Assembly (NCBI RefSeq): GCF_035594765.1 | Contig: NC_085846.1 | Location: 18,029,190-18,093,189 of the forward strand | DNA: 64,000 bases | Direction: 5' to 3' | DNA from: Anolis carolinensis | Lineage: Eukaryota | Shown here: piece by piece, positions 1 to 64,000 of the stretch | Layout of the letters: every line of letters starts with the position of its first letter | Numbering within the stretch: position 1 is the first letter of the stretch | The notes under the pieces: generated by a model | Database searches by the model: none | The model's input: only the letters and a program-made list of their open reading frames with translations | What the model was told of the DNA's origin: nothing | Made by a program: the position numbers and the translations under genes

Positions 1-2912
1 GTTCATCTTTGCATCACCATAAATTGGAAATAGCAAATTACCGGTAACCAACCAGCAATACTTGTAGGAATCCTGCACAATAGAGTTAATACAGAGTACA
101 ATCCAAAAGATAGATTAGCACACAATGGAACAAGACCATGCAAACAAATTGAAGTGAAAGCAAATCTCAACAGATTTAGAACTATAAAATGAAAAATGGA
201 GTGTTTGGTGGGGAACTTTCCATTTCCTTTGCCTCGATGGGCTGAATGTGTATCATCATCCCCAGCTTGCGTGGACGTACTGGCAGGAGTGATGACAGTT
301 CTAGTCCAACGCCCCTGAAGGATATCAGGTAAAGAAAGGCTGCTTGCTGCAACATTTCCCCATTTTCTCATAGTTCCCAAATGATGCTGCCTTTTTCCTA
401 GCTATGCCTGGCAGGCTGTTATGTGTCCTTCCCTCTCCTTCCACCTCCGCCCTTCCAGCTTTTAACCATCCTGCCAAGGAATCTTGGACTGCTTCGCATT
501 AAAGAAAAGAAAGAAATGAACCAATCTACTGACAGCACTTTTGTCTTCAGTGCTGGTGGAAAAGCAATTTGAAAGGGGGAGGGATGTGTAGGATGGGGAC
601 GGCGAGCTGCAGATGTAGAGAGGGGGACACATGTGTTTGCAGTTAACTCAGGCAGACTGAAGAGGAAAAGGCAAGCAACAGCAAGCGGCAGCATCATCAT
701 CCAAGCCATGGGGAGGTGCAGAAGGACAAATCCAAGATCTGTTCAACTCCACAAGATGCTACAGTATGGAAAGCAGTCCCCCTCGCTTTCTAGTTCCCAC
801 AAAAGTTATTTTTCCAAGAAAATTCAAAATACAAAAACCATAGTTACAAACTTTTATGAGCCATTGAGGTTTCTGAGGAACAGGATCTCCTAGCAAACCT
901 ATTCTGGGGTGTATGTTGGCCATGCAGCAAAATCCAACAAAATCCACAAAAGAACGGTGCCTGCATTGGCTAAGCAAAATGCACTAAATGCATCATACAA
1001 ACCTTCAAAGCGTCACAGGCTTCTTCATCAGGCAAAGATGTTAAAAATCATACTGGAGAGAAATGGTGAGGATGTTAAAGTCACAAGCTACATTCTATCT
1101 GAAATGTTGTCAGCTAAAAAAGTTTACAGGAATTTTAATGCAGGCAGAGGCCACTCCTTTTATTGGCCATATGGAGACCAGAGGCAATGGGCAATAAAAG
1201 ACAGGTAATACAATATCAACCCCATTAGCTCTTGGCAGGAGAAACTTGATTCCTGATGTGACTTTTTTTTTTGTTTTTTTGTGCTCCTGAAGCAAACATT
1301 GCCAACTCGCCTCAAATGCTGGGCATTGCAGTTTAACACATCTGGAATGATCATGTTGGGGAGAGGGGTTTGCATAGTAATACTTTATGTAAGCACATGA
1401 AGTATACTGACATAAAGATAGAGGCTGAGTATCCCTTATCTGGAATTGGAAAATACTTCAAAATCTAAAATTGGCCACCTGGATGGCTGAAACAGGGGCA
1501 CTTTTGCTTTCTGACAGTTCAATGGATTTGTGTCCCATCTTCATCGTATATGTATATGCAGCTATAGATAATATACCAAAATACAAAAAACTTCACAATC
1601 CAAAGCAATTCTGATCCCAAGCATTTTGGATAATGGATACCCAATCTGTATATTCAGTTCATACTTCATAACTTGTTGGTGTTTTCTACATTCAACCAGG
1701 GAATTGATTTCATGTACTTTCTGCTATGAGACTGTTCAAGAAGATGCTTAGGAATGGCACTTCCCCTTTGCTAGCCCTCCCTCACCATCCCAGTCTGCTT
1801 GAAACTCCAGATGTCTCACAACGGGGAGGAGATACAGAACTGATAGCTCTTTGCAATTTGGAGTCCTAGAAAGTGTTGTTTAGCTTAAATGAGGAAAGGA
1901 AGAAACAACTTGAGTTGTGTAATTCACTGGGCTTCCAACCAGCAAATTGGGACAACCAAAGAGGAAAAAACAGGCTTTGAGCAGCAGCAAAGTCATTTCC
2001 TTTGTGTAATCAGAAACATTTCTTTGATGTGCCGTATATGATATCATGCTCACTGGGGTCCCTTCTATACTGCCATATAATCCAGATTGTCTGCTTTGAA
2101 CTGGATTATATGGTAATGTAGATTCATATAATCCAATTCAAATCAGATAATCTGGATTATCTTCTTTGATGATCTGGACTATATTGCACTGTAGACAGTG
2201 CCTAAAAGGGGCCTTTCTTGAATCCTAGTGTATGTCATGAGTGTTTTTACATTTATGATTCTTCAGCACTACTCAATTCTGTTCTACTACCAATAAAGGA
2301 TGAAATATGACTGTCTTCATAAAGTAGTGAATATTGCAATTTTGTACCAAAAGCTTGCCCACCCAAGGACAACCCAAATATCCACAGGACCAGGATGCAC
2401 AGTTATCCACGTCTGACAAAATATGTCCTTGCTAGGCATTTTCTACGGTAGGTTCTGCTGCATGAATGAATGAAACTGAGGATATTGATTCCCATGGATA
2501 TGGGGGTTGTACGGTAGGTTGGTAGGCAGATAGAATCAAACCTCTGTGCGTTTTACATGGGGAAAGATCACAATCTGGTTCCCATGTTCTTCTGCTTGAG
2601 GAGCCATGGGATTTGGTGGAATTCAAAATATTTCATCATACCAAACTAAAGCGAAGTTGTGCTATTTTGGCAAAGTTTTCTTTTTTGTCAAAGTTACTTG
2701 GCCAGGTTGGCTGGAGGAATCTTAGGGCCCTTCCACACAACCATATAACCCAGAATAGCAAGGCAGAATAACCCACAGTATCTGCCACTGCCATATATCC
2801 CAGTTCAAAGTGGATAATGTGGGATTTTATTCAACTGTGTGGAAGGGGCCTGAGACTGTAATCCTAAAAATAATGCTCCCAGCCAGTGATGCCAGCAGAA
2901 TACCTCTTATAC

Positions 2913-3620
2913 CAGGGGTCCCCAAACTAAGGCCCGGGGGCCGAATGCGGCCCTCCAAGGTCATTTACCTGGCCCCCGCCCTCAGTTTTATAATATAATA
3001 TTTTTATATAAGTTTTAATAATATAATATATTGTATATACATATAATCTTGATTATAATATTATAATGTTATACAATATAATACTAATAATAATACCATA
3101 TAATAATATTAATTATATGTTATATATTACATATAATATTACAGTATAGTGGTATAGTTCAATATAGTAATACATAATGCTAATATTGTGCTATGTTAAT
3201 AATATAATATATTGTATGTACATACAGCTGATCTGAGTCCCCTTCGGGGTGAGAAGGTTGGGATATAAATGTAGTAAATAAAGGTAGTAAATAAATAAAT
3301 AATTTTAGACTTAGGCTCGCCCAAAGTCTGAAATGACTTGAAGGCACACAACAACAACAACAATCCTAATTAACCTGACTATCTCATTGGCCAGAAGCAG
3401 GCCCACACTTTCCATTGAAATCCTGATAGGTTTATGTTGGTTAAAATTGTTTTCATTTTTAAATATTGTATTGTTCTTTGTTATTGTTGTATTGCACTAT
3501 AAATAAGACATATGCAGTGTGCATAGGAATTCGTATTTTTTTTTCAAATGATAATTTGGCCCCTCAACAATCTGAAGGATTGTGGACCGGCCCTCTGCTT
3601 CAAAAGTTTGGGGACCCCTG
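2913..3620. mobile_element. Non-autonomous hAT transposon with AT-rich interior and captured retroelement tails
   Basis: TIRs CAGGGGTCCCCAAACT/AGTTTGGGGACCCCTG and an exact 8-bp TSD TCTTATAC. Confidence 0.9.
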
Positions 3621-5049
3621 TCTTATACATTGGCAGAATACTGGCCAGAAAAGCTATTCATACATAAAAATAACCAAAACAGGGCAGAGGTGTGGATGCA
3701 ATGGGGGTAACGAAACGGAAAAGCCCACTTGCACCTTATCCGATCCTCCCCCAGATTACAACTACATCACCCTTCAAGCTTCACACCCAACCAAGGCCAT
3801 GCACAGATAATTTCTGTGCTATTGATTTCCATTGGAAGGAACAAGGAAACCGCCATCTTCATATGAATGACTTTCCAACCACATTGCTATTAGGCAAGTG
3901 TAGTATAACTCAGCCCCTGATCATAATAAAACAACACAATGCAAATCCTGTTGCAATATAACAGCACCCTCCCCAGCTTTTCCTTCAAAGAGAGGGCAAT
4001 AGTACCATTGGCTATGTCAAGCTATATCAAAGATTTAAGACCTGCTCATGGTAAAGTTTTCACCTTTCAAGACCAAGCTATCTGAAAACACTTGGGATTA
4101 TAACAGGGATAGGTCATACTAATGTACTCTTGCAGAGAAAATCCACCCACAATTCAACAACAGAAAGTATCTAGAAGGCCACATGTTTCTAGTCGCTAGA
4201 GAAAAGCAAGTTAGCACTATATATGCAAAGTTGCAATGTAAACCACACAAATAGAGAAGTGGGTAAACATTTTTAGAGTGTGTGTGTCTCCCCTTGTCCA
4301 TACTCATGTCCATAAATAAATCTCTACTACATGCTGAGCTGCAAAGAACATATCCATGAGTGAATCCTATCCTCCTGGCTTTCCTGCCATAGATGATTAC
4401 CCTCCTTGTTTGACTCTGTCCTGCACCTTGGCTCTTTCAATGCCTTATATTTTCTTCATGCCAGGCACATTTTTGTAAACCAAAAACATGTTTTCCCCTT
4501 GTTTATTCTTTTTAAATAAATGTAATTTTTTCTAAAATTGTCGTCTTTCCTGGGAGGAGTTCCAGCCCACTGACCAAATCTGGGGTACATATTTATGCAT
4601 ATTCTCCCGAAGGCCTACAATATCCTTTTTGATGAAATGACCAGAACTGTAGATATCATTCCAAGTATGGGTACACCATATATTTGTATAACAGCATCAT
4701 ACTATGGGCAGTTTTATCTTTGACTCTTTTCATCATAATCCCTTAGCAAGGAATTTACTGTTGCTGGTATTTTTTACAGCTGTTGAGTACATTCGACCCT
4801 CTTTATCCACAGTTTCAACAAGAGAAAAAGAAATAGATTAACCCAGGCCCCTTCTACACTGCCATATAAAATCCAGATTATCTGCTTTGAACTGGTTTAT
4901 CTGGTAGTGTAAACTCATATAATCCAGTTCAAAGCAGATCATGTGGATGATCTGCTTTGAAAATCTGGATTATATGGCAGCGTAGAGGGCCCCCCAAATG
5001 TGCATTATATTAAAAACATACTTTGAACATTGAACTTGCTTTTACTTAC

Positions 5050-5175
5050 CAGTATATTGATCAAGACCATCTAAAGCAGTATATCCTCCCATTCAAATCT
5101 GCAGTGGAAATTGATCCCACTGCCTCCTCAGTCAAGATATTTCCTTCTCAAGAAACCACAGGTTGAACTGCTGCC
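5050..5175 (-). other. Putative exon of the same minus-strand gene; may start an ORF MGGYTALDGLDQYT-G at 5092
   Basis: Branch-point CTAAC and CAATAG acceptor; donor CTG|GTAAGT; ATG-to-donor distance 43 nt (phase 1). Confidence 0.35.
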
Positions 5176-6535
5176 TATTGAGTGACTGTTAGCATTATTA
5201 ACATTTCAGGGTTTCTCCCATGGACTACTGTAAGTACATGGATGCACGAGAGACAAATTGCTTGCATTTCTAAACACATTCTTTCTTCCAGGGTTTCAAC
5301 AAAAAAATCATAAGAATCCCTTATAAAAGAACTCAAAGTTTTGTCCTGCCACATCTGTTGCTTTTTTCTGCCTCCGGGGATGTGAGTGTATGTGCATGTT
5401 TGCCTGACAATCCCTCTATTCTCATTTCCCCATGGCCTCCGTGACCATATTAAACTCCTCTTCCCCTCCCAGCACTGAGATGCAGCTTTGAGATTTAATT
5501 TCATTTTGGCTCTAGATATTTTTTCCACAAGATGAAAAAAAAAAAGGAAAAAAGCGTGGAGGATAGTGGAGGCTGTCCCAGCTGGACTTGGCGTGAGAAA
5601 GGCTGAGGAGGATGGCTTGGGGTCCGCCTCTAAGGAAACAGCCTCCCTTTGCCTCAACTGGCTTCAGCGCCTTAGGTTTCCATCCAGAAAAGACAAGAAT
5701 TGGGAGGAAAATACAAAAAAAAGGGGTGGAATTGCCAGATTGCGGCTGTCTCCTTCTTTCCCACAATTGAGACTGCCTTGCCAATGTTGCTCCACTGCCT
5801 TCAACGTCTGCACAATTTTCCTCAAAGTCTTCTGAATGCATTACCAAAATGAGGGCGGGAACTACCTGGCACCTCAAGAAGCCATAACACGCCAAATGCC
5901 CCAGTTCCAATCCAACTAACTTGTTCCATTCATTCTGATGGGCTTGATATTTCTTCAGTTACCCTTTGGCACCATGACTTTCAGAATCATTGGGAAATTT
6001 TGGAAGTCAAGGTCCAAAGAAGTAACTATTCCCAATGCTAAGCTTAAACCATTACTAATTTTCCTTAGACACATATCTAGATGAGTGGTTTCCAAACTAT
6101 ACTCTTTCAGATGTTTTGGACTTCAGTAGACTTCAGCCTCAGCACATTTCTGGGGATTCTGGGATGTAAACCCTAGGAAACTCACTGAGTCACACTCTCT
6201 CAGCTTTAGAGGGAGACAAAGGCAACCTCCCACTGAACAAATCCTGACAAGAAAATCCTGTGATGGGGTTGCCATGAGCTGAAAATGATTTGAAGGCACA
6301 TAGCATATGCACATGAAGTCATCAACAGCTGGAGGGCCAAAGTTTGAGAATCACAACTGCTAGATCTTAAACTCTCTGAACAACTGCCCACTTGCTTACT
6401 TTGTAAAAACTTCCATCTATCCAGCACTTCCAATAGCATTACCATCCAAGCTCAAACAGCACATGTGTGATAAACAAACATGAGTTTCTCCAAACACCAC
6501 AAACATCAAAGATTTCAAATTTCACAAGTAAGAAT

Positions 6536-7177
6536 GGCCCCTTCTACACAGCTGTATAAAATCAAGATTATCTGGCTGTGTAGACTCAGATAATCCAGTT
6601 AAAAGTAGATAATGTAGATTATCTGACTTGATATTCTGGATTATATGGCCGAGTTGAAGAGCCCAGTGCATCTACACTGTCAAACGAATGCAGTTGGACA
6701 TCACTTTAAATGCCATGCCTCAATGCTATAAACCATAGGATTTGTCATTTTACAAGGTCTTTATCCTTAGCCAGAGATTGCTGTTCCTTCATCAAACTAC
6801 AAATTACAGGATTCAATTGAGACATGGTAGTTCAAGTGGTGTCCAACTGCATTAATTCAACAGTGTAGATGCACTCTTAGGCCCCTTCTACACTACCATA
6901 AAAAATCCAGATTATCTGTTTTGAACTGGATTATATAGCAGTGTAGACTCATATAGTCCCGTTCAAAGATAATACGGATTATCTGATCTGATAATTTGGA
7001 TTGTATGGCCATTAAGAAAGGGCCTCAGGCCCCTTCCACACAGCTGAATAAAATCTCACATTATCTGCTTTGAACTGGAATAATATGGCAGTGTGGACTC
7101 AGATAACCCAGTTCAAAGCAGATATTGTGGGATTTTCTGCCTTGATATTCTGGGTTATATGACTGTGTGGAAGGGCT
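6536..7177. mobile_element. Cluster of four adjacent short palindromic MITEs (two Harbinger-like families)
   Basis: GGCCCCTTCTACAC...GTGTAGAAGGGGCC-type and GTGCATCTACAC...GTGTAGATGCAC-type inverted ends, joined by TWA trinucleotides. Many more copies occur across the window (e.g. 2726, 4846, 10514, 11754, 19148, 22978, 37146, 42390, 44113, 60352). Confidence 0.7.
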
Positions 7178-8137
7178 CCCAGAGGTCCAGATCCATGCTT
7201 CCCCCTCTAAAATTCAAGCACAGCTTCACGCCACTGCCATCTATAGTCCATTAGATTTATGGCATTAGAAGCACAATACCCACCCACCCCCAATCAGCCA
7301 CGTCCCCACTAACTCTGTGTGAGTGTGTTTGTGTGTGTTTATAGTGCATATACTTTCACCAAATAACCATTCTGCTCTCTCTCCCTTTTTCTATCTTATC
7401 TCATAGGCTTACTGCAAAAATAAAATGTGGAGGAAAACATTGCCAATAAATGAAATCAAATACTACAAATCGCTCCAGCTTTTCAGGCACACATCCACAA
7501 CTGCAGCACATATCGTATCACGCTCACCCTCTCCTACAAATCATAGTTACAGCCACACCTATCAAATTCTGCCTGTGTCCTATGAAACAGGCCCCTTGTG
7601 ATACGAAATACACAATCCATGCAAACATATACATTCAAAATTGCCTGATTCTGACTCAGACTATCAGTCTATTCAGCTCAGAACCATCAACATGACTGAC
7701 AGATGCCTTCCAGGATTTTCCTTTGCCTTGTCTGAAGATGCCACTGAACCTGGAACTTGGGCATGAGTAGAATGGGCAGAGTGCCAGCTTTTCTTGCAGA
7801 GCAAACGTTCAGTTTTTGCCTTTTGTAAGATGGAAGAGAGGTGAATCCCTTCATTGCATCCCAATGTATGCCTTCTCATAAATGTGACACTTCCTTCCCA
7901 TACAGAAAGAACACTCTGCCATACACTTGGACCCAATCTAGTGTGACGAACATAGTGGGTTATCGTATTTTAAGTGTAGGACTCAGTGGAATTTAGTAAA
8001 TGCGACTATATAAATCCATACCCTGTATTACAGCCACTTCAGGGAACCCAACCCAACCCACTTCATTTTGGTTGATGCCACTCCATGCTTCACCCTTCTG
8101 CAAATCCCTATGGGACCAGCCTTTGAAAGAAACTTAC

Positions 8138-8156
8138 CCTCTGGAGGAGCTCCCAT
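8138..8156 (-). CDS. Putative alternative first coding exon (MGAPPE-G)
   Basis: Strong Kozak AAGATGG; 19 nt to consensus donor G|GTAAGT (phase 1). Confidence 0.4.
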
Positions 8157-9090
8157 CTTAACTTTATCCGTCTTCCCCTCTCTGTGTCCCAACGAAACAG
8201 AAGATGGCAACCCAGCCGCAAGTTGGATGTTTGGAGGGGGAAAACTGGGGCAGGTGCCAGAGAGAACTTAGCGCTTTCCCCCTGTTGCTGTCTTTCTCAC
8301 ATTCCCTCGCTTGCTAGTTCTCCATCCGTGCCTGCCCCACTCACTAATTCAGAGCACCTCCCTCTTACTAAAACTCTCTCCCGCTCACCCACCTAATGTA
8401 TTATTTGCTCACCCAAATCCATCCATGTCTAGCCTAATCTGCTTGCTTGCCTTCCACCTTTCTATCAATCTACAAATACTCTTTCCTTCCCTGTTCTATT
8501 TTTCCTTCTGGATTGTATTTCGCTGGACTGTCCTTAGAATTTGTTCCTCTCCTTCTGTCCCATAGACCGTTCCCTTCCTCTCCTCAGTCAACCTTTCCTC
8601 ATCAGAATTCAGCCCGATGCCTCCATTCTACTTGCATTTACTCAGAAGTAAATACAGCTGAGTCCAGTGGGATGTACTGCCAACAGTGCAATAAAGAATC
8701 TTGTGATTCCTTAAGGACCAACAGATTTATGGTGGCTTATGCCCCAATAAGTCTGTTAGTCTTTAAACAGCCACAAGGCTCTATTGTTTCCGATTACAAT
8801 GAATTTGTGCTGCTACTGCTCTGGAATTTGTCCCATGTTAAGTCTCCAGGGAGGCATGAAGATAGTTATACCAAAATTACTACTTTGCATCATCTTTTCT
8901 CTACTCCAGTCAAAAGTATGATTAAGTAACGATGAATTGTCTTTCTTACTATTGACATGTCTTTCTCTAGGCACGGTCTCCCTTTGCCTAAGGTAGACTG
9001 TCCCATGCATTTGTCGTTATTCTGTTTTTTTTTCAAGCCCACAAAGTTTATTCTTCTTTCATTGCATAATACTTCCATAGCATAATACTA

Positions 9091-9345
9091 GGAGCCCCCG
9101 GTGGCGCAATAGGTTAAACCCTTGTGCTGGCAGGACTGCTGACTGAAAGGTCGACAGTTCAAAACTGGGGAGTGGGTGAGCTCCTGTTTGTCAGCTCCAG
9201 CTTCCCATGCAAGGACACGAGAGAAGCCTCCCACAGGATAGTAAAACATCCAGGCGTCCCCTGGGCAACGTCCTTGCAGACGGACAATTCTCTCACACCA
9301 GAAGCGACTTGCAGTTTCTCAAGTTGCTCCTGAGGCAGAAAAAAA
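9091..9345 (+). mobile_element. tRNA-derived Anolis-type SINE
   Basis: GGAGCCCCCGGTGGCGCA head, A tail, TSD ATAGCATAATACT on both sides. Confidence 0.8.
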
Positions 9346-9974
9346 TAGCATAATACTTATTCTAGTTGTACAGACAAATGCTTGTGCTCCTGGTACCTTT
9401 CAAGTGCAAACAAAGATTTCCCATCTTTCACTCTTTCATCCTAAAAAGGAAATAACGCAGTCGCAATGCCCATTGTACATCTGATACTGAAAATTAGAGC
9501 CTTGCTCACAACTGAGAGTCCACCTACACTGTTGAACTAATGCAGTTTGATACCATTTTCACAGCCAGGGCTCAATGCTACCAATCATGAAATTTGTAGT
9601 TTGGTGAGGCACCAGTGCTTTTTTGCAGAGAAGACTAAAAACTTTGTAAAACTATCACTCCCAGGATTCCATAACATCATGCCACAGCAGTTAAAGTGGT
9701 GTCAAACTACATTAATTCCACATGTAAATACAAATTGAGTATAATGTTAAACCCACAATGATATGAACCAACACAACTTGTTTTTTCCAAAGCACCGTTC
9801 CTATATAGCACATATGGTCAGTTCTCCGCTTTTTCATTGCCTTCTTTTTCATATAGCTCAGCTTTACATCCACTGCTCTTTTGCTTACTTCCTGTCACAT
9901 CCTTTCTCCGTTGGTGTTTTCACGTGTTCTCTCTTGCTTGCAGCATACCCCATACATGCATCCATTTAACTCAC

Positions 9975-10014
9975 CCTTTCCCCCTTTCTCCTTTCCTTCA
10001 GCTTTTTCCTTCAT
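9975..10014 (-). CDS. Putative first coding exon (MKEKAEGKEKGGK-G) of an unidentified gene running off the left edge
   Basis: Good Kozak AGGATGA; 40 nt to a strong donor G|GTGAGT (phase 1). Confidence 0.35.
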
Positions 10015-10473
10015 CCTGCTGTTGCTGCTGCTACCACCGACTCCAGTTGAAAAGAACCCAAATCTGGAAAAGGGGTTGAAGCTGATAGAAGATGGATTTA
10101 GGCCTGGAAAATTCCTGGCTGGGGAATGTCAAACTTCAGACTGAAAGAGAGTGGGAAAAGGGGAGGGGGACTCTTGACACACACATATGTTCTGGTTAAC
10201 CCCTTCTGACTAAGCCATCAGTTCCCATTCAAGCTGCCTCACAATCCCAAGACTTGTTGCCGAGAAAGTCAAGAGCTGCCTTCCCCTCGGCGGGCATAAT
10301 GTTGTCTCCTACGTGCCAAGCGGGCACATTCCTGGCCACTCCACACCCTGACAGCTGCCACAGCTGCACCCCTGGATCTCTTCCAAAATCTGGGGGAGCG
10401 CGGCTTTCTATTCCAAGAGGACGACATCGTGTACATATGGGCAACGGATGCCAAACATTTTGCTAAAACAGAG

Positions 10474-10475
<2 letters not shown>

Positions 10476-10512
<37 letters not shown>
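10476..10512. repeat. (GT)n microsatellite
   Basis: About 18 perfect GT units. Confidence 0.95.
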
Positions 10513-10515
<3 letters not shown>

Positions 10516-12908
10516 CCCCTACTACACTGCCATATGATCCAGATTATCAGATAACCCACACTATCTTCTTTGAACTGGATTATATGAGTCTACACTGCCA
10601 CATAATCCAGTTCACAGCAGATAATATGGATTTTATATGGCAGTGTAGAAGGAGCCTGAGTTTATCATCAACATAGTCATAGAATCCATAGAAGTTAGAA
10701 AACACCCCAAGGGCTATCCCGTCCAACCCCCTGCCATGCAGGAAAACACAATCAAAGAACTCCTGACAGATGGCCATCCAGCCTCTGCTTAAAAGCTTCC
10801 AGAGAAGGAGACTCCATTATGCTCTGAGGCAACATATTTCACTGCCGAACTGCTCTTGCTGACAGGAAGTTCCTCCTAATGTTTAGGTACTCAGGGACTA
10901 AGCATGCACCTTCAGCAGGAATGTAAAGCCCTACTGGAAATATCCCACAAGTAACTTTACTGGGGGGGAAACCTACTACAATTACATCAGCCTATTTGTA
11001 CAAGAGAAAGGAGATTGGTCAGTAAAGATGGCATCAATTAACACTGGGCAACATACATTTTGTTGCCCAAATGCTAGACCTGTTTCTGGGTATATTTTAC
11101 TTGCCTATTACAAAAATGGCACCAGTTTTCCCCTATCACCTCTAGTTTTTAAGATAAAGAGCATACGCCATATACCAGTTGCCATCTGCTCACCCATAGA
11201 AAACCATGATAACATCTAAGAAGCTAGAACCGATACGATCTATCCAATGCAATTTTCTGAATCAGCATCCCAAATAAGTCCAGGAACAGCCCTAAAAACC
11301 AGGAGACAAAGGGGGTTTTTTTGTTCAGCTGTTCTTTGTAATAATTTCTGTGTTTTTCAATTTAGTCCATGTTTATCTACTGTGTGTATTTTTAGTTATT
11401 GTTGCTAAAACTGAGGAAAGGAAGAAAGGATTAAGGCATCTGAAACATTGTAAATAAAGAGGAAACAATTTATAAGAAAGGAAAGAGCAGAAGCAACCAG
11501 TTCCAGGGTTTTCCAAACCTCTCACTCAAAGCACTGACTGCTATCAGCAAATACTGACCACATTCATAAGGACTAGGCACCTACAGTATTTAAACAAAAT
11601 TCCTTATTAAGACCTAGGGGACACATAAGAGTTGGCGCTCCAAGTTTGAGGTTTGGACTTTTGGAGATTTGACTGTTCATGCATCTGATTCAACTTTTCT
11701 ATCTAGGAATTTTAGTGTTCCCCAATGTTTTTCCGGTCACACTGGATGACCTTGGGCCCTTCCAGGATCTGATACCAGGTTTTCTGCTTTAAACTGGATT
11801 ATATGAGTCCGCAATGACAAATAATCTGGAATAAAGAGAAAACCTGAGATCAGATCCTGGAATATAGGGCCTGTCTGGAAGGGCCCCTAGAGATTGCTAA
11901 AGAGATGCTCCCTTAGGTGAAAAAATAGCAAATTCTGTTTTTCACAACACAAAGAGTTCTGTGTCTCTAGTCCAGCAAATGTGGAGGGCTCCCTATATAT
12001 ATCAGCAAGATGACCAATATATAGAACATACACCAGTGCCTCCAAATAGCAAATTCTATAAATCTTCAAAAACTACCTCTAGCTATGACAACCCACTCTG
12101 TCTGTGTTGATCATTATACTTGAGAAATCAGAAGAAAGCCAGGAGTCAACCTCATACTATCCCCACATAAAGAAACTAGAGGTGGAAGTGCTGCTTCGGC
12201 TTTCTCCATTCCACATCTTCTGTTTGGGCCAAGTCTATAAATATCCCCTATATCTGACTCCCACAACCATGTCGCCTGGCTCAGCCTCTGGGGGAAGGAA
12301 TTCATGAACAATCTATTTTGAGGGCATATCTAGTTTCAATCGCTGCCATTTTGGTCTAGGAAGGTGGGCTTCTTCAAAGATGAAAAAGAAAGTTTTCTTA
12401 TTTTAGCCTAGATCAGGAATTCTCAGAAAGTTAATGACGTTTGAAATTTCCTGGAATATCCCCCCGAAATTTTTCCTAGGAATGAGATGAAGAAAAAGTA
12501 GAAAGGAGTGAGCAGCTTGTGCAAAGTGAAAGGCATTTCAATTCCAGACAGAGTTTTTATATTGGGGTCATAGGCTTCTCAGTGCTGGACATTCTACAAC
12601 CTGGATATAGCTAGTAGAAATGCTTTCTTGTTGGGAGGTTTCCAAGATGTGAGGGCAGCTGTGTTCGTTTCTACTTCATGCCTTTAGAATGAGCTGGTCT
12701 GCTGCAATTGGGCACCTTCTGCTGGGTACAGTGGTTGGCATTCAAGATGGAAACTCAGCAAGCCTCTCTCAGCACCATCTGCCAAACCTTCGCAGCCATT
12801 GTGGGAAGACTCTGAAAACCAAATGCGAAATATAAAGTTAATGTATGCATTCTACCCAAAGATTTTAACTTAACAGCATCACTATTCTAAAGTAATTTCA
12901 ACCCAGAT

Positions 12909-13204
12909 GCTGACCTTGCAGACCGAAAGGTCCCAGGTTCAAATCCGGAGAGCGGAGTGAGCACATGCTGTTAGCTCCAGCTTCTGCCAACCTAGCAGTT
13001 CTAAAACATGCAAATGTGAGTAGATCAATAGGTACTGCTCCAGCGGGAATGTAACGACGTTCCATGCAGTCATGCCGACCACATTACCTTGGAGGTATCT
13101 ACGGACAATGCCAGCTCTTCGGCTTAGAAATGGAGATGAGCACCAACCCCCAGAGTCAGACACAACTGGACTTAACGTCAGGGGAAAACCTTTACCTTTA
13201 CCTT
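12909..13204 (+). mobile_element. Sauria SINE
   Basis: Characteristic body (CTAGCAGTTC..AACATGCAAATGTGAGTAGATCAATAGGTAC) and (ACCTTT)n tail. Confidence 0.85.
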
Positions 13205-13399
13205 TTACTGTTGCCTTAGGTTTCCCCCTTCCCTTGGATCATAGCTAGAATGCTCTTAGTAGCCGAAGGGGAAAGGGTGGACTTTCTCAGCCACAAAGTA
13301 TTGTTGTGATGTGTTTCTTCTCTTATTAAAAGTATTTAACAATAGTTTGGCTCCAAATGAGCAAGCAACGCCCATTAGCTTTAGAAAAGACATGCAACT

Positions 13400-14062
13400 A
13401 GAATTGCTTTGTAGCCATCAATAGGATTTAGAAGTTTTCGTAGACCACAAAGTGATTATTAGTCAACAGAGGGATGTGATAGTTTAAAAAGCCAATGTGA
13501 TTCTATGCTGCATCAATGAGAATATAGTATCTAGATTGCTGAAAGTAATAGTAGCACTCTGTTGTGCTTTGGACACACCTCATCTGGAATCCACAATTCT
13601 GGACACCACAATTCAAGAAGGACATTGACCCATTGGAAGATGTCCAGAGAAGGGTGACCAAAATGGTCAAAACTCTAGAAGCCAAATCCTATGAGGAGTG
13701 GCTTAGGGATCTCAGTATGTTTAGCTTGCCGAAGAGAAGGTTAAATGGGGTCATGATAGCCATCTTTAAATATCTGAAAGCATGTCATACTGAAGTTGGA
13801 GCAAGCTTGTTTTCTGCTGCTTTAGAGACTAGGACATGGAGCAATGGATTCAAACTAAAGGAAAAGAGATTTCACCTAAACATCCTGATGATAAAGGCAT
13901 TTGATATCAAAATATGTTGCCTCCGACTACAGCCAAATTTCCTTCTCTGGACGTTTTTAAACAGAGGCTGGATATCCATTTGTCAGGAGTGTTTTAATTG
14001 AGTCTTCCTATTGGCAAGAGGTTGGACTAGATGGCCCTTGAGGTCTCTTCCAACTCTATGAT
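13400..14062 (+). mobile_element. CR1 LINE 3' fragment
   Basis: ORF 13564-14001 (QFWTPQFKKDID.LEDVQRR.TKMV..LE...YEE.LR.L.MFSL.KRRL) and the CR1 3' end GGTCTCTTCCAACTCTATGATT. Confidence 0.9.
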
Positions 14063-17000
14063 TGCATTGCTCTAACACACTTGCCAAAATTTCTGGACTT
14101 TCCTTGGCATTGTGACTATGGGATTAGCATAATGAGTGCCTCCACTTCAGCATTTACTCGCTAACTACTGTGTATTTGTTTAACTTTTATTGCCATTTAA
14201 AACACTCCTGGGGCTTCAAATGAATCCAAGAGATTTGGCTTTATTTTTGCTTCCAATGAGGAACCTGGTATAGCCAAAGAAGAAGCTGTTAGTTGCTCTG
14301 CAGACTTGCCTGGCAGTAATCCTGAAACAGTTATCCACCAAAAGATTCAGATTCATAAGAGACAAGTCCCTCGCCAGCATTCATAGAAATGAGAACTGAA
14401 GGGTATTGCTTGCCTTGTGATGGCTTTGTCCTCTAGTGTCAGATTTATGCACAAGCTGAGCAAGCAACATTTTAAAGTCCCAGACTATGAGGACTAATAC
14501 TTAATAAATAAATAAAGTTAAACCTAACCCTCCCATTATGTTAGAATAATGCATGGGAGAGAATCTTATGAGACCTCAGCACATCTTTGGTCCTGCTTCT
14601 TCCCCAGAAGAAGAAATAGCAATCAGATGTGGCGGCGTCATCAGTACATCTTTCTAATTTTACCATAAGGAGTTCAGGCTGCACGTAAACGGAAGTGCTG
14701 ATTGTGACACAATGAAGCACTGATTAAAAACGTCATAATAACTATTTAATCAAAATAGCAAATCATGCAGTCACATAATGAAAACCTTGCTGGTTCGAAC
14801 CAGAGGTCACTTTCATCCTGCTTCTCACAGTGGCCAATTGATGGGAAAACCAGATTGTGAAGTTTTTAGGGACTCGGTAGCTCTTAGAAAATGATATTCA
14901 GCAGCAAACTGCCTTCACATATACACACATACCCTGCTCATTTTTGGACATTTTGCATTGTAGCCACATTCTGCATTTTTGATCCTTAGTCTGCACATCT
15001 GACCACTGTGGTGGCTTTTGGGGTTTTTTTCCCTCCTCTCATTTGACTCAGTGCTATCTAGTATTTGGTCTTTCATTCAAACTAAAAAAGTTGGTTCCAC
15101 TTTTCAACGAATTCCTTTTTCTACAATGGTCCAGTCTCTAAGTCATCACATAAGTGGGAGCTTCTTGTAGAAATCATAGGAACATCATGATTAATGAGAA
15201 ATAAAAAGATCTTTCTACCATAGATTTAATGTACTCCAGATTAGTTTATAAGCCACATTAGATGGGCAATGCATTTATTTTATTTTAGAGGCATATTAAG
15301 AACTAATATCAGGTTTTTCCCCCTTTTCCCTCCCCAGCCAATTTTCCATTTAATTATTGTTTTAAAATCAGAAGCAGTGCATAATAAGAAATTTGTGGTT
15401 ATACTTATCTGCAAACCATTTTAGAAGACTTTTCCAGGTGAGCAGTTGTGTGTAATATAAATGATTTAACATTAATTTCTGCCCAGCCATCATGGCCAAG
15501 ACATCTAGAATAGGGGAGTCAAATTCATTTTTACTAATGGACACATCAGCCTTATGATTGCCTTCAAAGGGCTGTTGAATCCATGGACAAATAGCGATAG
15601 GGTTTTTTCAACATAGTGGTCAATGCCTTTTAGTTTTCCCTCAATTTGGATCTCCAGATGTTATTGAATGACAGCTCACATAATTTCTGATGATCCATCA
15701 TGGAAACTGGGGATAATGGGGATTGTAATCCAACAGCACTTGTGGCTCTAAATTGGGACAAGGTTAAAGGACATTTTAAAGTCAGATTTTGTATCCACAA
15801 GCCTTATACCCAATTTCAAGCACCACTATCCTGACTAAACAGAACAAACAGCAGCATTCCAGGTGTTACTCTATCACAATTCCCATCAGCTCTAGTCATG
15901 ATGTCTAATACAGGAGTTGTAGTCCAGCACCCGGAGGGCCACATAAAATGATATGGCAGGCCAGATTTGGCCTTCGGCCCTTGTATTTAACACATGTGAC
16001 CTAGATTATAACAAGGATGGAGAAGTTCACTTTGCCTATCCTACAAAAATTATTTGGTCTGATAATCTGTGCTTGATAGGGATAGCCCCAAGCTCATTGT
16101 ATGGAATTAAAAGTCTATCTCCTCTCTTACAAATGAATTCCCTGCACCAACAAATGGGATTCCTTGAAATACGTATACTGTAATGCTGAATGCCACTTTG
16201 GAAGTCAAGAGGGAGCAGGGAAAACCAGTGAGATGGGTGTGCTGCTGGACTTGATCTAAAAGCACAGATTCCTGATGGAATGTATAGTACATTTAGAGAA
16301 GTCATAAGGAAAGTTATGGTCCTCAAGAGGTAGTTGGACTGCAGCTCCCATCAGCCCCAGCCAGCATAGCTAATGGCAAAGAATGTTGGGATTTGTAGTT
16401 CAGCAATGTCTAGCAATCATAGGTTGCCCACTTCTTCTCAAAGCTTATTTTGATGTGTAGAACTGTTCAGGTCTCAATTTCCTATTCTCAAGTATTTCGG
16501 TTTCTGGGAACCATTTTGTGTATTTTCCGTAAGGTATTTATTGTAGTTGTGTGCATTCAAGTTGTCTCTGACTTATGGCAATCCTATAAAAAGGGTTTTC
16601 AAGGCACGGTTTATTCTGAGAAGGATGGTCATCACCTTTCCTTTATATGGACGGAATGTGATTTGTCCAAGGTTACCCAATGGGTTTGTGTGGTTGAGTG
16701 GCCTCAAATCACTGCACTAAATTGCCTCTCACTCTGATATTTATATCTTCAAGCAAATGCTCTCGCCATCTAGCTTCCATAAAATGTAGGGCCCAAATGC
16801 CACATTTCTCCATAAATATATAATATCAACCCTTTGCGACAAATAATAAAAATCTAACAGCCGTTAAAAATGACCATAGCAGCAAAGGTAACAGCAGCAG
16901 ATCAGCACAATGCCAATAAAAGCGACTGGACATAAAATGCCGTTTCAGCAGAAGCTATTGCCCACAGCATTAAAGTTTCTCTTTTTAAGGAAAAAATAAC

Positions 17001-17092
17001 CCAACTTTCGGGTATACTTAAAAGCCTATTGAAAAGACCAGCTAGACAATGACGTTGAAAACACATTAAACCAATATATTTGAGGAAATGTG

Positions 17093-17650
17093 CTGTTGAA
17101 GGCTTTCATGGTCAGAATCACTGGGCTGCTGTGAGTTTTCCGGGCTGTATGGCAATGTTCCAGAAGCATTCTCTCCTGATGTTTCGCCTGCATCTACGGC
17201 AGGCATCCACAGAAGTGGTGAGGTCTGTTGGAAACTAGGCAAGTGAGATTTATATATCTGTGAAAAGTCCAGGAACTCTTATCTGTTTGAGGCAGGTGTG
17301 AGTATTGTAATTGGCCACCTTAGTTAGCATTGAATAGCCTTTCTGCTTCAAGGTCTGGCTGCTTACTGCCTGAGGGAATTCTTGCTGGGAGGTATTAGCT
17401 GGTCCTGACTGATTCATGAAAGGCTATTCAATACTAATCAGAATGGCCAATTGCAACATTCACACTTGCCTCAAACAGACAAGAGTTCTTTCTCCCACCC
17501 TGGACTTTCCAGAGATATATAAACCCCACTTGCCTAGTTTCCAACAGACCTCACAACCTCTGAGGATGCCTGCCATAGATGCAGGCGAAACGTCAGGAAA
17601 GAATGCTTCTGGAACATGGCCATACAGCTCGGAAAATTCAAAGCAATCCA
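17093..17650. mobile_element. Penelope-like element terminal repeats in inverted arrangement
   Basis: GAAGGCTTTCATGG..ATCACTGGG..CCAGAAGCATTCTCTCCTGA motif with its inverted copy. Related copies at 20400-21107, 49595-49803 and 50848-51270. Confidence 0.8.
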
Positions 17651-18127
17651 TTATATGGGGAAAGGTATTTCTGGACTATAACTCCCAGACTCCTACAGCC
17701 AACATGTCCAGTTTGGGACATTTTTAGTCCAAAACATTACTTTTCCCAGATCTGCCCCTGGATCTAGGATTGGCTTGCTGGATGACTTATTTCTGATGTA
17801 AAACTGCTGGCATTTCCATCAAAAAAGGGCTTATTCTGATTGTATCTGCCAAAGCCACAAATATGGAAACAGAAATCATGACCCGATTTAATTCATTAGA
17901 GAAGAACAAGACGGCCTTACAGTGCAGTCAAGGAAAAAGAGAAAAATTGGCAGAAGAATGAGATAATTGAGCTTCATCTGGGTTTAAATTTCCCATTTGA
18001 CAAAAAAAAAAGAGAGCCTAGAACACAATTGTTTCTCAGTTTCAACTCTAGTTAAAAATGGACCTAATTGTACTCGTAACTCACACTAGGATAATGATAT
18101 GCTGCCTTAGAAGAGAACTGTGTAGAT

Positions 18128-18256
18128 CAGGGGTCCTCAAACTAAGGCCCGGGGGCCGGATGCGGCCCATCGAAGCCATTTATCCGGCCCCCACGGCACA
18201 AGGTCAGAAGGGGGTTGGGCTAAATGACCCAAGGGGTCTCTTCTTCTCTTACAAGA

Positions 18257-18297
<41 letters not shown>

Positions 18298-18707
18298 GAA
18301 ACACAACAAGATGAGTCCACAGCAGACACTCTGCTGGCTGTTGAATGGGTCATACGTCGGACACTTCCCAAGTGTCTAGGGCTGTGTTATGTATCGGCAA
18401 ATAATGCGTGCAGATCCCAGTAAGGTGGCCTTCTGCAGCTGGCAGATGGTAATTTTGTTAGCACTGATTGTATTTAAGTGCAGGCCAAGGTCTTTAGACG
18501 CTGCACCCAGTGTGCCAATCACCACTGGGACCACCTTGACTGGCTTGTGCCAGATTCTTTGTAATTCAATCTTTAAATCCTCATATCGTGTCGGCTTTTC
18601 CAGTTGTTTCTCCTCAATCCTTCTGTCACCTGGGATTGCAACATCAACAATCCATACTTTGTTTTTTAACACGATTTGAGGTCAGGAGTATTGTGTTCCA
18701 AAACCCT

Positions 18708-18750
<43 letters not shown>

Positions 18751-18860
18751 CAACATTGAGGCTGGGTGGCCATCTGTCAGAAATGCTTTGCTTGTGCTTT
18801 TGGTGCACAGAGGCAGAAGGGGGTTGGACTAAATGGCCCATGGGGTCTCTTCCAACCCTC

Positions 18861-18911
<51 letters not shown>

Positions 18912-19002
18912 ATTAAGGCTGGGTGGCCAACTATAGTCCGGCCCTCCAATGGTCCGAAGGATCGTGAACTGGCCCCCTGTTTAAAAAGTTTGGGGACCCC
19001 TG
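18128..19002. mobile_element. Composite non-autonomous hAT element carrying an R4/Dong-type LINE 3' fragment, CR1 tails and (TTA)n tracts
   Basis: Same TIR family as 2913-3620; 8-bp TSD GTGTAGAT. Minus ORF 18376-18672 (IVDVAIPGD..EK..KY.DL..VPVVIGTLG) is typical of restriction-like-endonuclease LINE C-termini. Confidence 0.85.
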
Positions 19003-19699
19003 GTGTAGATTATGATACAGCCAGAAGGAAGTGAATTGTAGTTTCCTGTGGGCAGGATACGAGCCTAACAGCAAAACAACATTTCCTGATATTTTCTGCA
19101 CCTGTGGTTATGTAGCAATCGTGATGCGGGAATGCCGGCTTGCTTAGACTGCATCTGCACTGTGGAATTAGCGCAGTTTGACACCACTTTAATTGTCATG
19201 GCAAAAAGCAACGGAATCTTGGGAGTTGTAGTTTCACAAAGTCTTTAGCCTTGCTCTGGCCTAAAGTGCGGGTTTCTCACCAAACTACATACGCCAGGAC
19301 TTCATGGCATAGGGCAGTGAAAGTGGTGTTAAACTGCATTAATTCTACAGTGTAGATGCACCCAGAAGAGGTGGAACTCTTAAACCGGAACAAATCCTTA
19401 ATTGTCCTCATGGGCACCTGGTAGGAACACTTTCTAATGGTTTTAGATCAGGCATGGGCAAAGTTGGGCCCTCCGGGTGTTTTGGACTACAACTCCCACA
19501 ATTCCTGACCGCCTCAGGCCCCTTCCTTTTCGCTTAAGCGGCTGAGGGGGAAAAGGAAGGGGCCTGAGGCGGTCAGGAATTGTGGGAGTTGTAGTCCAAA
19601 ACACCCGAAGGGCCCAACTTTGCCTTGCCTGCTTCAGACACTTCTTTCCCCTTTAATTTGGATTGCAACACCCTCCATACTAACCTAGGCTTTGAACTA

Positions 19700-19990
19700 C
19701 ACCATCTGCGCATGCGTGAACACGTCCCAACCTCAAATGCAGTCCTACTCTGAAACCAGGCTACAGACTCGAAAGTGCCTCTCCATTTTTGCGCATGCGC
19801 ACTTTTGCGCTGCAGGTGGGCGGAGCTTATGCGGCAGAATTTCGATTCTGCGCAAGCGCGGTGCGTGCGTAAAATAAGCGGGAGTGAGCGTCCCACCCGG
19901 AAGAGGACGGGGGGCGTGGCTTAAGAAGGCTTAAAAGGGCCACGTGCGGCGGAGACTGTTCTGTTTGAAATGGCGACGCGTCCAGAGTAA
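19700..19990 (+). promoter_or_regulatory. CpG-island promoter of the SNORD88 host gene
   Basis: Several NRF1-type GCGCATGCGC motifs (about 19708, 19791), ETS CCGGAAG, GC box, E-box CACGTG at 19941, and YY1 AAATGGCG. Confidence 0.7.
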
Positions 19991-20127
19991 GTTGTGCTTC
20001 AGGATACAGGGGGATGAGGCCTACTAAGGTGGCTTTCAGGTGTTTTTCTCCCTCTTTGGATGGTTTAGCAGCGAGTTCTGCAATAATTAAGAATGGGGTC
20101 AAACTGTATTAATTTTACAGTGTAGAT

Positions 20128-20263
20128 CAGTGGTTCTCAACCTGTGAGTCCCCAGGTGTTTTGGCCTACAACTCCCAGAAATCCCAGTCAGTTTACCACC
20201 TGTTAGGATTTCTGGGAATTGAAGGCCAGAACATCTGGGGGACCCACAGGTTGAGAACCACTG
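20128..20263. mobile_element. Short hAT MITE
   Basis: TIR CAGTGGTTCTCAACC; TSD GTGTAGAT. Confidence 0.85.
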
Positions 20264-20399
20264 GTGTAGATACACCACTAATCACCCAAACTTACCCTAT
20301 TACCTGCTGTATTGTTGTGAGACATTTGGATGAAATAGGAAGACTCTTGTATGCTGCTTTTGGTTCATTCTTCGAAAGTATCCTGTAAATGTGACAGTT

Positions 20400-21107
20400 G
20401 TCGAAGGCTTTCATGGCCGAAATCACTGGGTTGCTGTGAGTTTTCTGCACTGTATGGCTATGTTCCAGAGGCTTTCACTCCTGTCGTTTCACCCACATCT
20501 ATGGCATCTATCTGTGGAATGTTCTCTTTGAGGCAAGTGTGAATCTTGCAATTGATCACCTTGATTAGCATTGAAAAGCCTTGCAACTTCAAAACTCGAC
20601 TGTTTCCTGCCTGGCGGAATCCTTTGTTGGAGGTATTAACTGGCTCTGATGGTTTATTGTCTGAAATTCCCCTGTTTTCTGAGTGTTGTTCTTTATTGTC
20701 CTGATTTTATAGTTTTTTTTTAAATGTCGGTAGCCAGATTTTGTTCTTTTTCATGGTTTCCTCCTTTCTATTGAAATTGTCCACATGTTTGTCCACAAAT
20801 AAATAACAAACAACAGTCCAAAACTTAGGGCCAGCTAACACCTCTCATCGGAGGGTTCCGCCAGGCTTTGAAGCTGCAAGGCTTTTCAATGCTAATCAAG
20901 GTGGCCAGTTGCAACATTCACACGTGCCTCAAACAGACAAGAGTTCTTTCTCCCACCCTGGTCTTTCAACAGATATATAAATACCACTTGCCTAGTTTCC
21001 AACAGACCTCACAACCTCTGAGGTTGCCTGCCATAGTTGTGGGTGAAACGACAGGAGAGAATGCTTCTGGAACATGGCCATACAGCCTGGAAAATTCACA
21101 GCAACCA
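20400..21107. mobile_element. Penelope-like element, inverted fragments (host-gene intron 1)
   Basis: Homologous to 17093-17650. Confidence 0.75.
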
Positions 21108-21849
21108 TACAATCTGTCTATTTAACTGCTATATTTGCAGGATGAGAATAAATCAAAGGCATAAAATAAAATTCTTTCCATTTCACCATAACATCCTTTT
21201 TCTGTAGGAAATAGAGAGAGGGTGGTATTTTGCTGCAGAGGCTTTTGATCCAGTTCTGCATTTTACTAATCATTCTTTTCCTTCCTATAGGTGCATAAGA
21301 ATGCTTTCTACTTCTCTATCAAAATGGAGCATCCACATCAGGCCTCCAGTAGGCCTTTCACCATGTTATCCTGGGTGAGTGGTGCTGATCCCATTTTGGA
21401 ATTGTTTTGAAAAGAAATCGAAGTTTCTCCAAGTCTTTGCATTTAGATAAACTGAAAACTTTGGTCATCCTGAACAAAACAGAGTGTCTGATAATCCTTT
21501 GCAGACACTGAGTTGATGTATTTTATATTTTCTAGGCTATGCATTCAATACATGCAGGATCACAGGAAGGGCTAACAGATCCAAGCAGTGCAATTGAATA
21601 TGACGTGGGAGTCCTGCAGTTCAGAGGATCCCTAACATGTATAGAAATGGTGGATTGATGTTGAGAGAGAGAAGCAGTAATCCCAGAGTAGAACAATGCT
21701 GTATTGCAGGGGGTTGGACTGGATGGCGGATGGCCCATGAGGTCTCTTCCAGGAACTCTATGATTCTATGAATTGCATCAGCCATTGGTCAGCCTATTGG
21801 AGACAGAACTTAAGTGTGAGGGAGCTGGAAATACTTCTTTGCAACAGGG

Positions 21850-21940
21850 TTGCTCTCATGATGTAAGCACTGGGCACAGACAATTGCTGTGGTGATAAAA
21901 GTGCCCCCATGCCTTTGACATCATGGGGACTGAGGAGCAA
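21850..21940 (+). ncRNA. SNORD88: C/D box snoRNA SNORD88 family, copy 1
   Basis: C box ATGATG at 21858, guide AGCACTGGGC, D' CAGA, C'-like GTGATA, conserved CTTTGACA, D box CTGA at 21930. Terminal stem TTGCTC/GAGCAA. Confidence 0.85.
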
Positions 21941-22758
21941 AATCCCTGGTGATCTTGGAAGGTTGCAGTTGCATGTCAGGATTGGTCTTAAATGGTAGCT
22001 AATACAGTGTTTGTCTCTCAGTAGTCCCGGGGTTAAAGAGTAAAACTCCCCTCTCCTGTAAACACTTTTCTCAGTGCCCCTTATGAGGGATTCTTGTTAT
22101 ATACAATTTCAGTAGGTAAACGAGTCTTACTGCTTGACACAAACATCCCAAGACTAAGCAGTTCTGGGAGATAGGGAGCCCTTTCCTGCTTTCCCCATAC
22201 TTCTGGTATTGTCCCCAAATAATTGGATTCTGAATGTAATGGTGAAGAAGGTAGCAATCTTTTTCCAGGCATTTCTTGTATTCTGCCTAGGGTGCATGGC
22301 AGTTTGATGCATCATACTTTACTTCAAAATAGTGAATATCGGTGAATTGTGGGCCAATGTCTTCCAGTCTATGCCAAGTTTCCAGGAAGGAAGTAATTTT
22401 AGTCAATGGCATTGATTCTCAATGCATAGGAATGGGGAGATTGCTCCCTGCCGGATAAGATAGTCTGAGAAATACAGAACTATTGACTTGGTGCACATGT
22501 TGATTTCTGACTCTTAAGTAACTGACTATCATTCTGATAGGTGACTCCGGCTTTAAGGTATACGGTCCTGTTCCCAGGATGATTGGTTCTTCAAGCAGAA
22601 TATGACGGCCAAGTAGGGCATCTGCCTTCTGAATAAAGTGAGTAGAACTGTTCAGTCTTTTTGTTAAATAAGTAATAATGGGGTAGTATCAAAGTGGGGT
22701 GTTGGAAGAAAATGTCGAGGAGGCTGGGGCAGCAAGCAAGGGAATGTAAGAGAGGAGT

Positions 22759-22846
22759 AACCCCAATGATGTCAGCACTGGGCTCCGATCACTGTGATGA
22801 TTTTGGTGCCTTCTGGAGACTTGACACTCTAGGAGACTGAGGGGTT
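22759..22846 (+). ncRNA. SNORD88: C/D box snoRNA SNORD88 family, copy 2
   Basis: C box ATGATG, guide CAGCACTGGGC, D' CCGA, C' GTGATGA, TTGACAC, D box CTGA at 22837. Terminal stem AACCCC/GGGGTT. Very similar to human SNORD88A as recalled (ATGATGTCCAGCACTGGGCTCCGA...). Confidence 0.9.
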
Positions 22847-23189
22847 CTGACTAAATACATATAGTGAGTTCCCCACACACATGAAACCCATATCTATTAT
22901 TTCACTTAACCACGCCTGAAGGGCAGTAGGAATTGACTTGGTCTTTCAAGCAATTTTCTGGTATTCTTTGCCTATAAGGCCCCTTCTATGCTGCCCTATA
23001 TCCCAGGATCTGATTCCAAATTATCTGCTTTGAACTGAATTATGTGAGTGTCCACTTCCATATAAACTGGGTTAAGCAGATAATCTGGCATCAAATCTTG
23101 GGATATAAGGATGCTGTAGAAGGGGCCCAAGTTACCATAGGGGTACCCTGGAGGGTCTAGAAAATTTGTAGAGAGGTTAACTAGGAACA

Positions 23190-23470
23190 TACTTGGAAGT
23201 CCCTGGAGTGGGCAGATCAAAAAACAACCTGGCAAAATGGCACTACCTAGAAGAATTCTCCACCTTGTGCAACTGTGGAGCAGAACAAACAATTTCACAT
23301 ATGTTTGCTTGTCCACAATGCCCTGCCACATGCACAGAGGAAGAATTGTTTAAAGCTACAGACAATGCAGTCGCTGTTGCCCATTTTTGGTCAAAAATTA
23401 TTTAGTCGCTTTTGTTCCCTCTATTTTTATCCGTTTTGTACTTATTTAGGCAATGTTTTTGACATGATTT
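23190..23470 (+). mobile_element. Vingi/Ingi-like LINE 3' fragment
   Basis: ORF GVGRSKNNLAKW....CNCGAEQTISHMFAC (C-terminal CCHC-type motif). Confidence 0.65.
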
Positions 23471-24030
23471 CATAAGCTATCACGAAGATAGTGCCTATTT
23501 CATTTCGTTCATCTAATGAGGTGGTCTCAGATCTGTCCCCTTTTTTAAATCTGGTGCATTTCTGGTTAGATTGCATGTGGATGGTACCAAGTTAGTGAGC
23601 AGCCTGTAATCCGCTGACTTCTGTCTCTGATTGAGGTATTGACTTGTGGTCTATTATCCTGGCTGTGGTACTAATGCATGATGCATGTTTCTTCCTGTTT
23701 AGCCTTGGCCAAGCTGTCTGACTGCATCTCCATGAAAACAGGAAAGGTGACAATTTGGATGGAGTAGTCCCGGAGGAAGAAGTATGGCTTTGAGAGGGAT
23801 CCCTAGATCACAAGCCAATTGAAGCCTGTTTCTGTGTTGTTTTACATTGCTCTTGAATAAGCTTTATTTTGCTCCCTTGTATTTGTAGTCTTCATTATGT
23901 GGACCAAATAAGGGTGTGCATTTTTTTAAAAGCAGTTTCCCTCAGACTCAGTTGAACAGCATTTGGGTTGGGGAGAAACTGTCTAAGATTGGAAGTCTTT
24001 TGCACAAGAGCAATTACATTCTGGGCAATA

Positions 24031-24048
24031 TTTATTAACTTAAATAAA
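24031..24048. terminator. Back-to-back poly(A) signals for the convergent ACP4 (-) and SNORD88 host (+) genes
   Basis: TTTATT (24031-36) and AATAAA (24043-48) are 6 nt apart, between the two converging last exons. Confidence 0.4.
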
Positions 24049-24858
24049 GCGTTATAGAAGAACAACACATATGTGTCTCGCATAATTCTGCTTAAAGGTT
24101 TAAAGTACCGTATATACATCTGTATGACATGGAACCAGATGGGAGACCAGAGTTGCTAGCCTGTAGGAGTAGCAATGCAAGATACAATAGCCACAAAGTT
24201 TTAGAATCAGAAAAGAGATATCTTAGAGAACAGAATTCCACATGTATCTATAGTACAAATTACAGCTCTGAAGAACAGTTGGAACCCCATGGGTGTAACA
24301 GTGGGCAAAACATATTTTTATCTCAAAAAACTTATAATAGGGTTACCACAAATTGGAAAGAAAGCCATATACAGTAGCAATGAAGACGCAAGATACTAAG
24401 GCACTTTGTTAATATGCTTAAAAAGTATCAATACTAATTTTTTAAAAATTCTATTTGTTGTGGTATCCTTCCCCAAATGAAGCCATATTTACAGGAAAGG
24501 GCTTAGAAATCTTCTACAAAAATGGAAAGAAAATAATCCTTAAATAAGAATAGCTTTCCTGCACCAGAGTCAGGGGGAAATGTGATTCAGTGCTTTCAGT
24601 CTGAACCATAGCTAGCCTTGGCAGATCTCAGTAGTTACATTACCAGTAGTCCCTTCACTGAGAGGCGTTTCCATGCCCTGATTTTCACACCCGCTAGTAT
24701 TGATAATCCTATCCAGATAGGGGTCTCCTATAAATCTCCATGCATAAGGGCCTACATAAATATGCTTTGGTTCCAATTGACTTCAGAGACGCACAACGAT
24801 ATAGTGATGTTTGTCTTTGGATGAGGGGAATTCTAATTGTCATGAGCTCCTCTTCCCA

Positions 24859-27800
24859 TTAACTTCTGCAGTACAGAATCCCCACTCCAATTAGCATGAT
24901 GCTCAGCAAAGCTACTGCCACAGCCAGGGCTGTTACCGTGCGTCCTACAAAACAGGTGTAAAGAATAGATGTAAATTTTGGCTCATTCAACATTTCCCGG
25001 GTTTTTTTTTGGGGGGGGGGGTGTTACCTGTGCTTTTCTGAGGGTTTTGGCATTCGGTTTCCCAATCATGTGGGATGACTGTATGGGTGAGTTGAATGAA
25101 GCGTGGAAGTGGACAAGGTGTGGAGCAGCCAGGCAGGGTTACTACATAAGGTGGCTGGTCGCTCGTATTGCGATAGAACATGCCAATACTGAATGAGCTG
25201 AAATAAGAGGAGAAAATTGGGATTTGTAATAGGTGATGCTCTGAGTTATGCATTTATGTTTAAAAATTGCCAAAATAATGTGAACAGTCCCTCAGAACCT
25301 TTTGATCCCATCATGTCATCAATTCAAGATGGGGGCCGGGCTGTGGCGCAGCTGTTGAGCAGCTGCCTTAAATCACTCTGACCATGAGGTCATGAGTTCG
25401 AGGCCAGCCCGTGGCGGGGTGAGCACCCGTCAATTAAAAATAAAAAATAGCCCCTGCTCGTTGCTGACCTAGCAACCCGAAAGATAGTTGCATCTATCAA
25501 GTAGGAAATAAGGTACCACTTATAAAGTGGGGAGGCAAGATTAACTAATTTACGACCTGGAATGAGGAAGTGCCGTCAGTGTGGATGATGAAGCAGCTGC
25601 TCCCCCCTGTGGCCAGAATCGAACATCCCCTCAGAAGAAGGTTAACTGCCTCTGCGTGTGTCTCTCAGTCTCTGTTTGATGTGTTTATGGGCATTGAATG
25701 TTTGCCCTATGTGTGTTATAATGTGATCCGCCCTGAGTCCCCTTCGGGGTGAGAAGGGCGGAATATAAATACTGTAAATAAATAAATAAATAATGAATGG
25801 GTTTCAAGATGGGGCTTCAGGAGGCTTGCAAACCATGTGTGCGAAATGGCTGTCACTTGAGGAAAACGTGGTTTTACAAGGAGGGTGGCATATAGCTTCC
25901 ATTCAAATTTCAAATGGCCTGTGAGCCAAAAAAAGGTTAAAAGCTTCTGGTGTTATGCGTCAGCAGTTAAATGTGCTGACAAATCACACTTGAGGGAGGC
26001 AGCAGGCTGTGCCGCAAGAATACTGCTATCAGTCAATTCTCCTATAATCTGCTTTGTACTCGCAATAACTGCAAGCTGATTACTCAAAACGCCTGCCTGG
26101 TTTTACTTTTTAGGATGCTGCAGAGCAGGGGCTAACATCCTCCTGCTAGTACACATGCATTTGTCCAGTGAAAAGTGAAAATCGGAGGACATGCTTAACT
26201 GCCCACAAAACAAATGCCTCCCTCCCTCCATTTTTTAACCAGACATACTTATTGGTTTCCTGGTAGAACTCGAATCCATGGCAGGCAGCATAGGGTGGTG
26301 GGTGACCATTATAAATGCCCAAGGCTCCATGCAAAGCAATCAAGGTGCTGTCATGCTAAAGTGAGCAGAAAAGCCATTTAGACAAAGTGACCATGTCTAT
26401 TTAAAATTCCTTTACATCCTTTCCTTTACAAGACCCTTATGCTGTTCTGAAGATTTAATATATTCAGCATTTACATTATGTGTGGTAGTGCCCACAGGGC
26501 CAGATAAATATTTTCATCCTAAAATCTTCCTGTAAGACATTTGAGTCAAGTACATTAGGGCAGCTGCATACATTATATATAGTTATCTGTAGTGCTTTAA
26601 AATATGTTGTTAGCTGCCTTGCTATAGGTAAAGGTTTTCCCCTGACATTAAGTCTAGTTGTGTCTGACTCTGGGGGTTGGTGCTCATATCCATTTCTAAG
26701 CCGAAGAGCTGGCGTCCATAGAAACCTCCAAGGTCATGTGGCTGGCATGACTGCATGGAGCGCTGTTACCTTCCCACCAGAGTGGTACCTATTTATCTAC
26801 TCATATTTGCATGTTTTCAAACTTCTAGATTGGCAGAAGCTGGGGCTAACAGCAGGAGCTCATCCAGCTCCCCAATTTGAACCGCCAACCTTTCAGTCAG
26901 CAAGTTCAGCAGCTCAGTGATTTATCCCACTGCACCACTGCATTCTCAAGAACTCTTGTTCCTTTAGTTGGAAATAGTGAAAGCCCTCTTGCATTTGTTG
27001 GTAAGCCATGATGCTTTGTTAATTTGCTTTAAAACTTAAGATCTGTTTAGGAAACCCTTTTGTACATTCCCCAAACCAAGTGATAATGTTGCTGAAGATG
27101 GAATCTTTCCTGAGTGGCATCTGGTTAAATTAGCCATTTCTTTGTTCAGTTTGAGGCAGGCTGTTACAATCACATTTCAATGGCTTCTGAAAGTATGTGC
27201 TCCACTCTTGACTATTGAGATTATTTCCTACTCTTAGTTTTGGTGTATCCAAAATTAAAAAAAAAAAAACCAGGATGCTTTGGAATTTTTTTTAGTGAAA
27301 AGGCATCTGAAATAATTTTATAACTATAAACCTACACTGTCTTGAACGTGCAGATCCCTCCACCACACCATCTTTTGGTTGCTTTTGGACATTGTAAGGG
27401 AGGGGGGAAGGACTTACAGCAGAATACATAATCATTTTGAGAGGCAGATCTCGGCACACAATTTTGGAGAAATTGCTCAGGATGGCATCCAGTAACAATC
27501 CTATAGAGAGAATAAGGACAATGCTGATAAGACTGGTACAATCAGTCATACATGTAAAAAACATAACAGGGAAAGTCAGAGACAGCAAACATCCATTTTC
27601 CACCAAAGTTAGTTGCATCACTCTACCTGTAGTCAGTCCCAAGCTGGCAGATAAGGACTGATTCATATCAATTTTGTACCCAAGTGTTGTTGTTTTTGTG
27701 TCAGGAGCGACTTGAGATACTGCAAGACACTTCCGGAGTGAGAAAATTGGCCGTCTGCAAGGACGTTGCCCAGGGGACACCCGGATGTTTTTGATGTTTT

Positions 27801-30800
27801 ACCATCCTTGTGGGAGGCTTCTCTCATGTCCCCGCATGGGGCTGAAGCTGATAGAGGGAGCTCATCCGCGCTCTCCCCGGGTGGGATTCGAACCTGGCAG
27901 CTTGCAAATCAGCAGCCCAACCTTCAAGTCACAAGGCTTCAACCCACTACTCCACCGGGGGCTCCTACCCAAGTGGTGATGAAGCTGAGTTGTTGCAGTT
28001 CAAAGTCATCCATCAGACCAAATGGATGCAGTTGACAAGATTGCTCTTCCAATTGTCTATATTGATACGATTCCATGTTTTATTTTGTAATGTAGTGTTG
28101 TTGATGTAGTGTTGCTGATTAAGGTCTAGGATTATAAACTGAATAATTAAAATTTACCTCCAGTGAATCGAACCTTCTCCTGGCTGGCGTGCATTCCTAC
28201 ATGGGCTTCAACATTAAATGCTTCTATCTCAGCAAGCGTCCTCAGAACCCGGGATGTGGCCCAGCCAGGCAAAGTCAGGTTGTGAACTTTCTAAGAGAGA
28301 AGTGAGAGAAGAAACAGAACTTGGAAGAAGTTAGTGATCAATGACCAAAAAGATACTTTCCTAAACTGAAGAAAGATATATTGGAAAGTGGAGGTGTAAT
28401 GTGATGCAGTATTCCTACCTGACAGAAAAGGGAGTCGTGTACTCTCCAAAGACCCCGCAGAGTGAGCTGCTCCATTTTAAGTCCTGTGTAATTAGCCATC
28501 TCTCTTATGAAGCCCTGTGCAGGAGTAAAGGGTGAGAACCTAGATTAAGAAAAATAAACTTCAGTTGCTTAGTTTCAGTATCTTATTTGCATATGTTTAT
28601 CAAAAGAGTGATATTTCCATGTAAGTAGGTCAAACTCATAGGTGAAGCTCTTTAGTATAGCGGTGACAATGGTGACCTATCTATGGAATCAATTCCCTCA
28701 GATGTTCTGCCTGGCACTAACACATTTGGCATCTAAATGTCAGTTTACAATGTTATTTGTTTTTCCCGTATATAATAATATAAAAATCTATGTAGCTGGA
28801 GGTTCCATTAAGGTTATTGAAATGTACATACAAAGGCCTCTAGTGTTAATTATTGCTGATTTATTTTGTATCTACTATTGGTACTAATAACTTTCCTCTT
28901 TTAAAATGTGGTTTACCTATTTTAAAAATTATAATTGGGTCATTTGTTTAATGTTTTTTAATTGTAATTGATTAAATGGGAAGAGCAGTGCTAGGAACCT
29001 TCTCCTCCCCCCACTTCTTAATCTTCATACCTTCCAGCCTTCCATTTTAGCCTGATAACTTGGCAAATTAATTGTCTCTTCCATCAAATGTTGGTAGCGT
29101 TGGCAAGTCCGAGTTGGTGATTTCAGCAGCTGTGAGGACCAGTTTAGGGAAAACAGACAAAATCTGATTATAGGAAAAATCCAGTCCCTTGCTTCTCTCA
29201 GAGCTAAAGCATTAGGCAAAGTAGCCATACATTCTCCTTTGCATAGGGCAGTTTTCTATTTAAGGACTCCTCCTTTTCAGAAACGAGGAATGTGCAGCTC
29301 TCTACCATGCTAGCTCTCATCACTCCTTACAGTTGACTAGTTACGTAAGCTTGATAGATGATACAGCCCAAGGATATCAATACAATGGATTCAACTTAAT
29401 GATCCCAGGCAGTTGGCAATCCAGTGTAGGGCATGGGTGGTGGTGGTGGTGGGGGAGAATCCCATTTTACGCAGTCCAAGATTATTGCTTTCCATTATCT
29501 TACCTTATCATATTTAATAGGCACTGTATGGATAGGAACAGGACTCCAGCCAATCTCTGGATCCAAGTTTGAATAGAGTCCCATCAGGTTGGCTTGAGCA
29601 CTCATGAGGGTGCGGTCATAATCTGTGCTGCGAACATATATCTAAAATAGACATACCCATATTATTTATGGCTGCCATTAGGCCTCTTAACTTTGGACAT
29701 CTTCCTTAGGATATTTGCTTGATACCTTGCAGAGCACAAATGTTTTTAGTTTATGAAGCTCTTTATATAGTGTTTTGCTTGAATTTCTTTTTCTTCTTAA
29801 AAAAGAGCTCTCACTGATTCGGAGAACACATTTGGTTCTAATTATTGGAAGTTTTTAATATTTTGATCATCCCGTATTTTAGATTTGCATTACGGTGTTT
29901 ATATTTGTTTGTTGCCCTGGGAATTACTGAGCGCAAGTGATGTGAGTGTAATATATTAATACATAAGTATCAAATATTTACCTCTTGTGGTTTGTAGGCA
30001 GAACTCAAAAATCCATCGTATTTTTGCCTCAGAAACTTTCCAAGAGCCTTTTGTTGCAAAATACCTACCTACAAGGGCCAGAAACAGCAAGAATGAATGC
30101 CTGTTCTTCCTCTGCCTTACACAAACAGACACACAAAATGTGGACTTAAGAACATCCACCTCCTCTCCTCTCACACACACACAAGATCCCACCTTGGTGA
30201 GCTGCTGGAATCCCTCTGGCCAAGCGGCTGCTTTGTGGGGATCCGTTGGGTAGGTGCCAAGGGGGGATCGATCACCATGGCGATACACCTAAGACAGAAG
30301 GGGTTTCAAACTCAAGACAAAGAAAACTTTTCTGATCCACAATAATCCATCAAGGCTCTGTTTAGATGACACCATATTGTGCAATTGCTCAACCTCCGTA
30401 TGGGATCCAGATGACAGCATGCCTCAATTGGCAATCCTTCTGTGTTTTCCCACTGCTTCTTCCAGATTTTTTTCTTTCCATTAATGAAGAAGGAAAAGAC
30501 AGAACAGCCGGACAATATCATTCAAATGTTAATGCCAGAAGTTGTCCATCCTTGGAATCCTTCTCGACTTAAGATCACTTCTTAAACCTTACCTTCCTAA
30601 TGGGATTTATAAACTGTGAGCCTCTCTGAGTATATATGCCTTCAGGTTGCCTGTTGATCTATGGTGGCTTAATGAATTTCATAAAGTTTTCTGGTCACAG
30701 TACAAATTAACTCTTTATGCCACTGAACGGCTGTGAAAGTTTGAACATGACATGATGCCAACAGGCACTCCACCACCCATATGACTGCAATTGCAAAAGA

Positions 30801-31316
30801 CGCAATGCAGAGACAAGGTGAAGTAAATAGAAAACTACTACTTCTGAGTTCCTTAGTGTAGGCTAAAGATGTATAACCAATACAGCATATGTTTATGAGA
30901 GATTTACTTTTGAACACAGTCACATTGTCCCAAAGGATTCTTGCAATATAGTCTAGTCTTTTCTCTCTCAGCTTAACATAAGAAGGATGGGATCTTTTCA
31001 CTATATACAACCCATTGGTTCAGGATGACTATCCTTGGTTTTCATTCTTATCACGAATAATCAAGAAACTTTGGCACAGTTTCCTCTTGTCAATAGATCC
31101 CGATCCTTCCCAAAACCACAAGCAATCTAGTCTCCAAGCCCTCGTACTAAAGACCTAACAAGGCTTGTCTTCTTTTCCCAACAACCCCAAGAATCATCAT
31201 CATTTAATTCTGCCTACCAGTGTCACGAAGCGCAGCGTCCTTTCTTGACCTGTAGTAAAATGCAAAATATTTTGCAGGAAGACCACCAAAGCTGCAAGAG
31301 TTTCAGAGAGTCTCAT
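24859..31316 (-). CDS. ACP4: Acid phosphatase 4 (testicular acid phosphatase, ACPT), histidine phosphatase, 11 exons, 397 aa, type I membrane protein
   Basis: Exons (minus strand) 31316-31218, 30288-30193, 30068-29982, 29641-29504, 29129-29031, 28514-28419, 28290-28158, 27500-27418, 26355-26249, 25197-25028, 24944-24859, all in frame. Signal peptide, catalytic [22 protein letters not shown]|HDST, PPYAAC, LPGC..PCPL, and a C-terminal TM helix ([22 protein letters not shown]). Adjacency to the SNORD88 host gene matches the human ACP4-C19orf48 arrangement. Confidence 0.9.
25331..25793 (+). mobile_element. tRNA-derived SINE with L2-like 3' tail
   Basis: A/B-box-like head; 3' end CCCTGAGTCCCCTTCGGGGTGAGAAGGGCGG...(TAAA)n. 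Confidence 0.7.
26626..26940 (-). mobile_element. Sauria SINE
   Basis: Reverse complement of the 12909 element. Confidence 0.85.
27687..27964 (-). mobile_element. tRNA-derived Anolis-type SINE (same family as 9091)
   Basis: Reverse-complement match to the 9091 copy; B-box GGTTCGAATCC. Confidence 0.8.
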
Positions 31317-34300
31317 GGTGTTGACTTGGTTCTATTACCTTGATGTGTCTCTTTGGGGGACCTAGGGGAAATGTTTTTGTAATATAAATCCCATCCTCAC
31401 ACCTTATCATTATCTTTGATTTCACCTTGCTGACAAGCTAGATTTAGCAGACACCACTACAGCGTGATAGGCCAATGTTAACTATGTAATATGCTTTTCC
31501 CCTTGAAAGAATATGTTTGCACACCGGATTTGGGGGGATATTAGTACCCATGATTACAAGTCCAAAACAAGACATGACGTCTTTTGTGTTCACTCTGTAG
31601 AGAAAAGTTTCAGCATGTAGTAACTGGTTACTCTGTTTTTGGCTGAGTTTTTACAGCTTTAAAAGCTGGCTGGTAGAAATTCTTCAAGGGAAGATTCTCT
31701 AGCGCAACGATGGAGGATCAATGGTGTTATCTGTTAGATGTCTGCCTGTCATGCCAGTCATTAGTGGCACAGGATCTTTTCAAAAGGCTGGAGACATTTC
31801 TTACTTATTCTATTTTTATGACACATTTCTTCCAGATTAAGGTAAAAACAATACAATTCCAAAACACAATTAAAATCATCACAGTAAAATATAATATTAA
31901 AAAACAAGACAGAATACCGTAATTAAAAAGTATACAAAAGTAAAAAAAAAATAAAGTCTCTTCCTCTAAAAAAACAGACTCAAACAGAAAACTCAAGCGA
32001 GGTATATCAATGCCTATGGAAAGTTCAAATTATGGATTTTAGTCAATCCGTTCACAAACTGAATTCTGAAAAAATAACAGTGACCTAGGTGTGTCATCTT
32101 TTTACCTTCCGACAATTTCTAAGTTTCTAAGTAACAGGATGATAGGAAGAGATCCATCAGTGAAGCTCCATTTGATCTTCTAATATTCCTTCTACACTGC
32201 CATATAATCCAGATTATGAAGGCAGATATTCCACATTATCTACTTTGAAATTGATTACATGACACTATTTCAGACTCTGCTTCCTTATAGATAAGTGGTT
32301 CTCAACCTGTGGGTCCCCAGGTGTTTTGTACTACAACACCCACAAATCCCAGCTAGTTTCTGGGACTTGAAGGCCAAAACATATGGGGACCCAAAAGTTG
32401 AGAACCACTGTTGTAGATCAATGGAAAAAGTATGTTCAGGCGTTTGAAATGATCGTGTCAGAGAGAGTGAATGTTCAAGAATGAAATCCACAGTACACTT
32501 GGAAACTTCAACCCAGATCTATCTGAAGCCAGATTGCATGTTGTAGTACTGATGGCCAAAGAGGAGGACAGTTTCCCATTGACTATGTGAACAACAGCAG
32601 GGCTCCATATGAATTATATGTGTAATTTATAGAGTGTGCTTGGGCTTTTACTAGCAATATCCTGGTTATCTTGATGTAATTTATCATTTTGTAAATTTTA
32701 ATGACAGTCAGAGAATGCTGTTCTTTGCTGCTGCTCTGGCAACAGCTTACTTTAGTTGCTATAAATTGAGCTAAAAAGGCAAAAGCAGTTTGTGCAGAAG
32801 TAGCTCAGCAAAGTGGGCAGAGTGCTGCTCTTCCCAGTAGGTTCAGGCAAAAGCAAACTGCTGCAAGCTCTCTGTGTTCTTCATTAATAAGTTTTGCCAC
32901 CTTGGCTACACTTTGATGTTGCTTAGCCATTCCAGGTTTTATCTGTGGAATACTGGAGACTGTGCTCACTCTTCCTGCCAGTAGTACTAATTAGTAAACA
33001 GGTTAAGCCTTGCTCCAGGAACACAGCTTCGGACTTTACCCCCGATTGTTTTTGGAGAATGCAGCAGGTCAGCCAACTTGGACTCAGAGCCTGATCTTCC
33101 TGGTATACAGCTGCCGAGAATATGCTGCCGCCAAGAGTAAACACTAAGAAAACCTAATTCTTTTCCATTTGATAAATGCTTTCTTTGTTGCCCTCTCCAG
33201 TTTATGAAGCTCCTGCAGTGATCTGGAAGGCCAGATCTACTCAGATTCTACTCAATACATTACAGCAAAACTAAGTCATCAAGAATACAAAGTATAACTT
33301 TGTCACTTGCAAATAGATGGAAACAGGATGGAGTAACAAAAAGTGAACTAATGTGCTTGAATGTGCCTTTGGCTGAACTCTGACACAGCCTCAGACACTG
33401 GTAGTTCTCTGGGTGAAATTCTCTTCCAGCTCCAGATGGTCCTACCTGGTTTTCAGACAAGGTGCTGATTTCTGCTTTCTGAAGTCAAGGGGGAAAAGGT
33501 TAACAGGCAGCATTATTAGCCATAACAGGTCTTGACCTTGTGTAAGCTGCAGTGAAGCCACAGGTTTGAGAAGGATTTGTGCATGAAATCAAATTTGTGT
33601 GCATTGTGTTGTCGAACCACTATGACCCCCCTCCAATAATACACTATATAGTTTGCCAATGGTTCCTAATAAATATATTAATTTTTATTTTTAAAATGCT
33701 TTGTCAAACTTTTGCTATTTTGAAGCATCGGAGATCGAGAATAGACCAGCGGCAGCTTTAACACACACACCCTCCCCGCCACTAGACTTTATTGTTCTAA
33801 TCCTTTAATAAATTGTATCTGTTTTCCTTGACTTTCTATGTATCTTTTCGTGTACTATACCTAGCTCTATTATATAAAATGTATAAACTCCTTGATAAAA
33901 TGTAACAAGATATAGCCCAGAGGCAGTTACTCCCCATAACCCTGCTGACATATTTCCGTGAGAACGAGAAGGTTGGGCAAATACCTCTGGCTGTTTCCCA
34001 GACAGACAATCATCAAAAATCTGTTGTTCATGTATGCAGAGATGGATAATTTTCCCATGCCAGCCCAGATAAACTCAGGATTATTGGTCTGGTCAATGAT
34101 TCACTTGAGGCTGAGAGTCTGCTGACCATGGAAAGAGAAGCACAGAGTATGTACATTAGTTAAGCCTCTTTATTAACAGCACTACCCATGATTGCCCAGA
34201 ATAATCATTTTTTCGCCTTTGTCTGTGGACTCTCCTATCTTTGCCGAACTCAGAACTAGACGGTTGAGCTAATCAAGAGCTCATTATCATTTTTTAGCAT

Positions 34301-35138
34301 TGTCTTTGCAAATGACATCTCCTCCCAGGGGACATCCCAACAGCTGATTGGCTCACTGGCAAATCAATCCCAAACTGTAATTTCCCTGCAAAAGGAAATG
34401 CCTGCCTGAAGGCAGTGACTTCAGCAGCACTTACAATCAGGGCGCAGATCCAGAGCAATTCCTCTGTCAGCCAATTAAGGAAGGGAGTGGGAGTTTTAAA
34501 TAGCTGTCAAGCTGTATAAGATGTTTTGGTTTCTGCATATGTTTTGTGCGTGTACACTTTGAAGCATCTAATTGTACTTACATCCCTTTTGGTCAAATTG
34601 AATAAACCTCTGTGGCTTGTTTTCCACCTGGTGTTTCTCTGTCCTGGTCCATTCAGTTTAGCTTGAACTCGCCGGGCATGGATCCTCTTATCCGTGGTTC
34701 TAGTTATCCATTTTATCCAATTCAATTTGAACTATCAGAAAACAAAGTCTCAACCTGTCTCAACCTCCTATGTAGACAATTCTGAAGCCCTTTGGATTTC
34801 TGGATAAGGGATAGTCTAAATATATAGGCCTCCTCGAGAGTCCTGGTATCTCTCACCTCTAACTGATGTCATGTTTCAATATATTATTAAGAAGTTGATC
34901 CCAGGTGCCCTACTGTTTGTATGCCTGGAGTTCAAAGGGCTAATGGTGCAAATGTTTGCACACAAGAATGTGCCTGCAACTGGCAGGAAAGCAAGGTTGC
35001 TGTTTCCTGCCCTACTAGATGCCCTTCCCTGGTCAGTGCCCTCCTGTTTACTAGGCCTTTGTCCTTTTACAACCACCATTCTCATTCGGACACAGGACAG
35101 ACCCAAAGCCTTGACAAGCAAGGATTTTGAGACCTATC

Positions 35139-38100
35139 ATGAAGCTGTTTAGCATCTTCATTGGCACCCTCTTTTTCATCGGAGCAGCAGGTCAGTATAT
35201 AGTCCCCAAATCTACTTACTGGTTTATTTGTGGGGGGAGTTGAGAGGGCCACATGAGCCAGCAGTTTGAGGATTGGATTATGATTAGGGACCAGGATTTG
35301 AATCCCCACTTGGCATGTAATTTTGGGCAAATCACATTCTCTTAACTCCATCTGAACAAAAAAAAAACTCCTTAAGACTGACATAAGTTGGAAATAACTT
35401 GAACGCACACAAGAACAAAGCAAATCCTGATGACTCTTCCTTCTCTCTCTTTGAGTGTTTCTACCTGCAAACGCCATGATTCTGCTGTTTTTGCTGAAGT
35501 GCTATGTGATAGCTGACAGCGGCAATATTTTGCTTCAGAATGTGTGCAGTTTTCCCCTTTGGAGGTTTGACTGGATGGCCATCTGTAAGGAGTGCTTTGG
35601 TTGTGTATCCCTGCATGACAGAATGGGATTGGACTGGATGGCCCATGTAATCTCTTCTGACTCTATGATTCTTTGGGTGAAGAGCGATTCTCATATAAAA
35701 TTTGTGGTGCAGAAAGTTTGTCCCTGCTTTAATCTATTGCATGTTAGAAGTGAAATAAGCATATTAAATTTCTCAAGATTGTATCTTGAACAGATTACTC
35801 ATTTTAAGCCAAACCACAAACCTGAAATTGCTATTTGTATTATATAGGTAGAAAATATGGATGAAATACACAGTTTACAGACATAGAATAGGACAAATAT
35901 GAGTTGATCAGTATCAATACTTTTTATTTTCTTTTATACATATAGCAGCATAACCTCTCTCCCTGACTCCCCACCATTATTGTATTTTCTTACTCAGAAT
36001 ACATGAAGACACACATATAGTACTTTATACTTTTGAACTGTCCTGATTTGGCAGGGACCATCAGATTAATGCTCTGCTATTCTATTTTTTTTCTATCTGC
36101 CTTTTAAAACACCCTACTTTCTTTTCCTCCTCTCTTTTCCCCTTCATCCTGCAAATCAAGTTCAAAGTTTTTTAACTGTGCCAGAAGCAACTTGAGAACA
36201 TACTGCAAGTCACTTCTAGTGTGAGAGAATTGGCTGTCTACAGAGATATTGCCCAGGGGATGCCCAGATGTGTTGCCATCCTGCTGGGCGGCTTCTCTCA
36301 TGTCCCCGCAAGGTAGAGCTTGCAGATTTGAACCGGCAACCTTCAGGACAGCAAACCAACTTTCAGGACAGCAAACCAACCTTCAGGTCAGCAATTCAGC
36401 CGGCATAACAATTTAACCCATTGAGCCACTGTGGCTCAAGTTCAAAGTGAAATGCACTTAACTTGCTCAGCACAAGGAGAGACAGAATTTTAACCTTTTC
36501 AGTGAATTCAGATGCAAATAAATTGCCTTTCCTACGTTGTGTATTTTTCCCTAAATTAATAACTGTTTAATGTTTATCTCTTCCCCTGCCCCTTGATAGT
36601 CTTGATATCATTTTATCCTAATTTCTTCTTTTACAGGATCTGCTGATGACATCTTTGATCTCTCTGATGCCTTAACTCCTGTTGATCCTCCTCAGATTAA
36701 CCCAGAAAAAGATCGTAAGTCAGGGTTGGGGATAAGACAGAGAGTTAGGGAATACTGAATGTTGTTATTACCTGAGTGAGAAATGGTAGGGAGAAAAATA
36801 TTATTGTGACTCAAAAACTAAATTGGTGAACCTTTAAAATTGGATCCGTTCAATGTGCTGGTTTAAATGGAAATTCACCCAGTTACAATCCTGGACTAGT
36901 CATTACAGAACTGTTGCAAGTATAAAACCAGGACAGAAAACCACAAATGCTACCTTGAGTTACAGTACTTAGAAAGAAGGTGGAATATGTATGTCATAAA
37001 TGTACTAATCAATAAGTAGCCATATATTTATAGTCCTAGCAGTTTCTGTAAGTGGGATATGTTTTGGTTATGTTGTGCAGGATATTGTAAACAAATTTCT
37101 TTTAAACGTAGAGTATTCATAGGTCAAATGAATGAAGTCAAACTGGGGTGCATTTACTGGGTAGAATTAATTCAGTTGGACACCACTTGAACTGCCACGA
37201 CTCAATGCTATGGAATCACTGGAGTTGTAGTTTGGTGAGGCACCAGCACTCTTTAGCAGAGAAGGCTAAAGACCTTGTACAACTAAATCTCCCATGATCC
37301 CATAGCGTTTAATCATTACAGTTAAAGTGGTGCCAAACTGCTTTAATTCAACAGTGCAGATGCACCCCCCCCCCCCAGTTGTCCTTTTCATTCAGGCATA
37401 CTCTGGGTAATGGACTGACATCGATGAAAGTACTTTGCTGCTGCCCTTTTTTACAAATGTATTGTAGGTCATGTTTAATTCAACTGTGCAGTAATATTGT
37501 AATGTGTTTAATTTCATTTAAGTATTATAACCCCTTGTATTTCTACATGTGCTTGTTTTTAATCTTTTTTTGTGAGCTGCCTTGGAACAAAGGCAAGATG
37601 TAAATCAAGTAAATGAAATTATTTAAGACTGAAGCTTGAGCAAGAAGTTGTGGTTACAGCTCAGCAGCTTGCCTCAGGCAAGTCATTCCAACGGTATTCC
37701 CGTATGGAGGGCTCCAGACCCTTATATGTTACAAGGCAACTATAACTGTGAATTTTACTCCTTAACAGTTTGTACCCAATACAAAATACAAAAGAAGTTG
37801 TGGGAATGGAAGGAAGAATTGTGAGTGGAAGATAATCTGGTGTGAGTGTGGCTGAAATGCCCTAAAGGCACTATAGCCTATTTGATCTTGTAAAGTAAGA
37901 AGGATTGGTTCTAGTTAGTACACTGGGCACATTTGCTTGGGTTAGGGCAGGCATGGGCAAACTTCGGCCCTCCAGGTGTTTTGGACTTCAACACCCACCA
38001 TTCCTAACAGCCGAAAGGCTGTTAGGAATGGTGGGAGTTGAAGTTCAAAACACCTGGAGGGCTGAAGTTTGCCCATGCCTAGGTTAGAGACACAATACTA

Positions 38101-41100
38101 CCCCAAGATGGAAAAAAAAATCCAGTGTTTAACCTGCAAGAACACTTCACTATGGGTGCATCTACTTCTACACTGTAGAAGTAAAGCATTTGACCTCACT
38201 TTAAGTGCCTTGGCTCAATACTATGAAATCCTGGGAGTTGTAGTTTTGAAACTTCCTTAGTCTTTTCTGCCAAAGGGTACTTGTGTCTCATCCCACTACA
38301 AATAACCTTAAAGAGTTAATATTAAGCTTACAACCAAGTGACAAGTCTGTGAAGTGCTTTGAACACGAGAAAGTGCTATATAATTTGCAAAGGATTTTGA
38401 AAAAATGTGTAAAAATAGATATTTCCAGTCTATGTCACACTCACATCCTATGCTTACATGTTGGTAACTCAGGGTTGATGCTAAGAAAAAGTAATAAAGA
38501 TAGTTATGTTTAGAAACCGAAACAAAGTTTCTCAGAAAGGTTATAACAATTCCATTCCCAGAAGTGTTCCTATTTAGTATTTTACTTTATTAACCAATTT
38601 CTTACAAAATCAGAAATTTTCCAACAGCGGGGTTCAAAAACAGGAACAGGAGTCGAAGAGTTTAAGAAATAAGTGGAAAAATTGCACTAAGTCTAGTATG
38701 TTGTTTTTTTCCAGGTTAGGCCAGAGTATTGTGCATGTTCTTAGAGACAGATATTTCCTTGTTTACATTATGTAACAAAATTTGAAAGATTTACTGTTCT
38801 TGGTTTGGAAGTGTTATTTTCTGTTTCATTGTATGGTGCTTCCTTTGAAAGTACTGTAGTTGTCATACTCCAGAAACTTCATTTTTGTGGCTGCCACAAA
38901 CTAGGTTGAATTGGTTGAGACTTTATGAGATACAGTAGTCTCACTTATCCAAACTTCACTTATCCAAGGTTCTGTATTATCCAAGGCAGTCTGCCTTTTA
39001 GTAGTCATTGTTTTTGTAGTAAATGTTGCAATATTTTGGTGCTAAATTTGTAAATACAGTAATTACTACATAGCATTACTGCGTATTGAACTACTTTTTC
39101 TGTCAAATTTGTTGTATAGCATGATGTTTTGGTGCTTAATTTGTAAAATCATAACCTAATTTGATGTTTAATAGGCTTTTCCTTAATCCCTCCTTATTAT
39201 CCAATATATTCGCTTATCCAACATTCTGCCGGCCCGTTTATGTTGGATAAGTGAGACTCTACTGCAGGGGTCCTCAACCCTTCAGACTGTGGAGGGGCCA
39301 AATTATCATTTGAAAAAAAAAAACCAAAAAAACGAACAAATACCTATGCACACTGCACATGTCTTATTTGTAGTGCAAAACAACAACAACAATGAAAGAA
39401 CAATACAATATTTAAAAATGAAAACAATTGTAACCAACATAAACCTATCAGGATTTCAATGGGAAGTGTGCTGAGCCACAAAATCCAAAGGGTGACCTTG
39501 GGCATGTCACACTATCTCAGCCTCAGGAGAAAGCAATGGCAAGCATCTTCAAAACAAATCTTGCCAAGAGAACCCTACAACGTGCAAGAACTGTGTTGAG
39601 AAAACCTCGTACTGAAGATTGGCTCATACTGAACCCTAACAAGCTTAAGACTCTTAGCAACAGAAGGGAATGGTTTTTCTTTGGAATAGATGACTCCACT
39701 TTGCTTCTTTCTTACCCACGCAGAGTGTCCCAATGAAGCTCGTGACATTGTCTTCCTGCTTGATGGCTCAACCAGCGTCCGTCCCTCAGATTTCATTGAA
39801 ATGAAAGCTTTTATTGCTCTCATGATGAAAAGATTCCCTGAGAATACACATGTGAGTAAGGAATGATTCACAACAGAGAGTGGGGTTGGGTGGGATATGA
39901 ATTTTCATAGTCTCTAAACAGAGCTGTCCCGATGCATCTTGCTGGTTCAGGTGAAGACAAAAATGGCTTCTTGCCTGCTTTTTCCATTCCATGTGTAGCG
40001 GTTAAAATTGAATATCTTTTCTCATGACTGTTGTGCAAGAAAGGCTGAGGTGTGATGTCACCTCTCCAGGCTGGTTTCTAAGACCTTGAAGCAAGTTATT
40101 ATTATTATTATCTGCATCAGTTAATGCAGTTTCAAACCATTTCAACTGCCATGGCTCACCGTTTGGGGATATTTGGATTTGTAGTTTCATGAGCCACCAG
40201 TAGTCTTTGACCAAGAAGACTAAAGACCTTGCAAAACTACAAATCTCATGATTCTATAGCATTGGGCCATAAATTGGTGCCAAACTGCGTTTATTCTCTA
40301 CTGTAGATGCACTCACAGTCCCACTTTATAATACCTAGACTTCTTGGTGATAAGATGGTATATTCATTAACATTTTAAAATATGGCTTCTTATATAAGAT
40401 GCCAGCTGCAACTCCTGAGTTTCCATAGCATTAAGTTGTGACAATTAAATTGGTATCAAGTCTACAGTGTGGAGGCACCCGAAGTTGGAAATTGATGGGA
40501 AACACCAGAAAGGCCAGTGTCCTGTTATTCAGTTTGATGTTGACCAGTTCATGTGGCAGGGTTGGTGGTAATCTTGATGGAGACAAAGGAACCATATATT
40601 AATGCACGAATATGTGATAACCAGATCTAAAATATGATGGATATACAGTACTATAATCCAAAAATGATGTAAGGGAACAACAACTAATGTCATCTATGAA
40701 ATGGATGCCTTAGTTGCAGACGATATCCAGAAGCATTTTCTCTTCCAGCATAGCACTGTTGCTTAAACAAAGAAGGAAATATGAATGTTCATAGAAGTGC
40801 CAAGGCACAGTTTCCCCAATTAATCTTTCTGGGTCTTCTTCAGTTCGCTCTCCTACAGTTCTCCAGCCACTTTCAAGAACATTTTGACTTTAGACATTTC
40901 CAGAGAAATCGCGATCCTGACCATCTGATGAGAGAAGTGAATCAGCTGAGAGGCTCCTCATACACAGCCACTGGGATCAGGAAAGCCACGTGGGTATCTT
41001 GCTACCATTCCTCTTTTTATATAGTGGCATTGGTAGTGGGATGAGGAGGGTGCAGGTTGTACCAGGTGATAGTATGATGGAGTGAAACCAATTATGGTGT

Positions 41101-44011
41101 TTGGGAAAGAAGTGGGCAAAATAGGAAAGCAAGCAGCTGGGCTTGCTCCCTTGGAAGGCTGGTGGGGAAAGTCCTGTTCTTCTCCTCTTTCTGGATTTCT
41201 TTACAAGGATTCAACTCTACTCCCTCCTTTGTGTGTCCTGAAGTCCTTCCCCTTCTTTACCACCCATTTACATATTTTCTTGCTTCACACCTTGTCCTTC
41301 GTCAGTCCCCTCTTTTCTTTAAACAACAGATATTTTAAAGAAACTTCCTCTCATATACTGACTGAACTGAAGTTTGGTAGTCTCCTATATTATAGCCACT
41401 CTACCACTGTTGCTGTTTCCTTGCAGCTAATCCTCCTTTTCTCTTCTCTCTACTGCTTAAAAGGGAGCTATTCACCACACAGAAAGGTGCCCGAGCTACA
41501 GCCAAGAGGTTCCTTGTGGTGGTGACGGATGGGGAGAAATTTGGGGACATGTTGGAGTATGCAGAGGTTATAGAGGAAGCCAACAGAGCTAAAATTACAC
41601 GCTTTGCCATTGGGGTAAGGAGCAACGTACTTACCTATGTTTATTTATTTAATTACCTACACATTTTTGTCCTGCGTAGTTGGAATAAATGTCACATCAG
41701 GACGTAAAACTAAGCACTGGGCTGCTTGTTTGAAATCCATCTTTTCCTTTAACGCTTACGGCTTTCACCTCCAAACATGTTGCTTTTCTTCTGGCAGGTT
41801 GGCATAGTTTTCACAAGCAGAGTTGCCCAGAGGGAGCTCCACAGCATTGGCTCTCATCCTGTTCCAGATCACGTCTTTGTTGTGAGGCACTTCACCGGCC
41901 TCCGGGACATCCAGACCCAGCTGAAAGAGAAGATTTGTGCCAATCACGGTACCAGAATTTAGGAGCTGGGGAAGGCAGCAAAGCAGCAGAAAATTTAAGA
42001 ACTTGGGAAAGGGTCAGCCAACTAGTTGCCCAAACCCTGTCTGAATAAAGAAGGGTTTGCCTGTTGACAAAAGAGTAAAGGAGGTTAGCACTGGGGGGCT
42101 TCTACATGGTAGAATTAATGTGGCATGACACCACCTTAACTACCATGGCTCAATGTTATGGAATTTTGGAGTAGTAGTTTGGTGAGACACCAGCACCATT
42201 TGTAAGAGACAATTCCCACAATTCCATAGAATTAAGCCATAGCAATTAAAGTGATGTCAAACTGCACTAATTCTACAGTGTAGATGCACCCTTGATCTCT
42301 TGTCAAAGTGGTTTCATAGCCTGAGTATAATCCACCAGCAAAGTTTTTTATAGGGCTCTCATGAAACATGCTTCTGAGGATGGTAGGGCTAAGGTTTTAT
42401 CTACACTGCCATACAAAATCCACATTATCTGCTTTGAACTGGATTATATGAGTCTACACTGCCATATAATCCAGTTCAAAGCAGATAATCTGGATTTTAT
42501 GTGGCAGCGTAGAAGGGGCCTAAGAGAAAGACTTCTCTTGGAGAGCTGAAAATTCAGGCTGGATCTACCCTGCCCTTTATCTCAGGATTGGATCCTGGAT
42601 TATCTGGCAGTGTAGACTCATATAATTCAGTTCAAAGAAGATAATCTGGCATCAGATCCTGGGAAAAAGAGCAGCATAGATCCAGCCTCAGAGAGGGTTA
42701 ATATGGGAGTAAATAAGCCTTTCAAAAAGTCTGCATGGAAGCAGTAAACCTTGTAAATCATTGCCAGCAACTTGAATTGTGCTAAGACTAGTACCTGGTG
42801 AAAATGTCAGTGCACAAGGTTTCTGTCCTTCCCTGCCTCACTCAGCAGTCTTTCTGAAATATGTATTAGGCATCTTCCCCAAATCAGGATTGTAATGGCT
42901 GTAATTCATAATTTCCTCTGTTCAAGACACAATTGCCTGGCACTTATGAAATGGTGGCAGCTTTATGTGGGTGAATTGTAGAATGACACCACATAGTTCA
43001 GTACTATGCTTTGCAAGGCTTTTTCTGCAGCGTTCTTTGCCAGAAAACACAGATGACTCACCAAATTACAAATCCCAGGATTTCATTGCATTGAATCCTG
43101 GTAATTAAGGTGATGTCAAACTGCATTCATTCTACAGTGTAAAGCAGGCATGGGCAAACTTAGGCCCTCCCGGTGTTTTGGACTTCAACTCCCACAATTC
43201 CTAACAGCCTCAGGCCCCCTCCTTTCCCAGCTGCGGGGGGAAGGGGGGGAGGGAGGAAGGGGCCTGGGGCTGTTAGGAATTGTGGGAGTTGAAGTCCAAA
43301 ACACCAGGAGGGCCTAAGTTTGCCCATGTCTGGTGTAAAGGCACCCTCAGTCTTCAGTAGTCACATCCACATAGGTAATTATCACTAGGGCTTTAAGGCA
43401 GACTTGGGGTGGCATCTTCCAGAAAATGGGGGGTCTAAAACAATAAATTTTCTAGACTCTGTTAGAGGTTAGGGAACAGGATAGCCAAGTCTAAAATCTG
43501 AAAGAATGTCATATTGAGGAAGGGGCAAGTTTGTTTTCTGCTGCTGTGGAGCTTATGACCCCATTTATACTGTCCATTTAATGCAGTTTCAAACCAGTGT
43601 TGGAAGGTTTTGCTGTGGAGATAATTACACAGGAGATCCTGGAACTAGTTTGAGACCCGGATGGCGATTACACAAACCACAGAGCACTGATGCATATTAA
43701 GGACTTCCTTTTGCACATTTTTGTGGGAGTCTATTGTCCGGCCGCTGTAGTTTGAAGTTAGCTTTGAGTTGCATAAAATGGACAGTGCAGATGGGGCTGG
43801 TAGCAACAAAATAATAACTTCTGTTCTGTGTCTTTCAGGCGTCAGGGTGCCACACACAACAAGAGCACCGTCAGCCTCACCGGGCACCTGCCCCAAGCCT
43901 GATGCTCAGGTGCTGCACAAACTGGAGCAAGTGCTGCATAGCCTGGATCAAGTCAAAACCAAGCTGGATTTCCTGGAGGCTAAACAAGGGAAATGTGGAC
44001 AAAGGCCCTAG
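35139..44011 (+). CDS. Predicted secreted integrin alphaM/X-like I-domain (vWA) protein with N-terminal CD99-like exon and C-terminal coiled coil, 7 exons, 292 aa
   Basis: Exons 35139-35190, 36637-36714, 39724-39851, 40844-40989, 41464-41614, 41798-41948, 43839-44011. All are GT-AG and phase-compatible; total 879 nt including stop. Protein: MKLFSIFIGTLFFIGAAG-SADDIFDLSDALTPVDPPQINPEKD-QCPNEARDIVFLLDGSTSVRPSDFIEMKAFIALMMKRFPENTH-FALLQFSSHFQEHFDFRHFQRNRDPDHLMREVNQLRGSSYTATGIRKAT-ELFTTQKGARATAKRFLVVVTDGEKFGDMLEYAEVIEEANRAKITRFAIG-VGIVFTSRVAQRELHSIGSHPVPDHVFVVRHFTGLRDIQTQLKEKICANHG-VRVPHTTRAPSASPGTCPKPDAQVLHKLEQVLHSLDQVKTKLDFLEAKQGKCGQRP*. The I-domain motifs (DGSxS, TATGIRK, TDGEKFGD, DHVF, QLxEKI) match ITGAM/ITGAX as I recall them. 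AATAAA at 44392 and 44420. Confidence 0.85.
36172..36436 (-). mobile_element. Anolis-type SINE, degenerate
   Basis: Homologous to the copies at 9091 and 27687. Confidence 0.7.
38933..39264. mobile_element. Tc1/Mariner-type MITE
   Basis: TIRs CAGTAG(AG)TCTCACTTATCCAA / TTGGATAAGTGAGACTCTACTG, preceded by TA. Confidence 0.75.
43145..43332. mobile_element. Short hAT MITE (palindromic)
   Basis: TIR CAGGCATGGGCAAACTT; TSD GTGTAAAG. Confidence 0.85.
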
Positions 44012-44644
44012 CATGTGTCCAATGCAGATAGAGTGATCTACAGCAGGAGGCAAGCGGTGGAGGGGGAAATGTGAGAATCTCAAAGAAAGGAGATGAGAAG
44101 TGGTAAGATAGAGGGTGCATCCACATTGTAGAATGAATACAGTTTGACACCACTTTAACTGCTATGCATTAATGCTATGGAATCTTGGAAGCTGAATTTT
44201 TGGTAAGGCACCAGCATTCTTTGACGGAGAAGGCTAAAACCTTGGAAAACTACAAACCCCAGAATTTCATAGCATTAAGCCATGGCAGTTAAAGTGGTGT
44301 CAACACTATAGATGCACCCTTTCCCCCATTTTGTATGCCAACACTATTTGACAGTTGGGTGGTTTATACATTCAGTTTTAACGTGGCCTCTAATAAAAAT
44401 GCTGAACGATTTCGAAACCAATAAAGCCACCTGTTTTCTGGTTTTGCTTCTGCTTTATTTTAACTAGCAACAATCGATTCCACATCTGTGCCCTGTAAGC
44501 TGTTTTGAGCTTTACTTGCTTGAAAACTCAGAATCACAGTCTACCTACACTGTAGAATTAATATAGTTTGATACCTCATTTCCACAAGAAGTGGAAAAGG
44601 GGAGAAATCACCAAAGAAAAATTCAAGTGAATAACCAACTCCTG

Positions 44645-45982
44645 TAGGGAAAAATTTTGCAAGGCTAAAGCGCACAATGAGCTCAGGTTTGCCAGGGAAA
44701 TTAAAAACAATAAAAAGGGTTTCTTTGCTTACATCGGTAGAAAAGGGAAGAACAACGATAAGGCCTCTGTGAGGAGAAATGGGGTGATGGTGGCAGGGGA
44801 TAGGAAAAAGGCAGAACTACTTGATGCCTCCTTTGCCTCAGTCTTCTCACAAAAAGAAAGTCGTCTTTAACAGCAACATGAAGTGGACAAAGGATTAGGG
44901 GAAATCCAACCCCAGATAGGGAAACAAGTCATCCAGGAATACTTGGCTGCTCTAAACGAATTCAAGTCCCTGGAGCCAGATCAACTACATCCAGGAGTAT
45001 TGAAGCAACTAGCAGAAGTCATTTCAGAACCACTGGCAATCATCTTTGAGAGTCCCAGCAGACTGGAGGAGGGCGAATGTGGTCCCTATCTTCAAGAAGG
45101 GGAAAAAGGATGAACCAAAACAATTACCATCCGGTCAGCCTCACGTTGATACCAGGTAAGATTCTGGAAAAGATCCTTAAGGAAGTGGTCTGCAAACATT
45201 TAGAAACAATTGCAGTCATCGCTAATAGTCAACACAGATTTATCAAAAACAAGCCATGCCAGACTAATCTGATCTCTTTTTTCGATAGAGTTACAAGATG
45301 GGTAGACACAGGGAACGCCGCGGATGCAGCATATCCAGATTTCAGTAAGGCCTTTGACAAGGTCCCCCATGTTGTTCTTGTTGTTTATTCATTCAGTCAC
45401 TTCCAACTCTTCGTGACCTCATGGGCCAGTCTACGCCAGAGCTCCCTGTCCGCCGCCACCTCCAGCTCCTTCAAGGTCAAGACACTCACTTCAAGGATAC
45501 CATCCATCCATCTGGCCCTTGGTCGGCCCCTCTTCCCTTTTCCTTCCATTTCCCCCAGTATCAGTATCTTCTCCAAGCTTTCCTGTCTTCTCATGATGTG
45601 GCCAAAGTACTTCATCTTTGCCTCTAATATCCTTCCCGCCACTGAGCAGCCAGGCATTATTTCCTGGAGTGTGGACTGGTTTGATCTTCCTTCGGTCCAA
45701 GGCACTCTCAGAATTTTCCTCCAGCACCACAGTTCAAAAGCATCTATCTTCCTTTGCTCAGCCTTCCTTATGGTCCAGCTCTCGCATCCATAGGTTACTA
45801 TGGGGAATACCATACTCTTAACAAACTAGTCAAATGTGAGCTAGGCAAAACTATGGTTAGGTGGATCTGTAACTGGCTAAGTGAACGAGCCCAAAGAGTG
45901 CTCACCAATGCATCTTCTTCATCCTGGAAATAAATGAGGAGTGGAGTGCCATCAGCAGGGTGCTGTCCTGGGCCCAGTTCTG
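44645..45982 (+). mobile_element. CR1 LINE ORF2 (RT) fragment interrupted by an antisense RTE insertion
   Basis: NYHPVSLTLIPGKILEKI..SQH.F..KPCQTNLISFFD..DFSKAFDKVPH; CR1 sequence resumes after about 45813. Confidence 0.85.
45371..45812 (-). mobile_element. RTE-BovB LINE 3' end
   Basis: ORF 45397-45813 VFPIVTYGCESWTIRKAE.RKIDAFELWCWR...GRPRARWMDGI, with a (CAA)-type tail. Confidence 0.9.
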
Positions 45983-46304
45983 AAGCTGTTAGGAATTGTG
46001 GGAGTTGAAGTCCAAAACACCTGGAGGGCTGAAGTTTGCCCATGCCTGATCTACACTATATAATTAATGCAGTTTGATACCACTTCAACTGCCGGGGCTC
46101 AATGCTTTGGAATCCTTGGGAGTTGTAGTTTTGCAAAGTCTTTCACCTTATCTGCCAAAAGGCGCTGGTGTCTCACCAAACTGCATCCTCCATGATTCCA
46201 TATTATTGAGCCCTGGTAGTTCAAGTGGTCTCAAACTGCGTTAATTCTACTGTGTGGGTGCAACCCCAGAAACATTTTAAATACTAAATAATAAAGGCGA
46301 GAGT

Positions 46305-46810
46305 ATCTCTGCGCATGGACTGATGTTGAGAAATCAAAAACCCCCACTCTCGGAATTACCGTCTCTGCAAAGGCCCTTCCCTTCGGCTATCTTCGGAATC
46401 TCTCGGGAATCTTCGGGTCTGCGGCCGAAAACGAACCGAACGCCCTTCGGGCGTTTCCGCCCGTGTAGGGGCGCGACCACCTTTTCATTTCGGTCATTCT
46501 CGGCAATCTCATATTCTTCGGCTTCGCTCGGTCATTCCCGTCCGTCGACGGGAGCTTTCGGCTATTCCCGTTTTCAGCTCGGCTATTTCCGGTTCCGTTC
46601 GGGCAATTCCGGCTCCGCTCGGCCTCCGGGAAGAGTCGTAGCAGAGATAGGAACAGAAGCCTCGGCGGGATGGAAGGTACGCGAGGGAAAGCCCCCTCCC
46701 CTCTCGTCTCCTCTCCACGGAGAGGTGGGCGGGAAGAAGCCGGGAAGCCACGCCCTCTCGGACTCTGATGGGGGCTTCTAGGGCAGCTGCCTTGCTGACG
46801 TCACCCCAGC
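46305..46810 (+). promoter_or_regulatory. CpG-island promoter and 5' UTR of RABEP2
   Basis: Dense CpG (many TTCGG/CTCGG), ETS-like TTCCGG and CRE TGACGTCA at 46796, around exon 1. Confidence 0.7.
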
Positions 46811-49800
46811 TGGGGAGCGGTCAGAGGTCACAGTTAGGGTTAGGGTGTTGGAGTTGGGTGGGTAACTAGGGGTGCATCTATGAATGCAGTTGGACATTAC
46901 TTTAGCAGTGCTGTTGCATCATGGGAGTTGTAGTTTGGGGAGGCAACAACTCTGGCAAAAGGTGGCTAAATAACTTGTAAAACTACAAGTCCCATGATGC
47001 TATCAGTTAAAGAGACATCAAACTGCAGTTTATAGAGTTAAAAGGTTTAAGAGCCGGGAAGTCATAGGGTTGAAAGTCTTTAGATTTGGGTTGGGGATGA
47101 GGGATTCATAGGGTTAAAAATATTTTGGTTTATAGCAGTACTTCTCAACCTATGGGTCTCCAGATGCTTTGGCTTCAACTCCCAGAAATCCTAACAGATG
47201 GTAAACTGGCTGGGATTTTTGGGAGTTGTAGGCCAAAACACCTGGGGACCCACAGGTTGAGAACCACTGGTAGGGTTAAACGTCTTTAGTTGTAGGTTGG
47301 GTTAAAAGTCTTTTGGTTTATAGAATTAAATGTCTTTAGGTTTGGGTTGGGGATGAGAGATGTATAGGATTAAAAGTATTTTGGTTTGGATTAAATGTTT
47401 TTAGGTTTGGGTTGGGATGAGGGATTTATAGGTTAAAGTCTTTTGGTGTATAGGGTTAAACATCTCTAGGTTTGGGTTGGGGATCAGGGATTTATAGGGT
47501 TAAAAGTCTTGGTGCATAGGGTTAAATGTCTAGGTTTGGGGTTAGGCATGAGAGATTTAGAGGATTAAAAGTCTAGGTTTAGGGTTTGGGACAAGGGATT
47601 TATAGGTTAAAAGTCTTTTGGTGTATAGGGTTAAACGTCTTAAGGTTTGGGTTGAGGATCAGGGATTTATAGGGTTAAAAGACTTGGTGCATAGGGTTAA
47701 ACGTCTAAGTTTGGGGTTAAGAATGAGGGATTTATAGGGTTAAAAGTAGATTTAGGGGTTGGGTCTAGGGATTTATAGGTTCAAAGTCTGAGTATAGGGC
47801 TAAACATCTTTAGGTTTGGGTTGGGGATCAGGGATTTATAGGGTTAAAACTCTTTAGGTTTGGGAGTCGGGGATTTATGCTATAAGGTTGAAAGTCTTTA
47901 GATTTAGGGGTTGGGGATGAGATATTTATGGGGTCAAAAGTTTTGAGGTTTAGGATTTGGAACTAGGGATTTATAGGTTAAAGTCTTTTGGTTTATAGAG
48001 TTTAACATCTTTAGGTTTGGGTTGGGGATTAGGAAGTTATAATGTTTAAAATCTTATAGGGTTAAAGTCTTTAAGTATATAAGAATTAAGTCTTTATGTT
48101 TGGGTTGGGGTGAGGGATTTATAGGGTTAAAAGTCTAGGTTTAGGGATTGGGTCTAGAGATTTATAGGTTAAAAGTCTTTTGGTTTGTAGGGTTAAACGT
48201 CTTTAGGTTTGGGTTGGAGATGAGGAATAAATGTTTTCATGCTTAATGTTTTATTGTTATGCTATTGGTTCATATAGTTTTTTAATTATTTAATTTATGA
48301 ATATTTTAATATGTTTACATGGATGTGAGGCATTGAATCTTTGCCATGTATAATGCTGTACATCACTTTGAGTCCCCCTAGGGGTGAGAAAAGCAGTCTA
48401 TAAATGAATTAAATAAATAACAAATAAATAGGTTTGGGTTGGGGATGAGGGATTTATAGGGTTAAAGTTTTTAGGTTTAGGGATTGTGATACATGCAAAT
48501 GGAAACATGAATGGTCCTGGGTTCGGATCTTGCTTCATTCAGATTCCTTGGGGCTTAATCTTGGGGATCGGAAGTTTGCAGGGTTAAAACACTAACAGTC
48601 GGAAGGCAAGGTTGAGTAGGTCTTGAGTTTGAATCTAGATCTATTCAGATTTCTTGTCTTTTCCCACCCCTTTCCCAGACCCTGAAAAGGTGCTGGATGT
48701 GGGTGCCCAACTGCCCTCAAACGCAGACCCCGAAGACACCATCCAAAGCCTGCAGGCACAGCTGGCGGCTGCTTTGACGGAGGTAGAGACGGTTCGGACC
48801 GTGGCCACTGTGAGCGAAGGCACCAAGCAGGAAGCAGTGGAGGCTGTCCGTCGCCAATGGCAAGAGGAAGTGGCCTCTCTTCAAGCCATCTTGAAAGGTA
48901 CAGCCACCTTGACTCTCAAGGGAATGCATCTGCACTGTTGAATTAATCCACTTTGACCTCGCTTTAACTGCCACAACTCAGTGCTGTGATACCATATCAT
49001 GGGAGTTGTAGCTTGACAAGGCTCTTCTCTGCCAAAGAGTACTCTTGTCTCACTAAACCACAAATCCTAAGAATCCATAGCATTGAGCAGCTAAAGTGGT
49101 GTTGAACTGCATTTATTCTACAGTGTAGATCAGGCACCTTCAAACTGCAGCCCTCCAGCTGTTTGGGCCTCCAATTCCCATAATTCCTGACCATTCAACA
49201 AGCTGGATAAGACTTCTGGGAGTTGGGGGCCCAAACAACTGGAGTTTGAGGGTGCCTGGTGTAGATTTGTCCAGGTGGAAACAATGGTTAAACTGTCTCA
49301 AATTGAGGGTTAGAACCAGGATTCTGGTCTCCTGTATAGTACATTCTCAGGTAACTGGAACTCTCAAGCAACCAGCAAAAATGGAAGAAATAATACTTTA
49401 AATAAAAAATTACAATAAAATCAGTTTTTAATACAGTAAATCTGTGTTATATTAAATTAAGATTAATGCCTTAATTTGTTTTTAGTATTTCAATATTAAT
49501 ATCAAGTCAATATAGTGTGATATGGTATATTTTGCGGTATAATATTAGACTTATTTTAAATAGTAACTTAAGCAATCACAAACTACTAAGCATCTAGGTT
49601 GCTGTGAGTTTTCCGGGCTGTATGGTCATGTTCCAGAAGCATTCTCTCCTGATGTTTTGCCCCTGTCTATGTCAGCCATCCTCAAAGGTTGCCTGCCATA
49701 GATGTGGGCAAAACATCAGGAGAGAATGCTTCTGGAACATGGCCATACAGCCCGGAAAACTCACAGCAGCCCAGTGATTCTGGCCATGGAAGCCTTCGAC

Positions 49801-52800
49801 AACATACTAAGCATCTACTAACCCCTATGGGTGTTGCTTAACTGGGAGTCTATTTGTTTCCTTAAGTTTTGACTTCCTCAACAGACACGATCTCCAGCTA
49901 CGAGGCTCGCCTTTCCGCTTTGGAGCGGAGCAGCCGAGAAAATGCCTGGAGCCGCCTGTTGCCGCGGTCCAACCCCTTGGATTCCTTAGAGAAACAGATG
50001 GAAAAGGTAAACTAGTGGACAAACAGGAGGCTTTGGGAGGTGCCAAGTTCAGGTCTGCATACAGACTCTGGCATTTCCTTCCTCACTGCAGGCCCAAGAG
50101 GACACTCAGCGGCTCCGGGCCATTGTGCTTCCAATGGAACAGGAAATTGCGGAGTTGAAAGCAAAGTTAGCTCGCGCCGAAGGCCTGGTTCAGGAGTTGC
50201 AGAGCGAGCAGGTAAGATGCAGAGAAGCGGAAAAGCAAGAAGAGGGAATAGGATGGAGGGGAGGCTTGAATCAGTTCGGAACAGGAAAAAGGAGAAAAGA
50301 AGTAATCTCCTGTGTAACATGTCTGCGGTTGTTTTAAAGAATGAAAAGATTGTGCCAGGAGAAATCTAGTGCCGCAAGCCTGTACCTGGATGCAGTAGTT
50401 GTTTTTCTGTGCCAGTAGGTGCCTGGCATTGCAAATTAGCAAACGAAATGAAGGTTGCAATTACACTAGAATTAATGCAGCTTGACACCACTTTAAATGT
50501 CGTGGCTCAATTTATTTTATATACCATACTTGTATCTTGCCTTTCTCAACCCCGAAGGGGACTCAAGGCAGCCTTATAAAGGCAACATTTCATTGCCGCA
50601 TGTATACATACATCAATGAATAAACAAAAACATTAAAGACAACCAATTAAAGCATAACATTAAAACAAGAATTAAAATAACAATCCTGTGATTTCAATGC
50701 TGTGAAATCATGGGGTTTTTACTTTTGCAAGGTCTTTAGCTTTCTCTGCCAAAGAGTGCTGGTGCCTAACCAAACTACAACTCTCACAGTCCTATAGCAT
50801 TGAACTATGGCAGTTAAAGTGGTATCAACATGCATTATTATACAATGTGTTCTCAGAGGCTTTCATGGTCAGAATCACTGAGTTGCTGTGAGCTTTCTGA
50901 GCTGTATGGCCATGTTCCAGAAGCATTCTCACCTGAGACAAGTGGAGTTTATATATGTGAATGTTGCAGTTGGCCACCTTGATTAGCATTGAATAGCCTT
51001 GCAGCTTCAAAGCCTGGCTTCTTCCTGCCTGGGGGAATCCTTGGAAGGTGCAATGCTAATCAAGGTGGCCAACTGCAACATTCACACTTGCCTCAAACAG
51101 ACAAGAGTTCTTTCTCCCACTCTGGTCATTCCACAGATATATAAACCCCACTAGCCTAGTTTCCAACAGACCTCACAACCTCTGAGGATGCCTGCCATAG
51201 ATGTGGGTGAAATGTCAGGAGAGTATGCTTCTGGAACATGACCATACAGCCCAGAAAACTCACAGCAACCCATTAATCTTACAGTTTAGATGCACCCTAA
51301 GTAACTTGGCTTGTGAATGATGTTTGAGCAAAGGCGGGACAAGCTAGCTTTTGCTGGATTGCTCCAAACCTCAAATGAGATATTGGAGTAAAGGAGGTAT
51401 GAAGTGCAAATTAGAGGTTTGATGTTAGCCAGCTCAAAATTCCATGGCCAAGATACCAAGTCTTTCTTTGAACTCCTAGTAATACCTGCCCTGGCAACCC
51501 AGATACCACACTCCCATTCAATATTGAGATTTTTCTCTGTAGTAGCAATTTTTTTAGACTTTGGGAACACAGACAGGACAACTCCAGGAATGTCTCAGAA
51601 TAATTTGGCCATAGCAGCCTGGGGGATTCTGGGAGCTGTAGTTCAAATAAGTAGTGGCTAAATGAGCTCTTCTGTTTGAGGACATTCTAGTTCTGCATGT
51701 ATTTATATGTGCCTTTAAGTTGTCGCCATGAGTTTTACAGGGTTTTCTTAGACACATTTTCTTAGACACACTGTAGAATTAATGCAGTTTGATAACTTAG
51801 AATCATAGAAGAATAGGGTTGGAAGTCACCATATGGCCCATCTAGTCCAACCTCCTGCCATGCAAGAAAAGCACAATCAAAGCACCCCCGACAGATGGCC
51901 ATCCAGGCCTCTGTTTAAAAGCTTCTAAGGAAGAAGTCTCCACCACACTCCGAGGCAGAGAGTTCTACTGTTGAACAGTTCATACAGGCAGGAAGTTCTT
52001 CCTAAAGTTGAGGTGGAATCTCCTTTCCTGTAATTTGAACTTATTGCTCAGAGTCCTAGTCCTTTCACATATTTATACATGGCTATCACTTCTCCTCTCA
52101 ATCCTCTCTTCTGCAGGATAAGTATATCCAGTCCTTTAAGATGCTCGTCATAGAACATGGTCTCCAGAACTCTGATCATTTTAGTTGCCCTCCTCTGGAC
52201 ACCTTCTAGATTGTTAATATCTCTTTTAAACTGTGTTGCCCAGAACTGGACGCAGTATCCCAGATGAGGTCTAACCAAAGCAGAATAGAGAAGCACCATG
52301 ACTTCCTTCAATCTAGACACTATACCCTTTTGATACAGCCCAAAATCCTATTGGCTTTTTAAGCTGCTGCATCACACTGTTGGATCATGTTCAACTTGTC
52401 GTCCATGAAGATTCCAATTTAAGAGCCACGGCTCAGTGGTAAAGAATAATAGGAACAGGAGTTTTGCAAAGTGTTTATCCTTTTTTGCCAAAGAATCCTG
52501 ATGCCCCACCAAACTACAAATCCCAGAATTTCCTACCATTGAGCCATTGTGTCAGAGTGTATTAATTCTGAAGTGTAGTTCTACTCTAAGAGGCCCAGAT
52601 TCACTCTGCTCCCCATGTAATCCAAAGTACTTTTCCCAGTTCTTTCCTCTGAAAGATCAGCTATAATATCTTGTATTCATTTGTCTCCCATCCAGATACT
52701 AACCAGAGCTGCTTAGCTTCCATGATCAGACAGGATCTTATGCTTTTATGATATTTTGCTCTGTGGGGTTTCCTTATTTATCCTTTTTCCTTTCTTCAGC

Positions 52801-55800
52801 GTTCCTTAGGTAGCTCCTCTGAATCCTTGCTGGCTGATGCCGACGTTGTGCCCTCTGATTCAACTCCAGATGACCACATTACTTTGGGAGAAGGAGGGGT
52901 GGCTGATAAATTTGCACGGGGCCTTGACAGTGTATCCATTGCCTCCATTCCTTCCTTGGCCCCGAGTCCAGGGCCTCCAATCCGACGCCGGTTTGCCCCT
53001 AGCCCTGAGACTGTATCCATTGCTTCTTCCACTGGGACCCTGGTGCCAGAGACCATCTACCTGCCACCCGCTGGGTATCAGCTGGTGCCTGCAGCAGAAT
53101 GGACACAGCTGCATGAAAAGGTGTGTGCATACACATGTATGTAGAGTAGAGTGTGCTGAATAGTGTGGATAGATGAGAATTGCAGCTAATTGGGCTTTAT
53201 GCCTGAGAACATGCCTTCTGTACTTTGCTGGGCAATTCACTTGGCAAGTCCGGTTCTTTTCAGATCAAGTTTCCTCTATAATCTGTCAGAGCTTAGAAGC
53301 AGTATGTATGGATCAGAGATGGTTTCCCAACTGTAGTTGTATCATTCCGTTACTTGTAAAAAGAGTTTTTAGTATAAAACAATGAACACAGAGTTTAAAA
53401 GGCAGATTTGTTCATAGGACAGCACTAAGGAAAATTATAAACATTGTATGCTTTTGTATCAGCTTAAAATGCCTCTTACCAGATCCAATAGCACAGACCC
53501 CGTGGAAGTATTTGGTTAAGAAAACTCATGTTTTATTGGCTTGACTGCAGTTCCCTTAAACTATGAATATGATCAAACACCATTACATTTTCTAACTTCC
53601 AGTCCCAACATACTGTAAAGTATTCCTAGGAATTTACTAGGGTCTCCAGGGAAACTTAGTAGTATCCTCCTTGGAAGCTTATCATAAAATCATTTAAGGA
53701 TCTGGCAAATTCTTAGGCCCTACCTACATGATATGATACCGTTTCATAATGCTGTTTAACTGCATTAAACTGCATTATATGGCAAAGTGGACTTAGACAA
53801 TGCAATTCAATGCAGAGAAACTGCATTATGAAACATTTTTGAAGTATAATTTTGGACAATTCTCAGAATCCCTCAGCTGGCATGATCAGTGGCCTTGCTG
53901 GCTGAAAAATTCTTCCTACTTTTGGGCTCTGCATTTGCAAGCTGGTGGTGGGGATGCAAGGGAGTAGTTCCCTTCTGGAGTATTCTGAAGTAGAAGATAA
54001 ATTAAAAGCTGGGGCTAGGATGAAGGATAGTGGGCACTAAACTTCTCTCTTCCTCTTTGACATTTATGACAGTGTTGGAATTGTAAATCAACAAGTAACT
54101 TTTTTTAAATCCCAACTTCTTGTCCTTACTGTCCTTGACTCTCTTCTCCCAGGTCCAGCAGCAACATGAGGCTCTGGAAGCAGCAGCGCAGGAAAAGGCC
54201 AGCCTGGAGGAGGCACTGAGACGTAGCAATGATGAATGTAGCAAGCAGGTTTGCCCTCTTTCTCTGCCCCATGCCAGTTGGTGATAGTCGGGTAATAATA
54301 AAAAGGTTATATGTGTTGTTGAAGGCTTTCATGGCTGGAATCACTGGGTTGCTGTGAGTTTTCTGGGCTGTATGGCCATGTTCCAGAAGCATTCGCTCCT
54401 GATGTTTCGCCCACATTTATGGCAGGCATCCTCAGAGGTTTTGAGGTCTGTTAGAAACTAGGAAAGTGGGGTTTATAGATTTGTGGAACGTCCAGGGTGG
54501 GAGAAAGTACTCTTGTCTGTTTGAGGCAAGTGTGAATGCTGCAATTGTCCATCTTGATTAGCTGTGGACATCTCTACATAAGAACCACGAAACGCAGCAT
54601 TGCCCAAACACAAATCAAGGAACATGAAAGTGCTCAACCAGAGAAGTCAGCCATAGCAAAGCATTTGATGAACCAACCTGGACAGAGCATATTATTTGAG
54701 AACACAGAAATGCTGGACTACTCTAACAACCACAATGTCAGACTACACAGAAGCCACTGAAATCCACAAGCATGTGGACAATTTCAACAGAAAGGAGGAA
54801 AGTATGAAAATGAACAAAATCTGGCTACCAGTATTTTGAAAAACTCTAAAATCAGGACAGTAAATAAAGAACAACACTCAGAAAATAGAGGAATTTCAGA
54901 CATGAAACAATCAGGGTCGGCTAACACCTCCTGACAAATAATTCCCCCAGGCAGAACGCAACCAGGCTTTGAAGCTGCAATGCCATTCAGTGCTAATCAA
55001 GATGGCCAATTGGAACATTCGCACTTGCCTCAAACGGACAAATAGTTCTTTCTCCCCTGGACATTCCATAGATACCCTGTTCCCCCGAAAATAAGACATT
55101 TTCAGAAAATAAGACCTAGTAGAGGTTTTGCTGAATTGCTAAATATAAGGCCTCCTCCAAATGTAAGACCTAGAAAAGTTTGGAAGCATGCCTGCTGAAC
55201 AGAACACCAGAGCATGCAGGATTGGTAAATGTACGTACCATAGATTGATGTACAGTAGAGTTCCGGTTATCCGTATTCCGGTTAATCAACACTCCCTCTC
55301 CTTCTCTTGAGTTCCTTCCTAGGGCAGCCCAGGGAAGGGAGCTCAATGGAAGAAGAGGGAGAGAGAGGAGGTAGCGCCCTGTGAGCGTTGCTAGGCAGCA
55401 GCAATCACGGGGCGCTTCCTGGAGCCGAGAAATGCTCCCCGGGTTTCCTTCAGCCAGGCCATTGCTGGAGGAAGGAAACTCTTTCCTCCAGCAAGAGCCT
55501 GGCCAAGGGAAACCCGGGGTGGGCTCCCGTTTCTCCAAAGGCCAGGCCCTTGCCAGGCTGGGCCCTGGTGCTGCCGGAACCTGGTGTGGTGAAGGAGCTG
55601 AGGGATGGAGGCGGGCAAGCAAAGGAGGGCGGCAAAGTCCCTTCCTCACTCACTGGTTCTCTCACTCACTCACTCACCCCACCACGTCTCCGTGCTGCCG
55701 TTGCCGCTGCTGGGATCTGGCCTGGTAAGTGAGCGAGGGAGGGAGGGCGAGCAAGCACCCACCCTGTTCTCCGTCAGTTTCGCTTATCTGTCATTCTGCC

Positions 55801-58800
55801 CGCCAGTTTATGACGGATAAGCAGGGCTCTACTGTACATGGAAATAATGGTAGTAACAAGAAATTATTGATAGGATTTCACAGTTTGTCTGGTTATGCTG
55901 GTTTGTGATGACAACTACTGTACAGTATGTAATAAATGTTAATTTTATTGTTCAACAATAAATGTGAATTATTCTTCATGGGAAAATAAGACATCCCCCT
56001 GAATATAAGACCTAGAAAATCTTCGGGGGCAAAAATTAATATACAAAATTGTCTTATTTTGGGGGAAATATGGTATATAAACCCCACTTACCTAGTTTCC
56101 AACAGATCCCACAATCTCTGTGGATGCCTGCCATAGATGTGGGTGAAATGTCAGGAGAGAATGCTTCTGTAACATGGCCAAACAGCCCAGAAAACTCACA
56201 GCAACCCAAAAAGTTTATATATCCCACCTAGCCAAAAGAGCAAGTCATAATGTCTGGTAGGAGATTAAGTTGAGTAACATCTGGAGGGTCACCCACTGTG
56301 AATTTCTGGGCTGAAAAAAGATGACTGAACCAAAGCTACTTAGGGAGTTTTATAGCAATTAATAGTCTACAACTGTCCCTGAAGTAAACTGGATCTATGA
56401 AAGATTATACTGCAACTTCTTTCCATTACTCTCATATATGCCAAAAGATGCCATTGCATACCAATACAGACTAACATGCCTATTTCTTTGAAAAATTTGT
56501 AGGCATTTGAAATTGGATCCCTCTGGTCTTGGTCTGTGCTAGTACTGAATGTAGTTCCAGACCACAAGGAGTTATTTGGTTGTTGAACATTGACATACAT
56601 TATTGCTATAGCAGTGTTTTTCAAACTCTGCTCCTCAAAGTGTTTTGGACTTCAGTTCCCACAATTCCTAATAGCTGGTAAGCTGGCTGGTATTTCTGGG
56701 AGCTGAGTTCCAAAATACTTGGAGAAGTAGAGTTTAAGAAACACTATGCTATAGTATAAATTTATATTGGTGATAAATGATTCAGTAAATGGTACACAGC
56801 ACTGAAACTCACTGGCTGTGGTCGAATTGGTTCCTTGAAATAATTTGATTCAGGGTTTCCTCAATTAGTAGTCAAATTCTCCATCATTACTTACATGTTG
56901 CAACCGGGTTTCTCAGGGGTTACAGAAGCATTCAAAGCAAACCAAAGTGCGCAAATTTAAACCATCTCCGCCTTCATAGCAAAGAGTGTGTGTTTTGTTG
57001 TTGAGGGCCCAAAAGAGATTCCCTGATGTCAACTTATGCCTATTTTTCCCCCATGAAATTTTTTTTTGGGGGGAGAAAGGTTTGATATGGTGACCCTGAA
57101 CAGTGCGAAATGGATGCACTCCATTATGTTTACTGATTTTAAAAATACGATTTCCACCTTCTGTGACTTATCCATTCCCTCCCTCTCTTTCTGGGCAGGT
57201 TCAGGTTCTTTTAACTCAGGTCCAAACCTCAGAGCGCCTCCTCCAAGGCCTCCAAACCCTGGTGAGCGAAACACAGCGCCAGACTCAGGAGCAAATGGTG
57301 AGTTAACTTCATGCATAGCAATGTTGGTAGCCAATCTAGTAAAAAAAAAGTCATTTCTTCAGTATACCATTAATGGCACTCTGGTACAGCTTTAACTCCC
57401 ATGACCGCCTCTCAGAGAATCCTGGGATTTGTAGTTTTGTAATTTATTTAGAATTCTCTTACAGAGTCTTCTAGTGCCTGGCAAAACTGCAAAGCCACAG
57501 ATTGTATAGCCATGATTGGTAAAATGGTCTTAAAATAGTATTCACCACAAAGCAGGAAAATGATCCTGGAAGAGCAGGAGCAGATGAAGCAGGAAACTGG
57601 ACCTAAACTGTGTCTTTTTTCAACTATACAGCACATTATTCAGCCAAGAGTGACATTTCCATTCAGTTTAGAGGATTCTGGGGCTGCACTCTAAAAAAAG
57701 GCACACTTCCAAAATCTACAAAAGAATGAGGCACGGACAAGGTTTCCTCACTTTTGAGATGGTTACAGAATCCATCTCGGGTGTAGAACTATAGCTCAGA
57801 AAAGAGAAGGTCAAGGATATTAGGGGAAGTGTAAATGATGCATCTCCAGTGTGGGAGTTGCTTGGAAACAACTGTCTGCAGTAGCTCTCTGATGCTATGA
57901 CTTTTGGATGGAAAATCTATTACGCTGTATGTCGGGCCAAATGAGGGGTCTTTGTGCCAGCACTGTAGTAACCTTAGATGTATACGACAAACAATGCACT
58001 ATGTTATAGTGAGTTGCAATCCTATGTGCTATTTACTGAATATATAGCCTCTTCATACTAGCACTGTGGAATGTTGTCTTGGAGACTTAGTTATGTGTGA
58101 GCAGACAAAGCACTGCCTTTAGATATTGTTGTATTGCAACTCTTTATCATCTTTAGCCAGATAAACCAATTGGGAGTCATGATGGCAGTTCATAACAACA
58201 GCAACACTTGAAGGACCTTGCTTTGCCTATACGTTATAATGTATTTACAGTCAGTCCTCGACATCTGTGGGTTTAACTTTGGTGGATTTGATTACTCGTC
58301 AATTTGATTAATATGTTCTTTCTAGAAATCTCTAGGTTCTATGGCATGACCCTAATGGTCAGCTTCTCTGCTAGAGGACCTGGGAATTCCTAGAGAGGTG
58401 TTCCCTTAGGTTAAATAAATACATTTTTTGTTTATGGTTTTCCTTGCGCCCTCCCTCCCATCCATGAATGGATGGAAGAGAAGGCCCTATTTATTTTTTT
58501 ACACATTGAATTTATGTTCCATTTCTCAGCCAAGTTAGATGTCCAAATTTGTGTATGGAAATCTAATTTATGTGTGAATATCCATTCTAATAAAAAGTAG
58601 AGTACCAGTAGAAATAACTTGCTTTTGCAGGAAAGTGATTTAGAGACTTCCACACAGAGGTATGTGTATAAATTAAATTTTAAATCATTCCCTGGGCAAC
58701 ATCTCTGTAGATGGCCAATTCTCTCACACTAGAAGTGACTTGCACTATGTTCTCAAGTCACTTCTGACACAATAAAAATAAAATCACCATGAAACCCAAA

Positions 58801-60796
58801 TAAAGGCTGAAATACCTCATTTTCTTATGTTCCGCCTTCCTATGTGCACTGTCTCACCTTCCACCCTGTCTTCTAGGCTGACTTGGCTGCATCTCACAAG
58901 CGGATGAGCTATGAAGTGCAACGTCTCAGTGCGGAGAATGAAGGACTGCGTAGTGCTTCTTCCCAAGATCCCTGCCCAGCTATGGATGATGACAATGGGA
59001 GCTTCCCTAGCACTGTTGAGGTAATTTTAATGTGTCTTTTCCTTGACTTGGGGACAAATTATAAGACAAGTGGACACTGGGGTGATGAGAGTAGTCAAAA
59101 TCACAAACTGTTTTCCCCATATCCCTCCAGGAGCTTCAGGCTTTGGTGAATAAGCTGAGACAAGGGTCTGCTTCTCAGCTCCGGGCGGCAGAGCATCAAG
59201 CTGAGCGCCTGCGAATCGAGATCGTGTCTTTGAGGGAACGGCTGGATGAAGAAGCAACATCTCAGTCCGGACTGCAAGAGGCACTGGAAAGAGAGCAAGA
59301 GGAAAGAGGTGGATAGAGAGCAATGGCCTTGATTGTAGGGAGGGATGGGAAACATGCTGCCCTCCAGGCTTTCTCCCCTCAACATTCCCAAAGTAGGACT
59401 CTGGGCTTTGAGAACAGAAGTGAGGAACCTTAACTTGAGATGCTGTTGTGTCCCTTCGAATCCTTCCCAAATTCTGGCAACCCTATCCTGGGGTTTTACT
59501 ATTATTTATATGAGGGTTGCCATGGCCTTTGAGGCTGAGAGAGTGTGACTTTCTTAAAGTAGGTTTCTGTGATTGAGTGGGGATTTGAACCCTGCTCTCC
59601 CAGTGGTGAAAGGATTGGACCAAAAGCACATGCATATTTGAGCAGCAGCCTCCTATCAATAACTAAGCCCTGAGAGAGTCACATCAGCCTTTCAAAAAGG
59701 GGGAACGCATACACATATTGGGCAAGGGAATTGGGGCCTTGGCTATCTGTGGAACTTGAGGACTAGACAAAAGACTGGATTTAGCTTTGGGACTGGAGAT
59801 TTCTCAATGTTGATTAAAAAGCTTGGAGGTTAGGGATTTGTACTATCTCTTTTGTGTGCAAATGTAACTCATTCTCTTTTTGTCTTTCCTTTTGTCTTCT
59901 TTCTCTGGAAGAGCTTTTGCAGGGTAAGTTGTTTTCTGTTGGTGTTTATTTCTACATTTGGAAGCTGAACACTGTGAACGCTGGCATCACAGGCTGAAAC
60001 TCTTCTCTTTCTCATTTCCCAGCTTCCTTGAATAGTATTCAAAGTGAGATGGAGAGACTACAGCAAAGCCAGGAAGAGATGAATAGAACCCAGGTTTGTT
60101 GAGTTTCTCTTTGCTTTCTTCCTCCCCCATTTTTGGCATTTCACTTCCCATAATTCCTGCTTTTAAATCAGGAGAGAGAATTAAGTGGTATTGTTGTTTG
60201 CTTGCTGCTCCCAGGAGTTGACATGGTTGATTATTCGTTCACTGCTTGTAACATTTCTAGCCAAGTTCAGATCGGCTTCTCATGTGGCCCATCAACTGAG
60301 TGAACCCATTGTATGACTTCTTATTAGAGTTAGGGATTCAGTGTAAATTTAGGCCCCTTCTGCACTGCCATATAATCCAGATTATCAGAGCAGATGGCCC
60401 ATATTATCTTCTTTGAACTGGATTATCCAAGTCTACATTGCCATATAGTCCAGTTCAAAGATGATAACCTGGATTTTATATGGCAGTATGGATGGGGCCT
60501 TAGTGATACTTGGTATAAGCCCCCGAAATCAATGGGATTTAGGTTGCATCCTGTTGACTTCAGTGGGTTTGTAAGCATGGGCCAATCCTCAAGTACATTC
60601 TTAGTTCATGGAACTGCAAAAATAGATTGGCCAAATACTTTGTAGGCCATTCGCAAAGTCTCTGGTTATACATTCCTAGGGGCTGTGAGACACTTTGAGG
60701 TCACTGTCCTTTGCTTCCTTTTTTGTACTATAGGCACAGATTGACGCTCCCTGTTTGGGAGAAGCCAGCAGCGTTCAGGAGAGGTCAGAGCCTTAG
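46670..60796 (+). CDS. RABEP2: Rab GTPase-binding effector protein 2 (rabaptin-5 beta), 12 exons, predicted 483 aa, C-terminus shorter than the mammalian protein
   Basis: Exons 46670-46676, 48679-48897, 49885-50006, 50092-50211, 52800-53120, 54153-54248, 57199-57297, 58877-59020, 59131-59308, 59912-59923 (12-nt microexon), 60023-60093, 60734-60796. Diagnostic peptides: [84 protein letters not shown] at 60944 and 61036. Confidence 0.92.
46833..48482 (+). repeat. Degenerate telomere-like G-rich satellite in RABEP2 intron 1
   Basis: Starts GTTAGGGTTAGGG. From about 47030 it has recurring 20-45 bp units such as TTTATAGGGTTAAAAGTCTTTAGGTTTGGGTTGGGGATGAGGGA. Interrupted by a MITE (about 46869-47027), a hAT MITE (about 47135-47269) and an L2-type tail (about 48235-48430). 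Confidence 0.8.
50848..51270. mobile_element. Penelope-like element, inverted fragments
   Basis: Homologous to 17093-17650. Confidence 0.75.
51800..52412 (-). mobile_element. CR1 LINE 3' fragment
   Basis: ORF 52048-52320 [34 protein letters not shown]. Confidence 0.9.
54313..56207. mobile_element. Penelope-like element with GIY-YIG endonuclease remnant, containing nested Mariner-type MITEs
   Basis: CGHLYI.TTKRS...IKEH..SAIAKHL...ENTEMLD at 54560-54830. TA-flanked MITE 55075-56073 contains a second TA-flanked MITE 55253-55834. Confidence 0.8.
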
Positions 60797-62870
60797 GCTG
60801 AGATGGGGAGGCCATGGCTGCTTTTCCTCCCTACCCAGCACTGTGGGAATCTCAGGGAAACTGTGATCCACGAGGCACCAAATGAGTTCATCTCTGTCCT
60901 GCAGAAGCCTGATCAGGCCCTTCTCCACATGGGTTAGGAGAGCAATAAACTCTGGAGATAGGATGACTGGAATGTCTCATTTCTTCCTTCTCCTTTTCTT
61001 CTGTATATTGACTGACACTGGAGCTTCCAGAGCACAATAAAGATGCTTTTTTTGTACATTCCTCTGTCTGTCTCATTTTCTTTCTTGGGTAAATGATTAG
61101 ATAGGGAAGTAGTGTGGTAGTTTTAGCACAAAGCTTTGTTTCCTTGGTTGGAAACCTTCCAAGTGATTATCAAGTTTAATTCTCTACTTGTTTCCTGGAT
61201 TGTAGAGAGACACCCTAGAGTTACACTCATAAAAGTGCTTATAAAAGTTCGTTTATTTCATAAAGGTAAATAGAGAGATAGAAAATTTGTACATTGATTA
61301 AAACCAGAAATCTGATAGTGGCTATGAGAAACCTCCACGTTGCCATGTTATTAGCAGTCATGCTTACGTTTTGTAAACTTGGGTTGAGGGTTTCTTTGAT
61401 TGAATTTATCTGCCTGTATAAATGAAAATCAGCTTAGTGATTTGAACATTGAACTTTGATTCTGGAGACCAGGATATGGTTCTCTTTTTAGTTACTGGGT
61501 GGCTTTGGGTGAGTTGTACATTCTGAGACCCAGAAAACCCCATGATAGCTTTACCTTAGGGTCACCATAAGTCAGAAATGTCTTGAAGTAACACAACGCC
61601 ATTAAAAATAACTGTACAAACAAGAGAGAGAAGAGGTGTGAAGTTGTGATAAAAAGAGAAAGCTATTAATGGCTATGATACTTGCTTGGAGGCAATAGGT
61701 TTGCTGTACCCTTGGCTTTCCTATGGTGCATACTTTACACACTGCATTGGGAATCACCGTTGGAAAGTTAGTTAAAAGGATAGTACCTCTTAATAACAGT
61801 TTCATTGTCCTATGGAGGGGTAGCTGAGTATGTTTGCAGCAAAAAGGACAAACAGAACTGCAGCACTGTACAGATTGACCGCTTTCAGTCAGGAGCCTAC
61901 TTCTGGAAAGGATTATAATTTTTGACCATTTTTAAACCCTTTTCTCTAGCTGTAGATAAAGAGTAGCACAGGGAATAAGTACCTTGATCTCTTGCTTTGA
62001 GAAGGTCTGTTGCTGTTTTCTGAAACTACATACACAAAGAGCGAGAGGATTTGTGCTCAACCTCTGACCTTGTCACAGAGCAGCATTTGCCTATGAGTTG
62101 ATACTTGACTTGTAAAATTCTAGAGCAGTGGTTCTCAAACTTTTTGGCTATGCTCCATCTAAGCACCTCTAATATCCTCATGCCTCCCCTCCCCCTGTGA
62201 CATAAAACACTATGTAACGTGATTTTTGTTCCTGGGCTATAAATGTAATTTCCTAACTGGTTCTATAATAAAAACATGGAAAAAATCTATTAAACTGCAA
62301 AAACTGTGTTTTTGCAAGACATCCTGCAGCACATTTTGCTATAGTTTTTCAATGAATATCTCATCAAGTCTCAACCAATTCAATATAGTTTGTGACAGCC
62401 ACAAAAACGAAGTTTCTGGAGTATAACAACTACTTTCAAAGTAAGTACCACACATTTAAACAGGCAATAACACTTTCAAACCAGGAACATATTTTTTTTC
62501 AAATTTTGTTAAATAATGTAATTTTTATTACTCAGAAAGTGAACTCCTACACACATGAAGCCTAAAAGGCCATTAATTTGGTCTAAGCAGCTTCCAAAGG
62601 ACATGGTATGCATGACAGTGAGAAATAAAAGAAAATCGATTTGAGTCAACAGCATTGACTTCAGGGCAACTTAAGTGTCCAACTTCACTGTGAGAACATG
62701 TGAGAATATCCTGTCACCTGATGTTAATTTCCTTGTGGCTGATAATTTTTTAAATTATGTTTTCCATACCAAAAAACGGACTTTCACAGGTAAGTAATAA
62801 TTATTTGGATTTTCTTCCGGATTCCTTGCTGCATTCATATGCAGAACAAAATAGTATTAACGTATTTTAA

Positions 62871-63100
62871 TAGAATCATAGAGTTGGAAGAGATCACATG
62901 GGCCATCTAGTCCAACCCCCTGCCATGCAGGAAAAGCACAATTAAAGCACCCCTGAAGGATGGCCATCCAATCTTTACTTAAAAGTTTCCATTGAAGGAG
63001 CTTCCATCGCACTCCTAGGCAGGGAGTTCCACTGATGAAAAGCTCTTACAGTCAGGAAGTTCTTCCTAATGTTCAGGTGGAACCTCCTTTCCTGTAATTT
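62871..63100 (-). mobile_element. CR1 3' end (another copy at about 10674-10886)
   Basis: TAGAATCATAGAGTTGGAAGAG terminal repeat and CR1 3' UTR. Confidence 0.8.
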
Positions 63101-63649
63101 GAACTCCGAGCTTTAGATTGTGCTTTTTCTGCACGGAGGGATTGGAGTAGATGGCCTATGCGCTCTTCCAACTCTTTGTGTGCCAACACCAAATGCTTTA
63201 GGGTGCATCTACACCAGACATGGGCAAACTTTCAGCCCAGGTGTTTTGGACTTCAACTTCCTAACAACCTATTGGCATTTGGTGTTGAATTTCAAAACAG
63301 CTGGAGGAAGGCCGAAGTTTTCCCATGCCTGATCTACACTGTAGAATTAATGCAGTTTGGCACCACTTTAACTGCCTTGATTCACTGTTATTGAATCCTG
63401 GGAGTTGTCGTTTTTACAAGGTCGGCCAAAAAGTGCTGGTGCCTCACTAAACTAAATATCCCTGGATCCCATGCTATTGAGCCTATTGAGGGGGGGGGGG
63501 GGGGTCAAAGTGCGTTAATTTGTGTACACGCACCCCTTGTGAAACTACACCTCCCAGGATCCCATGCTGTTGAGCCAATGCAGTTCAAAGGGTTTCACGC
63601 TACATCCATTCATTCTAGAACCAGCAGTGGCAACGTTGAAGCACAAGGG

Positions 63650-63900
63650 CCAGAAGTGGCGCCTGTTTCGAAGCGGGCCGGAAGTCCGTTTGTCCGCTCT
63701 AGCCCACCTTGCCGTTCTCTATCGCAGAGCGCGCGCCAGGGGCGGGCATCGTGAGGTCACTTCCTCGAGGAGCCAAGATGGCGACCCGCGCGCTGCTGGT
63801 GGCCCGTGGAGGGCTGGGCGGCGTGATTGGTGAGTGAAGAGGGCGCTGGGGCGAAGGGGAGCGGAGCGAGCGAGGCGGCCCCAAAGGGCGGACTTCGGGA
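63650..63900 (+). promoter_or_regulatory. CpG-island promoter of the downstream gene
   Basis: GABPA-type CCGGAAGT, GC box GGGGCGGG, nuclear-receptor half site TGAGGTCA, YY1 CAAGATGGCG. Confidence 0.7.
63778..63829 (+). CDS. First coding exon of a downstream housekeeping gene (MATRALLVARGGLGGVI...), mitochondrial-presequence-like; TUFM is a synteny-based guess only
   Basis: CpG island, Kozak/YY1 CAAGATGGCG, 52-nt coding exon ending in G|GTGAGT. The peptide is Arg/Ala/Leu-rich with no acidic residues. Confidence 0.55.
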
Positions 63901-64000
63901 GCAAAGAAAGCGCCTTAGGGGCTTCTTTCCTGCTGTTGATCCTTTACTACGAGCCATGACCTTTTGCGTTGCTCTGCGGTTCATTACGGCCTGTCTCTTG

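What the first reader, a model, noticed from the sequence alone, without database searches (positions are those of the whole stretch)
35139..44011. A 'soluble integrin': secreted, oligomerising, stand-alone Mac-1-type I-domain protein built by exon shuffling
Seen in sequence: seven phase-compatible exons give an uninterrupted 292-aa ORF with signal peptide, short acidic exon, four I-domain exons and a terminal coiled-coil exon, followed by AATAAA. No beta-propeller, thigh/calf, TM or GFFKR exons were found between ACP4 and RABEP2. Established: the four central exons have the motifs and intron positions/phases of the ITGAM/ITGAX/ITGAD I domain, the ligand-binding module of beta2 integrins (iC3b, ICAM-1, fibrinogen). 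These subunits are normally about 1,150-aa membrane proteins that need CD18. Inference: the I-domain cassette (phase 1 at both ends) was moved between a new leader and a new multimerisation tail. The result would be a secreted multivalent protein convergent on matrilin architecture, possibly a humoral opsonin, bridge or integrin decoy. Pipelines would probably label it 'integrin alpha-M-like'. I know of no characterised protein with this architecture but cannot verify that.
Basis: partly seen in the sequence, partly recalled or inferred. Interest (0 to 1): 0.93.

Follow-up and report, generated by a model that had tools for sequence, protein, structure and literature searches.

The report
Secreted stand-alone integrin I-domain protein
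Lizards and snakes carry a real, expressed and conserved gene for a small secreted protein that is only the ligand-binding "I domain" of a Mac-1-type integrin, with a new leader and a self-associating tail; databases mislabel it "integrin alpha-M" and nobody appears to have studied it.

Summary
Seven GT/AG exons (35139-44011, + strand) give a 292-aa ORF, identical to RefSeq XP_003225286.2 "integrin alpha-M" of Anolis carolinensis.

- **Transcription:** spliced contigs show five of the six junctions, including the decisive 41948>43839. In run X1 exons are about 100 times deeper than introns. Junction 35190>36637 was not tested by reads.
- **I domain:** the four central exons are closest to human alphaM (184 bits), then alphaX (167), far above alphaL, alphaE and alpha1. 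Their five intron positions and phases equal those of a turtle integrin gene.
- **Not an integrin subunit:** the window has no propeller or thigh similarity. The gene lies between an ACP4-like gene and RABEP2, as in Sceloporus and Thamnophis.
- **Conservation:** orthologues of 282-308 aa occur across squamates, from geckos to snakes. They form one clade (100/100), with dN/dS about 0.25. No non-squamate protein with this architecture was found.
- **Key residues:** the metal site is intact in 20 of 22. The beta2-coupling Glu is never acidic. A Cys pair flanking the domain is invariant.
- **Tail:** it models as a parallel coiled coil (0.45 against control 0.02).

Function is inferred: a secreted, multivalent, metal-dependent binder. 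It is annotated but misnamed, and I found no description of it.

The parts
35139..35190 (+). Exon 1: start codon and signal peptide (MKLFSIFIGTLFFIGAA, then the first base of the Gly codon). It ends in phase 1.
   Evidence: ATG, GT donor. (the only Kyte-Doolittle window of 1.6 or more; identical to residues 1-17 of RefSeq P0121). (orthologue N-termini align). (Sceloporus exon 1 is 82% identical). The junction to exon 2 was not tested by reads.
36637..36714 (+). Exon 2 (78 nt, phase 1 to 1): the conserved acidic motif DDIFDLSDAL followed by a variable Pro-rich linker.
   Evidence: (a loose end before 39724 in X1 equals the 3' end of this exon). (F, D, L, D, A nearly invariant). (a human CD99 N-terminal peptide holds FDLSDAL). 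Pfam finds nothing here.
39724..39851 (+). Exon 3: N-terminal Cys (CPN), strand beta1, the MIDAS motif D-G-S-T-S and helix alpha1 of the I domain.
   Evidence: VWA positions 1-32, E 2e-7. (aligns to alphaM C128-K168). (joint 39851>40844). (a turtle integrin has an intron at the same place, phase 1, before CP).
40844..40989 (+). Exon 4: middle of the I domain, including the GSSYTAT loop. Its Ser aligns to the alphaM MIDAS residue Thr209.
   Evidence: (joints 39851>40844 and 40989>41464). (same introns, phases 0 and 2, in the turtle integrin).
41464..41614 (+). Exon 5: the VVVTDGEKFGD segment (equivalents of alphaM MIDAS Asp242 and Lys245) through RFAIG.
   Evidence: alphaM, E 2e-12.. (joints 40989>41464 and 41614>41798)..
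41798..41948 (+). Exon 6: the C-terminal third of the I domain and helix alpha7, ending KICANH. Ile316 is kept, Phe317 is Cys and Glu320 is His. It ends in phase 1.
   Evidence: alphaX 1e-8, alphaM 9e-8.. (joints 41614>41798 and 41948>43839). (the turtle integrin has a phase-1 intron at IFAIE|G).
43839..44011 (+). Exon 7: Pro/Ser/Thr linker, Cys, a 3.5-heptad coiled coil (VLHKLEQVLHSLDQVKTKLDFLEAK), Cys and the TAG stop.
   Evidence: (joint 41948>43839 in X1, X9 and X13). (tail conserved in 20 species). (helix 258-285 in the orthologue model). (three copies: ipSAE 0.45 against best control 0.02, in-register parallel contacts).
44012..44440 (+). 3' UTR, partly a SINE-like repeat, with AATAAA at 44392 and 44420. 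The true poly(A) site was not determined.
   Evidence: X1 contig 43838-44297, depth about 2470; no depth in the 44319-44515 bin..
28200..32100 (-). Context: 5' part of the neighbouring ACP4-like histidine acid phosphatase gene, head to head with this gene.
   Evidence: collinear tblastx with L001:1-5600. (a His_Phos_2 gene sits on the opposite strand upstream in Sceloporus and Thamnophis).
46500..60096 (+). Context: the downstream neighbour RABEP2 (Rabaptin / Rab5-bind).
   Evidence: the RABEP2 part of P0064 hits 52833-60096. (5' exons from about 46.5 kb). (same neighbour in Sceloporus and Thamnophis).

Best explanation
**Shown.** This is a real, spliced and strongly expressed single-copy gene of Anolis carolinensis. 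Orthologues occur throughout squamates. It encodes a 292-aa precursor with these parts, in order:
- a signal peptide;
- a short conserved acidic FDLSDAL motif;
- a variable linker;
- one alphaM/alphaX-type integrin I (VWA) domain with an intact metal-ion site;
- a Pro/Ser/Thr linker;
- a short Cys-flanked coiled coil.

It has no beta-propeller, leg, transmembrane or cytoplasmic part. The residues that couple an I domain to the beta2 subunit are disabled. The Glu320 position is His, Arg or Gln, Phe317 is Cys, and Ile319 is polar.

**Shown.** The four I-domain exons keep all five intron positions and phases of a true CD11-type integrin gene. The cassette was therefore copied as genomic DNA.

**Inferred.** The copy landed between ACP4 and RABEP2 and gained new 5' and 3' exons. 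Given the species range, this most likely happened before the crown-squamate radiation.

**Inferred mechanism.** The protein is secreted. The tail assembles it into a parallel, disulfide-stabilised oligomer. A trimer is my first guess from the Leu(a)/Val(d) core, but a dimer or tetramer is not excluded. The invariant Cys45-Cys232 pair staples the N-terminus to helix alpha7, as in VWF-A and matrilin domains. Several I domains displayed together then bind acidic-residue ligands through Mg2+ with avidity, independently of CD18. By analogy with alphaM, the ligands could be iC3b/C3d, fibrinogen or ICAM-like molecules. That would make it a humoral binder, bridge or competitor in innate defence or haemostasis.
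For: - **Gene model and splicing:**
- **Expression:** in X1 exon depth is 800-3800 against 19-41 in unique intron bins. A>G changes in intron 6 are typical of RNA editing.
- **I-domain type:** alphaM 184 bits, alphaX 167, alphaL 103, alphaE 87, alpha1 62. Foldseek TM 0.94 to alphaM and alphaX I domains.
- **Intron identity with a turtle integrin gene:**
- **No other integrin parts:**
- **Synteny:**
- **Conservation:** more than 25 squamate species at 282-308 aa. One clade at 100/100 whose inner branching follows squamate phylogeny. dN/dS 0.255 against Sceloporus and 0.245 against Thamnophis.
- **Key residues:** MIDAS intact in 20 of 22. Lys245 and Ile316 equivalents are invariant. The Glu320 position is never acidic. 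Cys45 and Cys232 are invariant. The role of the internal ligand Lys315-Thr322, and the contact of Phe317 with Pro129, come from PMC13155356.
- **Tail:** conserved, helical and self-associating in register (0.45 against best control 0.02, runs agree in at least 86% of contacts, pLDDT at least 67).
- **Topology:** signal peptide only, no second hydrophobic segment.
Against: - No ligand, tissue, protein-level or oligomer measurement exists. The run identities are coded, so the expressing tissue is unknown.
- The complex prediction used three copies, outside the tool's calibration. Coiled coils are easy for such models.
- The AF2 model resembles closed, low-affinity I domains (rmsd about 1.0 A to 1jlm against 2.6 A to 1ido). 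Ile316, which favours the closed state, is kept.
- Two lineages carry MIDAS substitutions with an intact ORF: Hemicordylus D140H, D242A and E244Q, and Crotalus adamanteus D242G. Metal-dependent binding may therefore not be universal.
- The Cys45-Cys232 disulfide is inferred. No coordinates were available to measure it.
- Junction 35190>36637 is unconfirmed by reads.
- The tree does not resolve which CD11-type gene was the donor.
Confidence: 0.6

Rival explanations
1. It is a matrilin-like extracellular-matrix adaptor. On this reading the oligomeric VWA protein cross-links collagens or other matrix components structurally, and the integrin ancestry of its domain does not bear on its present role.
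For: The architecture, a VWA domain plus a C-terminal Cys-flanked coiled coil, parallels matrilins. An N-to-C Cys pair around the VWA domain is the matrix/VWF-A pattern. Expression is very high in one sample set, as for abundant matrix or secretory proteins.
Against: The domain is about 48% identical to alphaM and far closer to CD11 I domains than to the collagen-binding alpha1. There is no EGF domain and no Matrilin_ccoil hit. The alphaM ligand-face residue Lys245 and the MIDAS are conserved. This fits either role but gives no specific support for matrix binding.
Confidence: 0.22
2. It acts mainly as a soluble competitor or decoy. It would occupy ligands of the cell-surface CD11/CD18 integrins to dampen leukocyte adhesion. 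Alternatively it would soak up pathogen toxins and adhesins that target the CD11b I domain.
For: It has the same I-domain type as alphaM/alphaX. Loss of beta2 coupling makes it signalling-inert. Multivalency would make an effective competitor. The moderate dN/dS of 0.25 is typical of immune-related secreted proteins.
Against: No site-wise test for positive selection on the ligand face was run. The whole-gene dN/dS of about 0.25 does not indicate an arms race but cannot exclude one. Nothing distinguishes a decoy from an opsonin or bridge role in the present data.
Confidence: 0.15
3. It is not an independent functional gene. It would be a transcribed remnant or alternative short isoform of a decaying or larger integrin alpha gene, with no function of its own.
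For: Database names call it integrin alpha-M(-like). Some species have extra predicted isoforms with odd first exons (Podarcis) or fused models (Protobothrops with RABEP2).
Against: There are no propeller, thigh or calf exons in 64 kb, and the gene is bounded by ACP4 and RABEP2. Exon 6 splices to a terminal exon carrying the stop. The ORF is intact in more than 25 species across the squamate range sampled, with dN/dS about 0.25 and the same seven exons in Sceloporus. Leader, motif and tail are as conserved as the I domain.
Confidence: 0.03

Closest known systems
Integrin alphaM (CD11b) and alphaX (CD11c) I domains, the ligand-binding module of Mac-1/CR3 and p150,95/CR4
   Same: About 48-49% identity over the whole domain, and TM 0.94 to the solved domains. 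It has the same MIDAS (D-x-S-x-S, Ser/Thr, Asp) and the same Lys245 and Ile316. It has the same four-exon structure, with identical intron positions and phases.
   Different: There is no beta-propeller, thigh, calf, transmembrane or cytoplasmic part, and no partner-coupling Glu320. Phe317 is replaced by an invariant Cys. The protein is secreted, with its own leader and an oligomerising tail.
Matrilins (cartilage matrix protein family)
   Same: Both are secreted VWA-domain proteins that oligomerise through a short C-terminal coiled coil with adjacent cysteines. Both have a VWA domain bracketed by an N- and a C-terminal Cys.
   Different: There are no EGF domains, only one VWA domain, and no match to Pfam Matrilin_ccoil. 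The VWA domain derives from a CD11-type integrin rather than the matrilin/collagen lineage. The resemblance is convergent.
CD99 / XG family N-terminus
   Same: The motif FDLSDAL sits directly after the signal peptide and is identical to residues in the human CD99 peptide DGGFDLSDALPDN (PMC13604740). It is nearly invariant in the squamate family.
   Different: Only seven residues match. There is no transmembrane region and no Pfam CD99L2 hit. Common descent of the exon was not tested.
Recombinant isolated alphaM/alphaL I domains used in the laboratory
   Same: These are I domains that fold and bind ligand with metal in the absence of the rest of the integrin and of CD18 (established knowledge, e.g. 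PDB 1ido, 1jlm, 4m76 seen).
   Different: Those are engineered fragments. Here evolution made and kept such a fragment as a gene and added secretion and multimerisation parts.

Membership tests
Integrin alpha subunit (alphaI-containing, CD11 type) | An inserted I (VWA) domain with a MIDAS, closest to alphaM/alphaX/alphaD | tested here: met
   alphaM 184 bits, alphaX 167; TM 0.94; MIDAS intact in 20 of 22.
Integrin alpha subunit (alphaI-containing, CD11 type) | A seven-bladed beta-propeller (FG-GAP repeats) on both sides of the I domain | tested here: not met
   Pfam finds only VWA in orthologues. tblastn with propeller-bearing integrin fragments and tblastx with turtle propeller/thigh DNA hit nothing but the four I-domain exons. 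The transcript goes exon 2>3 and exon 6>7.
Integrin alpha subunit (alphaI-containing, CD11 type) | Thigh and calf domains, a transmembrane helix and a GFFKR cytoplasmic motif | tested here: not met
   The ORF stops in exon 7 after a coiled coil. No hydrophobic window occurs beyond the signal peptide..
Integrin alpha subunit (alphaI-containing, CD11 type) | An internal-ligand Glu (alphaM Glu320) with Phe317 and Ile319, which couples to the beta I domain | tested here: not met
   The position is H/R/Q in 22 of 22 sequences, and Phe317 is Cys in 22 of 22. The role of these residues comes from PMC13155356.
Integrin alpha subunit (alphaI-containing, CD11 type) | The I-domain exon structure of the CD11 genes | tested here: met
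   Five introns lie at identical positions with phases 1,0,2,0,1 in the window and in the turtle integrin gene L003.
Matrilin | EGF-like domain(s) between the VWA domain and the coiled coil | tested here: not met
   Pfam at E up to 10 gives only VWA families.
Matrilin | A homologous C-terminal matrilin coiled coil | tested here: not met
   No Matrilin_ccoil hit. The tail profile finds no significant PDB relative, best E 0.033 to a designed peptide. An analogous Cys-flanked coil is present.
CD99/XG family | The N-terminal D-x-x-FDL-x-DAL motif just after the signal peptide | tested here: met
   Exon 2 reads DDIFDLSDAL. The human CD99 peptide DGGFDLSDALPDN is quoted in PMC13604740. This is a motif-level match only.
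CD99/XG family | A single-pass transmembrane protein matching the Pfam CD99L2 family | tested here: not met
VWA-domain superfamily | A Rossmann-like VWA fold matching Pfam PF00092 over its full length | tested here: met
   P0094 matches PF00092 at E 4e-38 over profile positions 1-174 of 174. The AF2 model has pLDDT 80-93 over the domain.

The most novel reading that the evidence does not exclude
Squamates evolved a humoral arm of the complement-receptor system. On this reading an integrin-derived, CD18-independent, oligomeric 'soluble CR3 head' circulates and binds iC3b/C3d-coated or fibrin(ogen)-coated targets with avidity. Its conserved CD99-like N-terminal motif would dock it to a second partner on leukocytes or endothelium. 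It would act as a bridging opsonin or regulator with no counterpart in other vertebrates.
Probability: 0.25. Interest if true: 0.85.

Novelty: new variant of a known kind. Interest (0 to 1): 0.7.

Why it matters
Integrin I domains are textbook examples of modules that work only inside a large membrane heterodimer and are controlled allosterically by the beta subunit. Here one was cut out at exon boundaries, given a secretion signal and a multimerising tail, and stripped of its beta-coupling residues. It was then kept under purifying selection across the squamate lineages sampled, from geckos to snakes.

- **Integrin biology:** it is a natural experiment on what an I domain does on its own.
- **Gene origin:** it is a clean, datable case of new-gene birth by exon shuffling.
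- **Reptile immunology:** it could be an unrecognised humoral immune or haemostatic factor.
- **Annotation:** RefSeq calls the 292-aa product 'integrin alpha-M' in Anolis carolinensis. Studies that use itgam/CD11b as a phagocyte marker in lizards (e.g. PMC10415409) need to know which gene they are measuring.

Tried and rejected
- **Joined model not searched.** I sent no concatenation of the window's exons to any search tool. Exons were searched one by one by reference. Whole-protein work used database proteins returned by the tools: P0094 from A. sagrei, and later P0121, which proved identical to the window's product. Scripts on the window translated exons singly and read only the four split codons. 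Adjacent exons were joined locally only for the turtle integrin locus, to place its introns.
- **Origin of the tail.**
  - ESM Atlas features gave only scores around 0.76 to viral hypotheticals.
  - A tail profile against the PDB gave nothing significant.
  - No paralogous segment exists in the window or in the RABEP2 part of P0064.
  - Pfam found nothing.
- **Origin of the leader.**
  - A region search with residues 1-46 of P0094 returned only the query.
  - An Atlas search of P0121 residues 1-46 gave no usable hit.
  - Pfam CD99L2 was not hit.
- **Lookups that returned nothing.** The look-up of encoding contigs for P0094 had no record. The search of earlier findings for 'integrin' across the genome found nothing. 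One call failed on a parameter limit.
- **Literature.** Seven searches found no paper describing this protein. Hits for 'integrin alpha-M/X/D-like' were all fish, lungfish, turtle or cat.
- **Rfam.** A scan of 34000-46000 found no RNA family.
- **Unresolved.** The tree could not say which CD11-type gene is sister to the family. Only partial squamate integrin I domains were available, and I had no full-length integrin query.
- **Rejected ideas.** A retrocopy origin is rejected because the introns are retained. Matrilin membership is rejected.
Full report
**1. The observation**

All internal boundaries are AG/GT. Entry phases are 0,1,1,0,2,0,1. The exons sum to 879 nt, which is 292 codons plus TAG, and the window has no N. 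AATAAA follows at 44392 and 44420.

I did not submit a joined version of the window's exons to any search. Exons were searched singly by reference. Whole-protein analyses used database proteins that the tools returned.

**2. It is transcribed and spliced as predicted**

Contigs of four public runs from four studies were laid on 39000-44900. In X1 the exon bins have depth 800-3800 against 19-41 in unique intron bins. Contigs join 39851>40844, 40989>41464, 41614>41798 and 41948>43839, each skipping a GT..AG interval.

- Runs X9 and X13, from other studies, show the last junction and some of the others.
- A loose end before 39724 in X1 reads the last 30 nt of exon 2, so 36714>39724 is also confirmed.
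- The terminal-exon contig runs from 43838 to 44297.
- X1 alone shows six A>G changes in the repeat-rich intron 6. This pattern is expected from ADAR editing of pre-mRNA and is a further sign that X1 is RNA.
- In X9 and X13 the spliced and intronic contigs have similar depth. Those runs are consistent with the model but are weaker evidence.

It is supported by RefSeq protein P0121 (XP_003225286.2, 'integrin alpha-M', Anolis carolinensis, 292 aa). P0121 contains all seven exon peptides in order and the four split-codon residues G18, Q44, T135 and G236. Orthologue N-termini also agree, and exon 1 is found in Sceloporus.

**3. What the parts are**

*I domain.* Exons 3-6 are one VWA domain. For the orthologue the Pfam match is E 4e-38 over the full profile. 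With the whole domain of the A. sagrei orthologue, the PDB ranking is as follows:

| Integrin I domain | Bits |
|---|---|
| alphaM | 184 (E 2.5e-53) |
| alphaX | 167 |
| alphaL | 103 |
| alphaE | 87 |
| alpha1 | 62 |

Single exons rank alphaM and alphaX first. An AlphaFold2 model built on 22 orthologues has pLDDT 80-93 over the domain. It superposes on the alphaM and alphaX I domains at TM 0.94 with 48-49% identity.

*Conservation of key residues (alphaM numbering).*

| Position in alphaM | State in 22 orthologues |
|---|---|
| Asp140, Ser142, Ser144, Asp242 (MIDAS) | intact in 20 of 22 |
| Thr209 (MIDAS) | Ser or Thr |
| Lys245, Ile316 | invariant |
| Glu320 | His, Arg or Gln; never acidic |
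| Phe317 | Cys in 22 of 22 |

In the alignment, Ile319 is replaced by Ser, Asn or Arg. In alphaMbeta2 the segment Lys315-Thr322 is the 'internal ligand'. Its Glu320 coordinates the beta I metal, and Phe317 and Ile319 provide the packing (PMC13155356). The coupling device is therefore dismantled while the external ligand site is kept.

*Cysteine pair.* Cys45 aligns to alphaM Cys128 and is also invariant. The region upstream of it has no cysteine. In the open alphaM structure Phe317 touches Pro129. A Cys45-Cys232 staple between the N-terminus and helix alpha7 is therefore the likely pairing. This is the pattern of VWF-A and matrilin domains, which I cite from my own knowledge. It is inference, because no coordinates were available.

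*Leader.* The N-terminus is a classical signal peptide and the only strongly hydrophobic stretch. Exon 2 carries DDIFDLSDAL. The F, D, L, D and A positions are nearly invariant across the family. The same seven residues, FDLSDAL, occur at the start of mature human CD99 (peptide DGGFDLSDALPDN in PMC13604740). Beyond the motif there is no detectable CD99 similarity.

*Tail.* Exon 7 encodes a variable Pro/Ser/Thr linker and then Cys, a 3.5-heptad coil and Cys. This segment is the most conserved in the protein. Mean column entropy is 0.81, against 0.88 for the I domain and 1.6-1.9 for the linkers. It is helical in the model, at residues 258-285. Three copies of the window's tail gave ipSAE 0.45 in three runs against a best control of 0.02. 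The runs agreed in at least 86% of contacts and partner pLDDT was at least 67. Contacts were in register (28-28, 31-31, 35-35, 38-38, 42-42, 45-45), which indicates a parallel coiled coil.

On the tool's own calibration the mark was reached by 21 of 30 solved homo-pairs and 0 of 23 single chains. However, three copies lie outside that calibration, so this supports self-association without showing it. The core is Leu at position a and Val at position d. In the GCN4 variants this favoured trimers (my own knowledge). One Cys at each end would pair most simply in an even-numbered oligomer. Stoichiometry is therefore open. The tail has no detectable relative.

**4. It is not part of a larger integrin gene**

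Integrin fragments carrying propeller blades before or after the I domain came from turtles, mammals, a bird and a fish. They hit only the four I-domain exons in the 64 kb. Turtle propeller/thigh DNA gives no tblastx hit at all.

The gene sits head to head with an ACP4-like histidine acid phosphatase at about 28.2-32.1 kb on the minus strand. RABEP2 lies downstream at about 46.5-60.1 kb on the plus strand. The same three genes lie in the same order and orientation in Sceloporus undulatus and Thamnophis elegans. One Protobothrops gene model even fuses this gene to RABEP2.

**5. Origin**

In a true CD11-type integrin gene of the turtle Platysternon (P0096, locus L003) the I domain is bounded and split by five introns:

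| Turtle integrin gene | Window gene | Phase |
|---|---|---|
| inside the codon before 'CP' | EKD\|Q·CPN | 1 |
| STDTQ\|FALMQ | ENTH\|FALLQ | 0 |
| IQKV\|V·RELF | IRKA\|T·ELF | 2 |
| RYAIG\|VGEAF | RFAIG\|VGIVF | 0 |
| IFAIE\|G·TQ | ICANH\|G·VR | 1 |

The window's introns fall at the same aligned positions with the same phases. The cassette was therefore copied as genomic DNA with its introns. It was not retroposed. Its symmetric phase 1 ends let it sit between new phase-1 exons. The donors of the leader and tail are unknown.

**6. Distribution and selection**

Searches seeded with the rattlesnake orthologue found by exon 6, and then with a family profile, returned 282-308 aa proteins of this exact architecture. 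They came from:
- geckos (Paroedura, Sphaerodactylus, Eublepharis, Heteronotia);
- skinks and cordylids;
- lacertids and an amphisbaenian;
- anguimorphs, including Varanus;
- iguanians (Anolis, Sceloporus, Pogona, Phrynocephalus, Phrynosoma);
- many snakes.

All carry automatic names of the form 'integrin alpha-M/X/D(-like)'. Every non-squamate hit is a fragment of a genuine integrin, with propeller sequence before or after the I domain and no tail.

The I domains of the family form one clade with 100/100 support and a stem of 0.58. The internal branching mirrors squamate phylogeny: Gekkota, Scincoidea, Lacertoidea and Toxicofera. This fits a single-copy gene inherited vertically. The sister among alphaM/X/D-type domains is unresolved.

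Exon-by-exon Nei-Gojobori counts, summed, gave the following:

| Comparison | dN | dS | dN/dS |
|---|---|---|---|
| Window vs Sceloporus | 0.117 | 0.457 | 0.255 |
| Window vs Thamnophis | 0.276 | 1.128 | 0.245 |

In the Thamnophis comparison dS is near saturation and the exon 1 match was spurious.

Absence outside squamates is not proven. The searches see only annotated proteins of 160-509 aa, and I could not inspect the tuatara or other genomes.

**7. How it most likely works**

*Shown:* a secreted-type precursor; an alphaM-type I domain with a conserved metal site; loss of the beta2-coupling residues; a conserved self-associating tail; purifying selection; strong expression in at least one sample set.

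*Inferred:* the protein leaves the cell and forms a disulfide-stabilised parallel oligomer. It then presents several I domains that bind acidic residues of ligands through Mg2+. Avidity would compensate for the modest affinity expected of an isolated I domain that keeps Ile316. The model resembles closed structures.

The ligands are unknown. By descent, iC3b/C3d, fibrinogen and ICAM-type molecules are the first candidates. The conserved FDLSDAL motif suggests a second binding function at the other end of the molecule.

The rivals are a matrix adaptor of matrilin type and a pure decoy or competitor. The present data cannot separate them. A non-functional remnant is effectively excluded.

Two lineages, Hemicordylus and Crotalus adamanteus, have altered MIDAS residues in an intact ORF. 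This warns that metal-dependent binding may not be the whole story.

**8. Known or new**

The gene model is in RefSeq and UniProt for many squamates. However, it is named as if it were CD11b or a relative of it. Seven literature searches found no description of a stand-alone secreted I-domain protein.

It is not an integrin alpha subunit, because four of the five defining features tested are not met. It is not a matrilin either. I class it as a new variant of a known kind: a VWA/I-domain protein with an unprecedented, integrin-derived architecture.

What remains open is function, oligomer size, the tissue of expression and the origin of the two new ends.

Noticed in passing
window 35139-44011 (protein P0121): RefSeq names this 292-aa product plainly 'integrin alpha-M' in Anolis carolinensis (XP_003225286.2), and in the current Pogona and Zootoca records. 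A lizard regeneration study uses itgam/cd11b as a phagocyte marker (PMC10415409). Which gene such probes or antibodies detect is worth checking.
   Followed up: partly
window 42100-42670 (intron 6): Run X1 shows six A>G differences on the sense strand (42117, 42118, 42142, 42244, 42250, 42665), inside SINE-like and inverted repeats. The other runs do not show this set. The pattern is expected from ADAR editing of the pre-mRNA.
   Followed up: no
window 43140-43337: An 84-nt inverted repeat, 93% complementary with a 30-nt spacer, lies in intron 6 and looks like a MITE or hairpin element. Reads from all runs pile up here with many alternative joints, so it belongs to a high-copy family.
   Followed up: partly
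window 39031-39470: An interspersed repeat in intron 2 has enormous contig depth in all four runs, up to about 880,000. It has no Rfam match, so it is probably a very abundant transcribed transposon or SINE family.
   Followed up: partly
protein P0010 (Sardina pilchardus, 'cartilage matrix protein-like', 496 aa): This is a secreted fish protein with two tandem VWA domains and a fibronectin type II-like end. Its VWA domains score like integrin I domains against the squamate family profile (179 and 162 bits) and fall among the CD11-type I domains in the tree. It may be an independent capture of I-domain exons into a secreted protein.
   Followed up: partly
proteins P0066 (Hemicordylus capensis) and P0018 (Crotalus adamanteus): These orthologues have intact ORFs but altered metal-site residues. 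Hemicordylus has D140H, D242A and E244Q equivalents, and Crotalus has the D242G equivalent. Vipera and other snakes keep Asp.
   Followed up: partly
proteins P0079, P0085, P0080 (Podarcis raffonei isoforms) and P0064 (Protobothrops): Predicted isoforms with alternative first exons lack the signal peptide, and one model is fused to RABEP2. These are probably annotation artefacts, but alternative promoters are possible.
   Followed up: no
protein P0092 (Natator depressus, 456 aa): An unnamed turtle product holds one and a half nearly identical integrin I domains in tandem. It is either a local duplication of the I-domain exons in a true integrin gene or an assembly or annotation artefact.
   Followed up: no

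Follow-up and report, generated by a model that had tools for sequence, protein, structure and literature searches.

Organization of the Locus and Gene Model

The window, a 64-kb stretch of Anolis carolinensis DNA (64,000 nucleotides), carries a gene for which a model of seven coding exons was established (Table 1). Its product of about 292 aa begins with a signal peptide and, within a few residues of the cleavage site, an acidic tag. These are followed by an I domain of the integrin alpha-M type, which has a MIDAS, then by a Pro/Ser/Thr linker and finally by a coiled coil with flanking Cys residues. The ATG at 35139 opens a run of 17 hydrophobic codons. Exon 2, as read from the sequence, is a 78-nt exon of phase 1-1 with AG/GT borders. 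It is bounded by the acceptor ...ttttacag/GATCTGCT..., with a polypyrimidine tract before the AG, and by the donor ...AAAGATC/gtaagt. Together with the one base carried over, it is translated as G-SADDIFDLSDALTPVDPPQINPEKD, with one base left. The four I-domain exons that follow form a 576-nt cassette, also of phase 1-1, and the last exon encodes a heptad segment between cysteines.

Table 1. Features of the gene in the window (positions are those of the 64-kb stretch).
Feature	Position	Strand	Description
Exon 1, coding part	35139..35190	+	ATG, 16 signal-peptide codons and 1 base; donor cag/gtcagt, phase 1
Exon 2	36637..36714	+	Acidic N-terminal tag, 25 residues and two split codons
FDLSDAL motif	36654..36674	+	Fits the CD99 conserved-region consensus (F/L)DLX(D/E)A(V/L)
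Exon 3	39724..39851	+	I-domain start, MIDAS DGSTS; Pfam VWA E=2e-07; phase-1 entry as in integrin I-domain exons
Exon 4	40844..40989	+	I domain; Pfam VWA match; 100% identity to A. sagrei P0073
Exon 5	41464..41614	+	I domain, TDGEK MIDAS Asp; Pfam VWA match; RNA loose end at 40990 reads into 41464 onwards
Exon 6	41798..41948	+	I-domain end, Pfam VWA match, exits in phase 1
Last coding exon	43839..44011	+	Pro/Ser/Thr linker, Cys-flanked coiled coil, stop 44009-44011

The exons of the window were searched singly, and the A. sagrei orthologue P0073 was used as a full-length stand-in. Based on tblastn, this orthologue supports all seven exons with 79–100% identity (94% for exon 1, 100% for exon 4 and 81% for the last exon). 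The predicted splice from exon 6 to the last exon (41948 to 43839) lies outside the interval over which RNA contigs were mapped.

RNA contigs of four runs were mapped over positions 35100-41099. In run X4, GT..AG joints were found from 35190 to 36637 (depth 1658), from 36714 to 39724 (depth 1783) and from 39851 to 40844 (depth 2083). The two joints flanking exon 2 come from this one run only, and the third was also found in run X8, which belongs to another study. A loose contig end of run X4 at 40990 continues into the start of exon 5. Intron contigs of the same run had a depth of 7-20. The label of run X4 as RNA is itself a guess, but its spliced contigs, about 100 times deeper than its intron contigs, establish that it is RNA. 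The high depth of the joints compared with that of the introns places exon 2 in an abundant spliced mRNA, and no joint skipping exon 2 was present among the joints listed for the mapped interval. Exon 2 is a true coding exon that is spliced in constitutively. The original prediction had described it as a symmetrical phase 1-1 exon of 78 nt directly after the signal exon, and both its borders in the sequence and its RNA joints bear out this description. Absence of the exon from transcripts had been named as one of two outcomes that would refute the prediction, and the RNA joints show the contrary.

Orthologues and Their Distribution

A search with exon 6 led to a 291-aa Crotalus protein, and further protein and alignment searches with the latter yielded some 25 orthologues, each of them squamate and around 290 aa long. 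They were found in geckos (Eublepharis, Paroedura, Sphaerodactylus and Heteronotia), skinks, cordylids, a lacertid, an amphisbaenian, Elgaria, Varanus and iguanians, as well as in snakes, from Python and Candoia through vipers and elapids. The gene thus spans Gekkota, Scincoidea, Lacertoidea, Anguimorpha, Iguania and Serpentes. We failed to find an orthologue outside squamates by a length-filtered, word-index protein search, a design that limits the weight of this absence. The best non-squamate match came from a turtle and was part of a genuine integrin, propeller sequence included.

The position of the gene was compared between loci. In a gecko, it is flanked on one side by an acid-phosphatase gene of opposite orientation and on the other by Rabaptin/RABEP2. 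The latter again comes after the gene in a cordylid, and Rabaptin exons were found downstream of it in the window. In the gecko, the rattlesnake and the cordylid (girdled lizard), exon 2 is likewise an exon of its own with phase 1-1, preceded by an exon 1 with a phase-1 end. The orthologues have been named automatically as "integrin alpha-M/X/D-like", and no relevant paper was found under the annotation names of the gene.

The I Domain and the Coiled Coil

Pfam VWA matched all four I-domain exons, two of them above and two below the curated cut-off. Among solved structures, the best HMMER match of the I domain was alpha-M (183 bits, E=8.5e-53), followed by alpha-X (167 bits) and alpha-L (102 bits); alpha-E and alpha-1 also ranked behind alpha-M. 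As in integrins, the I domain is encoded by four exons, the first of which is entered in phase 1. The mapped integrin genes of Arapaima and Gulo share this phase-1 entry before a Cys codon. The MIDAS residues (D-x-S-x-S, T/S and D) are present as in alpha-M and are complete in 18 of 20 orthologues. The exceptions are Hemicordylus, in which two of them are lost (replaced by H and A), and Crotalus, in which one MIDAS Asp is degraded.

On the other hand, the squamate I domain stands alone in a secreted protein of 292 aa. The beta-propeller, thigh and calf domains and the membrane anchor of an integrin alpha subunit are all lacking, so a beta2 partner is not possible. The Glu of the FAIEG segment of integrins is replaced (ICANH in the window), and new conserved Cys residues occur at positions 45 and 232. 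The database name "integrin alpha-M-like" is misleading.

An AlphaFold2 model computed from a 20-sequence alignment gave ten-residue block means of about 87–97 for the I domain and a C-terminal helix at residues 258-288. Residues 1-43, including the tag, were modelled as disordered (pLDDT below 50, about 30-34).

In matrilins and other extracellular proteins, a VWA domain is accompanied by a coiled coil at the C-terminus that has Cys residues on its flanks, and the squamate protein shares with matrilins the order of a VWA-type domain and a short coiled coil with flanking cysteines. It differs from them in having no EGF modules, in a VWA domain of the CD11 integrin type and in a CD99-like tag that is unmatched in matrilins. 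This architecture suggests a disulfide-linked oligomer, and the protein is a free, probably oligomeric alpha-M-type I domain. To our knowledge, a "soluble integrin head" of this form is not known from mammals.

Conservation of the Motif in Exon 2

Conservation was expressed as the frequency of the commonest residue in each column of an alignment of 20 full-length orthologues. The seven columns of the motif had a mean frequency of 0.91, compared with 0.55 for the six residues before it and 0.47 for the thirteen residues after it within exon 2. The mean for the I domain was 0.76. FDL(S/T)DAL came third among the 286 seven-residue windows of the protein, on a par with the loops of the metal site, and the hydrophobic positions F, L and L were as conserved as the acidic ones. 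Such a motif between drifting flanks is the pattern expected of a short linear motif under selection. The greater conservation of the motif than of its neighbours had been set in advance as a point on which the CD99 proposal could fail, and it was found in all these comparisons.

The consensus of the tag across orthologues is (D/E)-D-x-F-D-L-(S/T)-D-A-L. The CD99 conserved-region consensus (PMC5589627) is matched by 17 of the 20 full-length orthologues; the other three are snakes with degraded versions, namely FAISDAF in Crotalus, FDLSDAF and FDLSDVF.

It should be considered whether the resemblance to CD99 is a coincidence and exon 2 is a functionless spacer after the signal peptide. The shortness of the match suits this explanation, as does the silence of the Pfam CD99L2 model described below. 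However, the motif is held at 0.91 across the whole squamate tree, whereas its neighbours in the same exon stay at 0.47–0.55. In addition, the CD99 consensus occurs only once in the six-frame translation of the 64-kb window, at exon 2, and once at each of three orthologous loci (the Crotalus FAISDAF being counted by means of a loosened pattern). It was also absent from the non-orthologous proteins in a scan covering 82 proteins and 75,443 residues in all. This absence from the other frames of the four loci and from the unrelated proteins likewise speaks against coincidence, which we regard as highly improbable. Judging from the pattern of conservation, FDL(S/T)DAL appears to be a real, functional short linear motif rather than a folded domain, carried by what seems to be a chimeric squamate protein.

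Similarity to CD99 and Origin of Exon 2

The original prediction placed FDLSDAL at the N-terminus of mature CD99, and published data agree with this. A human CD99 peptide starts with DGGFDLSDAL (PMC13604740), a urinary CD99 peptide starts at DGGF (PMC10534506), and the consensus of the conserved regions is (F/L)DLX(D/E)A(V/L), these regions being cleavage sites of meprin beta (PMC5589627). The tag in the window is identical to the human motif in all seven residues and at the same place, the mature N-terminus, and geckos share nine of the ten residues of DGGFDLSDAL. The likeness spans about 10 residues, with the CD99 side represented by the published human peptides and consensus. A composition-matched shuffle test was performed with the 20 exon-2 peptides against the 12-residue CD99 motif quoted in the original prediction; it gave a mean z of 6.0 with p<0.01 in 19 of 20 orthologues and the strongest scores in geckos, and it is post hoc, as the motif itself had caused the exon to be flagged.

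Searches for further CD99 features gave negative results. Pfam CD99L2 (PF12301) had no match at E<=10 with the exon of the window and 16 orthologous N-termini, which is a weak negative given such short queries, and a feature search of the ESM Atlas with the gecko N-terminus returned no usable match. A pattern scan of the 20 orthologues revealed one copy of the motif, with no repeat of it and no further CD99 regions such as (F/I)XDXDLXD. Neither a second CD99-like exon nor a nearby CD99-like gene was found in the window and the three other loci. No transmembrane segment was found past the signal peptide, the top 19-residue hydropathy after residue 60 being at most 1.59 and lying inside I-domain strands.

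Compared with CD99, CD99L2 and XG, the squamate protein is alike in that its motif lies within a few residues of signal cleavage, and the acidic segment around it is Pro-rich and probably unstructured. It is unlike them in having neither a transmembrane segment nor a cytoplasmic tail and in ending in a coiled coil. A single motif copy without (F/I)XDXDLXD, followed by an I domain and a coiled coil, is also foreign to these proteins. It is not a member of the CD99 family, from which at most one or two exons would have been borrowed. The original interpretation was sustained in part. As to its suggestion that the 5′ end derives from a CD99-family paralog, the identity and position of the motif, the phase 1-1 symmetry of the exon and the shuffle score speak for it, and the silence of Pfam, the shortness of the likeness and the lack of any other CD99 feature speak against it. 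Descent of exon 2 from CD99 is plausible but unproven, and the "chimera of two leukocyte-adhesion families" may be retained as a reasonable hypothesis.

Alternatively, though in our view this is rather doubtful, exon 2 may have arisen independently and come to resemble the CD99 motif by convergence, for instance on an F-x-L scaffold already in place. It could have come from the parent integrin copy or from a former intron. Two routes from an integrin can be proposed: a new acceptor within the 118-nt pre-I-domain exon (CF-L---L ... PQ--P), or a deletion by which integrin exon 2, from its FNLD start, was fused to the last part of the pre-I-domain exon. Later selection would then have shaped FDLSDAL, possibly through binding to what CD99 binds. 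In the two integrin genes mapped, the signal peptide is interrupted by a phase-1 border at the end of exon 1, and the border at which the I-domain cassette is entered is of phase 1 too, so an internally deleted integrin copy would read through without any second gene. The F-x-L-x-x-x-L and PQ..P of integrins also lie about as far from the I-domain Cys as this origin would require, and full-length alpha-M, alpha-X and alpha-L, when aligned with HMMER, cover the last 4-8 residues of exon 2. The DGFNL of mammalian alpha-M corresponds to DGFDL in geckos, and the Arapaima integrin scored z 4.6-6.7 against iguanian exon 2 (6.7 in Pogona).

These similarities were not general, however. The mean z of the pre-I-domain exon was 0.63 for the turtle and -0.16 and 0.37 for two mammals, values like those of shuffles, and that of the start of integrin exon 2 was 0.54 and 0.27. 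For the Arapaima pre-I-domain exon the mean z was 1.85. The Arapaima likeness peaks in the derived iguanians and is weak in geckos, whereas common descent would predict the reverse; we read it as chance and record it as unexplained. Furthermore, the alignment of exon 2 to integrins needs two indels, and only 2-4 of the seven motif residues are shared with integrins, compared with all seven shared with CD99. An hhalign comparison of the N-terminal alignment with the turtle integrin fragment covered 18 columns around the start of the I domain with a probability of 0.2.

With regard to the individual integrin exons, the identity of exon 2 with the pre-I-domain exon was rejected, since the latter has 118 nt and phase 0-1 and its tetrapod scores are like those of shuffles. 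Integrin exon 2, with FNLD at its start, was not supported as a source either. Among the three candidate sources tested, CD99 is the best candidate on these scores (mean z 6.0 compared with at most 1.85).

Based on the above results, we lean, by a little, towards the following account. Exon 2 would encode a CD99-derived tag of a squamate-restricted secreted protein, joined to a CD11 I-domain cassette and serving as a multivalent partner-binding peptide. In the most likely history, the N-terminal source would be a CD99-family signal exon together with the phase 1-1 motif exon. Through phase-1 introns, these CD99-type exons would have been joined to the I-domain cassette of a CD11-type integrin gene, with its four exons and its phase 1-1 borders. 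The FDL(S/T)DAL core has been held nearly constant from geckos to snakes, while the rest of the exon drifts. The data show the exon, its splicing and phase, the identity, place and conservation of the motif, the predicted disorder of the tag and the secreted architecture; the CD99 descent, the oligomerisation and the binding function of the tag we infer from these comparisons.

Possible Function of the Tag

The most likely function of the tag would be that of a partner-binding peptide, several copies of which the coiled coil would display beside the I domains. A bolder proposal, which we consider unlikely, is that the tag is a working copy or mimic of the N-terminal contact motif of CD99 and that squamates secrete a multivalent soluble adaptor. 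The tag end of such an adaptor would engage whatever recognizes the CD99 conserved region, for example CD99 itself on leukocytes or endothelium, and the ligands of its I-domain end would be complement fragments, fibrinogen or ICAM-like molecules. The protein might then act as a lineage-specific opsonin or as a regulator of leukocyte migration.

If this were true, a molecular function could be given to the conserved motif of CD99. In the CD99 literature cited here, no binding function is given to the conserved extracellular motifs, which appear there solely as epitopes of antibodies and as sites of cleavage by meprin beta. In squamates, the motif is found in a very different, secreted protein that does not belong to the CD99 family, and strong purifying selection has acted on it throughout the squamate tree. 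This is independent evidence that the seven residues make up a self-contained functional unit, and the squamate protein offers a simple soluble system for finding the partner of the motif.

The original prediction had also suggested that the Asp-rich motif is a tethered ligand of the protein's own MIDAS, either in cis (autoinhibition) or in trans (head-to-tail assemblies). The motif does contain two invariant or near-invariant Asp residues, the MIDAS is intact in nearly all orthologues, and the spacer of about 15-20 flexible residues between motif and domain is, by our estimate, long enough to reach the top face. The joint degradation of the motif and one MIDAS Asp in Crotalus points the same way. 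Against this, Hemicordylus keeps FDLTDAL despite its two lost MIDAS residues, and the equal conservation of F, L and L and of the acidic positions is more in keeping with docking into the groove of a protein than with mere coordination of a metal. In the AlphaFold2 model, residues 1-43 were left unplaced with no docking of the tag on the I domain, which is weak evidence, as the model is a metal-free monomer. The MIDAS-ligand suggestion was not supported by these results, and we consider it quite unlikely. A docking motif for an external partner is favoured over a tethered metal ligand, with low confidence, because the hydrophobic positions are as conserved as the acidic ones, Hemicordylus retains the motif without a full MIDAS, and the model has no docking. 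It should be noted that a MIDAS-ligand role would be compatible with either origin of exon 2.

I domain of the secreted protein

Some metal-site residues of the I domain are gone in two of the orthologues, with His and Ala in the place of two of them in Hemicordylus (P0066) and Gly at such a position in Crotalus (P0018), so metal-dependent binding may have been lost in some lineages. Four cysteines are near-invariant among the orthologues, at positions 45, 232, 253 and 288 of the Anolis sagrei protein P0073. In integrins, the Glu of the FAIEG segment touches the beta subunit. At the end of exon 6 (window 41936-41948) this segment is replaced by ICANH, as would suit an I domain whose pairing with a beta chain has been lost.

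A further unusual non-integrin deployment of the CD11-like I domain is P0006 (1157 aa), in which three such domains are separated by long Ser/Thr/Val/Pro repeats.

Resemblance of exon 2 to an integrin segment

The segment immediately N-terminal to the I domain of the fish (Arapaima) integrin P0079 (residues 128-147, L004:6457-6574) resembles iguanian exon 2. The two share the pattern F-x-L-S-acidic-x-L-T-P ... GQPP, with z up to 6.7 in the composition-matched shuffle test. Turtle and mammal integrins are without this resemblance, and we tentatively read the likeness as chance.

Neighboring genes and repeats

Features around and within the gene
Feature	Window position	Strand	Evidence
ORF with RHGDRSP-type histidine acid phosphatase signature	29956-30288	-	Signature; opposite strand
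Intron 2 stretches	37900-38100, 38900-39500		Extreme contig depth, up to ~900,000
Reverse-transcriptase-like ORFs	44883-45813	both	
Rabaptin/RABEP2-type gene, exons; downstream	48654-59316	+	Pfam Rabaptin, E=1.3e-19

The acid phosphatase-type ORF piece had no match when searched by itself against Pfam; a His_Phos_2 gene holds the same position and orientation in the gecko locus (L001:1-6525). The Rabaptin/RABEP2-type neighbor likewise comes after the orthologue in the gecko and the cordylid, and in Protobothrops a single annotation merges the two genes into one 498-aa product (P0064).

With this depth and numerous odd joints in all four runs, the intron 2 stretches look like high-copy interspersed repeats.

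Follow-up and report, generated by a model that had tools for sequence, protein, structure and literature searches.

A squamate gene encodes a lone integrin alphaM/X/D-type I domain with a conserved candidate disulfide staple and a predicted coiled coil

Introduction

The domain described here is closest in sequence to the I domain of integrins alphaM, alphaX and alphaD. According to the papers cited, the alphaM MIDAS consists of D140, S142, S144, T209 and D242 (PMC8118671), the beta-subunit MIDAS takes as its ligand a relay Glu that follows helix alpha7 (PMC5054827), loss of the socket isoleucine opens the I domain (PMC11853025), 1JLM and 1IDO represent the inactive and active forms of alphaM (PMC6955338), and engineered alphaM I-domain disulfides constraining helix alpha7 (D132C/K315C, Q163C/Q309C) can set affinity (PMC9876370). 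The vWA domain of ANTXR2 is described as having an N-to-C disulfide (C39-C218) together with MIDAS-mediated binding at 170 pM (PMC4773787), and human CD99 as carrying FDLSDAL in its N-terminal peptide (PMC13604740).

Here we compare with these systems a locus of Anolis carolinensis at which such an I domain stands outside an integrin gene. Positions refer to the window, i.e. the whole stretch of 64,000 nucleotides analysed. An earlier note, made from the letters alone, had read the exon at 41798-41948 as the end of an I domain rewired for independence; the CD99-like exon, the coiled coil and the squamate-wide family lay beyond its scope.

Results

A spliced gene with a lone I domain

Seven joined exons between 35139 and 44011 on the + strand gave an open frame of 292 aa, in which the exon at 41798-41948 is the sixth.

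35139..35190, + strand: exon 1, coding part; opens with the start codon and encodes a hydrophobic stretch resembling a signal peptide (aa 1-17); phase 1 at its end; joint to exon 2 found in X14 and X1
36637..36714, + strand: exon 2, 78 nt, phase 1-1; encodes an acidic motif, DDIFDLSDAL, that resembles the one in CD99-family exons and is followed by a variable linker
39724..39851, + strand: exon 3, I-domain part 1; Cys45 (codon 39726-39728, alphaM C128) and MIDAS DGSTS
40844..40989, + strand: exon 4, I-domain part 2; MIDAS loop 2, with Ser125 (codon 40958-40960) at alphaM T209
41464..41614, + strand: exon 5, I-domain part 3; TDGE Asp157 (alphaM D242)
41798..41948, + strand: exon 6, I-domain part 4, helix alpha7; Ile231, Cys232 (codon 41936-41938, alphaM F317) and His235 (codon 41945-41947, alphaM E320); ends in phase 1
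43839..44011, + strand: coding part of exon 7, with the Pro/Ser/Thr hinge, the heptad coiled coil (aa 257-288), the cysteines 253 and 288, and the stop codon
44012..44425, + strand: 3' untranslated region; AATAAA at 44392 and 44420, with a run of A after 44425 in one X1 contig

Exon 6, which reads ...QLKEKICANHG, is bounded by AG before and GT after, and the Q codon of (Q)CPNEARD straddles the junction of exons 2 and 3. The product is identical at 292/292 residues to RefSeq protein P0005 of Anolis carolinensis, whose source name is 'integrin alpha-M'. All six introns were removed at GT..AG sites in transcript contigs of runs X1 and X14, in the latter within a single contig of 1226 bases, and five of the six joints were listed for run X8, from a third study; this splice evidence comes from 3 of 8 runs in three studies, the runs having been taken as RNA by guess with none recorded as such. 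No spliced joint was listed in X9, X11, X13, X24 or X20 (5 of 8 runs), which is no proof of absence. Since the single open frame, the RefSeq identity and the introns spliced in contigs concur, the observation is not a chance one.

The best sequence match of the domain was the alphaM/alphaX/alphaD I domain (E 2e-53), with a structural match at an rmsd of about 1 A, and identity was ~49% to alphaM (structural alignments) and 26-27% to matrilin. When the domain is aligned to human alphaM with HMMER, Cys45 corresponds to C128, Ser125 to T209 and, without gaps in this part, Ile231 to I316, Cys232 to F317 and His235 to E320, with DGSTS and TDGE both present. The sequence features on which the earlier note had been built (the QLKEKICANHG end, the (Q)CPNEARD start, DGSTS, the TDGE Asp and the loop-2 change of Thr to Ser) are all present in this alignment. 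The I domain is split over four exons in the same way as in two anole integrin genes, the intron that follows exon 6 opens GTACCAG both here and in one of them, and C128, I316 and most MIDAS residues of alphaM/X/D are retained; in contrast to those integrins, the chimera has Cys for F317, Ser for T209 (in most species), a signal exon of its own and a coiled coil.

A genome search with exon 5 found three places, this gene and two others 5.6 Mb away, and the two anole genes ~5.6 Mb away are integrins with propeller exons, Thr209 and an intact KIFAIEG. Within the 64-kb window, tblastn with seven full-length integrins yielded no convincing propeller or other integrin exon, the matches being the four I-domain exons and two weak strays (E 0.018 and 0.031), and no convincing family emerged when 251 open frames of at least 52 aa in window positions 1-35000 were compared with Pfam. 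On the product itself, Pfam matched vWA families only, with no EGF, PF10393 or PF12301. Sequence, exon structure and fold are those of an alphaM/X/D-type I domain, while the gene product, without seven-bladed propeller, legs, transmembrane helix or relay Glu, lies outside the integrin alpha family.

No N-glycosylation site occurs in the 292-aa translation, whose mature chain has four Cys (45, 232, 253 and 288). The sole signal-like hydrophobic stretch of the product is its N-terminus, and no membrane anchor was found past residue 20, where the best 19-aa hydrophobic window reached 1.1 and lies inside the domain. With a signal peptide and without an anchor, the product is likely to be secreted.

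A squamate-wide family

Full-length searching returned 25 matches, 23 of them squamate proteins of the same plan and the other two a fish integrin and a matrilin. Together with P0005 these 23 make up a family set of 24 rows, 22 of them from named squamate species (geckos, skinks, a cordylid, a lacertid, an amphisbaenian, anguimorphs, iguanians and snakes), of which four rows are without the N-terminal part and one is without the middle part. Among the database matches, the full architecture was found in squamates only, the tuatara, dibamid, turtle and bird genomes being outside the search. A tree of 42 domains took in 17 of the 24 family rows, the other seven being two further snakes and five records that were partial or skipped an exon. 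These 17 rows formed one clade (99/100) with a long stem (0.65), whose branching matches the accepted order of squamate groups: geckos diverge first, followed by skink plus cordylid and finally the rest. The tree puts the domain with integrins, its sister integrin being an open fork. The squamate crown is ~190-200 million years old. Mean pairwise identity over 22 rows was 66% for the I domain, 69% for the coil and 69% for the acidic motif, and fell to 30% for the linker and 45% for the hinge.

These data bear on whether the locus could be a decaying fragment or a mis-annotated piece of an integrin. The family records are filed in databases under integrin alpha-M/X/D-like names, and a few are partial or RABEP2-fused (P0003, P0026, P0118), as such a reading would have it; its probability is nevertheless negligible, given an open frame, full splicing and poly-A, orthologues in 22 named species with conserved I domains, no other convincing integrin exon in the window and the distance of the two genes that do have propeller exons. 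Decay is ruled out by the spliced transcript contigs together with residue conservation across the family, and the selection for which the earlier note had argued is corroborated by the squamate orthologues, the splicing and the single clade in the tree.

No description of the family was found in the open literature, accession-number queries included and subscription journals and supplements being outside scope. Venom-gland or plasma proteome tables could carry the family under an integrin name. In herring-family fish, the same domain appears to have been freed separately.

Two cysteines in the register of vWA-closing disulfides

Cys232 was found in 24/24 family rows, so that the new Cys singled out earlier proved to be conserved in orthologues, and Cys45 in all 20 rows reaching that position. 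The change from Phe to Cys takes one base (TTT in one anole integrin, TGT here). At the F317 position, Cys occurred in 0/27 integrin-like domains and in 380/462 other vWA domains (99/123 when counted one per protein); the set as a whole was drawn from a search with P0001 and is rich in tandem-vWA proteins. For this count we used a Phe-bearing, end-trimmed turtle integrin query, with 489/555 non-family matches long enough to read; it replaced earlier counts obtained with a Cys-bearing query (359/377; 182/185), which were biased. Because this Cys is absent from integrin-like domains and common in other vWA domains, it is new among integrins and a return to an old vWA state; the novelty claimed for it earlier thus holds for integrins, and not for vWA domains in general.

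The commonest vWA spacing, a Cys six residues before the strand-A Asp (139/420), is that of Cys45, and matrilin C453 aligns with Cys232 and with alphaM 317. In VIA-align superpositions, model residues 41-236 matched vWF A1 1268-1462 (Z 23.8, rmsd 2.6, 187 aligned) and residues 45-233 matched vWF A3 922-1110 (Z 26.4, rmsd 1.7, 181 aligned), the N- and C-ends being superposed in proteins that differ as a whole and at an identity of 17-22%. Provided that the ends are ungapped, for which the alignment gives end points only, model residues 45 and 232 fall on A1 1272 and 1458; we take the vWF disulfide cysteines to be 1272/1458 in A1 and 923/1109 in A3. The register with the vWA N-to-C disulfide proposed in the earlier note was thus reproduced by matrilin C453, by the turtle-query count and by the vWF A1/A3 superposition, and in these alignments both cysteines are in register with the N-to-C Cys of disulfide-closed extracellular vWA domains.

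In integrins, a propeller Cys pairs with C128. The CGP...C...C motif of the propeller exon was detected by pattern in 14/18 integrin rows and seen in both anole integrin genes, and this exon is absent here. From the sequence evidence, a Cys45-Cys232 bond is very probable. In the structure model, mean pLDDT is 78 for the block that holds Cys45 and 69 for the one that holds Cys232. With four Cys in the mature chain and a hinge at 240-255 that is flexible (pLDDT <50), Cys232 might instead be bonded to Cys253 or to another chain; we consider this very unlikely, as Cys45 and Cys232 are both retained in Paroedura, where Cys253 is missing, and in Hemicordylus, where Cys288 is missing, their register is that of the common vWA staple, and the four-chain model described below has residues 253 and 288 at its coiled-coil interface.

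Resting state of the domain

The structure model, based on 44 sequences (mean pLDDT 80.7), replaced an earlier one (mean pLDDT 62.7) and reached pLDDT 94-98 over aa 51-230. It lies 0.9-1.0 A from closed alphaM/alphaX domains, including 1JLM/1NA5, and 2.5-2.9 A from open 1IDO/4M76/7AKK; its top fold match is PDB 1MF7, presumably a closed C128-C318 alphaM mutant. Ile231, at alphaM I316, is present in 24/24 family rows, and alphaM positions 236 and 267, which we take to be socket residues, are Phe in 19/22 and 21/22 rows. An unvarying socket Ile and the change of two socket residues to Phe make a closed resting state likely, as the model also suggests. Residues 47, 49, 50, 82, 84 and 228, which are family-specific, adjoin the two Cys or the socket in sequence. 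Compared with engineered disulfide-locked alphaM I domains, the staple would here be natural and conserved, with the Cys one residue earlier (317).

AlphaFold may lean to the closed form through memory of solved I domains. The ANTXR2 vWA domain, in a different parent protein, has a C39-C218 staple like the predicted Cys45-Cys232 one and is reported to bind through its MIDAS at 170 pM (PMC4773787); the earlier statement that the staple fixes the affinity state was therefore too strong, and given a stapled domain that still binds and a possible bias of AlphaFold, the predicted staple would not necessarily lock the domain.

Loss of the relay Glu and variation of the MIDAS

At position 235, Glu was found in 0/24 family rows (His 20, Arg 3, Gln 1) as against 18/18 integrin rows. 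Since Arg or Gln takes this place in 4/24 rows, what occurred was the loss of Glu and not the gain of His. Of the earlier suggestion that a change of Glu to His fits the loss of CD18, the first half is thus sustained and the second is not: the loss of Glu would fit a life without CD18, for which His is not required, His itself not being selected.

Four of the five MIDAS residues of the anole gene are identical to those of alphaM, T209 being Ser. Across the family, D140 is kept in 21/23 non-gap rows (Asp57 is His in Hemicordylus), S142 in 23/23, S144 in 20/22 (Ser61 is Thr in two) and D242 in 21/24 (Asp157 is Lys, Ala or Gly in three). Among 22 well-modelled rows, 17 have Ser at the T209 site, and the five with Thr come from the geckos, skinks and cordylid; as Thr is confined to these groups, Ser is a later change within squamates. 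Metal ligands have been lost in some lineages, so metal-dependent binding is dispensable there, which argues against a strictly MIDAS-dependent job.

vWF A1 is not known to have a working MIDAS. Similarly, the MIDAS could be vestigial here, with a stapled, closed domain that binds, like vWF A1, by another surface and with the acidic CD99-like motif as a second site. The substitutions in Hemicordylus, Tiliqua and Crotalus, the change of T209 to Ser in most species, the family-conserved residues off the MIDAS (e.g. His200 in 21/22, Arg215 in 20/22 and Arg50 in 19/19 rows) and the high identity of the motif region beside its poorly conserved linker would all agree with this; D-x-S-x-S is however preserved in most species and the TDG Asp in 21/24 rows, Ser retains the hydroxyl of T209, and some of the odd residues may be single-record sequence errors, so that we regard a vestigial MIDAS as quite unlikely.

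Coiled-coil and CD99-like exons

Exon 7 forms a helix at 258-287 in the model, and heptad positions 260, 261, 264, 267, 268, 271, 274, 278 and 281 are hydrophobic in 24/24 rows. When four copies of aa 246-292 were predicted together, the complex score was 0.67, the best of three controls reaching 0.02; the helices were parallel, contacts agreed to at least 90% between runs, pLDDT was at least 69, and residues 253 and 288 were in the interface. The score mark was calibrated on two copies (reached by 21/30 solved self-pairs and 0/23 single chains in a mostly microbial set, and by 17/29 and 0/30 for eukaryotes). Coiled coils pass easily and resemble solved ones, and the score, obtained with four copies as the sole stoichiometry tried, leaves room for other chain numbers. 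Self-association of the tail is thus supported by modelling, and the product is quite probably a secreted oligomer. No source of the coiled coil was found as a paralogue in the anole's own genome, in Pfam or in the Atlas, and this does not imply absence.

Signal peptide, vWA domain and Cys-flanked coiled coil are also the plan of matrilins (P0028), and the gene might accordingly have a structural job, as a matrilin-like matrix adaptor by convergence whose several vWA heads cross-link matrix proteins. The shared architecture, the matrilin register of the predicted staple and a CxxC before the coil in seven snake rows would speak for such an adaptor. The domain is nonetheless far closer to alphaM than to matrilin in identity and has integrin exon borders, and there are no EGF repeats, which makes a matrix role unlikely. 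The likeness comprises the signal, a vWA with Cys in the same register and a C-terminal coil with adjacent Cys; the differences are an integrin-derived domain, a single vWA, the lack of EGF and a coil without detected sequence link, as expected of convergence. With neither EGF nor PF10393, and with a domain placed among integrins by the tree, the chimera is not a member of the matrilin family. In its way of working it would resemble one, with a CR3/CR4 domain in place of the matrilin vWA.

The acidic motif of exon 2, or a close variant, was present in 20/20 family rows having an N-terminus. A genome pattern for it gave 23 matches, against 5 for a control, and of the 22 non-self places the two examined were in CD99-family loci. 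Four anole CD99-family exons share one plan, being short and of phase 1-1, with a split opening codon and a few residues before the acidic motif. Over 197 kb of loci that had been chosen as CD99-family, and are thus biased, an exon-2 profile ranked CD99-family exons first after itself (E 0.008 and 0.08), and an exon-1 profile gave nothing notable within the CD99-family loci examined. A word-limited database search with aa 1-43 found two family members among five candidates and no CD99 match, the Atlas was blank for exons 1-2, and PMC12109474, PMC5867880 and PMC10302478 yielded nothing on a CD99-family origin of exon 2. The likeness rests on 7-10 residues and the exon phase; a CD99-family origin of the 5' part is probable on these grounds. 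As in CD99, CD99L2 and XG, the chain of the chimera carries the acidic motif FDLSDAL close to where the mature protein begins, encoded by a phase 1-1 exon, and homology is likely; the chimera has one motif, no transmembrane or cytoplasmic part and no PF12301 match, and by these type I membrane and PF12301 features is not a CD99-family member.

Discussion

The explanation that we favour, at somewhat better than even odds, is that of an intact, spliced squamate gene for a secreted, lone alphaM/X/D-type I domain, closed by Cys45-Cys232 and oligomerised by its coil, which would act as a soluble CR3-like binder working by avidity. Before the divergence of geckos from the remaining squamates, a phase 1-to-phase 1 block of four I-domain exons of a beta2-integrin alpha gene would have been copied at the DNA level, to end up with a CD99-like 5' part on one side and a coiled-coil exon on the other. 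The propeller partner of C128 would have been left behind, and the change of Phe to Cys may have supplied a new partner at the usual place of the vWA closing Cys, while the relay Glu, without a beta subunit, would have been free to drift. Within the coil, chains are likely joined through Cys253 and Cys288, which would yield a multi-headed oligomer whose avidity offsets a weak affinity of the single head. By descent, the first-guess ligands would be the acidic-residue ligands of CR3/CR4, i.e. C3 fragments, fibrinogen and microbial proteins; that soluble CR3-like binding is the main job is, in our judgement, only a little more probable than that it is not.

A bolder and rather doubtful version is a three-way exon shuffling, in which a CD99 N-terminus, a CR3/CR4 I domain with a re-evolved vWA disulfide and a tetramer coil would have been combined into a four-headed opsonin, decoy or bridge on C3-coated or microbial targets, with CD99-like acidic tips that might engage cell surfaces or neighbouring MIDAS. 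No such secreted innate-immune derivative of an integrin was described in the open literature searched.

A clade-wide chimera labelled 'integrin alpha-M-like' can mislead reptile integrin counts and CD11b expression studies. One gene here displays how a receptor domain may be refitted for free life, with its relay residue lost, an orphan Cys apparently re-paired at an ancestral position and avidity presumably added, and thereby offers a candidate natural counterpart of engineered disulfide-locked I domains. For squamates, it is a candidate clade-specific soluble immune or matrix protein.

Variation within the squamate family

Among the aligned family members, seven snakes carry an additional cysteine that forms a CxxC motif ahead of the coiled coil, which would permit ring-like interchain links. 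MIDAS Asp residues are substituted in the Hemicordylus (P0019), Tiliqua (P0023) and Crotalus (P0022) proteins, all three of which keep the staple positions (Cys45 and Cys232 in the anole) as far as the records reach.

Related genes in the anole genome

The anole genome (G000) holds the following CD99-family and integrin genes:

C3, 107.58-107.62 Mb (within loci L007-L015): two CD99-family genes in tandem
C14, 24.42-24.43 Mb (within loci L007-L015): one more CD99-family gene, on another contig
C6, 12.44 and 12.50 Mb (L016-L019), opposite strands: two alphaM/X/D-like integrin genes

Short phase 1-1 exons with an acidic motif were found in the CD99-family genes of both contigs, and both integrin genes have their propeller exons, Thr209 and KIFAIEG all intact.

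Neighbouring features and gene order

Around the seven-exon gene, the window contains:

about 30190-30288, minus strand: exon with an RHGDRSP motif
45050-45825, just 3' of the gene: overlapping LINE-type reverse transcriptase fragments (weak Pfam RVT_1 matches)
48639-60096, plus strand: RABEP2-like gene (Pfam Rabaptin match)

RHGDRSP is the histidine acid phosphatase signature; a Pfam search of this exon's open frame at E 0.01 gave no match, and its orientation would point away from the seven-exon gene. A pit-viper record named RABEP2-like (P0118) joins squamate-family I-domain exons to RABEP2; this is likely a fused annotation, and the joining suggests that snakes share the anole's gene order.

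Comparison with herring-family fish

Repeated integrin-like I domains, apparently with no propeller, were also found in four herring-family proteins (P0058 and P0060 from Sardina, P0061 and P0034 from Alosa). None of the four has a cysteine at alphaM position 317; the relay place (alphaM E320) is Gln in three of them. The same integrin-type I domain apparently escaped in these fish separately from the squamate event.
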